Source: Trypanosoma brucei (Eukaryota). From it: DNA of 64,000 nucleotides. The notes under the pieces are model-generated. The model was not told the DNA's origin and ran no database searches. It saw only the letters and a list, made by a program, of their open reading frames with translations. The position numbers and the translations under genes were made by a program. The stretch lies in contig CP000067.1 in NCBI GenBank assembly GCA_000002445.1, positions 288,001 through 352,000 of the forward strand, written 5' to 3'. Position 1 is the first letter of the stretch. Each line of letters starts with the position of its first letter. This document shows positions 1 through 64,000 of this stretch, piece by piece.

Positions 1-134
1 TTCCCTCCCTCGTGCTCTCCCTCCCATTTCCTTACAGATCGAAGAACTACTGTGCCCAGCAATGAACAAAAAGAGAAAAAAGACTTTTTCAGACTACACT
101 CCTTTTTCCCAACTCCGGTTGAGTTTCAGTAGCA

Positions 135-1967
135 CTACTGCACGAGGGAAGCGAATGCGGTCATGATCTCCTCGTGTTGCTTCTTGTAGTACTTAACGTT
201 GGCTTCTTCTCCTTCCTGAGGGTCTCGGAACTTCATTTCCGTGAGACCAGTGTAGACATGAGGGATCTTTTCGCGAATGTAATTCCACGTGATCTTGTGC
301 TCGCCCGCAGACTCCGCTACAACTCGCTGACCCTCCTCGTAGAAGGTGACAATGTTGCGCAACATCCAGCATGTCTTATACGGTGGGCAGTACTTGTCAT
401 ACGGAGTGAAGGCATTCTGCTGAAGAAATTCCTCACGGATAACTTTCGCAGTCTCTAGAATTATCTTGTCAGACTCAGAAAGGGAGTCTTTGCCGACGAG
501 CTGAACAATTTCCTGCAGCTCCTCTTCGCGCTGCAAAATCTCAGCGGCAACTGAGCGCAGCCGCATGTAGTCGGGGTCGAGAGAATTGAAGAAGGGCTCC
601 AAAGCCTTGAGGTACTTGGAGTAAGAAATGAGCCAGTTCACGGACGGGAAGTGTTTGCGTTGAGCGAGTCGCTTCTCGAGTCCCCAGAAAACTTGCACGA
701 TACCAAGGGTGGCGGACGTTACGGGATCGGAGAAATCACCACCCGGTGGGGAAACGGCACCAACAATTGTTACAGACCCTTCACGCTTGGGCCCACCGAT
801 GCATGTCACACGGCCAGCACGCTCGTAGAAGGAGGCCAAACGGGCGCTGAGGTACGCGGGATAACCTCCATCTGCAGGCATTTCAGCAAGACGACCGGAA
901 ATCTCACGCAAAGCCTCAGCCCAGCGGGAGGTTGAATCGGCCATCATGGCGATGTGTTTTCCCATATCCCGATAATACTCAGCTAAGGTGATACCAGTGT
1001 AAATAGATGCCTCACGAGCAGCAACAGGCATATTGGAAGTATTTGCCACCAGGCATGTGCGCTTCATGATAGACTCCTCACGTCCATCAATAATGGTGGT
1101 GAGAGTGGGAAAGTCCATGAGCACCTCCGCCATCTCATTGCCACGCTCACCACAACCCACGTAAATAACAGCGTCACTGTTCGAGTACTTCGAGAGTGCC
1201 TGACTGATAACTGTCTTGCCACAGCCAAACGCACCGGGGATGGCACAGGTTCCGCCCTGCACGGATGGAAACAGGGCATCAAGCACGCGCTGACCAGTAA
1301 GAAGTGGGTGGTTTCCAGACTCCTTTGAAGCCACAGGCCTGGGGGTCCGCACCGGCCACCGGTGCATGAGCTTGAGCGACTTGACCTTCCCATTGTACTC
1401 CAACTCCACAATATCGTCCTCCAGTGTGTAGTTTCCAGAAGCCACAATGGAAGTGACCCTCCCTCGGATGTTTGGCGGGACCATTATACTGTGGTTGTAC
1501 ATCAGTGAGTTCTCCACGACCGAACCAATAATATCGCCACCGGAAATGAGGTCCCCAACCTTCAAGCATGGTTTAAAATCCCATTGTTTCTGGTCGTTGA
1601 GGGACTTCACCTGGACGCCCCTAGGAATGAAGACGTTCTCCACCATGCGGTAGATGGTATCGAGGGGGCGCTGAATCCCATCAAATATTTCTGACATGAT
1701 ACCCGGCCCAAGTTCAAGGGAGAGAGGCTTACCTGTACAGTAGACTGGATCTCCAACGGTTAGCCCGCCAGTTTCCTCGTACACTTGAATAGTGGCCGTA
1801 TCACCCTCTAGTCGAATGATTTCACCCACCAACCGAAATGAGCCCACCTGCACAAGTTCGTACATCGCGCTGCCGCCCATGTTCTCCGCAATAACGACAG
1901 GTCCGGAAACAGCCTTGACGGAACCCATCCGCTGCTCTGTTTTGTATGGGTTGCGGTCGCTCGACAT
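135..1967 (-). CDS. V-type proton ATPase catalytic subunit A
   Basis: 610 aa ORF. Walker A 'GAFGCGKT' and the highly conserved A-subunit signature run the full length (e.g. '[15 protein letters not shown]', '[16 protein letters not shown]'). + strand polypurine tracts at 2010-2300 supply the upstream trans-splice signal. Confidence 0.95.
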
Positions 1968-2686
1968 CGTGTCTTCTCAACCTTACCGTGCACGAAGAAT
2001 TTGAATTTAAAAAAAAAGCAATTGGTGAAGGGGTGGCTCCACCTCAATTATGCCTTCAGTTGGCCTCTTCCCTTATTTTTCCTTCTGTTCCGTTTTGCTC
2101 GCCTTTCTCTGTTCTATTCTCAAACTGTATGAATAACTACCTGCTTTGAGTACCCGAAGGGTGCGAACTTAAATCCCTGAAAAGGTGCACCAACGTTGTC
2201 ACAAAGCGGGGCGTGACGACCGAGACAGGTCGTCAAAAAAAAAAAAAGAAGGGGAAAGAAAGTGAAAATAGGTGTAAAGAAGAGAAGCGAAGGAAAATAA
2301 AAGTTAGAAACATAAAATGGATAGCACCACCGCGTGTGGGCTCCAAAGTAATAAACACGAAAACAAGGTTGGGGATAGGCAAAATACAAAACACCACTTC
2401 ACGCAGCACCTACATCCGTGGAAGAAAGGGGGATAGGGAGTCTAGAAAACTTGTAAATATGCGCATACGCAAACAACAGTATCTCCGAGTCCTTAAGTAG
2501 GAAAAAAAAGGAAAAAAAGACTCTCCTCTCCCTTTTTACTTCAGAACTCAATCGGAACCGCAGTGCCAGAGCAACTTTAATAACTTTCTTGCGAGCGTGC
2601 ACAGTGGCCTCACAGAAGGGGGGGGGTTAATGGAAGTAAGAACTACACCCAACTATTCACTGCATTTTTATCGTTGCGCATGTTTC

Positions 2687-4591
2687 TTAGTCAGCTTTTA
2701 TGGAGTTGTAAATAGTTCTCACAAACACAGCCGATGCGACAAACCCCATCGTGCCCAAGAAAACGGCAATGAACACCGAAACCTCAAAGGTGTACACCAA
2801 AAAAAGGATCACAGAAAGTGGCTGACGAATTTCCAGCGCTCCGTAGAGATACACAACACTATAAAGAAAAAAGTACACGCCGCAGCTTCCGGATGTACAA
2901 AAGCTTCCCCACCACCACTCATAATCTTCCTCAGAAAGCATGGCATACGTCACCACAACCGCAACCTCCGCACAAACAGCGGAAATGATAAAGGACACAC
3001 CAAAAAGATAGCCAACATAGAGGAAGGGTTGACCCTTCCAGAAGGAACCCAAGACGCAAATGACCTCCATAAACGCTGCAGTGAAGGAAACAATACCGCC
3101 ACCCAAGATGAACATGTAGCGCCTCCTCACGCTTTGTTGGGAAATCGCACGCGGAATACTGCCCACTTTGGTCGGCAACACAAATGCAGACGCCCTAAAC
3201 CCAGCTGATAGGCCAATAAGCGATAATGGTACGGGGACCGCAACCCAGAGAAAGAAGAGAGTAAGAAGAACCGGCAGAGAGACAGCAGTGCTCCCGTGCT
3301 TTGACCAACTGATCATGTTCCCGGCAAGGTACCCCAACAACAGGGATAATGGAACCATAGTCACAGCGGCAATGCCGTTCTTCCATGTCCTGATTTGGAA
3401 AAACACCAGCATTTTCCCCGCCACATATCCGGAGACGCAGCTTGAACAACAGAAGAATATTATCAGATTTGTCAGCAGGTTACCGCTGTGCCAGGGTTGA
3501 TACTTTCTAACGGTCGATGAAATCACCGTCAGGACCACCACAGCCACCATCTGACATCCCGAAGAAACAAGCCCCGTCAGGACGAGGGGCCTCGACGGTG
3601 CTCTAAAGACATCGCCGCGTACAAGCTTCCATCCAGACTCTTCCTGAACGTCACCACTCACAAGCATATCGTTCTGCATAAGAAGGTCTCTACGAACAAT
3701 ACGCAACAAAACGATCATAACGAGCACACCCAGGAACCCGAGGAGAAGCATAGAATTGAACAGTGCTGTCAAGTGGGCTTTCTTCCGCTGGGCCCCTCCC
3801 AGACGCCAGTAGACGTCCCACCGTGTCACAAACACACCTTCACTACTATCCTGCTCCCATGTTACTGAATACGAATACGCCACGTTGGTGGCCCCTGTAG
3901 ATGCAGGATCGGGCCACTCGTCTACGGAGGCACCGTCCGGGGGGCACCCCGTGGGGCTGTTTAGTGTTTTTGGTTTCGCGTAGAATCCCGTCAACATATA
4001 TTCCCCGTTGGGAAGGACGGCGTAAGTTATGGTAAAATGGATATGGTTGTTTATCAAACACTTGTCACCGGCAGCCCCTTCCTCCTTCAACTTTTCGTCA
4101 CCCTTTACATGTACGCCAAGCCGGTACCCGAGTCGTAACTTCTCGGTCGTTCCTTTTTCAATCCTTTCCACAAGTGGTAGGCCAGCAAGAAACATATGAC
4201 CGCGGTAACTCTGAGTAATGAGATTATCAAGGTCCTTCTTGTCACCTTCGGTGTAACTGACAATACACAGAGGCTGGCAAGTTACGTTCCTCAGGACGTT
4301 AACGGAGTACAGCGAAGGCAAAACGTGGTTCCCGAGAAGAAGCTCCCCTAAGTTCTCCTTTCCGGATCCTTCCTTCAGAACATGTGCTGCAGGTTTGCAT
4401 GCTTTCATCTTATAGAAATCGTATGGCACCACACCTTTACTGGAGGTTAGAGAGTTCACCAAAACAGGGACCTCATCGCCCTCTTTGTACCCGATGGGTG
4501 CCGTAATCTTAAAAAACGAGCTTGAAGCCTCGTTCACAGAGAACACAAACAACACCAACACAAGCCGGTAAAAGTGAAACTTGTAGCCCAT
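2687..4591 (-). CDS. Transmembrane 9 superfamily (nonaspanin / EMP70) protein
   Basis: 634 aa: N-terminal signal peptide, a large luminal domain, then nine predicted TM helices. The C-terminal end '...IYNSIKAD' is characteristic of the TM9SF family. Confidence 0.85.
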   Translation of the reverse strand: MGYKFHFYRLVLVLFVFSVNEASSSFFKITAPIGYKEGDEVPVLVNSLTSSKGVVPYDFYKMKACKPAAHVLKEGSGKENLGELLLGNHVLPSLYSVNVLRNVTCQPLCIVSYTEGDKKDLDNLITQSYRGHMFLAGLPLVERIEKGTTEKLRLGYRLGVHVKGDEKLKEEGAAGDKCLINNHIHFTITYAVLPNGEYMLTGFYAKPKTLNSPTGCPPDGASVDEWPDPASTGATNVAYSYSVTWEQDSSEGVFVTRWDVYWRLGGAQRKKAHLTALFNSMLLLGFLGVLVMIVLLRIVRRDLLMQNDMLVSGDVQEESGWKLVRGDVFRAPSRPLVLTGLVSSGCQMVAVVVLTVISSTVRKYQPWHSGNLLTNLIIFFCCSSCVSGYVAGKMLVFFQIRTWKNGIAAVTMVPLSLLLGYLAGNMISWSKHGSTAVSLPVLLTLFFLWVAVPVPLSLIGLSAGFRASAFVLPTKVGSIPRAISQQSVRRRYMFILGGGIVSFTAAFMEVICVLGSFWKGQPFLYVGYLFGVSFIISAVCAEVAVVVTYAMLSEEDYEWWWGSFCTSGSCGVYFFLYSVVYLYGALEIRQPLSVILFLVYTFEVSVFIAVFLGTMGFVASAVFVRTIYNSIKAD

Positions 4592-5015
4592 TTCAACAAA
4601 CGGTTCTGTTGGTACTCTCCTCGGCTATGACGTATATATATATATATATTTATTTATATCTTTTACTTTGTTACGCTCCCCGCCTCTACGCTGCGTGGAT
4701 GAATTAGCCTCAGACCGTTTCTATCAACTGCTATTAAAAGGGAAAACTAGATAACCCTCGCTACTCAAAGGTCTTCATTGAAAGTGCCAACGCATACACA
4801 AAGAGCCGGAGAATATTGCAGAGGGCAAACGCGATTAAATCATGCAACTTCAGTAGGTCTGACAACATACAAGCCTTCAACCGCAACGGTGGCAGTCGTC
4901 CCCTCATCAGAGTAGTGAATCAAAAAAATTAATAAAAACCAAATAAAGTTAGAAATGAGCAAAACCGATGTACAGCAGCTTCAGCACATTGCGGGACAGC
5001 TCCCATGCCACAGAC

Positions 5016-5495
5016 TCAATATGGAATCATTGCCTCGTAGTCTGCCGTGCGGCGCGCCAGCACCTCTACTTTCTTGGGGCAAACAAATCCGCCGTTGCGG
5101 TTGCTCACCTTTTTGGGTGGAAGTGGGGTTCCCGCCTTCTTAGCAGCCCGAAATGCTTCAAGGTCCTTTAGCTTCTGCTTGAATGCCTCCTGGCAGCGAG
5201 ACTTACGCACGTGCTCAAAACGCACACAGATGCGCTTGCGAACTGTACGGTTCCTCACCGGTTTGTTGATAATGACACCAACACCACGCGGTGTCACATT
5301 CCATACAATGCCGGTTCGGCCGTGGTAATACTTGTGAGGCATTCCAGCACGTACAGCAGCGTCCGCTACGACGTCAACGTAGTCACCGACCTTGAAATTG
5401 GTCAGTATCGTACTGACAGAAGGAACCCCGTGCTTGCGAAACTTCTTAGCGAAGAGGTGGCGGGTGCCACATTTGTACCCGTGGGAGTGAACCAT
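5016..5495 (-). CDS. RPL21: 60S ribosomal protein L21e
   Basis: 159 aa; 'MVHSHGYKCGTRHLFAKKFRKHG...GDYVDV...HKYYHGRTG' is the classic L21e N-terminus. Confidence 0.93.
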   Translation of the reverse strand: MVHSHGYKCGTRHLFAKKFRKHGVPSVSTILTNFKVGDYVDVVADAAVRAGMPHKYYHGRTGIVWNVTPRGVGVIINKPVRNRTVRKRICVRFEHVRKSRCQEAFKQKLKDLEAFRAAKKAGTPLPPKKVSNRNGGFVCPKKVEVLARRTADYEAMIPY

Positions 5496-6224
5496 CGCCT
5501 GCTAAACCTAGAGCGGCACATAAACAGAAGCGTGAAGCGAAGAGGTAATTAAAGTGAAAAATGGAAATATGTAAAAACAGCGGGCACGCGGTAAAGCGCA
5601 GCCCGAATAGCCAACATTACCCCTTGCAACGAGGGCCGGAATGGCATGCACCAAGAGGATTAGTCCACCACGACAACGCAATACATCGTGCACAAAATGA
5701 CCCAAGTTTTTGTTCTTCGCCACAGATTTCAACCCCTTTCCCTCTATCTCTCCCCTTCATAACCCACACTGTCCCCTCTTGTCCCCACACACACACACCC
5801 GACGTATTTGCTACAAGTTAAGCAAACTCTCAAACACGGTATATGGGTGGAGAAGAGAAAAAGGGACGGGAAACTGTTTAGCTGCAGCGACTTCGCCACG
5901 ATGAGGTGACTCTGCAGTAGTCCAGCAATAGGGAACAAACATGGTCACTTTCTCTGCTACGGCGGACACCTAGAAAAAAATCAACTGAGTTATCGTTCAC
6001 CAACTATGAAAAACCTTTTCAATTTATTTTGTCCTGCGCCCAACATCTTTGACAATGCAATATAGCAACAGCGAGTATACACCTCTTCACGTTTTGAACT
6101 ATCCGAGACACACTCGTGAGTAGTGTTTTACCCTCATCCCTCTCTTCTGTTGATTTCGACGGCAAAGAGAGGAGAAGGGGGTCAGTGTGCCCACCAAAGA
6201 ACAGTATCGACAGTACCCCGCGTA

Positions 6225-7604
6225 CTACGAGGCTGAGGAGCATGCAAGCAAGAACAATGAATAATACGCGAAAAGCGGCATTGCAGCTACGGCAGGCAAT
6301 TTCTCTGTTGCCGAATCTGCTTTCCCCCCGCGCGACCCCTCCGTGCACGACTTTATGTCCTCCCACTTTACCCTTGTCATGGTACACGATATAAGATTCC
6401 GGCACCACGTGTTGCAGGTACCCTTGGGAAACAGTTTACCACTTGCCTTGCCGCCGCCGCTCCGTAACCGGATCCAGCGCCTCCATAGGAAGCTGTTGAC
6501 TCGAAATTTTGTAGCGAACGCGGTGAGCGCCTCTGTACTAGATAAATTCCCGACGGTTGACTCTACGTCCGGCGCCCTCCTCCACGTCGTTTTATCCAAG
6601 TAGTGATGGCGAAGGCTCTTCAGCTTCATAGTCACGTCATCAAGCTCTGCAATGAAGTAAGATGGAACATTCCCATACAAAGGCGTCAGTGACGGGATTG
6701 TAAAAGACATTATGTCAGGTCCAGCCACCTGGTATAAAAAGTGGTGAATGTGTCCGAAAATTTGCGACACCACGACACTCGCATGTTTCGCCACCAGTGC
6801 GTGGTAGCGCTCCTGAAACGAGGGTTTCCAATACATATCCTTTTCAACGGAACCGAAGGCCCCCCTGCTGAGCACGCCCCAAACGTCGATGTATGGTGGC
6901 ACGTGACTTATGATTATTACCTTCGCATTCTCCTTTTTCGCGTCTTCCAAGCTGGACTCAAGGAACTTCATCTGGTGGCATGGATCAACAACAGTGTCCG
7001 GAATAGGAACTTTGTTACAAAAACACCAGAGGACAGTGTTGAGCACAATGATCCGTAGGCGAGGTGAAACAACACGCTGATAGTACCCACATTCCCGGAA
7101 ACTTTTCCTTTGGCCCTCAGCCAAAAGGCCATTTTCCACCAATATTTCTTCCTGTTTCAGGGTGAAACTCTCCTGCTTAAATGCATCAAAGTGGTAGTTT
7201 GGCACCATATCGTTGTTTCCGAGGGAGACCGCCACACCCAGTCCGAACTCCCCTGTCTCGCCCGATTGTACAGTTTTAACCGCGGCCCGCACAATAAAGC
7301 CGAACGTGTCATTAATAGAAAACCCGCTTTTGCTGAATTTGTGTCGCTGAGCATCACCGTTGACAATAACAACATGAGGTGCTTGAGCCTCCATGTCCTG
7401 TTGAAATGATGTAATGAGTGCTTTTGGGGCATCGCAGCCCATCCGACCGTACTTGGGTGCGGGTTTGTGGCAAGAGTCGTATGCCTTAGACGTACCGTAC
7501 CCAGGGTCGTAGTGCGGATCTGATACCAACCCCACTCTCAAGGCACTACCGCCGCAAAGCGAAACAGCGGCGAAGACTAGAAGTAGTGGAAGGGCATCCA
7601 GCAT
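6225..7604 (-). CDS. Calcineurin-like metallophosphoesterase, acid-sphingomyelinase-like phosphodiesterase (secreted/GPI-type)
   Basis: 459 aa: signal peptide plus metallophosphatase motifs 'SDPHYD', 'GDAQRH', 'GNND', 'SHVPP', 'GHIHH', and a hydrophobic C-terminus that looks like a GPI signal or TM. First of a tandem pair. Confidence 0.75.
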   Translation of the reverse strand: MLDALPLLLVFAAVSLCGGSALRVGLVSDPHYDPGYGTSKAYDSCHKPAPKYGRMGCDAPKALITSFQQDMEAQAPHVVIVNGDAQRHKFSKSGFSINDTFGFIVRAAVKTVQSGETGEFGLGVAVSLGNNDMVPNYHFDAFKQESFTLKQEEILVENGLLAEGQRKSFRECGYYQRVVSPRLRIIVLNTVLWCFCNKVPIPDTVVDPCHQMKFLESSLEDAKKENAKVIIISHVPPYIDVWGVLSRGAFGSVEKDMYWKPSFQERYHALVAKHASVVVSQIFGHIHHFLYQVAGPDIMSFTIPSLTPLYGNVPSYFIAELDDVTMKLKSLRHHYLDKTTWRRAPDVESTVGNLSSTEALTAFATKFRVNSFLWRRWIRLRSGGGKASGKLFPKGTCNTWCRNLISCTMTRVKWEDIKSCTEGSRGGKADSATEKLPAVAAMPLFAYYSLFLLACSSAS

Positions 7605-8343
7605 TTACTTTCTCACGTTACCTCGTCTTTTGATATGGTCTCTACGTATTTACCCTCTCTGATGATGTGGTTGAAACGTTCCAATCGCTATGCTCCAACG
7701 AAACGGAATGGAAAGAAGTGAGAAAAGATACGGAAGGCAAATGTTAAAGGGAACAAACATCAGGATAAAACTGACGACGAGCATATACACAAGACAGCCG
7801 CCAGTAACAGGCTCCGAAAGCATGCAGACCGTTGGTACGCACGCCACAGTTATTCTATATCACCTCCGCACGTTAAAAGTTCGCTCGACATCCACAGAAA
7901 CAAAGTAAGAGAAAAATAAAGAGAAGCGAGGATGGGAAAAAAATCAAAAAAAAAACTAAAGAGCCATGTACAAATGTCGCACCATGCTTCGATGCGGTAG
8001 TGACAAGTGGTACCCTGCTCTTTTGCACCCCCATTGTCGTTGCTGACTTTTGTTCCAACATCCGCCAGGTCTGCATCGGGCCTTCGGCAAAAATATCATG
8101 AGCTTCCGCACGAAACCCAGAATCAGCGTGTCTTTTGGCAAGGCAACTGCGGTCCCAAAGTAACTGTAGTGACATATCAAGACGAATAAACTACGTCAGA
8201 GAGTCAGAAAAGATGGCAAAAATGGGGTTGGAGATCGTCGAGTAAATATTCCGGGACTGATCTCCTTGTGTACGTCAAAGGACCGTCTCGGAGCGCAAAC
8301 TATCCAACACGAGGGGATACCTCCCCATTCTTTTTTCCTCAAC

Positions 8344-9876
8344 TCAATTGTAAACCTTTTGTGCGCGGGTTGAAAACAGCCGTTGCGTAACCTCACGTTC
8401 TGCCCCCGGAGGAGGGGAAAAAATAATCCGCCTGCTTCCAAAACCGTACGTCAGGGCCGCAACTAACGCCAAGCCGCCACTGCATGCGGAAATTATTGAC
8501 AGCCAAACCCCGAGGCTTCGAGACGGCAATACAGACGTAGTGCAGTAGTCAATGTCCGTCTTCTCGTAATATACCGAAGCACATATAATAAGGTGGCGGC
8601 ACCAAAAACCACAATGCTCCTTTTCAGTTAGATAGCGACCACCAGCCCGCATCCTTGAAAAAGGTTCCCAATGTGCCTCACTTTGCGCAATGGTTAGATA
8701 ATCCTCCACAGAGTATTCATTCATCCCCCTGAGCGAAACGTGGAGAATGTCTTCCAATTTGTCTCCATAAACCCATGAACCGTTCTCTACCAGATATCGC
8801 TGCTGCAACGAAACCACCCGCCCAGTGTTACTGTCGAGCGTAGCCCGTATGTAGGATGGATTGCTTCCCGCAACCGGGGAAACCGATGGAATTATGTACA
8901 TCGGAGGACCCAGCTTAGATGATGCTACAAATCCCAGTGTACCAGTATGAAAAAACTGCGCTGCGACGGTGAAGCGGTTACTGCCAATGATGCGAAGATA
9001 GGCCTCCCGAAAGTCGTTGCGCCAATAGTAGGTTGCATCTCCAACACTTTTCATACGTACCGCCTCCTCAACATTGAGTATGGGAGGTTCGTTACCCAAT
9101 ATTATAACACTGCGGTCCCGCTGCTTTGCCCATTCAATGGATGCCTGAAGGAATGGAAATTGCCCACACGGATCAACATCCCCAACGCTAAGAGGTGGTC
9201 TCAATGAGTTTGACCACAGTAATGTGTTGAGGACAATTACTCGAATCTTTGTTCCGGCTACATCACGATAGTAAAAGCCACAGTAAGACATGTGTGAATG
9301 TTCCTCTCTTGTAAGCAGACCTTCGCTTAACATAAGACGCAACAGTTGTACGTACTGGGGTTGGGCACTAATGGGGCTGAAACTGTTAGCAGGGGAAAGG
9401 TCATTACCTCCCAGTGCCAAAACTGTTGGTTGTGATGCAGCATCCTGCGTGCCGTTTACCCCTGATGCAGAGGCAATCACACCTATCACCTCCTTCATTG
9501 TGTACTCCATTTCCGCGGGGGTAACCGTTTCCATGCTGTGGCGCATAAGACCACCAGAAAAGAGAGTGAAAGTCCCCTCCCATTTTGCTACGTCATCCAT
9601 AACGGACTGAACGAGCTTCAGTGGAGATTCACAGCCCGGGGTGACGAGTGACGCCTGCCCTTGGTTGCAAGGTCCGTACCCACCGGGTCGGCCATAGAGT
9701 ATATCGTAATTAAAGTCACCAAGTAAGGAAACAGTCAACTTCGGCAGCGTATCACGACCCAACACGCTGGTAGCGGAGGCTCTGAGCACTAATTGATGTA
9801 GTAAATCGGGCGCAATGGTCAGCGCACATACACTAAGGAAAATAACAAAGAGCGTGCAACACCTCTCCATGGTCAC
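8344..9876 (-). CDS. Paralogous acid-sphingomyelinase-like metallophosphoesterase, motif-degenerate (probable pseudo-enzyme)
   Basis: 510 aa with the same architecture as 6225-7604 (signal peptide, 'VIVLNT(L/V)LW' and 'DPC(G/H)Q' blocks). The metal-ligand motifs are substituted: 'GDFNYD', 'SGGLMRH', 'GGND', 'GNEPP', 'FFHTG'. It ends in a TM helix plus a short tail rather than a GPI signal. Confidence 0.7.
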   Translation of the reverse strand: MTMERCCTLFVIFLSVCALTIAPDLLHQLVLRASATSVLGRDTLPKLTVSLLGDFNYDILYGRPGGYGPCNQGQASLVTPGCESPLKLVQSVMDDVAKWEGTFTLFSGGLMRHSMETVTPAEMEYTMKEVIGVIASASGVNGTQDAASQPTVLALGGNDLSPANSFSPISAQPQYVQLLRLMLSEGLLTREEHSHMSYCGFYYRDVAGTKIRVIVLNTLLWSNSLRPPLSVGDVDPCGQFPFLQASIEWAKQRDRSVIILGNEPPILNVEEAVRMKSVGDATYYWRNDFREAYLRIIGSNRFTVAAQFFHTGTLGFVASSKLGPPMYIIPSVSPVAGSNPSYIRATLDSNTGRVVSLQQRYLVENGSWVYGDKLEDILHVSLRGMNEYSVEDYLTIAQSEAHWEPFSRMRAGGRYLTEKEHCGFWCRHLIICASVYYEKTDIDYCTTSVLPSRSLGVWLSIISACSGGLALVAALTYGFGSRRIIFSPPPGAEREVTQRLFSTRAQKVYN

Positions 9877-10828
9877 CTACAACACGATACCTGACCTTTT
9901 CTTTACGTACTTTCCTACCACTGTCCACCACCAAAGGGCAGCACCGAGAGGACGGCGAAACTCAAGAAAAAGAAGAGCATTGGGAGGTACACAAAAACAG
10001 CGGCATGGGAAGGAACTCAACTGTTATGAGAGCAAAGCTAAAGAGTCGGGAGTACTGCCACCCACATTTGGGAACCGCGCCAGTACTCCACACCAACTGC
10101 CACGAGTGTGCAACGAATTCAAAACGACGAATAAAAAGTGGCTTTGTCTACGAGGCAAAAGAGTCGTTACGAAAATGACTCCAAACGTACCAAAGTCCCA
10201 CTCAGCAGCAGTACTACATAGGGGGGAGTGCGTGGAAGTAACTCAAAAAGCTGCAACCTTCCACTCACGCGAGCCAAGCTACAAAATGAGCACTTCCGAT
10301 TTTACACTGGGTCGCACAAAAGACCTAAAATGGTGCCCCAAAGTCATCGAGATAATCGGCTACAGCGTGAACAAGCACGCATCCCGAAGTGCGCCGATAT
10401 CCGGCACATGCCCTCGTCTACCCAGATCCTTCGCTTTTGCCACGTCGATGTGCAGTGGCATGCCACCAACAGTTCCCACACGAATGTGCACCGACCAAGA
10501 CTGCACCAATCAGGTCGCACCCTGGGTAAATAACCGACGCTAGGCCCACACGAAAACACACGCATACACGTGTAACAGCAAAGAACGTTAGGTAAGCATA
10601 CACTGTGGCGGGAAGAGAAATAGGGAAAGGCAGGCACGCGCTACCGTTGCATAAGCCGGATAATAAGCTTATCTCCTTTTCAGTGAATATAAGTGGCAAA
10701 AAAGCTTGTTACAACATGTGACTAAAAAGAGCAATTAAACAGCGATAAAAACAATGCGCAACGCGGTGGTGAAATGTAAGCGTACATGAATCCGGGGATC
10801 GCAGAAGCACCGAAGGTGGTCCCCAAAA

Positions 10829-11326
10829 TCATTTACTAAAGTCCTCAGCGTCAGCCCCCATCTCACCCTCCAACAACTCGTTGGAGTTGTCCACGCCGCC
10901 CATCACGCCGTAGTTCGCGCTTCCCTCTGAAATCCTCCCAGTCCGTGGGTTCACTGGATGGTCATACATAGAATCGAGGTCCGCCGCGTAGGGCACGCCA
11001 CTTTCCTGCAAGGATCCCTGCATTTTGTGAACGGGTCGGGGGTATGGAATGCGATAATGCACTCCAAGCTCGTAGCGCATTTCCGCCTCACGCAGCTTCC
11101 GCTGTATCATTTCCACGTCGGTAAGTCGAGCATTTTGACGAAACAGCCGCCTTGACTCCTCCATCACATACAACGCATCGTCGTCCGTCTCCCATGGTAC
11201 CGTGAAAGCCGCTTTAAGAAACTTTCGGTACCAGGAAAGAGCCTGTGAGCGATACGGGTTGTTGCACAGTACGGCCCCTGCAGCCTCATACGGCATCCCT
11301 AAAACACACGGTGTCTTGCTATACAT
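10829..11326 (-). CDS. LYR-motif (Complex1_LYR family) protein, probably mitochondrial
   Basis: 165 aa; N-terminal 'SWYRKFLKAAF...' matches the L-Y-R/K...F pattern of the LYR family. Acidic C-terminus. Confidence 0.5.
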   Translation of the reverse strand: MYSKTPCVLGMPYEAAGAVLCNNPYRSQALSWYRKFLKAAFTVPWETDDDALYVMEESRRLFRQNARLTDVEMIQRKLREAEMRYELGVHYRIPYPRPVHKMQGSLQESGVPYAADLDSMYDHPVNPRTGRISEGSANYGVMGGVDNSNELLEGEMGADAEDFSK

Positions 11327-12026
11327 CCACTTCCCCCCCCTCCTCTATGTGTACGGTCACCGCCCCAATCAAAATGAGCGGGGAAACCCCGTTAAATTTA
11401 GGAGCAAAGGAAAGTCGCAGAGGGAGTGGACCAACAAGTTACCAGATTAATAATAAAGAGGAGGTGGGTGCTCATTCCTACCGCAATAGAAAAGATCCAA
11501 AGTGGTGGACTCGGGGATGATTAGCAAAGAAGTAGGGATCCATTGGATTGAAAACGCTCGGTTAGTTCACTCCGTACACGCACACCTCAGCTACTTCATT
11601 CAGCACACGTGCGCTTGTTCGTAACAGCAGCATGACAAATGCACGGACAAACGTCGACAGCGGAGAAACACAATCTTATCTTCTCTTGATTCTCCGTTTA
11701 AAAGGCGGGGAAGCTCACCATTTTCTGTGTTGCCTCTTTACCCTCGGAGTGTCATAATGTATTTCAAATGATTGTCACGCAACAACGGGCGTCTCCCCCG
11801 TTATTCTGCTACCTCTTCCCACCAAAGAGAATTGGGTTGGGATCGCTAAACACAACAACAGCCTCGTACCAAACTAACTCTGGAGGCCAATCAGAGATGA
11901 CGACTGCTCTAACGAGGGGTAACGTTGCGATCGACACAACGGTAGATTAAACGATCAATGCGCACGAGAGTCAGCCCTTTGACTAGCTCGCACCACATGT
12001 CGTGGTGCCCACCCACGTAGTAAACA

Positions 12027-12060
<34 letters not shown>
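12027..12060. repeat. (AC)17 microsatellite
   Basis: A perfect dinucleotide run is visible in the sequence. Confidence 0.95.
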
Positions 12061-12063
<3 letters not shown>

Positions 12064-12196
12064 GCACCTACTAACCAAATGTACGGAGCGTCACGATTGT
12101 GGTACGGGCGGGGAAAACGAAACATGAATCGAACGGGAAAAGAGGATAACAGACCTCCGGAACACGGAAGTTTTGCATTCACCACATCCCTTAAAC

Positions 12197-13963
12197 CTAG
12201 AGTATACCATTCTGGAGAGTTTGGAACTGATCGTACCGCCTCGTCCTCCAGTTGTCCACACTACCGACAATGAGTTCCTTAATATAAAGTGCAAAATCTC
12301 CCTCGTCCTCTAGATCCAAACGAAAGCGGGACCGCAGTTGCTGGATGGCAACTTCAGGAGAGGCCCCGAAACAAGGCAAAGTGTTGTAAGGCGTCATTAG
12401 CGAGACAAGTGCTACGATATCATCAGCTTTCTCGCGTATGGCTCTCATCCCCAAGAAGAACAATAGCTTAAAGTAATTAAATGGTGAACTTCCAACACCT
12501 CCCATTACTTCAAGGAGCTCTTGTGACAGTTTGAAAGGGGCTGATTCGAAGTTGACACCACCGGGAGATGTGACGAGCATAAAACCAAAGTCTATGTGCA
12601 CCAAACGGCCGTCTGCCCTTATCAAAATGTTCCCGTTGTGTCTATCTTTCACCTGAAGGATATAGGTAAAGATACTGTAACCAGCCATTGTCTCCACGAA
12701 ATTTCGCTGAGCCTCCCTATATCTTTGGGAACCCTTGCCACCAAAGGCCTCATTGAAGAACTGGGGAAGGTACGCCATCTGACATGACTTCTTGATTCCA
12801 TCAATGGAACAGGCACCCTCTACACACTCAATAATTCCAGAATCCACACCGACGGCAAGTGCCCTATAGGGGACAAGAGAGCATGTAAGTCCGGCATTCT
12901 TCCATATATTGTTGAAGAGGTCAACAAGTTGTAACGCCAACTCCTCTTGCCGCAAATTATCTCCACCTTTGACCACAAATGTGGCTGTACCCCAATTAGG
13001 ATGCCTCCCAAAGAATGACTTCTCGCGCAGACGAGCAGCTCGTTCCTCCGGAAGCTCTCCAAAGACCTTCCGAAACAACTTCATGTCAGGGGAAGCGGAC
13101 TTGATCGCAGTTACCTCCCCTCCTACATCTTCCCCCCTTCGGTCCAGCGACTGCTCCTCCATCAATTCATCTGATTCCGCCGAAATTTTAAACTTTCCAT
13201 TGGGAAGTCGTAACTTAGATGTAGTTGGGTCATTGACAGTTGCAGTGGAATCAACAATGACTTCGCATCGAAGGAGAAACGGCGCTCTCTCACGAGAAAA
13301 GAATACGACACTATCTTCAACAACGATGTTTACAATCCACTTTACCGGATCGTCATTACAACCCAAAGGGCATATGAGTGACTGCGACCTCAGTGATTTG
13401 TTGATTTCATCCAGCTCCTTCTTTAGCTCATGTTGTCGCCGATCTCTCTTGGTGAACGAAATTAAATGTTTACTCAAGTTGGTGATAAGATTGAGGAATG
13501 CTCTCTCATCGTTGAAAAGCTTAAGTCGCAGTTCCTTGCGCCTAATCTCTTCCTCTACCCCGTCAGTGTTGTTGGTTCGATCTGCTACACCCTTGCGGTT
13601 GATGGCAAAACTCTCGATCTTGTCGTGCACTTCCTTCACGCGCCCTCCAAGCCCAACGGCCGAAAACACGTCGCGTACCGAGTCCACTGTCCATGAGAGC
13701 CGCAACGCCAAGGTAAAAGATCGCCCCGCCAGCCAATGCATAAAACGTCGCAGGCGGTTACTTACCTCCGGACCCTTGTGCGTGATACAAGCATGAGATA
13801 TTTGAAGGAAGACCCTTTCAATGGTTGCAAGGGGGAACTCATGCAGATTTTGAACAAGAGCCATTTGCTCATCCTGAGAACCCCTCGGTAGGTACAGCAG
13901 TACCTCCAGAAGCCTGTGAAGACAAAACAAAGCATTCGACATTGCGTGGGAAAAAGGAAACAA
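12197..13963 (-). CDS. Phosphatidylinositol 4-kinase (PI4K III-beta-like)
   Basis: 588 aa; C-terminal PI3/PI4-kinase catalytic motifs 'KDRHNGNILIRADGRLVHIDFGFML' and 'GKGSQRYREAQRNFVETMAGYSIFTYILQ'. Size and domain order fit PI4KIII-beta. Confidence 0.85.
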   Translation of the reverse strand: MFPFSHAMSNALFCLHRLLEVLLYLPRGSQDEQMALVQNLHEFPLATIERVFLQISHACITHKGPEVSNRLRRFMHWLAGRSFTLALRLSWTVDSVRDVFSAVGLGGRVKEVHDKIESFAINRKGVADRTNNTDGVEEEIRRKELRLKLFNDERAFLNLITNLSKHLISFTKRDRRQHELKKELDEINKSLRSQSLICPLGCNDDPVKWIVNIVVEDSVVFFSRERAPFLLRCEVIVDSTATVNDPTTSKLRLPNGKFKISAESDELMEEQSLDRRGEDVGGEVTAIKSASPDMKLFRKVFGELPEERAARLREKSFFGRHPNWGTATFVVKGGDNLRQEELALQLVDLFNNIWKNAGLTCSLVPYRALAVGVDSGIIECVEGACSIDGIKKSCQMAYLPQFFNEAFGGKGSQRYREAQRNFVETMAGYSIFTYILQVKDRHNGNILIRADGRLVHIDFGFMLVTSPGGVNFESAPFKLSQELLEVMGGVGSSPFNYFKLLFFLGMRAIREKADDIVALVSLMTPYNTLPCFGASPEVAIQQLRSRFRLDLEDEGDFALYIKELIVGSVDNWRTRRYDQFQTLQNGIL

Positions 13964-14413
13964 AGATACTCCCCTAAGGTCCCCCCACCACAGGAATCAC
14001 TCGGGCACGCAGTTACTGTCCGCGTCCACTCGGCTTTTCGTGTCGCGGGCATGGGCGGCATTGCGCCATTGTGACATTAAAAAAAAAAGCAAAGAAAGAA
14101 ATTAAATAGGAGGCAAACCAAACAGAAGACTTTAAAAAAAGGACAAAACTCAGAGGCAAAAAACTAACTGTAGGTCACATAAAGATGTAGGTTTTACATC
14201 ACCACGACGGAGGAAAGAAGAAAAATAACCTGTTCGGCCCAGCGTCTTCCCCACCGGGAAGCATCGTAGTTCGCGCCATTCAATGTACAACATTAGAAAG
14301 AATGAAAGAGTTCCGTGAGCAGTGATACAAGCTCCACCCATAACGACTTGTTAACGCTGTGAATTCATAAAACAAGGGGAAGCTACCAACGGCCAACGCG
14401 AAGTAACGGTTAG

Positions 14414-16654
14414 TTACTCCAACGTCCATCCCTTCCTGGAAACAACCATTTCTTCTTTCAAAAAACTCTCCTGTAGCGATGATGACGTCTTCGCCACCTT
14501 GTCAAATAGGCCCTTTTCATCGTCGTCGTATTGGGACACGACGTCAACAGTTTTTACCTCGACCGGAAATGCCGGGAGAGGTCGCAACATGTGATGATCC
14601 TTCCCCAAACTTTTCAGCAACCCCTCCGTGCCTGAATATCGTCTTAAGAAAGATGACTTCTTACGCAGGGCATTGTCGTACGGTACATCGATCCGGGCGT
14701 TGTGCGGCTGCGTTAACTTCAACGGGAGCCACTGCGCTGGGTTGCCACTGTTCTCACCCTTCCACTCAGCCAGTGGAGGAAGGCTCTTTTTCATCCTCGA
14801 AGAGCCAACAGCGAGAAGGTAAGGAATGTCAGGAAGAGTGTTCCTTGCTTCATGCCGTCTTAACAGCACCGTTGCCAAGGCCGAAACAAACTCTGAAAAT
14901 GAGATACCTTGGGCGCTCTCTAATGTTTCTGCGCCTTTCAATGGGATTCTTTCCTCCGACCCCTCTAATTTCGATTTTGCGAATAAAAAACAATGGTCCT
15001 TTGTACCGGAGGTAATAATACACAATTCAGCACAAGCATCATCAAACCTTTCTACAGGCAGCAAATCGTTCGCCGCGTGATGTGAAAATGCCGTCCTCAA
15101 CACCTCCATTTGGGGAGGCAAAATTACTTGCTCAAAGGGAGACTCCAGGAGAGGGACACTTTTAGTTTCGAATGTTGTGCTACCCTTTACGTCGCGTATG
15201 GATATTGTTACATCTTTGTTTGGTCTCAGCAGAAGCTTCCCCTCATCCCCATACGTGACAAATTCTACCTTTGTTCCGTCAATGGAAATATTCCACATGC
15301 TTTTTGGAATAACAACCTCTACGATGTTGGGAGCACGCTGAAATGCATTGGCGCGTTGCTCATCAACGTACACCGTACAGCGCTGAACGCCGTAAATTGG
15401 TAGGCTGTACTCCGCTGGAGTGGGACGAATGAGCTCCTCTTCAAAAAGCTTAGCAGCCATACCGGTGGTAGATGTGGGTGCTTTTGCAGCGCTTTCCTGC
15501 TTGTCCATTAAAGGAATATCGTCAAACCCATCCTCCGGAAATTTTAGTATGCGAGGAGGGTATCCCTTCCCCGGATCGGGTGTGTCACATGGCCAGTCAT
15601 CCACCGTTAAGTTCCATCCTGAAATAAGAAAAGACGACAACTTGTTCAGAGGTACCTCTGCAGGAAACACCAGATTAGCCGAAGGAGTAATGGAGGCGAA
15701 TTTGTTGTCTTTAATGGGATCTGATACCATCGGAACACCGAGGAACTTGCAATAGTAATCCTCAAACGCGGCCCACACTTTGGCCGTAAAGGGGCGGTGG
15801 TGTTTGTGCTGCGACTCGTTAGAAAAAGCAACTATCGCCAACATTAAAAGGGCCTCTGCGAACGAGTGCAACTCCAGAGCTGCTCGAGTTTCTTTATCGA
15901 CATCTGGATGAACATACTTCATTAACTTGTGTATACCAGTGAATCCATCATACGTGAACACAGAAAGCGCCGCATTCCTTTGAGAAGGAGAGAAATGTGG
16001 AAAGATATCGTCAACCATCCCCTCAAAAGATGGACGATATATCCTGCCGCACTCGGCGTAGCGATCAAACAGAGGAAAAACTATCGAATCAGCTGAAGCT
16101 GCCAGTATATGCGTAATCAAGCGGTTGGCGTACGGTGTCCAGCTATTCTTCCTAGAGTCCAACGATACAACCATTCTTTTCAATACGATGGACCTGCTGA
16201 TGAATGGCTTGAAGAAGCGGCGCATGGTGTATGTTACGCTCGAGTGGATTTTTCCCTGTTCCTCTGCACACAAAGTTACGGCTTCGGAAATTGGATGATC
16301 GTCCTCTAACATTTCAGAGAAGCGCTGTGCCTGGTAACATCGTATACATACCACATTCATAATGGTAATAAACCCGTCGATATCCATGGTAAGATCAAGG
16401 GCGTTTTTCGTTTCACCACCTTTTCCACCCTCGTTGCAACTCCGTTGCAAGCCATGATGCTGCCACAGTGCCCCAAGCAATACCTGGTAGATACCAGTGA
16501 CAGGGCCGACGACGCCAGCAGAGCGTAGAAGCGTCATGAATCCGACATACGTCAAGCGCTGCCTCCGCAAAGACTCGCCGTGACTAAGAGCAATGTCAAA
16601 CAAGAGCCCCCAGTTAGTTTCCTCACTCCTACATGTCATCGCAACGAGAGGCAA
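14414..16654 (-). CDS. Conserved hypothetical protein (746 aa)
   Basis: Long uninterrupted ORF in PTU orientation with non-repetitive composition; I recognise no family motif. Confidence 0.6.
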   Translation of the reverse strand: MPLVAMTCRSEETNWGLLFDIALSHGESLRRQRLTYVGFMTLLRSAGVVGPVTGIYQVLLGALWQHHGLQRSCNEGGKGGETKNALDLTMDIDGFITIMNVVCIRCYQAQRFSEMLEDDHPISEAVTLCAEEQGKIHSSVTYTMRRFFKPFISRSIVLKRMVVSLDSRKNSWTPYANRLITHILAASADSIVFPLFDRYAECGRIYRPSFEGMVDDIFPHFSPSQRNAALSVFTYDGFTGIHKLMKYVHPDVDKETRAALELHSFAEALLMLAIVAFSNESQHKHHRPFTAKVWAAFEDYYCKFLGVPMVSDPIKDNKFASITPSANLVFPAEVPLNKLSSFLISGWNLTVDDWPCDTPDPGKGYPPRILKFPEDGFDDIPLMDKQESAAKAPTSTTGMAAKLFEEELIRPTPAEYSLPIYGVQRCTVYVDEQRANAFQRAPNIVEVVIPKSMWNISIDGTKVEFVTYGDEGKLLLRPNKDVTISIRDVKGSTTFETKSVPLLESPFEQVILPPQMEVLRTAFSHHAANDLLPVERFDDACAELCIITSGTKDHCFLFAKSKLEGSEERIPLKGAETLESAQGISFSEFVSALATVLLRRHEARNTLPDIPYLLAVGSSRMKKSLPPLAEWKGENSGNPAQWLPLKLTQPHNARIDVPYDNALRKKSSFLRRYSGTEGLLKSLGKDHHMLRPLPAFPVEVKTVDVVSQYDDDEKGLFDKVAKTSSSLQESFLKEEMVVSRKGWTLE

Positions 16655-18803
16655 GCACCTTATACAAATTATTCGGGCTTGAAGAGCAGTGTTTTAAAAA
16701 AGTCAAAAGAAGAAGGGACATGTAACGAAGCAGCAAATATAATAATCAGTGGAGAAGAAAGCCGGGAATAGACATAGCAGGAGTTAATGAGACGCTGCCG
16801 GAACACAGCCAATAAATGTTGGCCAGTGGAGCTCCTCTAGTGACACGCAACCTTAATCTCTTTCCAGATATGAAACTCCCATTCCAACGCACTTTAGCTC
16901 ATAGCGCACCACCACCACCACTAGCTCACGCCACAGCGCGGGTACGACGGTACTGCTGGGATTGCGTTTGAACTTTTGCCCTCTGTAGTGGCGTTGAGAC
17001 CGAAGTAACTAGTGTGTCAGGTAAACTCAACAGCAAACAGAGATATGATAACGACTACGCGCCAACTCCTGCGTCCACAAGTACTTCGCCACATTCCAAG
17101 CTCACAACTGAAACTTAAATGATAGCCAAAGAGTCTAATCCAACACCTCTACACGTTGAGTCAGCTGCAGCCCATCCTGGTCACTCGTCAACGGAAAACA
17201 CAAGTGCACACCACTGAGAGCTGCTGGGAAGTCAAAACTGTAAGTAGACTGCATACCTCAATCCTCAGTCCTTTGTGTGTGTTCAACCTCCAGACACGTA
17301 GCATATACACAACTTTGCGCGCACAGATTGTTCCAGCCCCACCCATACACCACCAAAAACGTCAAGAATGTTCCCTCCCCCGCTCTGCCGTCTGTCACAC
17401 CTAATCTTCATCCCTCAACACCACAGCCACCTCTCCGCACACTGCTGCAGCAGTTGATGGCTGTGGTCAATCAGACCAACCTCCAACCGACACTGTTAAC
17501 ACCGCACCACTCTCGAATTAGTGAAAAGATGACATGCGTCGTCCAGTCGGTCGAACAACAAATATTGCAGGTCTACACCATCACGCAGGCAAACCAGCAG
17601 AATCCCACAACTTACCCAACAATAAGTGAAGCAATGCTCATCAGCGGTGTCAGGACTTTCTCTCCCGTAGCAAAAAGCCAACTATGATGTGTCACGGAGC
17701 CCCCTAGTACTCTTCCTAAACCCCACAGCAACCGTGCGTGGAGCGGGCCCAACACAATTTGAAGCTCTCTAGGCGCTTCAACAAACTGTGAAGTGCCTTC
17801 GTTTCTTCCTTCGCATGCATTTGCAAACAGAGCACAGCACCCGACTCGTTGCTGTCAACCTCAAACTGATATCTCGGCAGTTCTCCCCTTATGAAAGTAC
17901 CGGCCTTCCGATGGGAAAAGGTATATCAGCGAGAGGACATTGCGAAATATATCCGAACGACACAGCCTGAAATCAGTGCAAAACGTCGTACCGCTCCTCT
18001 CCATCCGTCTACCGCAAATAACTGGCGAGCAGATGTTTTGCGTGACCTGCAGGTTGCATCGAAATGTTGAGAGAATGAACAACATGTAACCAAGGTAATA
18101 CCAGCCCCCGTTCACACCTGTGAAACGATATCCATGTACGTACTGTTCAAAAGCAGACTTACCAAGCCATATAGCAGGGGTGAGGATCCGTTGCAAAGCG
18201 AAGGGGACAGACGACGTATAAAGGGTAAAAGCGAAAGGCACAACAAGGGATATTTCACCGCAGTAGCACCATAGCTACGCCTAAGCCCAGTACGAGCCCA
18301 TATAGCAACAGAGCCGTTGACCATCGCGCAAAAAACGAGTTTAATCGCGCATGAGTTGAGAGTCTACGTCCAGCAACTGACCGAAGGGTGCGACGTAGGG
18401 TTGAAACAAAAACCAAGTGGTGGTCACCTACGACAATACAGCGCCTTAATGTGCGGCAAAGATCGTCCAATTAGAGCCTAGGTAATCCCCGAACTCACAC
18501 ACGTGGTGTACATGAAGCTATGTAGTACAAACATCGAACGCCTATGAACATATCAACCATTTAAATGTACCATCTCGACCGAATGTCGCGAATTTGTGCG
18601 CGCAAGACCGACCAAACAACACAAAACTGAGCTAGTGATAGAACCAAGGCCACTGAACTGGGTACGGTTAAGGGGCGTTTTGTGATACTCTACACCGTCC
18701 CGACACCTCAAGTGCGTGAATTAAGCAATAAAAAATGCTGCGAGGTTAACCACCGAAACAGCAACCCTGCGGATCGGTACCCGCACCGGACGTCGATACT
18801 CTA

Positions 18804-21530
18804 TCACGACCATTTTTTAAGGAAAGGGTTGACGAGCACGTCCGGGTCGTCTGAAGAATCCCTCTTCCCCTCGACGACAGGAGGTATATCGCCACCCCAA
18901 ACGTGTCTCGTGGGCTGCGGAGAACCAGCTTGGTGACGCTGCGTGAAGTTCAGTGGCGCTGCGGGATACCCCGCGCTTGCTGCCGTTGGTGGTTTTGGAT
19001 GTGCTAACGAAGTCTTACTGGGCCCCATGCTTAGCTGTTTCACGGCAGAAGTTGGAACGGGCGCAAGATTCACCACAGGGGGCAGTGGGGCCGACACGCC
19101 TGCTGCAGCACCCGGAAATAGTTCCGCGGGACCACTCTGTGGTCCACCTTTAATAGGGTGGACTTCAGCCGCCTGATCTCCATGATGCTGCAGGTTCGTT
19201 GAAACCCTTCCAGCACATTGGAATTGCACTTCATTCGCTGATACCCTTTCCGTTTTAAAGTGTCTCCTTTGCTTCCAGCATTGTTGCAAAAATCCAGACG
19301 CGCTGACAGCAACAATACTAATAACTGTGAAAAAAAGTGTGCTCATATTTATCGAAGACGTTTCGCCTCCGTAAGTTCCCACATCACCACCAGCGAACGG
19401 GTTAGCATCGAGGGTTTGAGACTGCCCTGGAGCAGGTGTATTGCCGTGACTATCACCTACAGTGGTATTATCACTGGCGGTACAGCGGCAACCACCAACC
19501 GAAAAATCAGACTTATCTCGACCCCCTTGAACTGCTTCGTCGGTTAATCCAACAGTGTCCACGATTTTCGCCACAACCTGCCTAAGCTTCATAACACCTT
19601 CACGGCACTCGGGCACCAATTGATTCTGAACAACGCAGCGCCCCCTCATATTATACACATCGTCACCAATCAGGCTGGCGAGTGCGCTCGCGTCGTCAGC
19701 CAACTGCTTCAAAAGCACAACAAAATCCGTTCCATCCTCTCTGGTCTCTTCTAAAGAGACCTTGCCATCCCTCTCATAACGTTTCTGCAACTCAGTTTCA
19801 TCATCATCAGGTTGCTGTGGCTCAGCTTCATTATCATCAGGTTGCTGTGGCTCAGCTTCATTATCATCAGGTTGCTGTGGCTCAGTTTCATTATCATCAG
19901 GTTGCTGTGGCTCAGTTTCCTTATCATCAGGTTGCTGTGGCTCAGCTTCATTATCATCAGGTTGCTGTGCCTCAGTTTCCTTATCATCAGGTTGCTGTGC
20001 CTCAGTTTCATTATCATCAGGTTGCTGTGGTTCAGTTTCCTTATCATCAGGTTGCTGTGCCTCAGTTTCCTTATCATCAGGTTGCTGTGCCTCAGTTTCC
20101 TTGTCATCAGGTTGCTGTGCCTCAGTTTCCTTATCATCAGGTTGCTGTGGTTCAGTTTCCTTATCATCAGGTTGCTGTGCCTCAGTTTCCTTATCATCAG
20201 GTTGCTGTGCCTCAGTTTCCTTGTCATCAGGTTGCTGTGCCTCAGTTTCCTTATCATCAGGTTGCTGTGCCTCAGTTTCATTATCATCAGGTTGCTGTGG
20301 TTCAGTTTCCTTATCATCAGGTTGCTGTGCCTCAGTTTCCTTATCATCAGGTTGCTGTGCCTCAGTTTCCTTGTCATCAGGTTGCTGTGCCTCAGTTTCC
20401 TTATCATCAGGTTGCTGTGCCTCAGTTTCATTATCATCAGGTTGCTGTGCCTCAGTTTCATTATCATCAGGTTGCTGTGGCTCAGTTTCCTTATCATCAG
20501 GTTGCTGTGCCTCAGTTTCATTATCATCAGGTTGCTGTGCCTCAGTTTCATTATCATCAGGTTGCTGTGCCTCAGTTTCATTATCATCAGGTTGCTGTGC
20601 CTCAGTTTCCTTATCATCAGGTTGCTGTGCCTCAGTTTCCTTATCATCAGGTTGCTGTGGCTCAGTTTCCTTGTCATCAGGTTGCTGTGCCTCAGTTTCA
20701 TTATCATCAGGTTGCTGTGCCTCAGTTTCATTATCATCAGGTTGCTGTGCCTCAGTTTCCTTATCATCAGGTTGCTGTGCCTCAGTTTCCTTGTCATCAG
20801 GTTGCTGTGCCTCAGTTTCCTTGTCATCAGGTTGCTGTGCCTCAGTTTCATTGTCATCAGGTTGCTGTGGTTCACTTTCATTATCATCAGGTTGCTGTGC
20901 CTCAGTTTCCTTATCATCAGGTTGCTGTGCCTCAGTTTCCTTATCATCAGGTTGCTGTGGTTCACTTTCATTATCATCAGGTTGCTGTGCCTCAGTTTCC
21001 TTGTCATCAGGTTGCTGTGCCTCAGTTTCATTGTCATCAGGTTGCTGTGGTTCACTTTCATTATCATCAGGTTGCTGTGCCTCAGTTTCCTTATCATCAG
21101 GTTGCTGTGCCTCAGTTTCCTTATCATCAGGTTGCTGTGGTTCACTTTCATTATCATCAGGTTGCTGTGCCTCAGTTTCCTTGTCATCTGGCGGCTTTAC
21201 ACGAGCTGATCCATTGGTGGTGTGTGCTGCATCCCTCTCCTCTTCGTTGTGGTTTTTGGCTCTCATCACTTGGCTGCCGCGGCCCACGTTGTTCTCGTCC
21301 GCCTCCTGACGTCCTTGGGCGCCAGTCTTGAGCTGAGTATCGGTTCTGTGGAGGCCGCCATCGCCTTCGACAGGAAACCGAGGTGCTCTGTTGCTTCTGC
21401 GCACTGCTTTCAATGTCCGTGCCTCGCCCACTTTACCTGTGTTAGCGTGTGCTATACAAGTAGAACACCAGCCTGCAACGCATGACACAACGGTTAACAG
21501 AAGTATCTTTGCGGTGTGGAGATGACGCAT
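18804..21530 (-). CDS. Type-I membrane protein with about 47 tandem acidic decapeptide repeats (PDD[K/N]ETE[A/P]QQ)
   Basis: 908 aa: N-terminal signal peptide 'MRHLHTAKILLLTVVSCVAGWCSTCIAHA', a long 10-aa repeat array, a cysteine-containing unique domain, a TM helix 'LFFTVISIVAVSASGFL', and a Pro-rich cytoplasmic tail. The repeat holds all three frames open on both strands, which explains the overlapping ORFs in the track. Confidence 0.8.
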   Translation of the reverse strand: MRHLHTAKILLLTVVSCVAGWCSTCIAHANTGKVGEARTLKAVRRSNRAPRFPVEGDGGLHRTDTQLKTGAQGRQEADENNVGRGSQVMRAKNHNEEERDAAHTTNGSARVKPPDDKETEAQQPDDNESEPQQPDDKETEAQQPDDKETEAQQPDDNESEPQQPDDNETEAQQPDDKETEAQQPDDNESEPQQPDDKETEAQQPDDKETEAQQPDDNESEPQQPDDNETEAQQPDDKETEAQQPDDKETEAQQPDDKETEAQQPDDNETEAQQPDDNETEAQQPDDKETEPQQPDDKETEAQQPDDKETEAQQPDDNETEAQQPDDNETEAQQPDDNETEAQQPDDKETEPQQPDDNETEAQQPDDNETEAQQPDDKETEAQQPDDKETEAQQPDDKETEAQQPDDKETEPQQPDDNETEAQQPDDKETEAQQPDDKETEAQQPDDKETEAQQPDDKETEPQQPDDKETEAQQPDDKETEAQQPDDKETEAQQPDDKETEPQQPDDNETEAQQPDDKETEAQQPDDNEAEPQQPDDKETEPQQPDDNETEPQQPDDNEAEPQQPDDNEAEPQQPDDDETELQKRYERDGKVSLEETREDGTDFVVLLKQLADDASALASLIGDDVYNMRGRCVVQNQLVPECREGVMKLRQVVAKIVDTVGLTDEAVQGGRDKSDFSVGGCRCTASDNTTVGDSHGNTPAPGQSQTLDANPFAGGDVGTYGGETSSINMSTLFFTVISIVAVSASGFLQQCWKQRRHFKTERVSANEVQFQCAGRVSTNLQHHGDQAAEVHPIKGGPQSGPAELFPGAAAGVSAPLPPVVNLAPVPTSAVKQLSMGPSKTSLAHPKPPTAASAGYPAAPLNFTQRHQAGSPQPTRHVWGGDIPPVVEGKRDSSDDPDVLVNPFLKKWS
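19791..21196 (-). repeat. Tandem array of about 47 copies of a 30-bp coding repeat
   Basis: Unit 'ctcagtttccttatcatcaggttgctgtgc' (+ strand), with variant positions giving K/N and A/P alternations. The array is in-frame, with no spacers or leader, so it is coding and not CRISPR. Confidence 0.95.
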
Positions 21531-21800
21531 CGTTAGGCCACCTTGGGAGTAGCTGATATTGAAGAAAGCACACCCCTTCAGATGATGAACTAAACAACAG
21601 GCTCAACTGTATGAGGTAGGTATTGAAATCCTGGGAAAATGTTGGGCGGGACCCCAACCACCTTACAAAGTGAAGGAGGTAGGAAAAGAAAATAACATGA
21701 TGACTCGGCAAACCACAAAATCTCTGACGCAGCAGTTAAATCAAGCAATAAAAAAGTGTTTCAACCATTGGTACCAAAAACCGGGTCCCTTACACAAATA

Positions 21801-22820
21801 TTAATCCCTACGTAGAGAAAATTCCATGGTGTCACCGGGAACAGTATCTATCCTAACCGGCTCCACACCCATGGTATCTATACTGGTACCAATCCGCATC
21901 ATTGTTCCACCGATGCGTTGCGGCTTCACGGGCGGGAGGTTTCTCAAAGATGGAGGTACCACTGGTGGCGCGTCGTATCCCACTTCTTCGAGTGACAAGC
22001 AAGGCCCCCTGGACCCAGCGCCACCAAGGAGGTCTCGCACGTCGCCTCTGGGATGAGGTACTACTATTTCAATAATATCAAGAGGCTTCATCTCCTTCTT
22101 CACTTCCTTTGCCATAACTTCATGCTTTATTTTCCACACACCTGACCCCTCCAGTGCCGCCTCGTCACGAATTTCCTCCGTGGTTTTTAGAGGTGCTGGG
22201 ATCGACCGAAGAATGTCGTCAGCAGCGGCTTTGGCTATATTAAGATCCTTCGCCTCGCTTTTAAGAAGAATAACCACGTGCTTCATGTTCCTTTCGGATG
22301 CAATATAGAGAGGACTTTTCCCATCTATGTCACAAACTTCAGTCTTCGCGTCCGCCCGAAGCAGGCGGTACACGACCTCGTGAAATCCCGCTTTAGCTGC
22401 AACGAACAGTGGAGTTTCTTTCCTACTGTTACGGGCATTAATATCACCTCCTTTTGCTAATATGATCTCAATGAGAGCAGCGTCACCGATGCGGGAAGCC
22501 AAATGCAGGACAGTCTCTCCGCCGCCGCCATTTACCACATTAGGATTCGCACCCCTTTCCAGCAGCAGCTGCGCAACATCCCTCTTTCCGTTAAAGCACG
22601 CTATGTACAGCGGGGTTTCAAGATCTGAACCCTTTAAATCTGTTTGCGCCCCCAGCTGCAGAATCTCCTTGACGGTGCTAACACCTACCCCCTTCTTCAT
22701 GCATGCGTAGTAGAGTGGCGTGTATCCGTCGGAGTTCGTAGTATTTACGTTGCCACACGACAAGGTGCGACGCAGTGTACCATGGTCCTGGCGGTCAATT
22801 GCATCAAAGGCGGCTTCCAT
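21801..22820 (-). CDS. Ankyrin-repeat protein
   Basis: 339 aa with several ANK units ('GYTPLYYACMKKG', 'ETPLYIACFNGKRDVAQLLLERGANPN', 'ETVLHLASRIGDAALIEIILAKGGDINARN', 'ETPLFVAAKAGFHEVV', 'KSPLYIASERNMKHVVILL'). Confidence 0.9.
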   Translation of the reverse strand: MEAAFDAIDRQDHGTLRRTLSCGNVNTTNSDGYTPLYYACMKKGVGVSTVKEILQLGAQTDLKGSDLETPLYIACFNGKRDVAQLLLERGANPNVVNGGGGETVLHLASRIGDAALIEIILAKGGDINARNSRKETPLFVAAKAGFHEVVYRLLRADAKTEVCDIDGKSPLYIASERNMKHVVILLKSEAKDLNIAKAAADDILRSIPAPLKTTEEIRDEAALEGSGVWKIKHEVMAKEVKKEMKPLDIIEIVVPHPRGDVRDLLGGAGSRGPCLSLEEVGYDAPPVVPPSLRNLPPVKPQRIGGTMMRIGTSIDTMGVEPVRIDTVPGDTMEFSLRRD

Positions 22821-23026
22821 CTATAAGTTTAGTCGCGTTTTTACCTAACAACAGACGGGAAAGGTATAGACATGCGTGTCAGTGCGCTTGCCACACTGTA
22901 CGAATAAACGGAGCCAGAAACTCTCGGGCAGCTGGAAGCTAACAGGTGGCGCAAAAACATATTTATTCGCAACTCAATTAACAGCACATTCAACACGAAA
23001 GGCCCTCATACCCAAGAGTAAAATTG

Positions 23027-24118
23027 CTACACTTCGTCCTCAACGACACAGTGCTCCAGTGAGTAGGGTTGTACATTGCAGTTTCCACCGCACGTGTATA
23101 CCAACACGCTCCCAAAATGAAGAGAATGATCCTTCTCCTCTTTTCCCTTAGTCAAAAAATAAATGATTGGGGACGTGAGCTGTAGTTCGTACCGTCTTTC
23201 ATTCGAGCAACGGGGGCATCTCGGGATAACTATCGGAGCTGGGGAAGAGCGCAGCGGCTTTTGGCCGGGCCCCCATCGGACACACTGAGAAGGAACCCTA
23301 CCTATTCGGTCCACATACTTCCTCAGAAGTTTTTCCGCCAAAGGTTCATCTTCATCCTCGACCACGGTTGTTTCCACAGCATCTTCGCCGTACGTCTGTT
23401 GCGCCTTGAGCAACTGATCTGGGACAGTGCCGTAGCATAGCTTCGGTTTGGGTGGTTCTTCAAATATATTGAGCACGAAACACGGATAGCAAAAACCCTC
23501 AACAGGAACTTTTGTCCCGTGGGGCACAAGAACCGAAGAGACATCAGTGGATTGAGTTGGCGAGCCCACCTTACATTCATCCGCCATCGTCGTACAGGTT
23601 AGGTTTGTAATGCATACTTCATTGGGACCCTCGTCCACGTATTTAGGATCATCATCACCCCAGTCACCATCTTCTACAAATGTAATGCCCTCATCTTCCC
23701 CACCGCCAACAACAGGGGCAGGTGAAGACTGGACATAAGATGGGTTGAAGTTCTGTGAACGGACTGCAAAGCAGAAACTACCTTTTCCTTCGCTGCAGGA
23801 AGAGCAAATAAGCACGTACACTATACGGTCGTACACATCCAGGGGTGCATATATTTGTGTCAGCAGTGATACCCACCGGGAACTCCTACATTTAGGACAG
23901 TTGAAAATGCTATAGGTTGGTGCCTCTCGAAACAAAACAGCTGAACCACCAATCCTTGACGTGAACGGTGAGGAAAGTTCACTTCCATCCGCCTCTGTTG
24001 GTGTACCAAGCCAGACAACTTCCTTCTTTGCCATCCTAACTTTCGTTGCGCGTACGTACAATCGTTCCAACAAGTGTAAAACAAAAACAACCCGCGTGGA
24101 CTCAAGCAGAGAAAACAA
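23027..24118 (-). CDS. PDCD2-like protein (programmed cell death protein 2 C-terminal domain)
   Basis: C-terminal 'CPRCSNERRYELQL...FGSVLVYTCGGNC' matches the PDCD2_C signature. The true start is probably the internal Met at 'MAKKEVVWLG' (about 24034), not the first ATG of the ORF. Confidence 0.7.
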   Translation of the reverse strand: MFSLLESTRVVFVLHLLERLYVRATKVRMAKKEVVWLGTPTEADGSELSSPFTSRIGGSAVLFREAPTYSIFNCPKCRSSRWVSLLTQIYAPLDVYDRIVYVLICSSCSEGKGSFCFAVRSQNFNPSYVQSSPAPVVGGGEDEGITFVEDGDWGDDDPKYVDEGPNEVCITNLTCTTMADECKVGSPTQSTDVSSVLVPHGTKVPVEGFCYPCFVLNIFEEPPKPKLCYGTVPDQLLKAQQTYGEDAVETTVVEDEDEPLAEKLLRKYVDRIGRVPSQCVRWGPGQKPLRSSPAPIVIPRCPRCSNERRYELQLTSPIIYFLTKGKEEKDHSLHFGSVLVYTCGGNCNVQPYSLEHCVVEDEV

Positions 24119-24214
24119 AAGTTTAGTTGAGCTAGCAAATTAAAAATGGTTTTGTTCACTAAAAGAATAACCGCGTGATATAGCTTTAACAACATAAGCA
24201 CTAATATTTCCTCC

Positions 24215-24826
24215 CTAAAAAAATTCGAGCAGCGATGCTGTCAGCCACCCGCTGCCGTATGCTTCTCTCAGGTAATACGACGAATTATAGGGGCACTGGG
24301 CAACTACATCACCAATTGTGCATGTCCTAAGAGGAAACAACTCCCTTTGCGGAGAAGCGCCATCACCGGTGGTTACTATGCCATTGCTAATCGACGTTTC
24401 ATGAAACTCAGCGCAAATCCTTTCTGTACATTTCCTAAACACAAGAAGTGGATTCCTGACCCCCCGTCGACGATCCGACCTAGCACCAAAGCACTTCGAA
24501 TCCAATTCGTTCATGAGTAGTTGAAGTTTTTCGGTATGATTCGCCTGAACGAACCCGATATCTAGATCAGCGTCCCATAGTAGCAGCCTCCCCAGACGCG
24601 CGGACCCGAGGAGCGTACCATTCTGCAACCAGCAGTCTACGCTATTTGACCTGAACACTTGTAGTGAGCAGTTAAGGACGTTCTGAAACGCTGCCTCTCT
24701 GTCATAGTAAACATTGTAGCAAAAATCTACGGTCACACTTATTACATATACTAACAACACGAACACAATTGCACGTACCCATGATACTCCAATTCCTCCC
24801 CCTTCCTTTCGATGAACATCCACCAT
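24215..24826 (-). CDS. LicD-family (fukutin/FKRP-like) phosphotransferase, type-II membrane topology
   Basis: 203 aa: N-terminal TM anchor, then 'DCWLQNGTLLGSARLGRLLLWDADLDIGF', the LicD nucleotidyl/phosphotransferase signature (GTLLG...WD.D.DI). Confidence 0.65.
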   Translation of the reverse strand: MVDVHRKEGGGIGVSWVRAIVFVLLVYVISVTVDFCYNVYYDREAAFQNVLNCSLQVFRSNSVDCWLQNGTLLGSARLGRLLLWDADLDIGFVQANHTEKLQLLMNELDSKCFGARSDRRRGVRNPLLVFRKCTERICAEFHETSISNGIVTTGDGASPQRELFPLRTCTIGDVVAQCPYNSSYYLREAYGSGWLTASLLEFF

Positions 24827-26057
24827 TTGATTTGGTGGCGAGTGATATCAGATCTTGACGTCGAGCTAATGAGACTCAGTACGAAAAAAGTGCACGCAAC
24901 CTTTGTTTTCGTGGCAATGACAAAAGGTTCAAGTACCTTTAATGTGCGTAAAGAAGTTTTTTATAAAAAACTAAATTCATTTTTTGAAGCCCCACCAATC
25001 GGAACCCATCCACTCCTTCAATACTAACCACAGTGAAGTACTGGGATGTTATCGTGCAAAATAAAAAGGGTTGTGCATACGTGCTTATGCAACATAATTG
25101 ATTTCGTTCCACCCCCGTGTCAGATTTTCCTGGTTAGCACCTCCAACGTTTTGCTGGTACCTTTAAACGACAAATCTGTTTAGACAACATAGGAAAAGGC
25201 AAAGGAGTGAAAAGAAAACGTTAAAGGTGCCGCTGAAGGTTTGCACCACCTCAAAAAAACAAATAAATAAATAAAACGACGGTGGGGTAGAGAAGCGACT
25301 GCTGGTGGCGTAAACGGTGGATGCTGCAACCTCCGAAAAATGGCATATCTCTCTCAGGTCGTGGAGAGCAAACCATTCAACTAGAATGGCGAAAAGGAAG
25401 CACGGCAGACAAGTGCGCTTCTTCAAATCGCACGCACGCACGCACCATCACAGTGAAAAGGGGTATATGACACCTTTAGTTGGCTTCATGAACCAATGTA
25501 CAAATATTAGTAATACCATGTCCGAAAAATACAAGTCGCATTGCGCAATCAAACCGACGACGGGTTTGAGAAAGATGTGCCTTCAAGTAGTTGGTAAAAG
25601 GAGGGAAAGTTCGTACACACAAGCGAATGTGAGAGAGCCGCAATAATGGTTTCCCCGCTCTTCTGTTATTACACCGCCTGAATGAGACATTGTCCCTTCC
25701 CATCACCCTCAACAAGTTGATTACACCCATGGCACCAAATCTCCGCGTTGTGGAAACACGCGGCACGCCCATAATAAGCAGGCAAACTCACTACCACCCC
25801 ACACACATTTACGTCATTGGGAAGTTCTTGGCGCTCAACTTGGCTTGGGTGACAGATACAGCATTTTTTCTCTAGTTTCAGCGGCATAAAAATGGTTAGC
25901 TGCGGTTGAGCAGGACGTCAACAATCGTTAAATTCGGTGAATGGATCCTCCCCACCACCCCACCACCAAAAGGGAAAAAATGCAATCACGCGCAAACACG
26001 GCAAATCATAAAAACGCACTGAGGGGCCGCTTGATCATTAGGTAACCACACATTTGC

Positions 26058-26059
<2 letters not shown>

Positions 26060-26088
<29 letters not shown>
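26060..26088. repeat. (AC)14 microsatellite
   Basis: Perfect dinucleotide run. Confidence 0.95.
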
Positions 26089-29000
26089 CAAAATGGCACC
26101 ATCCTTAAAGTGAGGCGGAAGGGTAAGGGACATTTTCACCTTCCCATCAATCACTTAAAGCGACATAAGTGGCAGTAAGTGTGGCAACTTCAAGGGAAAA
26201 GGCAGTCCAAGTTGACAAGAGAAGGCAACATTATCCCAGCGGATATTCAACAAAATGTGAGATGCTGGGTTCTATCTAGTAAGCAGAACGGCATCTTACC
26301 CCTTCCTTTGAAGGGTGAACCCACATAATTAAACAAAGAGAAAAAGAAAATATCTGAACAAAAAACCAACGTACTCACTTATAAGTGTATATTGTAGCTT
26401 GAATGAAGACAGTGAGGCGCAGCACTCGATAAAGAATAAAATTTTGTTGTCAACCGTTCGCCGCAGTGAAAGATCACATAAAGGAAATACAGTGCGGGAA
26501 TCACCGCAAAACTTTCCAGAGTCCGTCTTCATCCTTCAAATCAACCTCCATAAAGACGACGAGTTGGAACAGCAAATTCCGAGCCGCTACAACCTCCAGC
26601 CGACGTAGTGCAAAACTGTGAAGCTCTCACATATTTAGCCGACGATCCAATCCTGTTTTTTTCTCTTTTCACACACTGCTGCATTCAAAAGTAGAAAGCG
26701 AGCAGAACAATTTGAACTTAAAAAACGGGGAAGCTAGGCTGTGACATATATCCCACAGCTGTGATCACCCAACTCCCAGCGCTGGGGATAAAACTGGAAA
26801 GTTAATCAGGGAAACAAACGAATGCATCAGACGCTCCTACAGGAAAAAAAAAGATCTGACTCATTCTAATTGACCCAGAAGCGCAAAAGGTTATAGTATC
26901 GCTGCTGTGAAGAGTAGCTTCATCACCACAACCGTCGCGTGGCATCAGCAACCCCTAACACCACATTACAGCAACTGTTACACGGTTTTTTAAAAAAAAA
27001 TCGTACCGTTAAGGGTACCAGCCTAAACAAAGACGTAAAAGCGTCCCTAATAGCATCGATTATTGAAAATGCTGAGTGAAAAATGTGCCTCACGTACCAA
27101 AGCAGTGCGTAAGCTCTTCTTATGCACAACTCAACCCAAGCCTTTCGGGGTCAAGGAAGTTTTTTTCTTGGATGGCCGTATGTACAGCCCAGCACTCGAG
27201 GGAAGCGCAGTCCGCGCAAAGGTAGTAAGGCATTGGGGTGGTGAACCCTCAAAAATGAAATTCCAGCGCATCACTACGAACGCATAGTCAAGCGTTCGGA
27301 ACCCTTGTACAAAACCAAACATCAAAAAGAGTTGCTGATGCAAATGGCGTACAAGTGAGGGCGCTCACAGAAGTTGTTAGCGCCTGCACCACTGTCACCC
27401 CCTCCCCTTCCCATCTCTCCATATGTCGGGTCAGTTATGTGCTTACCGATGGGCAAAACGGTTGAATAATAAGCAACAAACCGTAGTAACCTTCATTTTG
27501 ACTTCAACACAAAAACATTCTTGGCTTTCGCAGATATCCCCGCTCCAAGAGGATTGAAAGGACCGCACATACAACTGAACCTCCAAACAGCCAAAAGGGG
27601 GAAAGTCACCGGCACAACCTAACATCCACCACGCAAGAAGGATACAGAAGTGCCACGTCACAAAAATCAGTACATTCACTACACTAATACCTTCGCTTCG
27701 GACTGGTTACAACCAGTTCGCCGCGAGATAGGGCGCTACTGGATGAAGCTCGCAACCCCTTCACACCTCGCCCACAAAAGTCCAGGATACTTTACAGCAC
27801 ATTGTATGGTCCCCTTCAACGGCGACGACCACGACTGCATTGCACAATTTTGACGGATGGTTTTAAAAAAACAAGCGGAAGAAACAGGGGAATGTGCACA
27901 TACGATCCAACAAAGAACGTAGTAGCAGAATCAGGCTCACGAATTTCATCCTTGCAGCATCTTGCCGCTCCGGAAACCATATAAACAGTAACTTGAAAAC
28001 ACATTTCCACTACTACGCATACACAGAAAATAATGTGTGGTGCGCCGCGGAAGAACGTGCACGCCGACACATAGCAGATGCATCAATAAAGCAAACTAAG
28101 ACCAAATAACACAGGTTCAAACGGTTACATTGGTCGCATCACAAAGTAGCACTGGTAGCCGGTACAAATGCTAACAATGCCCAAACTTCTCAACGAATCA
28201 ACAAGTTATGTCCCTTCGTTGTTGAAAGAATCACATGATCATAAACACACAAGTACGTTTCCACAACCTACCTTCTCCCAGTCCACAAGACAAATAACGG
28301 ACTGAACAGTCCACTATGATGTCCCTTATTACTTTTTTTTCTTTAAAAAAATGACAAAGAACAGTTCTTCTGTCATAGTGTTGCTCCCAGAAAGTCCCAT
28401 TGAACACATGGGGTGGTAGAACACACGTAACCTCATTACCACTCGTGGTGTGGTACCTACATTGTACCCAATATGCAGATCGGTTATCAGAATCAGTTAA
28501 TCACACCAACACTGCAATTCTTTCCGCGAGTACCGACACATGTTATTCGAAGTGACGGCGTGATGTCAGCGACACGTGGCGACGGCGGTGCCGTAACCCC
28601 AGCGCCTGCTTCATGGCCAACATAAATAAGTTCCTGGTAATAGCTGGTTAAGACCTATTGCACCAACTATGTCGAATTACCGCCCAAGACTTAAAAACCG
28701 CGGCAGCTGAAGGAGGGAATGACACAGAATGGGTCAGGAAGCGGGAGAGAAATGATGATATTCACCTCCCCTACTTCTATTTGCAAAGCTTTAAAAAAAA
28801 CTCTACTATTCTCCATCCACCTCATAGCTGAGGTTGAGACCCTCAAATGAATTTCCACAGAAACACACACACACACCCGAAACCTTCTGTAACCCACCGC
28901 ACCAAACCATCATTGGGATCTCCGCTTCCGACTCTTTGCATGGATCAAGTGCAGGAAGATACATTACCAAGGAAAGAACACAAACGTAACTAGCACTACA

Positions 29001-29913
29001 AAAAAAAAAACTAACCTAATGAGGAGGGGCACAATGGAAGAAAATGCCCTGAAAGGACCGTGACACTTCGCCAGCACCATGGAAATCAAGCACGATTCTT
29101 CCAATCGCTTATAAAGGCACGAGTTTGACCACTCGCGTTTAACCTGGAATAGCAGAAGCCAGCAATCACTGTGTTCCAGATGGGGACCGTTATCCAGGCA
29201 TCGCAAGGCGGACCCGCTGCAACAGATACTTCTGTAAGACTAGGAAATATTCAAACAGAGAAATAGGTGAGGAAAACTGTATTTGTTCGAGGTGAAAAAA
29301 AACTCCCAGGAGCATCTGCCAACAAACACACGGGTGTGGAGTTCGGTGTAATCGCCCCCTGATGGTGGCGGGGGCGGCGTACCCTTAGAGGGGCTAAGTT
29401 CACGCGCAAGATGGGAACGCAGCCAAATATGCTTAAAAGCAGGTACAGTCACTCGCTTCAATGGGGGTGATAGCCTCGGACGGCGCGGTAGAACCCGAGT
29501 GGACACACTTCTGAGGCCACACCATCCTCACCACGTTACATCCGAATGCGGTGCTGGAACTTGCTTCGCCCGCGAATTTTATTGAAGGCACAGTGTCTTT
29601 CCAACGGGGAAAGAGGTTACCTCTGATGAGAGGATGTGTGAAATCACCGCCACACTCTATCTCCAAACGGCATTGGGGAAAAATTGGAAAGGTGGCGGAA
29701 ATAACTGCAGGGCCCTCTCCCGAAAAGGAAGAAAAAAGTCGCCATTAGCGCTTCCTACGACAAAATGTGAAAGCTTTGTACATCTTTATGAAGGATTGGA
29801 AAGAAAAACGAGGGGAAGTATTTTAGAACACACTCCGTCACTGACGAAAGCGGAAACCCCAGGGCGAGGCCGACACCTCGTCACTCACCCTTCCCACTAG
29901 ATGCGGAAAAAGC

Positions 29914-29985
29914 GGGCCGTTGCGGGAATCGAACCCGCGGCCTCCTGTACCCGAAACAGGAATCATGCCACTAGACCAAACGGCC
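29914..29985 (-). tRNA. tRNA-Pro (anticodon CGG)
   Basis: Reverse complement 'GGCCGTTTGGTCTAGTGG...CCTGT-TTCGGGT-ACAGG...GGGTTCGATTCCCGC-AACGGCC' gives a 72-nt cloverleaf with a 7-bp acceptor stem, a T-loop 'GTTCGATTCC', and anticodon loop 'uuCGGgu'. Confidence 0.85.
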
Positions 29986-30075
29986 ACCGCGTCAGGGGCG
30001 ATAATTAATATACTTCTGGGTGCCACCTAAATTTCCACGTTCAGTCGTTGTTGACATTTGTTCAGGTGAGGCGAT

Positions 30076-30235
30076 GCCGGCCACCTCAACGTGGTGCCAT
30101 GGTCCAGTACCCCGTATCATCGGGGGAAGCCAAGAGCCAGCAGCATTCCTTTCATGGGGAACAATGCTTTGCTTTTGCAACGGCACCGAGCAGCACTGAG
30201 ATGAGCCGCGCCGTGATGGAGAACATTTTTTTTTT
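30076..30235 (+). ncRNA. Candidate Pol III small RNA, copy A (about 155 nt; unassigned; 5' end has an SRP-RNA/Alu-domain-like flavour)
   Basis: It starts about 90 bp downstream of the divergent tRNA-Pro (29985), which is the tRNA-dependent Pol III arrangement typical of trypanosomatid U6/7SL/U3-type genes. It ends in T10 (30226-30235). It carries a conserved 10/11-bp hairpin ('agcagc(g/a)ttcc-tttcatgg-ggaaca(c/a)tgct'). The 5' 100 nt are almost identical to copy B. Confidence 0.55.
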
Positions 30236-31467
30236 GTAGAGCCCTGGGCACGTGTTCTCGTGCTATCGGCAGTTTGTTCTATGAATCACTGATTTGTTTC
30301 CGTTGGACTGATAAGTGTTCATGAGGCAATTTTCACCTTGCAGTGGCAGCTGTAGTCTCTCGACTGAGTGAAAGATGTGTGTGAGTTTGTCGTCCGAAGC
30401 GAAAAGGTGATGTAGTTGGCGGCGCTTAATGAAATAGCTGCGGTGCTGTTGACTGTTCCTCATGCGTGGAACGGGCGTAAAGCGGCATTTAAGAGGGTGC
30501 TGCATGTTTGATGTGTTTTCACTTCCGGAATAATTCGGTGGTGGCGTAGACGTACTACTATGTTTGTTGCAGCGGCCGTAGCGCTGAGTTATTGCACCGG
30601 TCAAGAAGTAGAACTAGAGCACGGGGAAAATGAAAAACCAGTAGTTTTGTGCTCAGGCGTATACCCAAAGTGTTCCGTATGTGTTGAGTAGGATAAACGG
30701 AGAAAAAAATGGATGAGAGCGTGGCGTTCACCAGAGTGGGTGCAATTAGAGGGTCCCCGAACTAACGGTTAAAAAATATATCACTTTTCCAGGTTGTCAC
30801 AGGAGTTTTGTCACATGAGCCCGCTATGTGCAGCCCCTAAGCATCAAGGGAAGAATCTTTGTAAGTATAGGAACACCGATCGTAATAAATGGGCGCAGAG
30901 ACTGCCGGTGTTGTTGAGTTCTAGATTAAGGTAAACACAAGTTTTTAATTCCGAGCACGAAGTGTGTTGTAATTGAAGGGTATGTATCATTTATAGTGTG
31001 TGCTACTGGGTGTTTCTCACGCACAAGAAATACTTTGTTGATACCACAAAATCAAGAATACTGTAGTCTTTTTCCTCACGGAATGTAGAAAAATCGAAGG
31101 TGAATGCAAGGTCGTCACTTTAGCGTATACAATGGTTTCATCTCATTTTTTATCTTTCTTTTACTGACCTGGAAATAACGCTTTTGTTACCCCGGAGTCA
31201 GATGATAGGTGGGCCTTTCAGGGAGACGGGGAACAAATACAATGCAAGTGGAGATGACAAGGGTGTGGTAGATGAATGATTCGCAATATGGGGGGAACTT
31301 GCGGTAAATTTACTATCTCTTGTACAGGTGTTGGTTGTATGATCGTACTTAGTATTGTGGAAGTGTTTTTTTTTCACCATTGTTTTGTACGTGTTGTATC
31401 TGTTGTTGTTGGGTGGTAAAGTGTTTATATTTTGTTTTTTGTGTGTTTGGGTAGGGAATTGTAGGTA

Positions 31468-32463
31468 ATGAAAGTCAAGATTATAGAATGGTTGGTCTTC
31501 CTATCTTTTGTTATTTATACCGAAGGGGCCGAAGACGAAGGTCGCTGCAGACTGGTAGATGATCATTCTTTTAAAAATTTACATGAATCCGTATGCTATC
31601 TCAGCTGCCTTTCGGATGCACTAAACAAATTATACACCAATGGAGAGAGGAAGTTGCTTGTGAATGAGGAAGTATATGCGAACGCATCTCGTATATTGGA
31701 TGATATGGAAGGGAGAGCAGGTGAAAGTGTCAAATATTTGAGTGTTATTAGTGATGCAATGGGAGGGAAACATGATAAATTGGAAAAACTTATATCTTAT
31801 GGAAATACAATGGGAGACCTGGTGGCTAAGGTAGGTGGATTATTTGCTGATGTTAATGAAAGTGTGAGGGTGGTGAGAGAGCTGTTGCCCACTGCCCTCA
31901 TGGAAGCAAATAGATACTATACGGCCAGTGCAGAAATTACAAGGACTGTGTGGGATGATGTTAAGGCGGTAGAGGGCAGCGACGAGGAAGCTGCAAAGTG
32001 TAAAGGAGAAAACATTGGTGTTACAGAGTTCCCGACGACTTGTGGCAACCACACATGTCCTTTGAGAGATAATGTAAGTGACGATACTCTTCAAAAGTAT
32101 AAGGACGGGTGCCTTGAAATAAATGTGCTGAAGACTCCCGGATATGTAAGTGAATGCTTGAACCGACCAAGGAACAAATTGTACATGGATGGTGCGGTAA
32201 ATAATTTGAGCGACACAATAAAGTGGAGAGGGGAGAGTCGAGACGGAGCCATTTTTTTCCAGCTGACGGTCCAAGTACAAAATGTCTTTGGTCCCCTTAT
32301 CGGACCTTTTTCCGCCGGGCAGCCCCCTCCCGTACTTCTTGAAGTAATGTCAAATATCACCTCTCTTCACTCCCACTTTAACAAGGTGCATAACAACTTC
32401 ACGTCGCTGCTATTCGACATTGATGTTGCTGGTAATGTTACCACCGCTAATTCTTCCATCTGA
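31468..32463 (+). CDS. Putative secreted/surface glycoprotein (signal peptide; helical N-terminal part; Cys-rich; about 9 N-glycosylation sequons)
   Basis: 331 aa, and the only long ORF in the AT-rich island. Hydrophobic N-terminal signal 'MKVKIIEWLVFLSFVIYTEG'. A T/G-rich tract with an AG lies just upstream (31370-31467), a plausible + strand trans-splice acceptor. It runs opposite to the surrounding transcription unit. No family assignment. Confidence 0.4.
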   Translation: MKVKIIEWLVFLSFVIYTEGAEDEGRCRLVDDHSFKNLHESVCYLSCLSDALNKLYTNGERKLLVNEEVYANASRILDDMEGRAGESVKYLSVISDAMGGKHDKLEKLISYGNTMGDLVAKVGGLFADVNESVRVVRELLPTALMEANRYYTASAEITRTVWDDVKAVEGSDEEAAKCKGENIGVTEFPTTCGNHTCPLRDNVSDDTLQKYKDGCLEINVLKTPGYVSECLNRPRNKLYMDGAVNNLSDTIKWRGESRDGAIFFQLTVQVQNVFGPLIGPFSAGQPPPVLLEVMSNITSLHSHFNKVHNNFTSLLFDIDVAGNVTTANSSI

Positions 32464-34446
32464 CAAATATGTTCATATACATTTCCTCCTACCCAATAAT
32501 GTGTTTGCATACATGCTTTTATGCGCGTTCGCACGCGTCCATGTTCTTATTTTTTTTCAGACATGTTGTGTTTCCACGGAAAAAAGTCCAAACCTTGTGA
32601 AGTGGTAATGTTATAACGTCTCAAATACTTGTATTTACAGTGTGCGTGTACAAAACAAGTTCTTTCCTGTAGCTTATCTTTCAGAGCTTGTTTGTTATTA
32701 TAAGAATTGCTAAAGTTTGTAAGGTATGAAATTGAAGCATTGGTAGTGGTAGTGTCTCTTGGCTGCCGCGTTACGATGTTTCCTCTGGGGTCATAGCGTG
32801 GATGTGTTTCCCGCGTGGGATCATACCATGAGGAAGCATCGTAAACATATGGGTAACACCTTCTTCTACGTTTCCGGTACCATCCCTAACTGTTTTCGAG
32901 GAACGCCGATGCAAGAAGTAGCAGTTTTTAGCTGCCCTGTCTAAATGTGTTGAAAGCGATGCATTGGCTAAATGACTGTGGACGGTGGGTTGGAGAACGA
33001 TGAACATGGTTGGTAAAGGGGGCTTGGAGTGCCTCCTGAGCGAGCTGACAAGTCTGGATATTTCGCTAAGTGTATCGATAGAATCCAAGACAGTTTTCGG
33101 GGAGAGGTATATCTAGTCTCTTTTCCAAGCTAGAAGAATTTGAAAATGAAAAAGACAATTACTACGCGTACAAATGTACATAAAAGGAACAGTCGTTCGA
33201 TTCTTCCTGTTTCTTTCCTCAACGTAAAAGCAATGGATCTTATTGACGTCACACTTATGTGGGGAAATCATTATTCAGGTGCTGCCGTTGGTATCTCTCA
33301 GGTATGTTCGTGGAAGTTGGAAGAACGATGCAGTAGAAAAGAGTGGTTTATAACGGCATTGCATTGTGAGCGATGTAGCCAAGTTTTGTACTTAAAAGGC
33401 GATGTGAGGTATCACCCATACCTCCGTAGCAGCCTTTTATGCTAGTTTACCGCATTTGAACGTGGTCTCATAGCTGTGGCGGAAGGGAGGGCAATCTGTT
33501 GGCACAAATGGGAAAATGTTGCCATTCTCTTGCTAATATTCTGTTTTCCCATTAAGCTCATTCATGAAGGCGAGACCCACGTCGTATTTATTATTATGTC
33601 CGAAACGAAGCATAAGACTAATTTTTTATCTATCATTCAAATCTTCCACGCACCAAGAGCTGGCAATGGTTCTACCCCATTTTTTTTTTTGTTGTTGTGG
33701 CCCAAGCCTTGAAAGCCTTTTCGAAATCACACCGTGCAGGAGGAAACCCTTCATTTCATCCACCACTATTTTCGTTTTGAGCTGGGTGAGTTCCACTTTA
33801 AGCGTCAAATACAGGAGGCAACTTTGTCATAATCTTCTGCCGTTGCTGCGCCGTTTCGCGTAAAGTTACGGCAGGATTTCCCTTTGTTTTCTTAATGCTA
33901 CCATGCAAGATTGAAACATTATGTTTAATCGTAAGTGAAAAGACGTCAAACTTATGATCCGCAAGGCAAATTTCACTGTGCGCCAGTCTGTTAATATTGA
34001 CTATACAAGAAACACTCGTTAGAACCATAGGCGTAAGTACAGTATTAATGTAACAACTAAGAGCTATTAATAGCACCCAGAGCCCTCGGAAAGATTGAGG
34101 TCAGAAACCTATCCGCCGAAAAAAACACTCCGCATCCCAAAGCAATGTAAAAAAAAAAAAAAACATTTTCCGTATTCGTTTTTTTTTCCAGAGCATTCCA
34201 TTTTAGGCATGTTTCGCGGTCATTTTGTCTCGCATGCGACTCCGAACGGCCTCACGTCACCTCCTCAAGGATAAGTTGTCTAATTGGCGGTGGTTACGTA
34301 TTTTAGTTTCGCCTCTTCTCGCCACTCAGAACAAGCGATACTTGAAAGTGTGGGATGCCAAACAGTAGATGACAACCAATGGCATCCGTAGCGTCCTTCA
34401 GTATTCGGCGTTGGAGAGTTCCACTCTCCCATGCCCCTGTGGTTAT

Positions 34447-43822: not shown

Positions 43823-46558
43823 TCACCGTTGGGTCAATTTCCTTCCGACTTCCCTCGTACTGCTCTTTTCCTGCTTACTGAAGAGGCGGTGAATTCTTTC
43901 CTGTTCCCAAATGTGTTCCTTGGTTAGGGAGGGTTTTGTCATACCCATTGCTTGCCGCACATCTTTTATGGTGATGCGGTTGGCCACGTTCAAGGCCTCT
44001 TCTCTCGCCGCGGCAGCTGCAGATGGCCTCAAGATATCTTCTATTTTCTCCCGTGTCGTTCCTTTTCCCACGTTAAGCACGGCAAAATTATGTTCCACTT
44101 CACGCTCCTCACAACGCTTGGAAAGTTTCTCGATAATGCGCCTATTTACCACCATACTCGCTGATGACGCTAATCCGTTCAGGTCTGCCGGCGTCCAATT
44201 GATTGTCTGTTCGGCAATTTCTTTAATTTCCGGTAGCGTTAACTCCGCCTGAAGTTGCTCAAAGCAAATTGTCAAGATGTTAACCCGGTCCTCCAACGAT
44301 GGAATGGGACAGTGAACAGCCTTGTCTAACCGTCCAGGCCGCAGAAGCGCCGCATCGATGAGGTCAGGACGGCTAGAGGCAGCTACAACGTAGACATCTT
44401 TTCTGCTTTCCACGCCATCCAGGTAACACAGAAGTTGGTTAACCACTCTGTCTGTTACACCGGAGTTGTCCACCCCCCGCTGTGGGGCGACAGAGTCGAA
44501 CTCGTCGAAGAAAACAACGCATGGCGCAGCAGCTTGCGCGCGCTCAAAAACGTCACGGATCTTCTGCTCACTCTGGCCAATGTATTTGCCAAAAACCTCA
44601 GGGCCGTTAACCACGATGCAGTTCAAGTTTTCGGAATTCACAATGGCCTCCACAACAAACGTTTTCCCGCACCCCGAGGCACCATAGAGAAGTACGCCGC
44701 TACGTGTCTTCAGTGGCAACCGTGCGAAGAGTTCTGGGTGTTTCATTGGCAGCACCAGTGTGTCATACAAAACTTTTCGCGCCTCAGCGAGGCCACCAAC
44801 AGATTGCAAAGATGCCTTTTCACTTTTGAGAAATGTTATTCCCGTGTGAGACAAGGGTGTGAAGGCGGCTATGGCCCCTCGCGCGGCCTCACGAAATGGC
44901 ACCCTCCCCCCATCCAACGAACTCTTTATTGGCTGCGACACCTTCCTCATATCAAACGGCGTGTAATTGCCCATGAGGTCTCCAACTTCCTCGAGAGCTT
45001 CTGCTGACTCCTTGGGGAACAATTGCTTCAGCAATGCTACTCTTGTCTTGCGATCCAGCGCCTCCACTTTGATCACTTTGGTAAAACAGTAGGCGGAGCG
45101 CAGACCCTCGTTAACACATTGTCGGTTGGCACAGGTGGCAACAACGAGAACGGACGCGGCGCCACATAGTGAAAGTGCTTCAGTAAAGCAGCGCAGGGTT
45201 CCTTCCAAAATGGCTTTTGTTGCGCCGGTGACACTCAACACCGATTCTTCCTTTTGCGCGGGCGCAACAGCGTCAAAGTTATCCAAGACTAGAACGGCCG
45301 GGGCGCACATCACACACTCAACCAGGGCTCGTTGGAGGGATGCCAACAGCTTCTCGGCTTTGCACTGAACCACGTTGATGTGGACACCGTGAAGTTCATT
45401 GAGCACAGCGCCGACGATAGCCGTCTTACCGGTTCCACTTCCACCACAAAGTAAAACATTACCATTGCTTCCATATTTGCTGTGGTGAGGCCCGAGTTTC
45501 TTAATTTCCTCGAACCAACATACCAAGTGCTCTCGAAGCTCTTGAGGAGCTGTCCCGTGCACCTCTACCACACTTTCGTAAGGTATCTGGTTGCTGAAGG
45601 GAGATGTACTGGCGGAGGGGCAGTCCCTATCTGTTGCCGTGGGTATGTTCTCATCAAGTGTTGGAAAAACGACTATATTGGATGCCTGAATGAAAGCTGG
45701 AGAGGTGCACACACCATCTTCCATTCCCTCTACCAACCGGATGGGGGCCTTCAGTGCGTTGGATCGAAGGAAGGAGGATGTGACTTCCTTCGATTCGAGA
45801 AGTTGTGAAGCCTTCGCCAGGTCCCAAAAACCCATCACAAGACCTTCACTCCAGTGGTGGCGCGCCGCCGTTGAAGGATTCATATAAAGCGACACCGCCT
45901 CTACATTTGCGTCTCCGGCCGTCGCCTCGTTGTTAAATCCCTTTTCCTTCCTCCAGGTAAGGCACCGCAGTACCGACCACGTCGGAGCACCGCTCTGTTC
46001 GACGTGACGCGTTCGAGTGGCAACAACAAATTCCGTGCCTTCGGCCATTACGGCACATCCAGATGTGACTTCGTGACCTTCACGGTCCTCAATACGCTCG
46101 ACCACCATTTTCGCATTAACACCATCAAACACCGCGACATCGAGCGTCATTGCGGGGAACACCACTTGGACCTGCCGCAATAATTGTGCCTCAATGCGAA
46201 GTGCATTCTGTTCAACCACCTCACTTTCATCCACGGAGGATGGGCGCACAAGGACCGTGGCTGCCTTTGCGAATTTGAACACCGCTGTGCACTGCACTAT
46301 TGCGCCATTAGTAACTCCCAGGCTCGTCGCCATGGTGACGGATATGATTAATTTAAACGCAGCAAAGTTGTGCGGCCGGTGCGCCAAGCAACCGACGTAC
46401 GTGTTCTTATGACCGTCCGAAATCCTCAAGGGTACCACGAAGGGTATATTCCTTCCATAGTAGGGTAGTAGATTTCCACGGATGAATTCATTTGACACCA
46501 AGACAAATGAGTCCGTTCGGGACGGGTCGATAGAAACTTCAAAGGAGCTGTGCTGCAT
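43823..46558 (-). CDS. Type-II AAA+ ATPase with two ATPase domains, peroxin PEX1-like
   Basis: 911 aa. D1 Walker A 'GGSGTGKT' is weakly conserved. D2 is canonical: 'GVLLYGASGCGKT', Walker B 'VVFFDEFDS', and second region of homology 'RPDLIDAALLRPGRLD'. The non-ATPase N-domain and the weak-D1/strong-D2 pattern fit PEX1/PEX6 (glycosome biogenesis); PEX1 is favoured on size. Confidence 0.7.
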   Translation of the reverse strand: MQHSSFEVSIDPSRTDSFVLVSNEFIRGNLLPYYGRNIPFVVPLRISDGHKNTYVGCLAHRPHNFAAFKLIISVTMATSLGVTNGAIVQCTAVFKFAKAATVLVRPSSVDESEVVEQNALRIEAQLLRQVQVVFPAMTLDVAVFDGVNAKMVVERIEDREGHEVTSGCAVMAEGTEFVVATRTRHVEQSGAPTWSVLRCLTWRKEKGFNNEATAGDANVEAVSLYMNPSTAARHHWSEGLVMGFWDLAKASQLLESKEVTSSFLRSNALKAPIRLVEGMEDGVCTSPAFIQASNIVVFPTLDENIPTATDRDCPSASTSPFSNQIPYESVVEVHGTAPQELREHLVCWFEEIKKLGPHHSKYGSNGNVLLCGGSGTGKTAIVGAVLNELHGVHINVVQCKAEKLLASLQRALVECVMCAPAVLVLDNFDAVAPAQKEESVLSVTGATKAILEGTLRCFTEALSLCGAASVLVVATCANRQCVNEGLRSAYCFTKVIKVEALDRKTRVALLKQLFPKESAEALEEVGDLMGNYTPFDMRKVSQPIKSSLDGGRVPFREAARGAIAAFTPLSHTGITFLKSEKASLQSVGGLAEARKVLYDTLVLPMKHPELFARLPLKTRSGVLLYGASGCGKTFVVEAIVNSENLNCIVVNGPEVFGKYIGQSEQKIRDVFERAQAAAPCVVFFDEFDSVAPQRGVDNSGVTDRVVNQLLCYLDGVESRKDVYVVAASSRPDLIDAALLRPGRLDKAVHCPIPSLEDRVNILTICFEQLQAELTLPEIKEIAEQTINWTPADLNGLASSASMVVNRRIIEKLSKRCEEREVEHNFAVLNVGKGTTREKIEDILRPSAAAAAREEALNVANRITIKDVRQAMGMTKPSLTKEHIWEQERIHRLFSKQEKSSTREVGRKLTQR

Positions 46559-47011
46559 CCTCTTATTCTTTTTGGAGCTACACTAGTAATAATTACGTTT
46601 ATAAAGGGACCCTCTAGATCGGTTGGAGAACGAAGAAACAAACGGTTGGAGTCAAAGCAATGAACCCAGGAAGGGTAGTCGGCACCATATTGTGGGTTGT
46701 CAACAATCGCATTTACCTCCTTTGGCGTATCGTTAAAGTTGAAGCGATAATTACAAAAAAAGAAACCAAGTTAAGCGTTGGCATGAACCCCGACACCCCA
46801 ACCGATATCTCTGCGCGTCGTGTAACCACCACTCAGTACAACAACACGTGGGCCTGAGCTCGCAAAGGCGTGGGATGTAAAATATAGAGCAGTGGGTTGT
46901 TTCACGTCACCACATGCATCAGGACGCACTCCATCCCTCCCTTCACCAGGAATACCTTGCATCCTTTCGGAAGCAGCACACCGCGTACTGGAGTTTTGTT
47001 TCTCATATCTG

Positions 47012-48016
47012 TTATATTCCTGTGGGCACACGCCTCTCTCCATCCGTCTCCACAGTCCTTGCCCTCCCCTCCCTGTCCGGAACAAACCCCCACTTCATTT
47101 TCCAGTACTCCGCATCCTCTTGCGAAGCCGCGGCGCGAGTGCTATATGCAATAGTCACGGCACTACCAGCAGGAATGGTTTGACGAGCAACTAAATGCGC
47201 ACAAGGTTGTGTTTTGTCGTACCACCGTCCCCCAATACTGCCCTCACTATGGCACTCGGGGTGCGTTAAATGTATCATCGCGTTGGGTTCGTAGTCGTGT
47301 AGGGAAAAGTCAATCAATGGATACATCGTGAGGCCCCCGTCATCGTCACGAAGGGCGCGGGCGAGGGCCATTGATAAGCCCCATGATGTGGACTTTGAAG
47401 CAAAATGGGGCAAGCTTTGCTCCATGCGCCGCCGAAGGTAATCTATGCGAATCCAATCGGCACGCTGTGACGCCGTTACAAGTTTACTCTTCGATATAAA
47501 GGGAGCATTAGGGACCCCCTTCACATGTAATGCATTTCCCATATACATGGCATCCAGTTCGTTTTGCAGTGGTTCATTCACCGCAAATTGGTCCGTGGCG
47601 TCACTGTTGTACACATCGTGCAAAAACTCAAGATAGAGTCGGTGGAAGCTACTTGGATTATGAAGCTCGCGGGTCAGTGTTCCCGCCAGCTCCTCGAGTG
47701 GCCCCCATCGAGCTGCAATATTCCTCTCATCATCACTTCCTTGCGTAAAAGCTGAGATGGAAAGTGAAACGGGAACGGAGATGAGGGCTGCACCGGACTT
47801 AATGGGGCGTTGGGCGACCAAACAACAACCTCGGTTCCGATGGGGATGCAACCGCAGTGCGCAGTGAAATGCACCGCCCTTGCGTGCGACCCACCGTGTG
47901 AGGGAATAGGCTGCTGGAACCCTCATTGAAGCAAGGCGCGGCCATATATCTCTATATGTACTACGGTTGGCACAGATGTATCGTTGTGGTTTCGTGTCTA
48001 ACCACACAAACTTCAT
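47012..48016 (-). CDS. SET-domain protein (putative lysine methyltransferase)
   Basis: 334 aa; 'RGCCLVAQRPIKSGAALISVP' (SET N-region) and 'IDFSLHDYEPNA' (a variant of the NHSCxPN motif). Resembles the SETD6/RBCMT-like class. Confidence 0.5.
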   Translation of the reverse strand: MKFVWLDTKPQRYICANRSTYRDIWPRLASMRVPAAYSLTRWVARKGGAFHCALRLHPHRNRGCCLVAQRPIKSGAALISVPVSLSISAFTQGSDDERNIAARWGPLEELAGTLTRELHNPSSFHRLYLEFLHDVYNSDATDQFAVNEPLQNELDAMYMGNALHVKGVPNAPFISKSKLVTASQRADWIRIDYLRRRMEQSLPHFASKSTSWGLSMALARALRDDDGGLTMYPLIDFSLHDYEPNAMIHLTHPECHSEGSIGGRWYDKTQPCAHLVARQTIPAGSAVTIAYSTRAAASQEDAEYWKMKWGFVPDREGRARTVETDGERRVPTGI

Positions 48017-48559
48017 CCTTTACTGCAGTTCTTAATGCAACGTGTCATCACCCTAATAATTAAGGGAATAATTTACACACATATATTTTTTTTTAAAAAG
48101 AAAGAAGATGCGGAGAAGAATTAAAGGTAAGAAGAGAAAAAGCAATCCAGAGTGGGGGACAAACGCGGTCCATACGCCGCCTTCCAGGCAGAAAGAAGAG
48201 CATGCCGTCACCTCTCCTCATAGCTTTCAAATTTGTCATTTTATATTCTTTCGTAACTCCCAGCGAATGGAATACGTAGTTTAAAGCTTAGTGTTAACCT
48301 TAGCGTGGTTCACCCCTGATAAATCTTTGAAATAGACCATCCTCCTTCCTTCTCCAAGAGTTTTGCATGCGGCCGTATAAATAGTAAAAAAAAAAAAGAA
48401 GTAAGACTTAGTCTCTTTCTTAGGCGCACGCATGTTTCCGGGCTTCTGGGAAGTCTGCTTCTTCTGTTTATTTGCTCTACAGTTTCCCCTTCTTCCATGC
48501 TCTTCTTCCCTTTTTGTTATCCCACTTTCTCTCCATCTCTTCTTTTCTTTTTTCATATT

Positions 48560-49951
<1,392 letters not shown>

Positions 49952-50346
49952 TCACACTTTCTTCCCCCTTATGTGTCTTTCAACCTATCTTACTTGTTTC
50001 CCCCAGGTACAAATCGATGCAGATGCAAGTCGTAGCGTGGTGCGACGGGGGATGGGGTGGGGAAATGGAGCGAAGAGAAGTGAAATTTTGAAAAGGTTGG
50101 AAAGAAAAAAAAATCAATAAACAAGAACACACAAAAGTTTGTACATCGGTGTGGCCGGGTGACATCTGGGAGCAACACGGGATGAAAAATGAGGATGATC
50201 TGACACGTATGTGCAAACCACGAAGCGCGCTCTCATGGTGACGGCGTTTCGTGCTCCTCGTCTCAATGACGCGTTTCTCCTTAGTTGGGGGTTAGGGGGT
50301 GACAGGGGGAAGGTGGAGAAAAACTGCGCTCACAAAAAAAATTCAC

Positions 50347-51543
50347 TTACCAACCGTCTTTAGCACGAGAGGTTTCTTCAACTTCTTTCTGGATGTGACG
50401 AAGCTGCGCCGCCGCTGGATGGGTTTCTGAAGCTGTCGCCTCAATGATGGCACGAGCCTCTTTTACCAAGGCTCTTGCCTTTTTCATGTTTCCAACGCGT
50501 GCACAGCCCAACGCGCACTTGGCGGCTGCAGTTCCGAGAGTGATATGGTTTCCTTCGTAGCGCTGCCGTGCAATTTCAAGGGCCTCACAGTAGGAAGCGG
50601 CTTGGTTTTCCTTCTCGCCTAAATCACCATATGTATCGCCGAGTGCAGTGTAAGTTTTCACGAGAAATGTGTGTTGGCTGCCAAACGCCCGTTTTTGCAC
50701 ATCGATAGCTTTTTCAAGCAGTTCCTTTCGTCGAAAGTGGTCTCCATTGGCTCCACACGCACTCGCCAGCTCCACCAGCGTAACTGCTAGTTGTGGGTTC
50801 ATCCCCCCCAGTCTTGTCTCCTGTATGTCGTATGCCTGCTGCGCAAGCTGTAGGCGCTGAAATGAGTTGCCGTTCGCTCCGTGCGCGCGGGCCAATGTGA
50901 GCATAGCGACAGTGGTTTGTATGTGGTTTGCGCCACAGTGCCGACGGATAATTTTGTCGGCCCGTTCAGCCACCTGCAGCTGTGCCTCGTGTTTACCAAG
51001 ATAACCGTGCGCCTCCGCAAGCAACAGGAGAACCCGTCCCACTTTGGGGTGATCTGCGTTAAACTTCCGCTCGTGAAGTGCGAGGGAGCGCTGCAAAAGA
51101 TCTTCCATTTCCTGGTATTGCCCCATCTCCTCTTGTGCACTGGCCATGTTGTAGAGGACCATGCCGTACTGTGGGTGGTCATCACCGTAAACATGTGCCA
51201 CCATGTCCCGCGAGCGCTCCAGCAGCTTCAGTTTCCTAGCATGGTCCCCAGTCTCCCCGTATGCACAGGCTAAGTTGTTCAGACAGTTCATCAATGTCGT
51301 AGAATTCCCACCACCACCACCGTCATTTGCGGTTAGCACCGCCTCCCATGCACTGATTGCCTTGCGGAAATCCCCTTTCTCAAAAAACTCCATCCCTGAC
51401 TTGTGCAGCTCCTCCAACTGGCCGTTAGATACATGAGTGGGCGGAATTTTACAACGACGGATGGCAGCCGCACCGCGATGGTCGCCAGTCCCCACGCGTT
51501 CCACCATCGTGACGCACCTGCCGAGGGACATGAAGCGCCTCAT
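50347..51543 (-). CDS. Tetratricopeptide-repeat protein (kinesin-light-chain-like TPR units)
   Basis: 398 aa of consecutive 42-residue TPR-like units, each with a repeating 'A..LA.AYG..G....A......AL.I' pattern. Confidence 0.7.
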   Translation of the reverse strand: MRRFMSLGRCVTMVERVGTGDHRGAAAIRRCKIPPTHVSNGQLEELHKSGMEFFEKGDFRKAISAWEAVLTANDGGGGGNSTTLMNCLNNLACAYGETGDHARKLKLLERSRDMVAHVYGDDHPQYGMVLYNMASAQEEMGQYQEMEDLLQRSLALHERKFNADHPKVGRVLLLLAEAHGYLGKHEAQLQVAERADKIIRRHCGANHIQTTVAMLTLARAHGANGNSFQRLQLAQQAYDIQETRLGGMNPQLAVTLVELASACGANGDHFRRKELLEKAIDVQKRAFGSQHTFLVKTYTALGDTYGDLGEKENQAASYCEALEIARQRYEGNHITLGTAAAKCALGCARVGNMKKARALVKEARAIIEATASETHPAAAQLRHIQKEVEETSRAKDGW

Positions 51544-51924
51544 GTTTCAATACACCCCAGTCACTCTAAGCAAGTAATGAAAAGGAAGAAAACAGGTTTC
51601 CCTGGAATGGAAACGTAAGGTTAATTAACATCATCCACTCGTCTAGAGATGTGGCAAGTAGGCCATGCGCGGGCTGCTGGGCCCGCATCGCGACTTGTGC
51701 CGTCCCGCCCCCTTCTTATTGCCTCTAACTCTCTACATTCCCCACTTCTGTAACGTACTGGTGATGGGCGTTGCAATATTGTCGACGGTAGTGCGAGTAC
51801 CGTAGCCCCAGTGAAGGCCATATAGAGGGGAAACCCCTCCCCACACTCTATCCATTTAGATTTATAAGTAAAAAAATATAAATATATACACGTTCCTGAG
51901 CCTGCTCCGCACATCTGCGGTGTC

Positions 51925-52551
51925 TCATTTGACTTCATCTGATTCTGCTGCTGTTGTGTCGAGTGACGTAGTGCAGCACTCAGATGGCATCTCCTCCCTA
52001 TCTACAAATGTATGCGCGACTTTTGCATTCCTTTCGCAAGCATCTGCCAGCCGACGACGCAGGGAACCAACGCACTGTACACCATCCATCCGACAGTCTA
52101 CGATACGTTGATTGCACTTAACGAGTTTGAGGAGCGCATCCACGCCGAAGGAACCAAATGGATTCCCCGACACATCAATGACTTTTATCCGCGGAAGTCT
52201 GCACAACGCCTCACACAACAAGTGAATGAGAGTTGTCGTGAGTCGCTCCTCCCGCAAATTAATACGCTCTAGCCAGGTACAGAGAGGGAGCGTAAGGAGA
52301 ACAGGCAACAAAGCTCGCTGACTTAAGTACGACTTATGCAAATCCAATGACACCTTCGTCATGTCCTCGGTGAATGCCTGAAATGTAGCGTTTGGCCGCT
52401 CCCCGCTCACCTTGCACAGGTAAAGGTACTTTTTATTTGGGGTTGTAATGACATCATCATCCGCTCTAGACAGCGCCTCGCGAAGCGCAGCGCAGCGCCT
52501 GCTAACCTCTGTCACATCATCGTAAGGGGTTGTCGACATGGTTACTTCCAC
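51925..52551 (-). CDS. Small leucine-rich-repeat (RNI-like) protein, hypothetical
   Basis: 208 aa with 'LPRIKVIDVSGNPFGSFGVDALLKLVKCNQRIVDCRMDG'-type LRR units. Confidence 0.5.
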   Translation of the reverse strand: MEVTMSTTPYDDVTEVSRRCAALREALSRADDDVITTPNKKYLYLCKVSGERPNATFQAFTEDMTKVSLDLHKSYLSQRALLPVLLTLPLCTWLERINLREERLTTTLIHLLCEALCRLPRIKVIDVSGNPFGSFGVDALLKLVKCNQRIVDCRMDGVQCVGSLRRRLADACERNAKVAHTFVDREEMPSECCTTSLDTTAAESDEVK

Positions 52552-53651
52552 ATGGAGTGACCTGTACGTTGTATAGGGGGAGGGAGGAGAAGGAGATTAA
52601 AAAAAAAAAGAAGCAGAGAATGAGAGTGAGAAGGTGTGTTGGCGAAACCTGAAAGGAGGTAAGTATATTTTAGATATACCACACCCACACGACCGATGAG
52701 TGTGAAAGTGTTCAAAAGTAAGAAGAGGGTAGTTGGAAGGAAGCAAAGCGGAAGCAGGCGAAGACACGCAACAGCGCCAGGACCCTTTACCCGTGAAAAT
52801 ATCATGTTCCCTGTGAGGAACATGCATCAACACACGCACAGAGGAAACAAACGCAAGATTGCCGCAGTGTCCTTCCTCCTTTTCTCCTCTCTCGTGTCCA
52901 CATTTGTTTTAAGTACTTCTTTCTTTTTCTCTTCCGGACACGGAGCAGGTCCCTCTTTTGCTTTTTTTCTTCTTCAAACATTCTCATGTCCAACATTTCT
53001 CTCTTTTTTTATTCCCCTCATTGTCTCTTTGACCCTCTGCTCTTGCCTTTCGGGGTCACATATATATATATATATATTCTCTGTTCCTCCACACAGTTTA
53101 ACGTACATCTTTCCTTTCCCTAGTGTTGCCTATTCCCTCTCAACATATCGTCACTCATCACTCTCCTTTTCTTGTTGTGTCTTATACTCTTTTTGTTTTG
53201 ATATTTTTCCTTTTTTTAAAAAATTTGTCATTTTTCTTTTTTGTCTTTAATTACAAGGGGATGGGGAAAACTAGTAATAATAACCGAAAAAAATGAAAAA
53301 AAAATGCTTCGAAAGCTTCATTCCTTCTCACGACTATCTTCCCACCTCTTTCTGAATAACTAAGTACAATAATGAAATGATGATCGCGGTGGTATGTACG
53401 GTCCATCCGCTGTCACTTCGCTCTCCTTCCCGTTCTATCCTCTTTCCCCCTTTTGTTTGCATTCATTTGTCCTCCCGCGCGCAAGGAGTAGCGCAACTGC
53501 TGAGAAAGCCTTTGCACATTTACACGCATACATACATAACACATAACTGACATGCGGGTGAAAGAAAAGCATAGAAGGGATGAGCTAAAGAAGAAGAGAG
53601 AGAGAGCTCCGCTCCCTCCTGCTCCTCCTCCTTTCATAAGCATGCACCACA

Positions 53652-54836
53652 TCAGCAACCGCCGTCCTTAATGTCAACCTTCGCCGCCTCAATGACGCCG
53701 AGTTCACCTGGCAAGGGGAGAACTTCACCGTGGATCACAGGCACAGAGACGAGGGAACCAACAGACCGACCGGCACGACGCTCCAGGACGTCCGCATAGA
53801 AGGGAAGAATGTTCCCGAGGCCGTACCAATCCTCCAGCATCTGTCGTTTGAAGGGGCGGAGTGCGTTGAGGGCCTGGTGGGAGATGCACAACACACGGCG
53901 TTCCCCATTACCATGAGCGATTGCGACCTCGCGGGCATTGCCGCAGAAGGCACGAAGCTCGCTCTCATCGAGGTTGATGACCTTCGAGTAATTGTTCTCC
54001 AAGTGCTCATAGAAGGCTTCCTGGTCCTTTTCCGAAGGGAAGCGAAGGAATTCAAGGCCCCATGCGCAAATACCCTTTCCACACCACCCAACGAGGCTGG
54101 TGTATGGGATAACATCCTCGCCGATGACTCTCCCGTTCTCCTTCGACCGGTGAGGAAGCACAGCCGTAAAAACGAAGCGCTTCTCGTTGGGGATGTTCAG
54201 GTTCTCAGGAGCACAAATGATGCTGAGCACTTGCTCGCTGCTGCGACCAGAAAGAGCCATATACACAAACTCGCCGTTATATGAGTAGCACGCCGCGGCC
54301 TGCCCCTCGAGGTACACGTGTTTCTTCTGCAGTTCCACCAAGTCGACAACCTCAATCCCGCAATTATCCTCGGGCTGGTTCGCGGCTTTCTCGACCTTCT
54401 TGAGGATCTGCTGCTTGGGAATTTCTTCCCGCCGAGAGAAGGTCATGGGATAGAGGATAAGCAAGCGGCGGGTGATCCTGCCGTAGTCGTCAGTGAAGTG
54501 ATGTATTGACATGGAGTCACCGACAAAGAGTGCCATCGACTTGTTCTCAAACAAGGCCCGGTTGAAGCGGGGCTCACCTCCCATCGTGATGTACAAGGTT
54601 TTGACGCCAGCATCCTCCTCCAACCGCTTTTGCAATTCCTTCTGAAGGTTGACAACCATAATGTTGTCTTGGGACGATTGATTGTGGCTTACAGCTGCGG
54701 TCGTCATCAGCTTGTTGTCCGTGGACTTGTTGTCCGTGTTGAAGAACGTAGCCTGAACGAACAGAGCAGTCGACATGTTAGCTGTACTTTTTTTAGTTTT
54801 TTGTGTACAAAAAAAAACGATTCCTTGTGTACTCAA
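53652..54836 (-). CDS. Conserved hypothetical protein (start probably at the internal Met 'MSTALFVQ', about 54776)
   Basis: 394 aa ORF in PTU orientation; globular, not low-complexity; no motif I can assign with confidence. Confidence 0.55.
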   Translation of the reverse strand: MSTQGIVFFCTQKTKKSTANMSTALFVQATFFNTDNKSTDNKLMTTAAVSHNQSSQDNIMVVNLQKELQKRLEEDAGVKTLYITMGGEPRFNRALFENKSMALFVGDSMSIHHFTDDYGRITRRLLILYPMTFSRREEIPKQQILKKVEKAANQPEDNCGIEVVDLVELQKKHVYLEGQAAACYSYNGEFVYMALSGRSSEQVLSIICAPENLNIPNEKRFVFTAVLPHRSKENGRVIGEDVIPYTSLVGWCGKGICAWGLEFLRFPSEKDQEAFYEHLENNYSKVINLDESELRAFCGNAREVAIAHGNGERRVLCISHQALNALRPFKRQMLEDWYGLGNILPFYADVLERRAGRSVGSLVSVPVIHGEVLPLPGELGVIEAAKVDIKDGGC

Positions 54837-55062
54837 TACAGATCTGAAAATGTAGACTTACGTATCGTATGCGGAAACACCGACTTCTCTGCTCTTAGAT
54901 CCCTTTTTTTCCTCTCTATTAAAAAACCTATTCTTATTTGATTTGAATGGTGGTGCAGCTAATGTCAAGCTTCCCTCAAGGAAGGGAATGGGAAGGAAGG
55001 GAAGGGGGAACAGAATCGGGTATAAAAAACAGGCGCACGCACGCATACACAGATGGAGATAC

Positions 55063-55082
55063 CACACACACACACACACACA
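55063..55082. repeat. (AC)10 microsatellite
   Basis: Perfect dinucleotide run in an intergenic region. Confidence 0.9.
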
Positions 55083-55279
55083 TTCTCAGGAGCTACAGGG
55101 GTAAGCAGCGACGGGACATGATGCCGTGCCGAGTAGGAGCATGCGCATGCACTTGCAGGGGGAAAGGACCGCAACGGATAAAAAAGGGCACGCTCTTCGC
55201 TCCACAAAGCAACATATGTCCCCGACAAACCGTAACCCACACCTTCTTCCCTGGTCACACGGCACACGGAACGCGTCAC

Positions 55280-56710
55280 TCAAAACTCTTTTGTCATAGA
55301 CACGAGATTACCCTCCTGCTCTGGTGATAATCCTAATGACGCCTCAGTGCCACGGATCTCTCTGAAAAAGGGCGGAACAAATGGTACCGCAACGCGGTCC
55401 ACTTCCCAGGCCGAGAACATAATCGTGCAAGCAGTTAACAGCGTCTCCCGCGGTGAGCCCGACAACTTGGTTCCACTAGTTGTTGCAACCTGCTTTACAC
55501 ACAGTGCAAGTTCAGCCAGTATCTGTGGTGCCTTGGGGTCACATACACCGCGCTCAACGATTGTTTGAGCGAGGAAAGCCACAGCATTCACCGGGTCCAT
55601 GTGCTCGGGTATTAATGATTCGGCTGGCAAATTGCTTTGCATGGAGCCCATATCCAAAGTTTCTTCTGGAGGCCCAATGTCAACATTGGGATAGTTCTTC
55701 TGCATCCGTATCCGTTCCTCCAGCTCGGAAGCCGGGGGTTTTCCGAGGATGCGGACCCGGTACGCCGCTCGCCTTTCATCTTTGTAAACCTCAAAGGGAG
55801 TACTCTCCCAGCGAGTGTTCCAGTGGGCTACCGCCTCTGCAGCAATGTTGGGGTCGTAGCCGAACTGGCGTTGAACCGCTGCAAGGGCAGACGGGTCTGG
55901 TTTCGATAGTGCATCTTCCTCCGTAGTGCTCTTTCGGCCCTTTTTGTACTGCGGCTTCTCCCTAACGCAGTTTGAGCATCGGCGCTGAAAATGCCGGTTG
56001 ATAGCACCACATGACGAGCATTTCCAGTCTCCCAGGCGACATTCTGGGGGGAGCGTCCCTTCCTCACCCGGCGGGTGGTACAACTTGCAGTCATCCCCCC
56101 AGAAGCAACGGCCCTGGAGATAGTCCATGCACGGCTGTCCGTGATCGTTCAGTCCGTCTTCATCCTCTAGAGCCAACTCCTCCTCTTTCCACTGCCTCTC
56201 TTCCTCCTCCTTCTGCTTCAGAACCTCCTCTGGATGAGCCAAGGCCCAAAGACGGTCCTTCTTCGCCAGCCATATCGCATCCACAACATGCCGTGGGAAC
56301 ACACCCTCCCAGTGCTCTACGAGGCTTTCGTACTTGGGACCAAGCAAAGGGTCCTCATAAGGGATGTAATCCCGGCCTATATCAAGAATGTACTTACTTG
56401 CCGTGTAGCCGTACTTGTCACGGTCTTCTTTGCAAAGCTTGTCCAGCACGTACCAACAGGTTAGCTGTTTGCTCCCTGTCCATGACTTGATGTGCCGAAA
56501 GAGGGTCCCAACCACGAGTTCAAATGCCATTTCATTATTACCAACTTCGCGAGCAAGCTGTGTGCACTCACTCACTGTCTTCTTTCCCGGTTTCTCAACC
56601 GCCCTAAGTCTGGCACAGAAAAGCGCAAACCGACGAAGCGTATCGCGGTCAATCGATGGCGGATCTCGGAAGTACTCTTCGCCACCACCGAACATCTCAC
56701 CTTCTCGCAA
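55280..56710 (-). CDS. CID (RPR)-domain protein with CCCH and RanBP2-type zinc fingers
   Basis: 476 aa: an N-terminal CTD-interaction-like helical domain, a CCCH finger 'CMDYLQGRCFWGDDCKLYH', and a RanBP2-type finger 'GDWKCSSCGAINRHFQRRCSNC'. Confidence 0.7.
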   Translation of the reverse strand: MREGEMFGGGEEYFRDPPSIDRDTLRRFALFCARLRAVEKPGKKTVSECTQLAREVGNNEMAFELVVGTLFRHIKSWTGSKQLTCWYVLDKLCKEDRDKYGYTASKYILDIGRDYIPYEDPLLGPKYESLVEHWEGVFPRHVVDAIWLAKKDRLWALAHPEEVLKQKEEEERQWKEEELALEDEDGLNDHGQPCMDYLQGRCFWGDDCKLYHPPGEEGTLPPECRLGDWKCSSCGAINRHFQRRCSNCVREKPQYKKGRKSTTEEDALSKPDPSALAAVQRQFGYDPNIAAEAVAHWNTRWESTPFEVYKDERRAAYRVRILGKPPASELEERIRMQKNYPNVDIGPPEETLDMGSMQSNLPAESLIPEHMDPVNAVAFLAQTIVERGVCDPKAPQILAELALCVKQVATTSGTKLSGSPRETLLTACTIMFSAWEVDRVAVPFVPPFFREIRGTEASLGLSPEQEGNLVSMTKEF

Positions 56711-57184
56711 AGGAAAGAAGAATGAGGGGTAATTTTTTGAAGGAAAAAAGGTAAGGTACGAGCCATGGGCAGGTGCACATCACAGCAAGGAAGGGACATA
56801 ACGAGTGGGGAAACTAGCTTCGCTTGGCTGCACGTCCGTGCGACCAGATCAGTCAAATGGAGCAGGTGAATTGGTGATGACCACACACATGTTTTGCTCC
56901 AACCGTTTGGGCGATTGGACTTGGGGATACCATCCAAGGACATATATATAAAACGCGTACAGGATGATGAGCAAAGGGTAGCGTTTCCTATGATCATCAA
57001 CGTGAAGAAGATAATCAAGGGACTGGGGGGGTGGGTGGGTAAAAGAAGGATGCAGCGTTAGGGGGTAAACATTGTCGGAAACGGAGGGAAGGAGGAAACC
57101 ACACTTCCCCTTCCCTTTCCTTCTCCACACATCACCGCTCGTCTGATCCCCACTCCACGTGCAACCCTCCATCTGTACCGTTTT

Positions 57185-60091
57185 CTATCTCGAGGCGGAT
57201 AGAAGCAACTCCCGCCGCTCGTTACGAAGCGCCTGCACAACGGCCTGCAGGTGTTCACATTTCTTCTTATAGTCATTCAAAGTCGACTCCAAGCACTCCT
57301 CGCGTAGGACCATGAGACCAAGCCTCTTCTTCAAATCACAAATTTCTCTGTCACGGTGCTGGACGGTTACGGCCTCCTCGTTGGCTCGTTGTTCCAGTGC
57401 AATGATTCGGTCAACGAGACGCAGTCGGTCCTCCGTGAGTGCGGCGACGGCGACGCGTGCGTCCAAACGGGCCGCAGCACACTGATCTCGTGTAACTGTG
57501 CCACAGCCGGGTGCCATTTCTGTCGTTTGCGTCGTCTTGTCAGACACACTATGCGGCTGCGTCGGCAAAAATTTGTTTACACTTGGCGTCGTTATTGGGA
57601 GCGACAGTCGTTGAACAACGTTCGGAGTCTTGTCGGTTTGCAGTGTATATGACCCATCACCCGCGCAGTCCAATGATTGCTTTCCGCTAGAGGTGAGACC
57701 GTCTGCCTCGGCCGTCATCACCTCATCAGGTTGTAGTTGTTGTGGCCCTTTTTCTCGGGTGCTGGGTTCGGAAACGCAATTTTTGTGTGCCCCCGCGTAT
57801 GCCTGTTGAGGTACAGGATCGCCGAAAGGCTCTTCTATGGTTGTTGGACTCTTCTCTAAACGGCACCGCGCTGCATTTTCTCGGATGCGCAGCCGCCGGC
57901 ACCAGTGGTTGCACACACTGTGCATGGTTCTTGAGCGATAGTAATTCTCAGCATACGTTATGTTGTTCATTTCATACGCGCGGTGCCTCCAGCGCATAAG
58001 TAGGGATCTGAGTTGGAAGTACCTTGGCAAGTAACGGGAGCGTGCACGCTCCAACCAGACCCTAAAAAGCACTCGCTTCCGCTCCGTGCGTGGGAGCAAC
58101 TCTAGTGTCGTACATATTGAATGTGGCGTTGGACATGTGGTTGTAATGAGATTCGTTAACCTCTCTCGCACAAACTTGGAACACAGCATATTATTATATT
58201 TGTGCTTCGCTTTTGAGTTCCAACAGCGCAGCACGCGCTTCTTTACGTGCCTATTAATCAGAAAAGCGTCCTCATCATCCACCGCGGTTTCCTCCTTCCA
58301 CGGTGAAGGATGAGGTGAGGGAGCCTTCTGGGGAAGCGGCATCGCAGAAGACGATAAACCCACATCCCTCTCCCCTTGCGATGCTGTCTGGGCCTCAGTC
58401 GGAGTCTTCACAGTTCCTTCACTTTTTTCACTTAGTGGGCGTGGAGAAACATCCCGCGCCTCACTCCCCCGTTTTATCAGTTCCTTCTTCCTGCAGCTGG
58501 ACATGACAGTTTCGGCCCGGCGGAGGATGGGTGAGATACAGGTCAGTGAAACCTCTTCATCATTAGCGTCCCCAACAACCAGGCCACCGGACGTAAATAT
58601 TTCGTTGGGCGCCAACATGATCTCCACAAGTTCCTCCTGCAAGGAACTACTTTGGCCCTTCGTTCCTTTGCTTGGTGTATTTGCCGATTGGTATGACAAC
58701 GCGGGAGACCTTTCCTCTGACATCCCATCTTCACATCCTACACGATGTTGCCGTTGCTTGTGAAGCCTCCAATTATCAACCTTCGCTACTTGCATGAACC
58801 ACAGTTTGTTCAAATGATCCACATCTACAACACTCAGTTCCTCACCAAGTGCATGCGCGATGTCAAGCAGCAACCCGCATATTCGATGGTCAAGGGATGT
58901 TGTGGCCCGTCGGAACACATCCTTTGACCAGTCCTTACAAAACGTGGTGAGTACCGCGTGCTGAGGGTGGTGAAGGACCAACGCATTGATGTCCCCCTGC
59001 GAATGGTTTGGCGACTGTGCCAAGAGGGAGGAGTCCGACCTGCAGAGGGAGTCGGAACCGACGCCGGTGTCATGGTTGTTAATATCGCATAACCGACATC
59101 GGCCGCTCATAAGGCGACGCACAAAGTGCGATGCGGCGCTGACATCGACAAGGGCCAGTAGCTGCGTTGAACATCGTGTGACGACATTTTCAACAGTCAT
59201 GTTCACCGTGATGTCCTGTACAACAACACCCCTACGGCGAAGTTCATGGTGTAGATCAATCCGTTTCTTAGCCTCGATAAGGAAGGCCACAAAGCGCATA
59301 CGTTGGACAAGCTCCCCCATAGTCACTTTCTCACGCTGAAGACACTGAGCGGCCCTCTCCACTTCCACGGCCGTAACGGGCCGCGTGTCCAGCTTTCGCA
59401 GACGGCAGTTCTTGGGCTGGAGGCTTTCGGGCCACGAGCAGATGCGCAACATATGGGCACGATAATGCGGAAGCTGCGTAACTGGATTGAATTCTAATGA
59501 GAGAAACTGGAGCAACGGCAACAGCGAGAGCCCCTCGCAGTCTTCTATGCGCTGCACTCTGTTTCCGAGAAGCGAGAGCCGCACCACGCTCTTGAACTGA
59601 ACAAGTCCGATGGTGGTTGTAATCCTATTTCTGGAAAGAAGCACTGTGTGAAGTGACACAGCAATGGCCGCGTTCATCCCTGCTCCCTGCACACCCACAC
59701 GGCCACACCCCTTTGCAGCTGCACGCGCCCCTTGCGGGAGAAGCTCCGTAATTGCGTGCTGCACGGGAGATGGAAGTGGTTCCTTCAGCAAAAGGGAAAG
59801 GAAAACCATATCAATGTCCACCTCAGTGATATTCTGCGAAACGCAGCTGAGCCGCTGGAGAGTGGAATCTATGACCTCGGGATTGAGCTGCACATAGCGG
59901 GAAAGGCGCATGTTGATGGAAGACTTCCTTTCTGCCTTCGCTGCGGGAGGCCACGCGTCGTGCGCACGTATGGATGTGCTCCCTTTTCCCCTGGATCGAT
60001 CTCCACTTCCAATGCGGCGCAATCTCTGCTTTCCCCACGGTGAAGTACAGACCTCCGTACGGTGAGGATAAAATCCTCCTTTAGCTATCAC
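57185..60091 (-). CDS. Large LRR + coiled-coil protein (hypothetical, 968 aa)
   Basis: LRR units ('LSLLGNRVQRIEDCEGLSLLPLLQFLSLEFNPVTQLP') near the N-terminus and a C-terminal heptad-rich coiled coil ('ALEQRANEEAVTVQHRDREICDLKKRLGLMVLREE'). Confidence 0.65.
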   Translation of the reverse strand: MIAKGGFYPHRTEVCTSPWGKQRLRRIGSGDRSRGKGSTSIRAHDAWPPAAKAERKSSINMRLSRYVQLNPEVIDSTLQRLSCVSQNITEVDIDMVFLSLLLKEPLPSPVQHAITELLPQGARAAAKGCGRVGVQGAGMNAAIAVSLHTVLLSRNRITTTIGLVQFKSVVRLSLLGNRVQRIEDCEGLSLLPLLQFLSLEFNPVTQLPHYRAHMLRICSWPESLQPKNCRLRKLDTRPVTAVEVERAAQCLQREKVTMGELVQRMRFVAFLIEAKKRIDLHHELRRRGVVVQDITVNMTVENVVTRCSTQLLALVDVSAASHFVRRLMSGRCRLCDINNHDTGVGSDSLCRSDSSLLAQSPNHSQGDINALVLHHPQHAVLTTFCKDWSKDVFRRATTSLDHRICGLLLDIAHALGEELSVVDVDHLNKLWFMQVAKVDNWRLHKQRQHRVGCEDGMSEERSPALSYQSANTPSKGTKGQSSSLQEELVEIMLAPNEIFTSGGLVVGDANDEEVSLTCISPILRRAETVMSSCRKKELIKRGSEARDVSPRPLSEKSEGTVKTPTEAQTASQGERDVGLSSSAMPLPQKAPSPHPSPWKEETAVDDEDAFLINRHVKKRVLRCWNSKAKHKYNNMLCSKFVRERLTNLITTTCPTPHSICTTLELLPRTERKRVLFRVWLERARSRYLPRYFQLRSLLMRWRHRAYEMNNITYAENYYRSRTMHSVCNHWCRRLRIRENAARCRLEKSPTTIEEPFGDPVPQQAYAGAHKNCVSEPSTREKGPQQLQPDEVMTAEADGLTSSGKQSLDCAGDGSYTLQTDKTPNVVQRLSLPITTPSVNKFLPTQPHSVSDKTTQTTEMAPGCGTVTRDQCAAARLDARVAVAALTEDRLRLVDRIIALEQRANEEAVTVQHRDREICDLKKRLGLMVLREECLESTLNDYKKKCEHLQAVVQALRNERRELLLSASR

Positions 60092-61236
60092 ACCACAAGC
60101 GGTGAGAGTGTGCGTGTGTGGAGATATAACATAACGGAGAGAAAAGATGAGAGTACAATGCGGAAAATGATGTTTCTGCGGTCGCCAACAAAAGTCCCCG
60201 CACTTAGAGCTTAAGCGTTAGATTGACATTTTCTCCCACACCTTTACGTTGGATTGGCAACATAATATATCACTCTTTTATGACAATAGAAAACGGCACA
60301 GTTCAGTACCACTAAAAAGAAACATGCCTCTTTGTAATGGTTATTTTTTGAGGTGAGGCGAGCAGAGGAGTGTTAGTGGGAAAAATTCAACCACGTAGCG
60401 ACAATCTTAAGGAATCACTGCAACGTAACAGGAACACCATAGAGGGACCCATGCATCCAGTTTGTTTTTCCAGTCCTTTCTTTCCCTTCCGATGTTGGGT
60501 GTTTGACGTCCCCCTTTAGCTCCACCACTTTTTTTTTTGACCCCTTTCCTGCACCAAAGCCTCCCCACCCCCATTTCCTCCTTCCCTTCCGCCGTGGTAA
60601 GAGCTAAGTGAAGGGAAATAATATGGAATGAAGAGTTCCACGGGTCCGCGCAGCGATAACCGGCACCGCACCACCCACCACCGGCGGTTTCATTGCACAG
60701 AAACAAATCTCTCCGCATTCGGACACAGACAACGAATACGTTCCGATCACAGTTCCACTCAGCGGCGCGCTGATTATACGTAAGCACCGTGTTAATTTAC
60801 TACCCGTGCTCATTCTATGCTTCCGTCACATTTATCATTGTCGTGGGAAATAAGACAAAGGGCACGGCCCCCTTACATTATGGTAACGTTCCCAGGGTCA
60901 GATGAAACCCAAAACGCCAGATGCCCCACACGTATGATGTGTGCAAGCCAATGCTTCACTCCCCCTTTTCTTCCTCTCTTATTTTTTGTTTGTTTCAAAG
61001 GTAAAGATCGCGAGCACAGGGCGACCTTATCACACTTTCTCCTTCGCATCCTCCCTTACATTTTGAGATTGTTCGCTGCTGACTGGGGTGTGTACGGTTG
61101 ACGACACCTTTCCCCTTCCGTCTCATATTAATTTTGTCGCATTATTTTTTTTCGTTTGTTTGTTTCGACTTGCTCTTTTCTTTTATTCAGTTATCCCCAC
61201 TCTCCAACGAACATACGTCACTGCAACGGCGTGTTA

Positions 61237-63330
61237 TTATTTTGCTATGATGTTGACAAGCGGGGCGTCCTCGTCGTTTTCGTCTCCCGAAGCAGCCCCA
61301 GCTCCGTTCTTTCCTCTGGACCCGCGTTTTGAGCCACCCCGTTTCTTTTGCTTCTTCTTCTTGCCGCTTGCTTTCTTGCCTGTTTTCGCGGCTGATTTTT
61401 TGCTTCGGGTTTTTTTCTTCTTTGTACCACTCGCCTTCTTAGTGCTGCGCTTGGCACCACCCGACTTTTTGCTTTTTCCATTCGCCGTCTTCTTTCCACT
61501 CTTGTTCTTTGTACTGGATGCGCTCCCTGTCAAAGCAGTTGGGATGACCCGCTTCTTAACGAACTCCTCATATGCCTGTATTTCCTCCGGTGTGCCATAG
61601 GTATTGAGCCACTGGTATTGAACCTCATCTTGCTCCTTGAAGAATTGTGTCGCTGCCTCCTCTACGGAGCCGTTCTCGCTCACGCTTTGGGCGCGCCTGA
61701 GGGTATCGATGGTCCTCTTTATGTCTTCTAATTTGTACTTGATCGATTGAACGGACACGTGGAAAGTCTTGGGGATGGAGCGCTGATGGTTACAGAGCTT
61801 AGCGACTTCCGTATTTGCCTTGTTGAAATAGACGAGTTTGTCCGAAAGGGAGGCCTTCGGGTCCACTGGCTTTTCCCTAAACCACTCATCCAATGTGATG
61901 GAAGCGTTGTAGGTACGGAACACCTTTGCAGACAGGTCCTTCAGAAAGCTCTTCAGGTAGTTGTTTAGGGTCGTGGGTGTCACTTTTCTGAAAATTTCGC
62001 TGTCCGTTCTTTTTATGAAACTCCCCAGAAGCTTGTAAACTTCTGGCAGGACGGTGACCTCATTCACGTACCGGATGGAGTCTTTACCCAGAAAGTCAAA
62101 ACGCACCACATTATCTGGCCTTAACTCGATGTGCTCCTTGCGAAGGGAGCAACAACCCACAGTATCCGCTTCCTCTTCGCCCTTTTCATGACCTACACGC
62201 AACGCCAATTTATCGATAAAGTATGTTGCTACAGCACGCTGCCTCTCCATCTCATCCGTCGACGAAAAATCCTTCGTATAGGATTCCCGTATATCATCAA
62301 TGTGATTTTTCAGCTCGCGCGCTGTCTCGAATTTGGCATAATCCGACTGACCTTTCAGAGTTGAAGACGGCGCAAGCATCACATACTTGCACTGACCAAT
62401 GGTGGGTTCGTACCACATCGCCAACCACGTCACATTCTGATCGTGCACAACCCCCTTCCACTTGTGCCCCGCTGGTGCTTGGGGAATCGGGGCTTCTTTG
62501 CCTATATTTAACACGACATCCTCGGGAAGTATACGTTTCTTCAGTTTCCCTCGCATTGGGTGCTCTCCACGTCCACGGAATAAACCGGGTGGCTCCACGC
62601 GGAAGTTGGCCACCTGCTCCTTCTTGCCATTCCATATACACCATTTATACGGCTCCGCCTCCTCGTCAGCAATACGTTTCAGTTCCTTTTTCTCTTCTCT
62701 TGTGCGACTCTTGCGCTTCTCCACCTCCCTCTGATGCCATTCATATATAGCACTGAAATCACATAACTCGAGGCAGCGAATGGGATGCTTCCGTTTATCG
62801 AGTATCTCCCTCCAGCTCTGAAAAAAGTTCCTACGGAACACTTCGTTGCGGTAATAGTCGTGCTCTCGTAGGACAGCGAACATTGTCGCCACCTCTTCCT
62901 CCTCTGGGGTCATCTCAAACTTTTGCTGATTGTAAAGAATAGGAATGCCATGCGGAACATATGCCGGGGGAAATAACACACCGTTGTGCAACAGTGTGTC
63001 CCACCGCTTTTCCCCCTTTTTTGTTGTTGTCAGAGTCCCCTGCGTCCACCATTCAGTTTCCCCATCGTTTCCACCCCCCTCCTCGTTTGCCAGCAAAGCC
63101 GCCTTATTTTCATCGCCTTCTCTTTTCACAGCCCCTTTTGCGGGCCCCATCCCCGCGGCAACCATCTCCAGCTCATTTTCTTCTTCCTTTATGACAACTT
63201 TCTTGATCTTTTTCTCCGTCATATCTTCTTTCTTAACTACAACTCTCTTCCCATTAACCTCTTCATCTTTTACGGCAACCTTCTTTCCCTTCCCTTCACC
63301 ACTCTTCGGCTTCTGTGCCTTACCCATCAC
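61237..63330 (-). CDS. TOP1B: DNA topoisomerase IB, large (DNA-binding/core) subunit of the bi-subunit kinetoplastid enzyme
   Basis: 697 aa. It has conserved topo IB core blocks ('WWTQGTLTTTKKGEKRWDTLLHNGVLFPPAYVPHGIP', 'FRGRGEHPMRGKLKKRI', 'ALRVGHEKGEEEADTVGCCSLR') but ends in a Lys-rich tail without the active-site Tyr domain. That is expected for the kinetoplastid large subunit. Confidence 0.9.
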   Translation of the reverse strand: MMGKAQKPKSGEGKGKKVAVKDEEVNGKRVVVKKEDMTEKKIKKVVIKEEENELEMVAAGMGPAKGAVKREGDENKAALLANEEGGGNDGETEWWTQGTLTTTKKGEKRWDTLLHNGVLFPPAYVPHGIPILYNQQKFEMTPEEEEVATMFAVLREHDYYRNEVFRRNFFQSWREILDKRKHPIRCLELCDFSAIYEWHQREVEKRKSRTREEKKELKRIADEEAEPYKWCIWNGKKEQVANFRVEPPGLFRGRGEHPMRGKLKKRILPEDVVLNIGKEAPIPQAPAGHKWKGVVHDQNVTWLAMWYEPTIGQCKYVMLAPSSTLKGQSDYAKFETARELKNHIDDIRESYTKDFSSTDEMERQRAVATYFIDKLALRVGHEKGEEEADTVGCCSLRKEHIELRPDNVVRFDFLGKDSIRYVNEVTVLPEVYKLLGSFIKRTDSEIFRKVTPTTLNNYLKSFLKDLSAKVFRTYNASITLDEWFREKPVDPKASLSDKLVYFNKANTEVAKLCNHQRSIPKTFHVSVQSIKYKLEDIKRTIDTLRRAQSVSENGSVEEAATQFFKEQDEVQYQWLNTYGTPEEIQAYEEFVKKRVIPTALTGSASSTKNKSGKKTANGKSKKSGGAKRSTKKASGTKKKKTRSKKSAAKTGKKASGKKKKQKKRGGSKRGSRGKNGAGAASGDENDEDAPLVNIIAK

Positions 63331-63703
63331 ACCGAAAGGGGGAGAGATATTATGGCCACTGTGTTTTTCTCTTTATTTCTGTGTGTCTGCACCTATCCCC
63401 ACGGCAAGTTGCGTCGCAGGTGGCAGCGTAAAAACACTAACGTGTGACTTCAAAGGAAAAAAAAAAGCGACAGAGCTACCAGCCGAGTGGAAAGTGGTAG
63501 ACGGAAATGGGAATGATTAAAGAGTATGATAGAGGCAGCACCTTACAAAAAAAAAAAAAGAAGCGTATAACACACAAAGGCACAACGTCGCCCGGTCTAA
63601 TCCCAGCCGCCAGCGCACACCGCAGAGCCCCCGACGAGAGCACGTCTCCTGAGCTAATCCCTTTTCCTCCTTCCACCAAAGAGACCGAAGGGAAACTAAG
63701 ATG

Positions 63704-63788
63704 TTATTATTATTATTATTATTATTTTTTAACTCATGTACTTAATGTGCTCCAGTTTGAACAACAACAACAACAACAATTCCTCCTC
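63704..63788. repeat. (TTA)7 and (CAA)6 trinucleotide microsatellites
   Basis: 'tattattattattattattatt' and 'caacaacaacaacaacaa', separated by about 40 bp. Confidence 0.9.
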
Positions 63789-64000
63789 TCCCAACCCTCT
63801 ACAGGAAACCTTCAGTGTACGATTTTGAGGGAGCGTGGATAGCAGAAGAGAAAAATAAAATGGTCCGTTCCAGAGTGCTTGGAGATGATACAAGTCAACT
63901 TGCGAGTGACGGAACCACAGTCAATTCAGGCAACCATCAGATGTCACCAGTTTTTCCCCATACTCTCTGTCTATGCGCCCTCGTCAATGGGAGCCGGTTC

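What the first reader, a model, noticed from the sequence alone, without database searches (positions are those of the whole stretch)
6225..9876. Tandem acid-sphingomyelinase-like metallophosphoesterase pair: one motif-complete and GPI-type, one motif-degenerate and TM-anchored
The two adjacent paralogues share overall architecture (signal peptide, 'RVIVLNT(L/V)LW', 'DPC(H/G)Q' blocks). The downstream copy (6225-7604) keeps the metal-ligand set of the calcineurin-like fold (D-x-H, GD-x-x-x-H, GNN/HD, H, GHxH). The upstream copy (8344-9876) has D→G, N→G, H→N and lost-GHxH substitutions at essentially every ligand position, and swaps the GPI-like C-terminus for a TM helix plus a short cytosolic tail. 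That is the signature of a pseudo-enzyme retained next to its active paralogue, possibly as a regulatory or binding partner. Even the 'active' copy has GNND instead of GNH(D/E), so its chemistry may be atypical.
Basis: partly seen in the sequence, partly recalled or inferred. Interest (0 to 1): 0.55.

Follow-up and report, generated by a model that had tools for sequence, protein, structure and literature searches.

The report
Live and dead SMPDL3-like enzyme pair
Two neighbouring Trypanosoma brucei genes encode relatives of the mammalian membrane enzymes SMPDL3A/B: one keeps every metal-binding residue and should be an active phosphodiesterase, while the other has lost them yet has been carefully preserved across the whole genus, so it is a working "dead enzyme" whose job is unknown.

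Summary
The window is T. brucei chromosome 4. The ORFs at 6225-7604 (Tb927.4.1110, ID verified by published primers) and 8344-9870 (next gene; true ATG at 9870, not 9876) are paralogues (28% identity, E=7e-49). AlphaFold models of both match SMPDL3B, SMPDL3A and ASM structures.

Copy 1 keeps all seven metal ligands in nine Trypanosoma species. Its GNND motif is the majority state among the 150 closest relatives, so it marks a subfamily and is not a local oddity.

Copy 2 has lost the bridging Asp, the Asn and two His ligands in every orthologue, and retains 0-3 of 7 ligands. Its former ligand columns now evolve like average columns. Even so, it is intact in all strains checked, has dN/dS of 0.14-0.29, and is more conserved than copy 1 in 28 of 28 species pairs. 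It is a selectively maintained pseudoenzyme, not a pseudogene.

New points:
- The GPI-type tail of copy 1 is derived, found only in salivarian trypanosomes. A TM helix plus tail is ancestral.
- The same live/dead tandem sits at a syntenic locus in another kinetoplastid, but Angomonas has only the live copy.
- The database name "beta-fructofuranosidase-like" comes from a Leishmania fusion with a GH32 domain.

A partner ("prozyme") role is plausible but untested. Moderate interest.

The parts
6225..7604 (-). Copy 1 CDS, 459 aa plus stop = Tb927.4.1110 (identical to TREU927 XP_844261.1). SMPDL3-type metallophosphoesterase with a complete metal-ligand set.
   Evidence: ORF. Pfam Metallophos 23.4 bits against a 21.5 cut-off. 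SMPDL3B 5kar E=9e-15. AF2 pLDDT 88; Foldseek SMPDL3B 9.5e-29, TM 0.84. Published primers match exactly at 7031-7053 and 6538-6559. Identical to P0179.
7542..7604 (-). Copy 1 N-terminal signal peptide (residues 1 to about 21, MLDALPLLLVFAAVSLCGGSA).
   Evidence: Hydrophobic N-terminus. Signal peptide reported in PMC3378594 Table 1. The cleavage site is inferred.
7506..7523 (-). Copy 1 motif I, SDPHYD: D29 and H31, equivalent to ASM D206/H208 (Zn2 ligands).
   Evidence: Ligand roles from PMC5062611.
7341..7358 (-). Copy 1 motif II, GDAQRH: D84 is the bridging Asp (ASM D278); H88 is equivalent to ASM H282, the alternative proton donor.
7209..7220 (-). Copy 1 motif III, GNND: N130 is equivalent to ASM N318 (Zn1 ligand); N131 replaces the proposed proton-donor His (ASM H319).
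   Evidence: GNND/GNED/GNDD is the majority state in the 150 closest relatives.
6894..6908 (-). Copy 1 motif IV, SHVPP: H234, equivalent to ASM H425.
6744..6755 (-). Copy 1 motif V, GHIH: H285 and H287, equivalent to ASM H457/H459.
6228..6317 (-). Copy 1 C-terminal GPI-attachment-type signal (residues 430-459: candidate omega region D-S-A, short spacer, hydrophobic end, no cytosolic tail).
   Evidence: Hydrophobic window 439-455 with 4 residues after it. BigPI and FragAnchor both positive in PMC3378594. The omega site is inferred.
8344..9870 (-). Copy 2 CDS, 508 aa plus stop (identical to TREU927 XP_844262.1; presumably Tb927.4.1120). SMPDL3 fold with a degenerate metal site: a pseudo-phosphodiesterase.
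   Evidence: ORF. ATG at 9870. No Pfam hit. SMPDL3B E=3.5e-8. AF2 pLDDT 82.8; Foldseek SMPDL3B 2.4e-28, TM 0.81. dN/dS 0.14-0.29.
9772..9870 (-). Copy 2 N-terminal signal or anchor sequence (residues 1 to about 33).
   Evidence: Hydrophobic N-terminus. Modelled as a detached helix, residues 2-34. The cleavage site is inferred.
9703..9720 (-). Copy 2 degenerate motif I, GDFNYD: D52 kept, His replaced by N54.
9538..9555 (-). Copy 2 degenerate motif II, GGLMRH: bridging Asp replaced by G107 (G or S in all orthologues); R110-H111 invariant.
9400..9411 (-). Copy 2 degenerate motif III, GGND: Asn ligand replaced by G155; N156 in the proton-donor position; D157 invariant.
9082..9096 (-). Copy 2 degenerate motif IV, GNEPP: His replaced by N260 (Asp in the other species).
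8938..8952 (-). Copy 2 degenerate motif V, F-HTGT: one-residue deletion; first His kept (H308), second His replaced by G310.
8440..8514 (-). Copy 2 transmembrane helix (residues 453-477).
   Evidence: Hydrophobicity. Helix in the model. Conserved in all orthologues.
8347..8439 (-). Copy 2 cytosolic tail (residues 478-508) carrying the conserved pattern (I/V)(I/V)F-x-PP ... R-x-(R/L)-LF.
   Evidence: Alignment of nine orthologues.

Best explanation
Shown: these are two old tandem paralogues of the saposin-less SMPDL3 branch of the acid-sphingomyelinase-like metallophosphoesterases. Both are made with an N-terminal signal sequence and face the exoplasmic or lumenal side of a membrane.

Copy 1 (Tb927.4.1110) keeps the full two-metal centre. 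Inferred: it is an active phosphodiesterase or phosphatase of a GNND-type subfamily. The invariant His88 (equivalent to ASM H282) would act as the general acid in place of the missing GNH-His. Its substrates are more likely soluble phosphoesters such as nucleotides than sphingomyelin, because there is no saposin domain. It is GPI-anchored in African (salivarian) trypanosomes and TM-anchored elsewhere.

Copy 2 cannot assemble the two-metal centre. The bridging Asp, the Asn ligand and two His ligands are gone in every species, so it does not hydrolyse phosphoesters (inferred from ligand loss). It is nevertheless kept under purifying selection as a folded type-I membrane protein.

Inferred mechanism for copy 2: the conserved SMPDL3-fold ectodomain is used as a non-catalytic binding module. 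It is tied through a TM helix to a conserved cytosolic motif, which would make it a receptor, sorting or scaffold type of protein. Pairing with copy 1 is one possible mode and is listed separately as a rival.
For: Paralogy.

Family and fold. The 18 best PDB matches of each model are all SMPDL3B, SMPDL3A or ASM at E of 1e-23 to 1e-29; the next fold class is at about 1e-9.

No saposin domain: motif I starts 7 residues (copy 1) or 18 residues (copy 2) after the predicted signal sequence.

Ligand roles: PMC5062611. D278A, D206A and H425A abolish ASM activity.

Copy 1: 7 of 7 ligand columns are invariant in 9 species, against a protein-wide mean column identity of 0.48.

Copy 2: D2, N3, H4 and H5b are lost in all 9 orthologues, and 0-3 of 7 ligands are retained. 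Replacement residues differ between species. Ligand columns have mean identity 0.49 against 0.58 protein-wide.

Selection: copy 2 dN/dS is 0.14 (T. theileri/T. melophagium) and 0.19-0.29 (T. cruzi/T. conorhini/T. rangeli). Copy 1 is 0.27-0.32. Neighbouring genes are 0.04-0.24. Copy 2 is more conserved than copy 1 in 28 of 28 species pairs.

Intactness: full-length in all T. brucei subspecies and T. cruzi lineages listed.

Other: conserved TM helix and tail motif. Tandem order conserved in six Trypanosoma species and in the kinetoplastid metagenome locus L007. GNND/GNED/GNDD is the majority among close relatives. A bacterial ASM-like enzyme without a saposin domain hydrolyses ATP, not sphingomyelin (PMC4140839).
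Against: No biochemical, localisation or expression data for copy 2 were found; a literature search on its presumed ID returned nothing.

Several copy 2 orthologues keep Asp, Asn or His side chains at some former ligand positions (for example T. theileri D, H, -, -, D, H, N). A weak single-metal site or an unconventional activity cannot be excluded from sequence.

R110-H111 and D157 stay invariant, so some phosphate-binding capacity may persist.

No member of the GNND subfamily was found to have been characterised, so the activity of copy 1 is itself an inference. Its transcript was low, proventriculus-preferential and not detected in bloodstream forms in the one dataset found.

The ectodomain-as-binding-module idea has no direct support beyond conservation.
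Confidence: 0.5

Rival explanations
1. Prozyme-type partnership. Copy 2 forms a heterodimer with copy 1 on the exoplasmic face. The dead subunit would complete or regulate the substrate site, and in African trypanosomes would supply the only TM anchor and cytosolic sorting signal for the GPI-anchored live subunit.
For: Mammalian SMPDL3A and SMPDL3B are reported to act through substrate-induced dimerisation, and dimer structures exist (8w6p, 9k2e).

Trypanosomatids repeatedly use dead paralogues as obligate activators: AdoMetDC, DHS, PRMT1 and the editosome RNase III pairs (PMC5201418, PMC3663545, 10.1101/776112, PMC9508840).

The live/dead tandem is conserved in all six Trypanosoma species examined and in L007.

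The anchors are complementary (GPI against TM plus tail) in salivarian species.
Against: The syntenic Angomonas deanei locus has only the live copy, with no remnant of a second gene within 21 kb, so copy 1-type enzymes can exist without a partner.

Copy 1 has an unimpaired ligand set, unlike the weakened enzymes in the known prozyme pairs.

Copy 1 evolves faster than copy 2 in 28 of 28 species pairs.

Conserved gene order is the rule in trypanosome polycistronic units, so adjacency carries little weight.

No interaction data exist, and no complex could be modelled with the tools available.
Confidence: 0.28
2. Copy 2 is still an enzyme with a remodelled active site (single-metal or metal-independent) that acts on a different substrate.
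For: The fold, R110-H111 and D157 are invariant. Asp replaces His at motif IV in 8 of 9 orthologues. Asn or His persist at some positions. Purifying selection is strong.
Against: The bridging Asp is Gly or Ser everywhere and the Asn ligand is Gly, Val or Glu. T. vivax keeps 0 of 7 ligands. The residues at former ligand positions differ between species and are no more conserved than average columns, which is not expected of a functioning catalytic site. There is no Pfam Metallophos hit.
Confidence: 0.1
3. Copy 2 is a decaying pseudogene that merely still has an open frame.
For: Loss of catalytic residues; no Pfam hit.
Against: Intact ORFs in nine Trypanosoma lineages and all strains checked. 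dN/dS is 0.14-0.29, similar to neighbouring housekeeping genes. It is more conserved than the live paralogue. The predicted fold is confident.
Confidence: 0.02

Closest known systems
Mammalian SMPDL3B (acid sphingomyelinase-like phosphodiesterase 3b; PDB 5kar, 9k2e)
   Same: It is the best sequence and fold match for both copies. It shares the architecture: signal peptide, metallophosphoesterase domain and helical C-terminal domain, with no saposin domain. Like T. brucei copy 1 it is GPI-anchored (stated in PMC13157387).
   Different: Only 20-22% identity. SMPDL3B has GNHD, copy 1 has GNND, and copy 2 lacks the metal site. Copy 2, and the non-salivarian copy 1 orthologues, are TM-anchored with cytosolic tails.
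Acid sphingomyelinase (SMPD1/ASM; PDB 5i81, 5jg8)
   Same: Same catalytic and C-terminal domain fold. The seven-ligand two-zinc centre maps one-to-one onto copy 1.
   Different: ASM has an N-terminal saposin domain needed for lipid access, and neither copy has one. The proposed proton donor H319 is Asn in copy 1. Sphingomyelinase activity should not be assumed (see RsASML, PMC4140839).
Trypanosomatid prozymes (AdoMetDC prozyme, DHSp, PRMT1-PRO)
   Same: Each is a catalytically dead paralogue retained under selection alongside a live enzyme in the same organisms.
   Different: Those are cytosolic, proven heteromers, and the live subunit is intrinsically weak. Here no interaction is shown, the proteins are exoplasmic membrane proteins, and copy 1 looks fully equipped.
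Non-catalytic metallophosphoesterase-fold proteins such as Vps29 and the B-subunits of replicative DNA polymerases (from my own knowledge, not tested here)
   Same: They are calcineurin-like folds that lost the metal ligands and serve as protein-binding scaffolds.
   Different: They belong to unrelated branches of the superfamily, are cytosolic or nuclear, and are not paired in tandem with a live paralogue.
Leishmania 'beta-fructofuranosidase-like protein' (P0025/P0167, 1090 aa)
   Same: Its N-terminal 450 residues are a copy 1-type, ligand-complete GNND domain.
   Different: It is fused to GH32 N- and C-terminal domains and a PAN domain, and lies at a non-syntenic locus. The Trypanosoma proteins have no GH32 part, so their database name is a carry-over.

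Membership tests
Calcineurin-like metallophosphoesterase superfamily (Pfam PF00149) | Pfam Metallophos score above the gathering cut-off | tested here: met
   Copy 1 scores 23.4 bits against a 21.5 cut-off. Copy 2 has no hit, so this is not met for copy 2 by sequence profile.
Calcineurin-like metallophosphoesterase superfamily (Pfam PF00149) | Five motifs providing seven metal ligands (DxH, GDxxxH, GNH[D/E], H, GHxH) | tested here: met
   Copy 1 has all seven ligands, invariant in 9 species; only the non-ligand His of GNH is Asn. For copy 2 this feature was tested and is NOT met: 2 of 7 in T. brucei and 0-3 of 7 in orthologues.
Calcineurin-like metallophosphoesterase superfamily (Pfam PF00149) | Metallophosphoesterase fold | tested here: met
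   Both AF2 models (pLDDT 88.0 and 82.8) match metallophosphoesterase structures only.
ASM-like / SMPDL3 subfamily | Catalytic domain plus family-specific helical C-terminal domain, aligned over the full length | tested here: met
   Foldseek gives 433-440 aligned columns against 406-412-residue SMPDL3B chains, with TM (target) of 0.81-0.84. The top 18 hits for both copies are all ASM, SMPDL3A or SMPDL3B. The conserved C-terminal Cys pattern is shared.
Acid sphingomyelinase proper (SMPD1) | N-terminal saposin domain | tested here: not met
   Motif I begins 7 residues (copy 1) or 18 residues (copy 2) after the predicted signal sequence. There is no room for a saposin domain, and no Pfam saposin hit.
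Acid sphingomyelinase proper (SMPD1) | Sphingomyelin hydrolysis at acidic pH | not testable with these tools
   This needs an enzyme assay. RsASML shows that homology does not predict it (PMC4140839).
GPI-anchored surface protein (copy 1) | N-terminal signal peptide plus C-terminal hydrophobic GPI-attachment signal without a cytosolic tail | tested here: met
   The terminal hydrophobic stretch 439-455 has 4 residues after it. BigPI and FragAnchor are positive for Tb927.4.1110 (PMC3378594), and the gene ID was verified by primers. Actual anchor addition has not been shown.
Pseudoenzyme (dead paralogue under selection), copy 2 | Loss of residues essential for catalysis, with the fold retained | tested here: met
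   The essential nature of the ligands is from PMC5062611.
Pseudoenzyme (dead paralogue under selection), copy 2 | Purifying selection and intact ORF across lineages | tested here: met
   dN/dS is 0.14-0.29. Intact in all lineages and strains listed.
Pseudoenzyme (dead paralogue under selection), copy 2 | Demonstrated absence of catalytic activity; protein expressed | not testable with these tools
   This needs biochemistry and proteomics.
Prozyme-type activator | Physical complex with the live paralogue, and activation of it | not testable with these tools
   No complex modelling or interaction data were available.
Prozyme-type activator | Strict co-occurrence of the live and dead paralogues | tested here: not met
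   They co-occur in six Trypanosoma species and in L007. The syntenic Angomonas locus has the live copy only. The rest of the Angomonas genome was not searched.
GH32 beta-fructofuranosidase (database name of the orthologues) | Glyco_hydro_32N/32C domains | tested here: not met
   Neither window protein has a GH32 hit. GH32 domains are present only in the Leishmania fusion P0025.

The most novel reading that the evidence does not exclude
The pair is an exoplasmic 'prozyme' system: a GPI-anchored live SMPDL3-type phosphodiesterase that works as a heterodimer with its TM-anchored dead paralogue. The dead subunit would supply part of the substrate site, as in the substrate-induced dimers of SMPDL3A/B, together with the only cytosolic sorting signal. 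This would extend the trypanosomatid prozyme principle from cytosolic metabolism to the parasite surface or endolysosomal system.
Probability: 0.2. Interest if true: 0.7.

Novelty: new variant of a known kind. Interest (0 to 1): 0.42.

Why it matters
The ASM-like family is medically important (Niemann-Pick disease, SMPDL3A/B in innate immunity). I found no description of a conserved catalytically dead branch of it. Here such a branch has been kept under selection throughout the genus Trypanosoma, and probably longer, next to a live paralogue.

Exoplasmic proteins of African trypanosomes are few and are of interest as drug, vaccine and diagnostic targets. Trypanosomatids have also repeatedly turned dead paralogues into essential enzyme regulators. 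The pair therefore gives a concrete, cheap hypothesis to test with tagging, pull-down and an activity assay with and without the partner.

The work also corrects a misleading database name ("beta-fructofuranosidase-like"). It documents a TM-to-GPI anchor switch specific to salivarian trypanosomes, and it shows that GNND/GNED-type ASM-like enzymes form a large uncharacterised subfamily.

Tried and rejected
1. A third homologous-protein search, using a profile of copy 2-like sequences, returned only the nine known orthologues. The word-index candidate cap meant it did not extend the phyletic range.

2. A neighbour-joining tree with 100 bootstraps supports the two Trypanosoma clades (100% and 98%). 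It cannot resolve whether the degenerate copies of other kinetoplastids (L007 upstream gene, P0053, P0052) share an origin with copy 2 (13% support; long-branch attraction is possible). A single ancient origin therefore rests on shared synteny and orientation only. The first attempt at this tree timed out.

3. dN/dS between T. brucei and distant species was unusable because dS is saturated. Only the closer pairs were used.

4. Literature searches for the gene IDs, for 'acid sphingomyelinase-like' plus Trypanosoma, and for 'beta-fructofuranosidase-like' found only the 2012 GPI-prediction paper. Nothing was found on copy 2.

5. I checked whether equal-length ORFs elsewhere in the window were paralogues: 48560-49939 (459 aa), and the two 331-aa ORFs at 31468-32463 and 41308-42303. 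They are unrelated.

6. No tandem repeats occur in or between the genes. There is no DNA similarity between the copies, so recent gene conversion is excluded.

7. The plain-pseudogene reading was rejected.

8. The GH32/invertase reading of the database name was rejected.

Full report
**Identity of the sequence.** The window is Trypanosoma brucei chromosome 4. The two proteins are identical to T. b. brucei TREU927 XP_844261.1 (459 aa) and XP_844262.1 (508 aa). Both lie on the minus strand within one run of same-strand genes: EMP70, ribosomal protein L21e, copy 1, copy 2, a LYR-motif protein, and PI 4-kinase. The RT-PCR primers published for Tb927.4.1110 match copy 1 exactly, at 7031-7053 and 6538-6559. 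Copy 1 is therefore Tb927.4.1110. Copy 2 is the next gene, presumably Tb927.4.1120, but I could not verify that ID.

**Check of the observation.** Both ORFs are present at the stated coordinates. The first codon of the 8344-9876 ORF is GTG. The eukaryotic start, which is also the annotated one, is the ATG at 9870. The proteins are clear but old paralogues, with 28% identity over 434 residues and E=7e-49. They share no nucleotide-level similarity, and there is no third copy in the window. The quoted sequence blocks and motifs are all there.

**Family.** Copy 1 passes Pfam Metallophos narrowly (23.4 bits against a 21.5 cut-off), and copy 2 has no Pfam hit. Against the PDB, both find only SMPDL3B, SMPDL3A and acid sphingomyelinase. 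Copy 1 reaches 9e-15 and copy 2 reaches 3.5e-8. AlphaFold models are confident: copy 1 has pLDDT 88.0 and pTM 0.85, and copy 2 has pLDDT 82.8 and pTM 0.77. For each model the 18 best Foldseek matches are ASM, SMPDL3A or SMPDL3B chains, at E of 1e-23 to 1e-29 and target TM of about 0.8 for the SMPDL3 chains (about 0.62-0.74 for the longer ASM chains). SMPDL3B is first, and the next fold class (purple acid phosphatases and others) appears only at about 1e-9. The alignments cover both the catalytic domain and the family-specific C-terminal domain. Neither protein has room for a saposin domain, because motif I begins 7 residues (copy 1) or 18 residues (copy 2) after the predicted signal sequence. 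In architecture they are SMPDL3-type, not ASM-type.

**Ligand mapping.** The human ASM structure paper defines the ligand roles (PMC5062611):
- D206 and H208 bind Zn2.
- D278 is the bridging ligand.
- N318 and H425 bind Zn1.
- H457 and H459 are axial ligands.
- H319 is the proposed proton donor, with H282 as the alternative.
- D206A, D278A and H425A are inactivating.

Copy 1 has D29, H31, D84, H88, N130, N131, H234, H285 and H287 at these positions. That is all seven ligands plus the H282 equivalent, with Asn in place of H319. These columns are invariant in nine Trypanosoma species, although the protein-wide mean column identity is only 0.48.

T. brucei copy 2 has D52, N54, G107, H111, G155, N156, N260, H308 and G310 at the same positions. 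Across nine orthologues the bridging Asp is always Gly or Ser. The Asn ligand is Gly, Val or Glu. The motif IV His is Asp or Asn. The last His is Asn, Ser, Gly or Thr. Only 0 (T. vivax) to 3 (T. theileri) of the seven ligands survive. The replacement residues differ between species. The seven former ligand columns have mean pairwise identity 0.49, which is no higher than the protein-wide 0.58. This is the pattern expected once a catalytic site has been abandoned. Two neighbouring residues, the R-H of motif II and the Asp of GNxD, stay invariant in both copies.

**Is copy 2 a pseudogene?** No.
- It is full-length in TREU927, T. b. gambiense, T. equiperdum and T. b. equiperdum, with zero or one amino-acid difference. 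It is 507 aa in CL Brener, Sylvio, YC6 and T. c. marinkellei.
- Nei-Gojobori dN/dS on pairs with unsaturated dS is 0.14 for T. theileri/T. melophagium, 0.29 for T. conorhini/T. rangeli, and 0.19-0.26 for pairs with T. cruzi.
- Copy 1 gives 0.27-0.32. The neighbours give 0.04-0.09 (L21e), 0.14 (EMP70), 0.11-0.24 (patatin) and 0.15 (PfkB).
- Copy 2 is more conserved than copy 1 in 28 of 28 species pairs.

The "dead" copy is therefore under at least as much constraint as the "live" one.

**The GNND point.** An exhaustive profile search found 4563 family members. Among the 150 best, nearly all have the complete ligand set. The large majority have Asn, Glu or Asp, not His, after the Asn ligand. GNHD appears in only a handful, such as a dictyostelid protein and an annelid SMPDL3B-like protein. 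GNND is therefore a trait of a large, mostly uncharacterised subfamily that includes Bodo, Angomonas and Leishmania proteins. It is atypical relative to ASM and SMPDL3, but it is not a trypanosome peculiarity. Because H88 (ASM H282, the alternative proton donor) is invariant, it is the obvious candidate for the general acid. This is an inference.

**Anchors.** Copy 1 ends in a hydrophobic stretch with 0-4 residues after it only in T. brucei, T. congolense and T. vivax. In T. theileri, T. melophagium, T. grayi, T. cruzi, T. conorhini, T. rangeli SC58, Angomonas and other relatives it has a TM helix followed by a 16-109-residue tail. Savage et al. 2012 predicted Tb927.4.1110 to be GPI-anchored with two programs. 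They found low, proventriculus-preferential transcript levels and no detection in bloodstream forms. The GPI-type end is thus a derived feature of salivarian trypanosomes. Copy 2 keeps what looks like the ancestral topology, with a conserved tail pattern (I/V)(I/V)F-x-PP ... R-x-(R/L)-LF.

**Age and distribution.**
- The order copy 2, copy 1, L21e is conserved in T. cruzi, T. theileri, T. melophagium, T. conorhini and T. rangeli. In T. cruzi the copy 1-L21e-EMP70 block is duplicated.
- A JGI metagenome contig with clear kinetoplastid synteny (L007) carries the same arrangement. Its upstream gene is degenerate (DVQ, GS, GVTD, GNIPL, GYYE; TM plus tail). Its downstream gene is ligand-complete (DIH, GDWLRH, GNND, AHIPP, GHTH).
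- A second contig, carrying P0052, looks similar, but no DNA was available for it.
- The syntenic Angomonas deanei locus has a single ligand-complete gene and no trace of a second.
- The Leishmania relative is a fusion of a copy 1-type domain with GH32 and PAN domains, at a different locus. This explains why the Trypanosoma orthologues are named "beta-fructofuranosidase-like" although they have no GH32 domain.
- A neighbour-joining tree supports each Trypanosoma clade (100% and 98%) but does not resolve deeper relationships.

**Mechanism.**
- Shown: two exoplasmic membrane proteins with the SMPDL3 fold, one with and one without a metal centre, both under purifying selection.
- Inferred for copy 1: it is an active two-metal phosphodiesterase or phosphatase. 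It is more likely to act on soluble phosphoesters than on sphingomyelin. It lacks the saposin domain, and the only characterised saposin-less microbial member hydrolyses ATP (PMC4140839).
- Inferred for copy 2: it does not catalyse phosphoester hydrolysis and is kept for a non-catalytic role of its ectodomain, coupled to a conserved cytosolic tail.
- Unresolved: whether that role is as a partner of copy 1. In favour are the reported substrate-induced dimerisation of SMPDL3A/B, the dimer structures among the top hits, and the repeated use of dead paralogues as activators in trypanosomatids. Against are the lone copy 1 in Angomonas, the intact active site of copy 1, and the weak evidential value of conserved gene order in trypanosomes.
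- My estimates: about 0.5 for an independent or unspecified non-catalytic role, 0.28 for a heterodimer, 0.1 for residual or novel catalysis, and 0.02 for a pseudogene.

**Novelty and score.** Both genes are annotated as hypothetical proteins. The only literature found is the 2012 in-silico GPI prediction for copy 1. Nothing describes copy 2 as a conserved dead ASM-like protein, the anchor switch, or the GNND subfamily. Pseudoenzyme paralogues are common and are well known in trypanosomes, so a specialist would find this interesting but not startling. It is a new variant within a known family and offers a directly testable hypothesis. Interest: 0.42.

Noticed in passing
L002:12279-13760 and L002:17442-18923 (T. 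cruzi); also L001: In T. cruzi the block copy 1 - L21e - EMP70 is tandemly duplicated, giving two near-identical copy 1 genes but only one copy 2.
   Followed up: partly
L008:10001-13273 (Leishmania braziliensis), protein P0025/P0167: Leishmania encodes a 1090-aa fusion of a ligand-complete GNND ASM-like domain with GH32 N- and C-terminal domains and a PAN domain, at a non-syntenic locus. This fusion is the likely source of the misleading name 'beta-fructofuranosidase-like' on the Trypanosoma orthologues.
   Followed up: partly
L007:9453-12593 (JGI metagenome contig Ga0558118_12589): An unidentified kinetoplastid contig from a metagenome shares the window's synteny and has the same degenerate-upstream, complete-downstream tandem. 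The organism was not identified.
   Followed up: partly
P0018 (EukProt, 1027 aa): This was the top hit of the exhaustive search. It has two degenerate ASM-like domains whose central parts are identical in sequence, which looks like an assembly or transcript concatenation artefact. The source organism is unknown.
   Followed up: no
L006:12355-13755 (T. rangeli) versus P0019 (T. rangeli SC58): The copy 1 gene model in one T. rangeli assembly ends 3 residues after the TM helix, whereas strain SC58 has a 39-residue tail. This may be a strain difference or an assembly or annotation error.
   Followed up: no
L003:10001 and L004:10001 (T. theileri, T. melophagium copy 2): The annotated copy 2 models start at MLVADLHYD and lack the signal sequence seen in the other species (466 aa against about 508). 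The start codons are probably mis-called. Upstream frames were not examined.
   Followed up: no
window 30001-32000 and 20001-22000: GC skew flips to +0.26 at 30-32 kb, and the only long plus-strand ORF of the window (31468-32463) lies there. AT skew drops to -0.30 at 20-22 kb, where several long ORFs overlap on both strands (18804-21530), which suggests a repetitive or low-complexity gene.
   Followed up: no
window 12197-13963: The PI 4-kinase ORF is listed from a TTG codon, so the real eukaryotic ATG start differs from the ORF start that the ORF listing reports under the bacterial code.
   Followed up: no

What the first reader, a model, noticed from the sequence alone, without database searches (positions are those of the whole stretch)
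18804..21530. About 47 x 30-bp in-frame repeat array encoding an acidic PDD(K/N)ETE(A/P)QQ decapeptide in a type-I membrane protein
The array is 1.4 kb of near-perfect 30-bp units with only three or four variant sites (K/N, A/P, T/S), arranged in a non-random higher-order pattern (runs of K-A, N-A, K-P units). The protein has a signal peptide, the repeat ectodomain, a Cys-containing juxtamembrane domain, one TM helix and a Pro-rich tail. This is the architecture of trypanosomatid immunodominant repeat antigens and of some flagellar or endocytic membrane proteins. Because the unit is 30 bp, every frame on both strands is open, giving four phantom ORFs in the track. Repeat number is likely polymorphic and collapse-prone in assemblies.
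Basis: seen in the sequence. Interest (0 to 1): 0.5.

Follow-up and report, generated by a model that had tools for sequence, protein, structure and literature searches.

The report
Trypanosome membrane protein with repeat spacer
The 47-unit, 30-bp repeat is real and encodes the acidic outer stalk of an uncharacterised Trypanosoma brucei membrane protein (inferred Tb927.4.1160); that protein belongs to an unnamed family found in every trypanosomatid examined, which keeps its membrane-proximal module and last twelve residues but has a different repeat in each lineage.

Summary
An intact 908-aa ORF (18804-21530, minus strand) carries 47 in-frame 30-bp units (19782-21191). The unit order is non-random. 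Five of the six reading frames are open across the array, which gives four phantom ORFs.

Published splice-site coordinates place the window at T. brucei TREU927 chr4:288,001-352,000. The gene occupies the Tb927.4.1160 slot and is annotated only as hypothetical. No paper in the library mentions that ID.

Copy number is polymorphic: a long-read T. b. equiperdum assembly has 30 units in a different order. Three short-read assemblies break inside the array.

Sequence searches found no homologues outside the T. brucei group. Synteny, however, shows the same gene after the ankyrin gene in T. congolense, T. vivax, T. theileri, T. melophagium, T. grayi, T. cruzi, Leptomonas and Novymonas. All have a signal peptide, a long charged region, a TM helix, a Pro-rich tail and a C-terminus L-x-N-(P/L)-F-L-x-x-W-S. 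Six Trypanosoma species also share a helix/C-x9-C/helix module. The charged region differs per lineage. It is Pro-free and ER/K-like in T. cruzi and T. theileri, and Pro-punctuated and polyanionic in T. brucei, where it carries 16 N-glycosylation sequons.

Most likely the array is a rapidly evolving spacer, and the conserved C-terminus binds an unknown partner. Function is inferred, not shown.

The parts
18804..21530 (-). Complete ORF with stop codon, 908 aa. Inferred to be Tb927.4.1160 of T. brucei TREU927 (chr4 306,804-309,530, reverse strand).
   Evidence: ORF. The start codons of Tb927.4.1140.1150 and .1170, taken from Kolev 2010 Table S12, equal window 13942, 16639 and 22820 plus exactly 288,000. 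The TrypTag primers for Tb927.4.1170 match window 21721-21800 and 21804-21885 exactly.
21444..21530 (-). Predicted cleaved signal peptide, aa 1-29 (MRHLHTAKILLLTVVSCVAGWCSTCIAHA|N).
   Evidence: Hydrophobic peak at aa 4-29. An A-x-A motif sits at positions -3 and -1. No dedicated signal-peptide predictor was available.
21192..21443 (-). N-terminal non-repeat region, aa 30-113. It is basic, has no Cys in the mature part, and is probably not globular.
   Evidence: Composition. It is 338/339 nt identical to T. b. equiperdum L002 and 339/339 to L001.
19782..21191 (-). 47 x 30-bp in-frame array, aa 114-583, unit PDD(K/N)E(T/S/A)E(A/P)QQ. It is 40% D+E and 13% Pro, with net charge about -34 per 100 aa and 16 N-x-S/T sequons.
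19347..19781 (-). Juxtamembrane extracytoplasmic region, aa 584-728. It holds the conserved helix/C-x9-C/helix module and a second Cys pair (C681, C683).
   Evidence: Alignment A1 and Cys positions.
19551..19730 (-). Helix-loop-helix module, aa 601-660. The C-x9-C loop is at aa 632-642 (window 19605-19637).
   Evidence: C-x9-C is present in T. brucei, T. vivax, T. theileri, T. cruzi and T. grayi and in T. melophagium. The helices come from a low-confidence AF2 model with pLDDT 41 and are a hint only.
19278..19346 (-). Single transmembrane helix, aa 729-751, followed by KQRRHFK (positive-inside).
   Evidence: Kyte-Doolittle 19-residue windows above 1.5 occur only here and at the N-terminus.
18843..19277 (-). 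Cytoplasmic Pro-rich tail, aa 752-896. It is poorly conserved.
   Evidence: 21 Pro in the last 153 residues. Overall identity of the non-repeat half to the orthologues is 17-27%.
18807..18842 (-). Conserved extreme C-terminal peptide DVLVNPFLKKWS, aa 897-908.
   Evidence: L, N, F, L, W and S are invariant in eight lineages, and the mean pairwise identity of the last 12 aa is 0.71. T. melophagium also fits.
21661..21692 (-). Polypyrimidine tracts (21692-21681 and 21679-21672) followed by AG at 21663-21662. This is a putative trans-splice acceptor and would give a 5'UTR of about 131 nt.
   Evidence: Read from the sequence. This is an inference; no spliced-leader read data were seen for this gene.
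19682..21331 (+). Phantom ORF of 549 aa, produced by the stop-free repeat. Three more phantoms lie at 19751-21187 (-), 19812-21209 (+) and 20101-21309 (+).
   Evidence: Five of six frames have no stop across the array. The translations are simple periodic nonsense.

Best explanation
Identity. The ORF is a real, single-copy T. brucei gene on chromosome 4, inferred to be Tb927.4.1160 and annotated only as hypothetical. It encodes a type-I membrane protein.

Family. It is the T. brucei member of an unnamed family that is conserved by position across Trypanosoma and Leishmaniinae. The shared build is:
- a cleaved signal peptide;
- a long, highly charged extracytoplasmic region;
- a helix/C-x9-C/helix module next to the membrane (seen in six Trypanosoma species);
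- one TM helix;
- a disordered Pro-rich cytoplasmic tail;
- an almost invariant C-terminal peptide, (D/E)-(V/L)-L-x-N-(P/L)-F-L-x-(R/K)-W-S.

Role of the array. The 30-bp array encodes the T. brucei version of the charged region. That region is kept as a long hydrophilic spacer, but its sequence is not conserved.
- In each lineage a different short unit has been amplified and homogenised. Unequal recombination or slippage is the likely cause. It would explain the block duplications, the divergent edge units, and the different copy number and unit order between strains.
- In T. cruzi, T. theileri, T. grayi and T. melophagium the units are Pro-free E/R/K/A/Q units of the kind that form rigid single alpha-helices.
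- In T. brucei and T. congolense the units have a Pro (and Gly) every 10-11 residues, so the region cannot be one continuous helix.
- The T. brucei array should therefore be an extended, disordered, strongly polyanionic stalk or brush. The K/N variant site switches N-glycosylation sequons on and off.

Role of the C-terminus. The conserved cytoplasmic C-terminus most likely binds a conserved kinetoplastid partner that sorts or anchors the protein.

Shown versus inferred.
- Shown: sequence, architecture, synteny, motif conservation, polymorphism.
- Inferred: membrane topology, physical state of the array, glycosylation, the spacer role, and the function of the motif.
For: Array and ORF
- Both are confirmed.
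- The hydropathy profile fits a type-I topology.

Locus identity
- Two TrypTag primers match the window exactly.
- Three published start-codon coordinates all fit an offset of exactly 288,000.
- PI4K-beta is Tb927.4.1140 and the ankyrin gene is Tb927.4.1170.

Single copy and fast divergence
- An exhaustive phmmer search of the 325-aa non-repeat part against 1.84 billion representatives gave one true hit.
- That hit is the T. b. equiperdum protein RHW73039.1, 99% identical outside the array, with 30 units.

Synteny
- The order LicD / PDCD2 / ankyrin / this gene / 740-aa gene / PI4K holds in T. b. equiperdum, T. vivax, T. theileri, T. cruzi, T. grayi, T. melophagium and Leptomonas, and over the part of the locus recovered in T. 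congolense and Novymonas.

Shared architecture and C-terminus
- Seen in all orthologues.

Repeat units differ
- 30 bp x 46.6 here, 33 bp x at least 15.7 in T. congolense, 27 bp x 53.9 in T. vivax, 30 bp x 20.5 in T. theileri, and 30 bp x 26.9 in T. cruzi.
- T. melophagium mixes 30- and 39-bp units. Leptomonas has no short-period array.

Physical contrast
- T. brucei is 13% Pro with no i/i+4 acid-base pairs.
- T. cruzi and T. theileri are 0% Pro and Gly with 30-34 such pairs per 100 aa.

Recombination signature
- Block duplications, and a different unit order in three T. brucei-group assemblies.
Against: - No experimental data on expression, localisation, glycosylation or partners were found.
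- The inferred ID is absent from the bloodstream surface-proteome supplements and from the other supplements that could be searched. Several of those files are truncated.
- The signal peptide and topology rest on hydropathy and the A-x-A rule only.
- Orthology outside the T. brucei group rests on position, architecture, a short motif and the C-x9-C module. Overall identity is only 17-27%, and single-sequence HMMER did not connect the proteins.
- T. brucei lacks the W-T-W motif that precedes the TM helix in the other Trypanosoma species.
- A spacer role is an argument from 'length and charge kept, sequence not kept'. It is not a test.
- The structure model was too poor to use (pLDDT 41).
Confidence: 0.6

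Rival explanations
1. The array exists mainly as an immunodominant B-cell repeat antigen, a decoy or 'smokescreen' selected by the mammalian immune response.
For: The array is high-copy, hydrophilic and probably extracellular. From my own knowledge, tandem-repeat proteins of trypanosomatids are often strong B-cell antigens (Goto and colleagues); that paper could not be read here. The shift to a Pro-containing polyanionic unit is seen only in the bloodstream-dwelling T. brucei and T. congolense.
Against: The family, with its long charged region, is also present in the insect-only trypanosomatids Leptomonas pyrrhocoris and Novymonas esmeraldas, which face no antibody response. The inferred ID is not in the bloodstream surface-proteome supplements held. 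No serology was available.
Confidence: 0.15
2. The conserved C-terminal NPF is a classical endocytic signal read by EH-domain proteins of the Eps15 type. The protein would then be a clathrin-dependent endocytic cargo or receptor of the flagellar pocket.
For: N-P-F lies six residues from the C-terminus in 9 of 10 genomes. In the three salivarian species it is preceded by an acidic D-V-L-(V/E) stretch resembling [DE]xxxL[LIV] sorting signals (the motif class is from my own knowledge).
Against: [quoted passage not shown] T. grayi has N-L-F (codons AAC CTG TTT). The invariant residues extend beyond NPF to L, W and S, which points to a different and larger recognition surface. Whether other EH-domain proteins such as the EHD type exist in T. 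brucei was not tested.
Confidence: 0.12
3. The copy number or arrangement of the array in this window is an assembly artefact (collapse or expansion), although the gene itself is real.
For: At 1.4 kb of 94%-identical units, the array is longer than a Sanger read. Short-read assemblies of relatives break in it. A long-read relative has 30 units, not 47.
Against: The frame is intact through all 47 units. The unit order has structured blocks and degenerate edge units rather than a monotonous collapse. The spacing between Tb927.4.1150 and .1170 in the 2010 reference is identical to the window, although that is the same assembly. The difference from T. b. equiperdum includes a different unit order and private unit types, as expected of true polymorphism.
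Confidence: 0.2
4. The acidic array is a high-capacity cation (for example Ca2+) binding domain in the lumen of an organelle, like calsequestrin, rather than a spacer.
For: 189 of 470 array residues are D or E, giving a net charge of about -161.
Against: Strong net negative charge is not conserved in the family. T. cruzi and T. theileri are about -11 per 100 aa and Leptomonas about -7, with balanced E and R/K. There is no localisation evidence.
Confidence: 0.06

Closest known systems
CRAM, the cysteine-rich acidic repetitive membrane protein of the T. brucei flagellar pocket. From my own knowledge (Lee et al. 1990); not retrieved here.
   Same: A T. brucei type-I membrane protein whose ectodomain is almost entirely a long array of short acidic repeats, followed by one TM helix and a cytoplasmic tail that carries routing information.
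   Different: CRAM's 12-residue units are Cys-rich, whereas this array has no Cys. It is a different locus. No sequence comparison was possible with the tools.
Procyclins (EP and GPEET) of T. brucei. From my own knowledge.
   Same: Pro-punctuated, strongly acidic short repeats thought to form an extended polyanionic rod or brush outside the membrane. Some forms are N-glycosylated.
   Different: Procyclins are small and GPI-anchored. This protein has an internal TM helix followed by 157 cytoplasmic residues and a hydrophilic C-terminus. Unit length is 10 residues here, against 2 or 5.
ER/K single alpha-helix (SAH) spacer domains, known from myosins and other mostly cytosolic proteins. From my own knowledge.
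   Same: The orthologous arrays of T. cruzi (AEEEAEKRRQ) and T. theileri, T. grayi and T. melophagium (AEAEEAxRRQ) have the SAH signature. They have no Pro or Gly, no hydrophobic heptad, and 30-34 i/i+4 acid-base pairs per 100 aa in the two measured, T. cruzi and T. theileri. This suggests the family's charged region works as a spacer.
   Different: The T. brucei unit has a Pro every 10 residues and no i/i+4 pairs, so it is not an SAH. Helicity was not measured or modelled for any orthologue. An extracytoplasmic SAH would itself be unusual.
Tandem-repeat (TR) antigens of trypanosomatids, a class defined by Goto and colleagues. From my own knowledge; PMC3042534 is not held.
   Same: A high-scoring in-frame tandem repeat in a trypanosomatid protein that has a signal peptide.
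   Different: Antigenicity was not tested. The family also occurs in insect-only trypanosomatids.
Conserved kinetoplastid type-I surface or endomembrane proteins (ESPs; Gadelha et al. 2015, PMC4587319).
   Same: That study notes that type-I and type-II TM proteins of the T. brucei surface tend to be conserved across kinetoplastids and that no common sorting motif is known. This family fits the first point and offers a candidate motif.
   Different: The inferred ID is not in the supplements of that study as held.

Membership tests
In-frame tandem-repeat protein | Head-to-tail units whose length is a multiple of three, in an uninterrupted ORF | tested here: met
   Period 30, 46.6 copies, 94% matches, no indels. 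47 units lie in frame in a 908-aa ORF.
Type-I (single-pass, N-out) membrane protein | N-terminal cleavable signal peptide | tested here: inconclusive
   There is a hydrophobic segment at aa 4-29 with A-H-A before N30, and the same feature occurs in the orthologues. No signal-peptide predictor or experiment was available.
Type-I (single-pass, N-out) membrane protein | One internal TM helix with basic residues on the C-terminal side | tested here: met
   The only other hydrophobic 19-mer windows fall at aa 724-751, followed by KQRRHFK.
Unnamed kinetoplastid family (positional orthologues of Tb927.4.1160) | Position between the ankyrin-repeat gene and the ~740-aa gene upstream of PI4K-beta | tested here: met
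   The flanking gene order is the same wherever both flanks were recovered. The T. congolense contig ends just after the gene, and the Novymonas locus was recovered only in part.
Unnamed kinetoplastid family (positional orthologues of Tb927.4.1160) | Extreme C-terminus L-x-N-(P/L)-F-L-x-(R/K)-W-S | tested here: met
   T. brucei has DVLVNPFLKKWS. L, N, F, L, W and S are invariant in all lineages.
Unnamed kinetoplastid family (positional orthologues of Tb927.4.1160) | Juxtamembrane helix / C-x9-C / helix module | tested here: met
   CVVQNQLVPEC lies at aa 632-642. C-x9-C is also in T. vivax, T. theileri, T. cruzi, T. grayi and T. melophagium. It is missing from T. congolense because of an assembly gap, and it is not evident in Leptomonas or Novymonas.
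Unnamed kinetoplastid family (positional orthologues of Tb927.4.1160) | W-(T/N)-W immediately before the TM helix | tested here: not met
   The motif is present in T. congolense, T. vivax, T. theileri, T. cruzi, T. grayi and T. melophagium. T. brucei has INMSTLFF instead. It is therefore a frequent feature, not a defining one.
ER/K single alpha-helix domain | Long Pro/Gly-free stretch with dense i/i+4 Glu-Lys/Arg pairs | tested here: not met
   The T. brucei array is 13% Pro, its longest Pro-free run is 9 residues, and it has 0 i/i+4 pairs per 100 aa. The T. cruzi and T. theileri orthologues do meet the criterion.
CRAM-type cysteine-rich acidic repeat protein | Cys-rich repeat units | tested here: not met
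   There is no Cys in the 470-aa array.
GPI-anchored acidic repeat coat protein (procyclin type) | C-terminal hydrophobic GPI-addition signal and no cytoplasmic domain | tested here: not met
   The C-terminus is hydrophilic (…NPFLKKWS), and 157 residues follow the TM helix.
NPF / EH-domain endocytic cargo | An NPF motif in the cytoplasmic tail AND an EH-domain reader in the organism | tested here: inconclusive
   NPF is present in 9 of 10 genomes, and T. grayi has NLF. Eps15 and Eps15R are reported lost in kinetoplastids (PMC4450294). Other EH-domain proteins were not examined.
Any curated protein family | A match to Pfam, NCBIfam or a solved structure | tested here: not met
   Pfam gave nothing for T. 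brucei or for five orthologues at E up to 1. NCBIfam gave only far-sub-threshold low-complexity matches to the T. cruzi orthologue's repeat region (bit scores 10-14 against cut-offs of 650 and 1150). The six-species profile found nothing in the PDB at E up to 1.
Immunodominant tandem-repeat antigen | Recognition by sera of infected hosts | not testable with these tools
   No serological data were available, and the key paper (PMC3042534) is not held.

The most novel reading that the evidence does not exclude
[quoted passage not shown] In this reading, an extracytoplasmic rod acts as a molecular ruler or spacer and is rebuilt again and again from new tandem repeats. The rod is a rigid ER/K-type single helix in most lineages, which would be unusual outside the cytosol. 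In the T. brucei and T. congolense lineages it was replaced by a flexible, Pro-punctuated, polyanionic brush, glycosylatable in T. brucei, perhaps as an adaptation to life under a VSG coat in blood. The invariant C-terminal peptide L-x-N-P-F-L-x-R-W-S would be a new kinetoplastid-specific sorting or anchoring signal with a dedicated reader, in a group that lacks Eps15 and in which no shared surface-sorting motif has yet been found (T. brucei also lacks AP-2).
Probability: 0.25. Interest if true: 0.6.

Novelty: new member of a known kind. Interest (0 to 1): 0.35.

Why it matters
On its own the array is an ordinary feature of trypanosome genomes. It is a polymorphic in-frame repeat in an annotated but unstudied membrane protein, and mostly a warning for assemblers and gene callers.
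- Relatives' assemblies break in it.
- Two orthologues are not called as genes.
- It produces four phantom ORFs.

The comparative result adds something more useful.
- Sequence searches see nothing outside the T. brucei group.
- Synteny nevertheless reveals one family across Trypanosoma and Leishmaniinae that keeps only a small membrane-proximal module and a 12-residue cytoplasmic C-terminus.
- The large outer region is replaced lineage by lineage.

This gives a natural experiment on what a repeat spacer must conserve: length and charge, rather than sequence. It also gives a concrete short peptide with which to search for a sorting or anchoring partner. Kinetoplastids lack Eps15 and T. brucei also lacks AP-2 (PMC4450294), and no common surface-targeting motif has been found in them (PMC4587319).

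A practical point follows. C-terminal tagging of this protein would mask the conserved peptide.

Tried and rejected
Searches that found nothing
- The search for homologous proteins with the 325-aa and then the 203-aa non-repeat parts found nothing, not even the 99%-identical T. b. equiperdum protein. I treat this as a miss of the word index, not as evidence of absence.
- The exact 908-aa product is not on record in the assembly index.
- Pfam, NCBIfam and PDB sequence searches gave no family.

Structure
- A single-sequence AlphaFold model of aa 584-760 had pLDDT 41. It was not used for a fold search. The tool does not accept alignments that contain the orthologues.

Repeat-unit homology
- I tested whether the T. 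brucei 30-bp unit is homologous to the T. cruzi or T. theileri 30-bp units by best cyclic alignment against shuffles.
- The best matches were 14 of 30 positions (T. cruzi) and 16 of 30 (T. theileri), with p = 0.03-0.66. Homology is not demonstrable.

Literature
- No paper contains the repeat or C-terminal peptides.
- No main text holds Tb927.4.1160.
- It is absent from the supplements held for the surface proteome, TrypTag, the differentiation proteome and the transcriptome. Several of these files are truncated.
- Goto et al. 2011 and Shimogawa et al. 2015 are not held.
- Tb927.4.1110, a GPI-predicted protein, was considered as the identity and rejected on coordinates.

Other rejections
- P0002, the second hit of the exhaustive search, is a repetitive ENA sequence and is spurious.
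- The two 331-aa ORFs on opposite strands in the window are unrelated.
- A classical NPF-Eps15 reading was downgraded after and the T. grayi NLF variant.


Full report
**1. The observation**

The minus strand carries an uninterrupted ORF at 18804..21530 that encodes 908 aa. Tandem Repeats Finder reports one array at 19791-21188 with period 30, 46.6 copies, 94% matches, no indels and a score of 2383. Reading the frame gives 47 decapeptide units at aa 114-583 (window 19782-21191). The last unit is degenerate, PDDDETELQK.

There are 12 DNA unit types and 7 peptide types. Apart from the terminal unit, only seven nucleotide positions vary. Three are synonymous, and four change three residues: K/N, T/S/A and A/P.

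The unit order is not random. Units 2-7 recur as units 8-13, and the block CECI occurs three times. NESEP units lie only at the 5' end and NEAEP units only at the 3' end. Only 0.6% of 20,000 shuffles reach the longest repeated unit-string, and none reach the observed number of repeated 3- or 4-unit strings.

Five of the six frames are stop-free across the array, and the sixth has 197 stops. This explains the four phantom ORFs of 402-549 aa.

**2. Architecture**

Only two segments are hydrophobic. The first is aa 4-29, which ends in A-H-A before N30. The second is aa 724-751 (TM taken as 729-751), which is followed by KQRRHFK.
- The array is 40% D+E and 13% Pro, has no Cys, and carries a net charge of about -161.
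- The K-to-N variant (AAG/AAT) creates NET or NES sequons, 16 in all.
- Between the array and the TM helix lie 145 residues with four Cys (C632, C642, C681, C683).
- After the TM helix come 157 residues; the last 153 contain 21 Pro.
- Upstream of the ATG are polypyrimidine tracts and an AG at 21663-21662, as expected of a trans-spliced gene. This is an inference.

**3. Where the window comes from**

All long ORFs but one lie on the minus strand. The neighbouring ankyrin gene is identical in a T. equiperdum assembly.

The TrypTag primers for Tb927.4.1170 match window 21721-21800 and 21804-21885 exactly, and they encode the C-terminus of the ankyrin ORF.

Splice-site and 5'UTR data from Kolev et al. 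2010 place the start codons of Tb927.4.1140.1150 and .1170 at chr4 301,942, 304,639 and 310,820. These equal window 13,942, 16,639 and 22,820 plus exactly 288,000. PI4K-beta is Tb927.4.1140 (PMC7595295).

So the window is T. brucei TREU927 chr4:288,001-352,000. The ORF fills the only ID slot between .1150 and .1170, which makes it Tb927.4.1160. This is inferred, because the ID itself was never seen next to the sequence. No paper in the library mentions that ID, and it was not in the supplements that could be searched.

**4. Polymorphism and assembly behaviour**

An exhaustive phmmer search of the 325-aa non-repeat C-terminal part against 1.84 billion representatives found one true relative. 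It is RHW73039.1, a 'hypothetical protein' of T. brucei equiperdum, and is 738 aa long.
- It lies at the syntenic chromosome-4 locus of a chromosome-scale assembly, which I believe to be a long-read assembly.
- Outside the array it differs at 5 of 438 residues.
- Its array has 30 units in a different order, with private unit types.

A short-read T. equiperdum contig simply ends after ten units, again in a different order. Copy number and arrangement are therefore truly variable, and the array does break assemblies. The 47-unit count of the reference itself could not be verified.

**5. Relatives found by synteny**

Sequence searches could not reach beyond the T. brucei group, so I used the conserved PDCD2 gene two genes upstream to fetch the syntenic loci of other species. 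In every one, the slot after the ankyrin gene holds a gene of the same design.

| Species | Length | Charged region | C-terminus |
|---|---|---|---|
| T. congolense | broken by an N-gap | 33 bp x at least 15.7, TQPEGD(G/R)EH(D/G)A | …DVLVNPFLQRWSR |
| T. vivax | 931 aa | 27 bp x 53.9, about EQAEQHREE | …DVLENPFLHRWSR |
| T. theileri | 700 aa | 30 bp x 20.5, AEAEEAERRR | …ELRNPFLQRWS |
| T. melophagium | 640 aa | mixed 10- and 13-residue units | …ELRNPFLQRWS |
| T. grayi | N-gap inside the array | AEAEEAQRRQ | …ELQNLFLQRWS |
| T. cruzi | 680 aa | 30 bp x 26.9, AEEEAEKRRQ | …ELRNPFLQRWS |
| Leptomonas pyrrhocoris | 968 aa | no short array, about 350 aa rich in E/R/A/Q | …ELENPFLSRWS |
| Novymonas esmeraldas | not determined | long A/E/R-rich region | …ELHNPFLSRWS |

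In the alignment of the non-repeat halves, overall identity to T. brucei is only 17-27%. Even so, L, N, P, F, L, W and S of the last ten residues are invariant in the six sequences aligned. With T. grayi and Novymonas added, L, N, F, L, W and S stay invariant, and the last 12 residues are 71% identical on average.

A C-x9-C loop between two predicted helices is shared by six Trypanosoma species. A W-(T/N)-W motif precedes the TM helix in all Trypanosoma examined except T. brucei.

No member matches Pfam at E up to 1, and the family profile finds nothing in the PDB. NCBIfam gave only far-sub-threshold low-complexity matches to the T. cruzi repeat region.

**6. What differs**

The charged regions are physically different.

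| Species | Pro | Gly | i/i+4 acid-base pairs per 100 aa | Net charge per 100 aa |
|---|---|---|---|---|
| T. cruzi, T. theileri | 0% | 0% | 30-34 | about -11 |
| T. vivax | 0% | 0% | 3.7 | -26 |
| T. congolense | 8.7% | 15.7% | 0 | -28 |
| T. brucei | 13% | 0% | 0 | -34 |

- T. cruzi and T. theileri have the composition typical of ER/K single alpha-helices (my own knowledge).
- The T. brucei and T. congolense arrays cannot form one long helix.
- T. brucei alone has N-glycosylation sequons in the array.
- Homology between the 30-bp units of T. brucei and those of T. cruzi or T. theileri cannot be shown.
- Even the close pair T. theileri and T. melophagium differ in unit organisation.

**7. Interpretation**

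The simplest reading has three parts.
- The family needs a long hydrophilic extracytoplasmic spacer, and the sequence of that spacer is free to change.
- Short units are repeatedly amplified and homogenised by unequal recombination or slippage. This fits the block duplications, the divergent edge units and the differences between strains.
- The conserved parts carry the specific functions. These are the small disulfide-loop module next to the membrane and the cytoplasmic C-terminal peptide, which would bind a partner that sorts or anchors the protein.

A classical NPF-Eps15 mechanism is unlikely. [quoted passage not shown] T. grayi has NLF, and conservation extends well beyond NPF.

A purely immunological role for the repeats is hard to reconcile with the family's presence in insect-only trypanosomatids. 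It could still have shaped the T. brucei and T. congolense versions.

A cation-storage role is unlikely, because strong net acidity is not conserved.

Expression, localisation, glycosylation and function were not shown by any data I could reach.

**8. Comparison with known things**

The protein works like other trypanosome repeat-bearing type-I proteins.
- CRAM is the closest in design, but CRAM's units are Cys-rich.
- Procyclins are the closest in repeat chemistry, but they are GPI-anchored.
- PSSA-2 also has a Pro-rich tail, but it is a different gene on chromosome 10 (my own knowledge).
- The protein is not a member of any curated family.

**9. Verdict**

The observation and the structural interpretation are correct. 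The gene is annotated but unstudied, so this is a new member of a known kind. Interest is modest. The main added value is the unnamed family revealed by synteny and its conserved C-terminal peptide.

Noticed in passing
window 37763-38181: A small-RNA gene cluster. U6 snRNA lies at 37763-37858 (-), with a divergently oriented tRNA-Thr(CGU) at 37958-38030 (+) about 100 bp upstream. From my own knowledge, this is the classical trypanosome arrangement in which the tRNA's internal promoter elements drive the snRNA gene. An 85-nt tRNA-Tyr(GUA) lies at 38097-38181 (-); its extra length suggests the known intron. A separate tRNA-Pro(CGG) is at 29914-29985 (-).
   Followed up: partly
window 24827-43000, especially 30001-32463: This stretch is poor in long ORFs. 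It holds the only sizeable plus-strand ORF that does not overlap a longer minus-strand ORF (31468-32463, 331 aa; Tb927.4.1200 by the Kolev splice-site coordinate 319,455). GC skew turns positive in 30-32 kb, so there is a local strand switch next to the tRNA-Pro gene. Kolev's table also lists two non-annotated transcripts (Tb4.NT.8 and Tb4.NT.9) at about window 26,877 and 29,215.
   Followed up: partly
window 31468-32463 (+) and 41308-42303 (-): Two ORFs of exactly 331 aa lie on opposite strands and looked like a possible inverted duplication. BLASTP shows they are unrelated (E = 0.019 over 44 residues), so the equal length is a coincidence.
   Followed up: yes
L007 12421-15216 (T. vivax) and L013 about 12211-16230 (Novymonas): The orthologues of this gene are not among the called genes of these loci in the public collection, although the ORFs are intact. 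The repeat-rich ORFs were evidently skipped by the gene callers.
   Followed up: partly
L006 about 8160-8370 (T. congolense), L012 12463-12620 (T. grayi), end of L001 (T. equiperdum OVI): Three independent short-read assemblies have a gap or a contig end at or next to the repeat array of this gene. In T. congolense this splits the gene into two called genes of 340 and 242 aa.
   Followed up: yes
L009 14417-14674 (T. theileri); tail region of the L012 ORF (T. grayi): The cytoplasmic Pro-rich tails of some orthologues carry tandem duplications of their own. T. theileri has 117 bp x 2.2, and T. grayi has a duplicated GPPRPGAGMLNAPQHGAASSQR block. Repeat expansion in this family is therefore not confined to the ectodomain.
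   Followed up: no
window 14414-16654 (-): The downstream neighbour (Tb927.4.1150, about 741 aa) has no Pfam match, yet it is conserved at the same position in T. vivax, T. theileri, T. cruzi, T. grayi, T. melophagium and Leptomonas. It is another unannotated conserved kinetoplastid protein.
   Followed up: no
window 16655-18803: A 2.1-kb stretch without convincing ORFs lies between the stop codon of the repeat gene and the next gene. It could be an unusually long 3'UTR. The 126-aa ORF at 17861-18241 (-) within it looks non-coding.
   Followed up: no
tool behaviour (versus 17): The word-indexed protein search failed twice to return a 99%-identical protein that the exhaustive search showed to be in the same collection. 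Negative results from that tool on low-complexity or eukaryotic queries should not be read as absence.
   Followed up: yes

Follow-up and report, generated by a model that had tools for sequence, protein, structure and literature searches.

An intact ESAG1-family gene, Tb927.4.1200, lies on the plus strand within a minus-strand gene array on chromosome 4 of Trypanosoma brucei brucei TREU927. We found that it sits in an AT-rich island between two retroposon 5′ fragments that carry the Pr77 signature, and that the island is present in some Trypanozoon genomes and absent from others. The locus is probably a core-chromosome ESAG island, that is, an ESAG1 cassette that was moved by recombination between the two fragments. 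The window analyzed here is a stretch of 64,000 nucleotides (Tb927_04_v5.1:288001-352000), and positions in it are obtained by subtracting an offset of 288000 from the chromosome coordinates.

According to the excerpts considered here from the description of core-chromosome VSG/ESAG islands (Jackson et al., 2010; PMC2854126), such islands contain non-telomeric ESAG-family genes on the strand opposite to their neighbors, vary between subspecies, and are associated with transposable-element recombination. The chromosome 4 island shares all of these features, with Tb927.4.1200 being the sole plus-strand gene among minus-strand genes and being absent from DAL972 and IVM-t1; relative to the same excerpts, nothing essential differs. 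A case presented in them has an ESAG-bearing segment in one subspecies and retroposon sequence at the same site in the other, as is true here, but the chromosome 4 island is smaller, contains a single gene, has the opposite subspecies polarity, and has a junction narrowed to a 17-nt block. The excerpted text does not name the Tb927.4.1200 locus. The island is ordinary and largely known, and its gene was already annotated; the present analysis established where exactly the junction lies and that the flanks are of Pr77 type.

The island and its ESAG1 gene

The initial annotation described an A+T-rich island with one long opposite-strand open reading frame (ORF) for a protein of an ESAG-type or related surface or secreted family. 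The island, the ORF, and the ESAG membership were confirmed; a surface or secreted location is less certain, tagged ESAG1 not having been found at the cell surface (PMC4587319). The G+C content is 0.427 at 30271-34444 and 0.484 across the whole window; equally low values occur in just 0.17% of all 4,174-bp windows, with the minimum at about 30201. At the 1-kb scale the island is not unique, since the region at 40-43 kb has a G+C content just as low (~0.42). GC skew is positive in the island (+0.14, and +0.28 upstream of the ORF) and negative in the remainder of the window, such that the island has the composition expected of a plus-strand transcription unit. The ORF (31468-32463, plus strand) is the only plus-strand ORF of at least 200 aa that is not overlapped by a longer minus-strand ORF, and every other long ORF in the window runs in the minus direction. 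Directly 5′ of its ATG, the plus strand has a tract rich in T and G, along with AG dinucleotides. The predicted product has 331 aa, eight cysteines, and nine N-x-S/T sequons, all counts agreeing with those given before, and its N-terminus is hydrophobic and signal-like (MKVKIIEWLVFLSFVIYTEG).

The ORF encodes a full-length member of the ESAG1 family (PF03238), with a score of 382.1 bits (E = 1.1e-114) against a profile cut-off of 27 bits; residues 98-330 align to profile positions 1-227 of 227. Its product is 100% identical to the TREU927 protein XP_844270.1 ("ESAG protein, putative"), and Tb927.4.1200 has been placed at 319468-320463 (plus strand) on chromosome 4 (PMC9241505, Table S4). In a 35-sequence alignment, all 40 invariant columns are kept in Tb927.4.1200, including C43, C47, C178, C192, and C197, and its length falls within the range of its relatives (323-334 aa). 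The nearest paralog has 66-67% identity, which is typical in so diverse a family. The closest local match changes among ESAG1 members along the alignment, which suggests that members of this family, Tb927.4.1200 included, are mosaic in their relationships. No protein identical to Tb927.4.1200 was found in any other assembly examined.

In family, length (~325-330 aa), cysteines, and the 40 invariant residues, Tb927.4.1200 matches the telomeric ESAG1 genes of bloodstream and metacyclic VSG expression sites. Those genes reside in Pol I-driven expression sites, whereas Tb927.4.1200 is chromosome-internal, at 319 kb on chromosome 4, with housekeeping genes as neighbors (PEX1, RuvBL1, a PDCD2-like gene, and ankyrin). 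The similarity to other ESAG1 loci extends past the coding region: the 3′ flank (32464-33073, plus strand) has 66-77% identity by blastn with five of them (L004, L011, L012, L013, and L014), reaching 70-600 bp beyond the stop codon. The flank belongs to the duplicated ESAG1 unit, in which it probably serves as the 3′ untranslated region.

Retroposon 5′ fragments at the island borders

Direct repeats with ~82-84% identity border the island at 30067-30270 and 34438-34642, 4,371-4,372 bp apart. The L1Tc Pr77 oligonucleotide of Trypanosoma cruzi (R77; sequence taken from PMC1874656) matches copy A at 33 of 35 positions (30076-30110, E = 2e-10) and copy B at 34 of 35 (34447-34481, E = 1e-12), and has no match elsewhere within the 64-kb window. 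By global alignment, the likeness to Pr77 spans ~77 nt of both copies. In T. cruzi, the Pr77 of L1Tc is an internal Pol II promoter and also the HDV-like ribozyme L1TcRz (PMC1874656, PMC4748587, PMC4035085, PMC3820030); neither island copy matches the HDV-like models of Rfam. In the Pr77 hallmark, CCACC occupies positions 16-20, and CGTG, the DPE motif, is found at +25 to +28 (PMC4748587). In copy A, the hallmark begins at position 5, with the first ~4 nt missing or mutated, and CCACC (30081-30085) and CGTG (30090-30093) are in register with the hallmark numbering. Copy B has a complete 5′ end, CCCTG (34435-34439), and a 2-nt insertion shifts both its CCACC (34452-34456) and its CGTG (34461-34464).

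Based on these motifs and alignments, both repeats are the 5′ ends of non-LTR retroposons of the ingi/L1Tc clade, with fragment A at 30070-30275 and fragment B at 34435-34647, both on the plus strand. The conserved 5′ signature with CCACC and the CGTG motif is common to the ingi, RIME, DIRE, and SIDER elements and to both island repeats. As judged from sequence alone, the repeats keep ~210-230 nt of the 5′ end, and similarity among the copies, including those at other loci, ends after ~210-233 nt. Among the ORFs within and beside the island, there is no Pfam match other than ESAG1, and no reverse transcriptase or endonuclease ORF. The repeats would accordingly be classed as 5′ fragments or short degenerate elements rather than complete ones. 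Retroposons of the ingi/L1Tc type are said to accumulate at strand-switch regions (PMC4748587).

Related copies occur at other ESAG1 loci. The body of copy B belongs to the B family, which also has members at L011 and L004; it is 91% identical over 191 nt (global alignment) to the upstream copy at locus L011 (L011_up), with a BLAST match of 94.5% over 182 nt, and 88% (global) or 89% (BLAST) identical to the downstream copy (L011_down); the body of copy A is ~80% identical to the L011 copies. In IVM-t1, repeat copies of ~230 bp flank an ESAG1 on contig QSBY01000018.1, and an OVI contig with an ESAG1 ends in a partial repeat copy. No tRNA gene is near either of these. Six other ESAG1 loci were examined, and three of them lack any Pr77 fragment up to 8 kb away.

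Presence and absence among Trypanozoon genomes

The island is present in TREU927 and in T. equiperdum OVI, in which two contigs (L006 and L002) carry it with 99-100% identity outside the coding sequence. It is cleanly absent from T. b. gambiense DAL972 (L005) and T. b. equiperdum IVM-t1 (L001), where one repeat copy is left: BLAST joins 25756-30270 to the sequence from 34445 onward with a 196-bp overlap, and the empty-site junctions contain no Ns. The variable segment amounts to 4,372 bp (30259-34630, plus strand), which corresponds to the island plus one repeat equivalent. This cassette is a presence/absence polymorphism among Trypanozoon lineages.

The syntenic locus of T. cruzi has the same tRNA-Pro upstream of a LicD-like gene. 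The distance from tRNA-Pro to tRNA-Thr is 262 bp in T. cruzi, with no such intervening material, 3,600 bp in the empty-site genomes, and 7,972 bp in TREU927. The earlier proposal that the island is an inserted or locally duplicated cassette is borne out in one of its two forms: an insertion or deletion is supported by the clean absence from two Trypanozoon genomes, whereas a local tandem duplication is contradicted by the island interior, which in a sequence comparison has no similarity to the remainder of the window.

Recombination junction and direction of the event

A 17-nt block, CCCTGGGCACGTGTTCT, is common to both repeats (30242-30258, with its partner at 34614-34630, plus strand), and the junction of the empty-site alleles lies within it. 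The lone copy of the two empty-site genomes, T. b. gambiense and IVM-t1, is of A type through the T-run and this block, and then continues as the B-side flank. This position of the junction identifies the event as homologous recombination between the retroposon fragments.

A gain or a loss of the cassette would each require one event, and the comparison covers four genomes with no usable outgroup for the island; we favor the gain, as about twice as likely. A resident A-type fragment adjoining tRNA-Pro would have met a B-family fragment that was carried together with ESAG1 on a circular or ectopic donor. One crossover between the two in the 17-nt block would have integrated the cassette, and the resulting two-copy configuration would continue to segregate among Trypanozoon lineages. 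We infer this direction chiefly from the tails of the two copies. In a comparison of 17 nt with two B-family copies from one locus (L011_up and L011_down), the tail of copy A (30259-30275) matches the L011 tails at 14 of 17 positions and that of copy B (34631-34647), which is native chromosome 4 flank, at 9 of 17, despite the 88-91% identity of the copy B body. With bodies and tails discordant in this way, both TREU927 copies look like reciprocal recombinants.

The reverse direction is possible, although the gain appears the better explanation: the two-fragment ESAG1 arrangement may be ancestral in T. brucei, with T. b. gambiense and IVM-t1 having lost the cassette by pop-out recombination. 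If a crossover took place in the 17-nt block, it would leave precisely the structure of the empty site, with an A body and the B-side flank. The two fragments are in direct orientation, and recombination between ingi/RIME elements is, in the excerpted text of PMC2854126, a documented cause of insertions and deletions. The 17% divergence between copies A and B also marks them as old relative to the 1-2% divergence of the flanks between subspecies. However, tail matches of this kind would be expected of a two-copy state that had itself arisen by recombination, and T. cruzi has nothing comparable between the two tRNA genes. Copies A and B also share longer identical stretches than the 17-nt block, of 26 nt and 22 nt, such that a deletion crossover in the block is possible but not favored. 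Patchy conversion between the copies is visible in copy A of OVI, and conversion could have remodeled copy B following an old in situ arrangement. As for the donor in the favored gain, none of the six other ESAG1 loci examined matches the unique parts of the island (30276-31457 and 33074-34434).

Chromosomal setting and transcription

The initial annotation pointed to a tRNA-associated setting, and the island indeed lies at a tRNA-associated break in the minus-strand polycistron, beside published sites of the bromodomain factor Bdf3. On one side, a tRNA-Pro(CGG) gene (29914-29985, minus strand; ARAGORN, and Rfam tRNA at 58.5 bits) diverges from fragment A, the distance between its 5′ end and the fragment start being 84 bp. 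On the other side is Tb927.4.1210 (35947-36501, minus strand), which encodes a hypothetical protein of 184 aa that matches no Pfam family and is included in the IVM-t1, OVI, and DAL972 annotations (ID from PMC9241505, Table S4). This gene sits between the island and a Pol III cluster of mixed orientation (37763-38181), in which Rfam and ARAGORN identify a U6 snRNA (37763-37858, minus strand), a tRNA-Thr(CGT) (37958-38030, plus strand), and a tRNA-Tyr(GTA) (38097-38181, minus strand). One published Bdf3 site (window 37861-38261, Tb927_04:325861-326261) coincides with this cluster. Another (window 26439-26839, Tb927_04:314439-314839) falls between Tb927.4.1190 and tRNA-Pro, where 5 kb are devoid of genes, and Tb927.4.1200 is tabulated within 5 kb of it (PMC9241505, Table S4). 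Bdf3 is a marker of transcription start regions in that literature (PMC9241505).

This setting is a gap in the minus-strand unit that is punctuated by Pol III genes, from tRNA-Pro to U6/tRNA-Thr/tRNA-Tyr, with Bdf3-marked chromatin on either side. Given the gap and its marked flanks, we propose that ESAG1 can be transcribed as a short plus-strand unit. Geometry alone suggests two more specific readings, both improbable: the Pr77 of copy A, which is 1.4 kb upstream of ESAG1 and in the same orientation, may act as its promoter, or tRNA-Pro may drive Pol III transcription of a Pr77-derived RNA of ~150 nt that ends at the T10 run (30226-30235). If the former is true, one and the same retroposon fragment would provide the handle by which recombination moves the cassette and would also drive a family gene embedded in a foreign polycistron, as its sequence-specific Pol II promoter.

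It is about as improbable that the ORF is a silent relic, i.e., an ESAG1 copy left behind in a transcription gap and either not transcribed or not translated, with the island then having no function. The gene has Pol III genes on both sides and runs along the "wrong" strand, two genomes lack the island and show it to be dispensable, and no identical protein was found in the other assemblies examined. In addition, ESAG1 is a family without known function, and a tagging study did not find tagged ESAG1 at the cell surface (PMC4587319). These observations are countered by an intact ORF that keeps every family-invariant residue, by the coding-strand composition upstream of it and the T/G-rich tract and AG before the ATG, and by the 99-100% conservation of the non-coding parts of the island in OVI. 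The transcript is also tabulated as differentially expressed ("downregulated_PF", procyclic forms; PMC9241505, Table S4). The protein may still have a function.

Small-RNA and assembly explanations

The two repeats had been interpreted as small-RNA copies, and this identification does not hold. It would make them a pair of Pol III small-RNA genes driven by the divergent tRNA-Pro, as for U6 and tRNA-Thr, with the island as a tandem duplication or insertion in between, which we consider very unlikely. The resemblance is in the arrangement. Trypanosome snRNA genes have a divergent companion tRNA (Nakaar et al., 1994, as cited in an excerpt of PMC3273796), and copy A is likewise near a divergent tRNA, with the T10 run at its end. 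A genuine U6/tRNA-Thr pair, with the two genes 99 bp apart, is found in the same window 7.5 kb from copy A, and the predicted fold of the repeat is moderately stable (−58 kcal/mol). However, unlike genes of the U6/tRNA-Thr type, copy A is a multi-copy retroposon 5′ end with a strong match to the Pr77 hallmark, and none of its relatives (copy B and those at L011 and L004) has a tRNA nearby. A small-RNA gene of this kind would have a divergent tRNA ~95-100 bp upstream of each functional copy, whereas the sole companion tRNA is that at copy A, at 84 bp. Rfam gave the repeats no match at gathering thresholds, nor when the E-value limit was relaxed to 10 (30050-30250) or to 5 (29-39 kb), and there is no snRNA, 7SL RNA, or vault RNA identity. 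The fold z-scores are merely −1.9 and −1.75, and the T-run is a feature of the family (TTTTTCATTT in B-family copies) that is homogenized in A. For vault RNA, the published T. brucei forward primer has no match in the window when up to three mismatches are allowed.

It is scarcely credible that mis-assembly at a repeat produced either the empty sites of DAL972 and IVM-t1 or the island of TREU927. The TREU927 reference served to order DAL972, and a visible break interrupts ESAG1 in the OVI assembly. However, reference guidance would tend to retain the island rather than drop it, the same gap-free junction is found in two independent assemblies, the two OVI contigs reach into the island separately from each side, and the island sequence is unique and thus not collapsible.

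A polymorphic ESAG1 island between direct repeats

In this work, we found that the chromosome 4 island of T. b. brucei TREU927, a 4,372-bp segment carrying a single ESAG1-family gene, is a presence/absence polymorphism. It is present in TREU927 and in T. equiperdum OVI and is absent in T. b. gambiense DAL972 and T. b. equiperdum IVM-t1. The interval at 30271-34444 has a G+C content of 0.427 compared with 0.484 for the whole window, which places it among the lowest windows of 4,174 bp (rank 0.17%), and its GC skew is positive whereas that of the remaining window is negative. Across the 64 kb scanned, the sole plus-strand ORF of at least 200 aa without overlap by a longer minus-strand ORF lies here (31468-32463, 331 aa). 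Direct repeats at 30067-30270 (copy A) and 34438-34642 (copy B), approximately 82-84% identical and spaced by 4,371-4,372 bp, enclose the AT-rich segment. The G+C profile, ORF scan, and repeat alignment thus agree with the initial annotation, which had described all three features. A second stretch at 40001-43000, comprising Tb927.4.1220, Tb927.4.1230, and spacers, has a G+C content of 0.42-0.44 per 1-kb window; because this stretch is equally AT-rich, the island is not the only low-G+C region when viewed in 1-kb windows.

The locus was retrieved from three further assemblies by exact-protein look-ups of neighboring genes and the LicD-like gene. The IVM-t1 (CM010675.1) and DAL972 (FN554967.1) sequences align from 25756 and 20733, respectively, to 30270 and then proceed straight to 34445. 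One repeat copy makes up the 196-bp overlap at this empty site. The junction contains no Ns, and identity to TREU927 in the flanks is 98%. In OVI, contig CZPT02001859.1 covers 20881-31688 at 99.3% identity and then contains fragmented ESAG1 pieces, while contig CZPT02000618.1 begins within the ORF at 32054; its identity is approximately 100% from the stop codon onward, across copy B and on into the right flank. The single copy at the empty sites is A-type across its T-run and a 17-nt block, CCCTGGGCACGTGTTCT, that is shared by both TREU927 copies (30242-30258 and 34614-34630), and is followed by the flank that lies beyond copy B in TREU927. Because an A-type copy is joined in this way to the B-side flank, we infer a homologous crossover within the 17-nt block by which 4,372 bp were gained or lost. 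The clean empty site in two genomes, with its junction inside the repeat, bears out the earlier proposal of an insertion-type cassette bounded by direct repeats.

The ESAG1-family gene

The 331-aa protein matches the Pfam ESAG1 family (PF03238) with 382 bits (E 1e-114), which confirms the earlier assignment to an ESAG family. The gene is annotated as Tb927.4.1200 (ESAG1; Tb927_04_v5.1:319468-320463, plus strand; supplementary table of PMC9241505), which places the window at 288001-352000 of chromosome 4. In an alignment of 35 members, it retains 40/40 invariant residues, and its nearest-neighbor identity of 0.67, compared with 0.69 for the family median, rules out an unusually divergent outlier. 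The best local match switches among paralogues along the length of the protein. Tb927.4.1200 is an ordinary member of the very diverse ESAG1 family, for which homologues are reported to be lacking beyond T. brucei (PMC3605285). The suggested profile of a surface or secreted protein holds for sequence features, namely, a hydrophobic N-terminus, 8 cysteines, and 9 N-x-S/T sequons, but a surface location is doubtful because tagged ESAG1 showed no cell-surface localization (PMC4587319). A PDB sequence search with the protein returned nothing meaningful, and the AlphaFold2 model built from the 35-sequence alignment was unusable (pLDDT 38, pTM 0.22).

At this locus, the 3′ half of ESAG1 exists in two versions in the OVI assembly (CZPT02000618.1, 1-400 reverse complement, corresponding to 32054-32453; and CZPT02001859.1, 10822-12198). 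One version is 96-100% identical to TREU927, and the other is only 64-81% identical up to the stop codon, precisely where identity jumps to approximately 100%. Possible causes are allelic gene conversion, with a paralogue overwriting the CDS, or a scaffolding artefact.

The flanking repeats

The two repeats had been described as small-RNA copies. Our comparisons identify them instead as 5′ ends of retroposons, since they bear the 5′ signature that is conserved in non-LTR retroposons of trypanosomatids. When the window was queried with the 77-nt T. cruzi L1Tc Pr77 oligonucleotide printed in the methods of PMC1874656, exactly two matches were found, at 34447-34481 (34/35, E 1e-12) and 30076-30110 (33/35, E 2e-10), and the alignment covers the entire Pr77 hallmark in both copies. 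Pr77 has a CCACC element and a CGTG downstream promoter element (PMC4748587). In copy A these elements are in register (CCACC at 30081-30085 and CGTG at 30090-30093), and the copy starts with hallmark position 5 at 30070. A 2-nt insertion displaces them in copy B (CCACC at 34452-34456 and CGTG at 34461-34464), whose CCCTG 5′ end is located at 34435. Similarity among repeat copies spans only approximately 210-233 nt, and Pfam searches of the short ORFs in and beside the island found no retroposon ORFs; we accordingly regard the repeats either as 5′ fragments or as degenerate elements of short length.

Similar repeats are found at other ESAG1 loci. In IVM-t1 contig QSBY01000018.1, the ESAG1 gene P0002 is flanked by inverted copies of approximately 230 bp at 1101-1332 (plus strand) and 12435-12663 (minus strand), located at -6.7 kb and +3.5 kb from the gene, and an OVI contig bearing another ESAG1 gene ends in a partial copy. 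No tRNA gene lies near the copies at either of these loci. Three further similar places came up in the look-up. In OVI, the 5′ half of copy A (CZPT02001859.1, approximately 2760-3046, compared with 30070-30160) has several B-like and unique substitutions while the 3′ half is A-type, which suggests patchy conversion between retroposon fragments.

The Pr77 matches, these tRNA-free copies, and the lack of any Rfam family argue strongly against the small-RNA reading. For the repeats, Rfam returned nothing whether the whole window was scanned at gathering thresholds, the 29-39 kb interval with an E-value limit of 5, or copy A by itself with a limit of 10. The T-run, which resembles a Pol III terminator, is a feature of the repeat family (TTTTTCATTT in B-type copies and T9-T10 in A-type copies). 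Predicted folds are not significant relative to shuffled sequence (MFE z-scores of -1.9 and -1.75). The vault RNA (TBsRNA-10) was excluded because the window contains no match to its published forward primer, and MRP, U-snRNA, and 7SL identities are unsupported. A published account of tRNA gene organization lists no snRNA beside tRNA-Pro(CGG).

Gain or loss of the island

Among the four genomes compared, one event explains the distribution whether it was a gain or a loss. The body of copy B is 88-91% identical to the copy-B-like repeats of QSBY01000018.1 (89-94.5% by BLAST), while the 17 nt past its block match them at only 9/17; at 94% identity, the probability of nine or fewer matches is approximately 2e-6. 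Conversely, the body of copy A is approximately 80% identical to these repeats, and the 17 nt past its block match at 14/17. Judged by these identities, the two copies in TREU927 resemble the reciprocal products of a recombination. Such a pair would arise if a resident A-type fragment underwent one crossover with a donor bearing a B-family fragment; a circle released from an ESAG1 locus with B-family fragments on both sides would qualify as such a donor.

The history of the site points in the same direction. The syntenic T. cruzi locus (L016, 3553-4113; L017, 2012-2573) has a tight cluster of tRNA-Asn, tRNA-Thr(CGT), and tRNA-Pro(CGG) upstream of LicD-like, PDCD2-like, and ankyrin genes. In T. 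brucei, tRNA-Thr is separated from tRNA-Pro by U6, Tb927.4.1210, and the retroposon fragment(s), plus the ESAG1 island in TREU927. The distance from tRNA-Pro(CGG) to tRNA-Thr(CGT) is 262 bp in T. cruzi, 3,600 bp in the empty-site genomes, and 7,972 bp in TREU927, which is evidence for an ancestral tRNA-Pro/tRNA-Thr cluster that expanded stepwise. Based on the recombinant appearance of the copies and this stepwise growth of the interval, we favor gain of the cassette, with moderate confidence. Loss of the cassette, which would also yield the observed empty site, is the less probable explanation, though a substantial one: the tail evidence for gain comprises just 17 nt, copy A of OVI has the pattern of patchy conversion, and no donor locus was found among six other ESAG1 loci. 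What these six have in common with the island consists only of the CDS and up to 600 bp of 3′ flank, and the repeats are present in two of them.

T. congolense IL3000 was dropped as an outgroup for the island. Its contig CAEQ01001081.1 is too short and ends with no tRNA-Pro within the 3.8 kb available. A weak Pr77-like match (30/40) at 36-75 of this contig lies 3.7 kb upstream of the LicD-like gene, in a relative orientation like that of copy A.

Transcriptional setting

The cassette occupies a gap in a minus-strand polycistron in which Pol III genes are interspersed, namely, tRNA-Pro(CGG) (29914-29985, minus strand) and a cluster of U6 snRNA, tRNA-Thr, and tRNA-Tyr (37763-38181). Published CUT&RUN data place Bdf3 sites at 26439-26839, in the interval between tRNA-Pro and Tb927.4.1190, and at 37861-38261, in the U6/tRNA cluster (PMC9241505). 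With these sites on either side of the island, the tRNA-associated transcription break anticipated by the initial annotation is upheld. Tb927.4.1200 is tabulated as being within 5 kb of the first Bdf3 site and as "downregulated_PF" (PMC9241505). On the plus strand, the sequence upstream of its ORF is G/T-rich with AG dinucleotides right before the ATG, and up to 600 bp of its 3′ flank is common to other ESAG1 loci. Judging from composition and the published tables, Tb927.4.1200 most likely forms a short one-gene Pol II unit on the plus strand, with trans-splicing and enrichment in bloodstream forms. Since copy A carries a Pr77 that faces the ORF from 1.4 kb upstream, this Pr77 is a candidate promoter; Pr77 promoter activity has been demonstrated in T. 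cruzi L1Tc.

Relation to known VSG/ESAG islands

In the T. b. gambiense genome paper, Jackson et al. (2010; PMC2854126) attribute most of the indels that distinguish this subspecies from T. b. brucei 927 to transposable elements (ingi/RIME recombination) and VSG/ESAG "islands," 6/17 of which are peculiar to one subspecies, and describe an ESAG-bearing insertion at a RIME position. The chromosome 4 locus fits this class of core-chromosome islands in every tested respect and, since Tb927.4.1200 is annotated as well, the island is to be regarded as already known. The main value of our analysis is a correction, by which a supposed pair of small RNAs around a foreign surface-protein gene becomes an annotated ESAG1 between retroposon 5′ fragments. 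Its modest additions are the precise position of the junction, the recognition of Pr77 in the flanks, the distribution over four assemblies, and the T. cruzi comparison. They include a base-level view of how an island is attached, with the crossover placed within 17 nt of a fragment that bears Pr77. The natural pair of alleles with and without the island could serve to test one-gene opposite-strand transcription and Pr77 promoter activity in T. brucei.

Neighboring genes

Identifiers of the genes nearest the island follow the supplementary table of PMC9241505. The LicD-like gene Tb927.4.1190 is located at 24215-24826. Tb927.4.1210 (35947-36501 in that table, within the region 35947-36753, minus strand) encodes a 184-aa hypothetical protein and is called in three annotations. 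It sits between two Pol III/retroposon features, and Pfam found no match for it or for the island's short ORFs. The gene call may not represent a genuine protein-coding gene. Tb927.4.1220 (40133-40915, minus strand) encodes an LRR protein for which a homologue search gave no hit at E ≤ 1e-10. IVM-t1 encodes an identical protein, and the OVI contigs have a 260-aa gene at the syntenic position; the null search looks like a word-index limitation for a repeat protein rather than biology. Tb927.4.1160, a 908-aa ORF at 18804-21530 (minus strand), contains an internal tandem array at 19791-21188 with 46.6 copies of a 30-bp unit (94% match). DAL972 aligns to this array at many 30-bp offsets, such that the array copy number may vary between subspecies.
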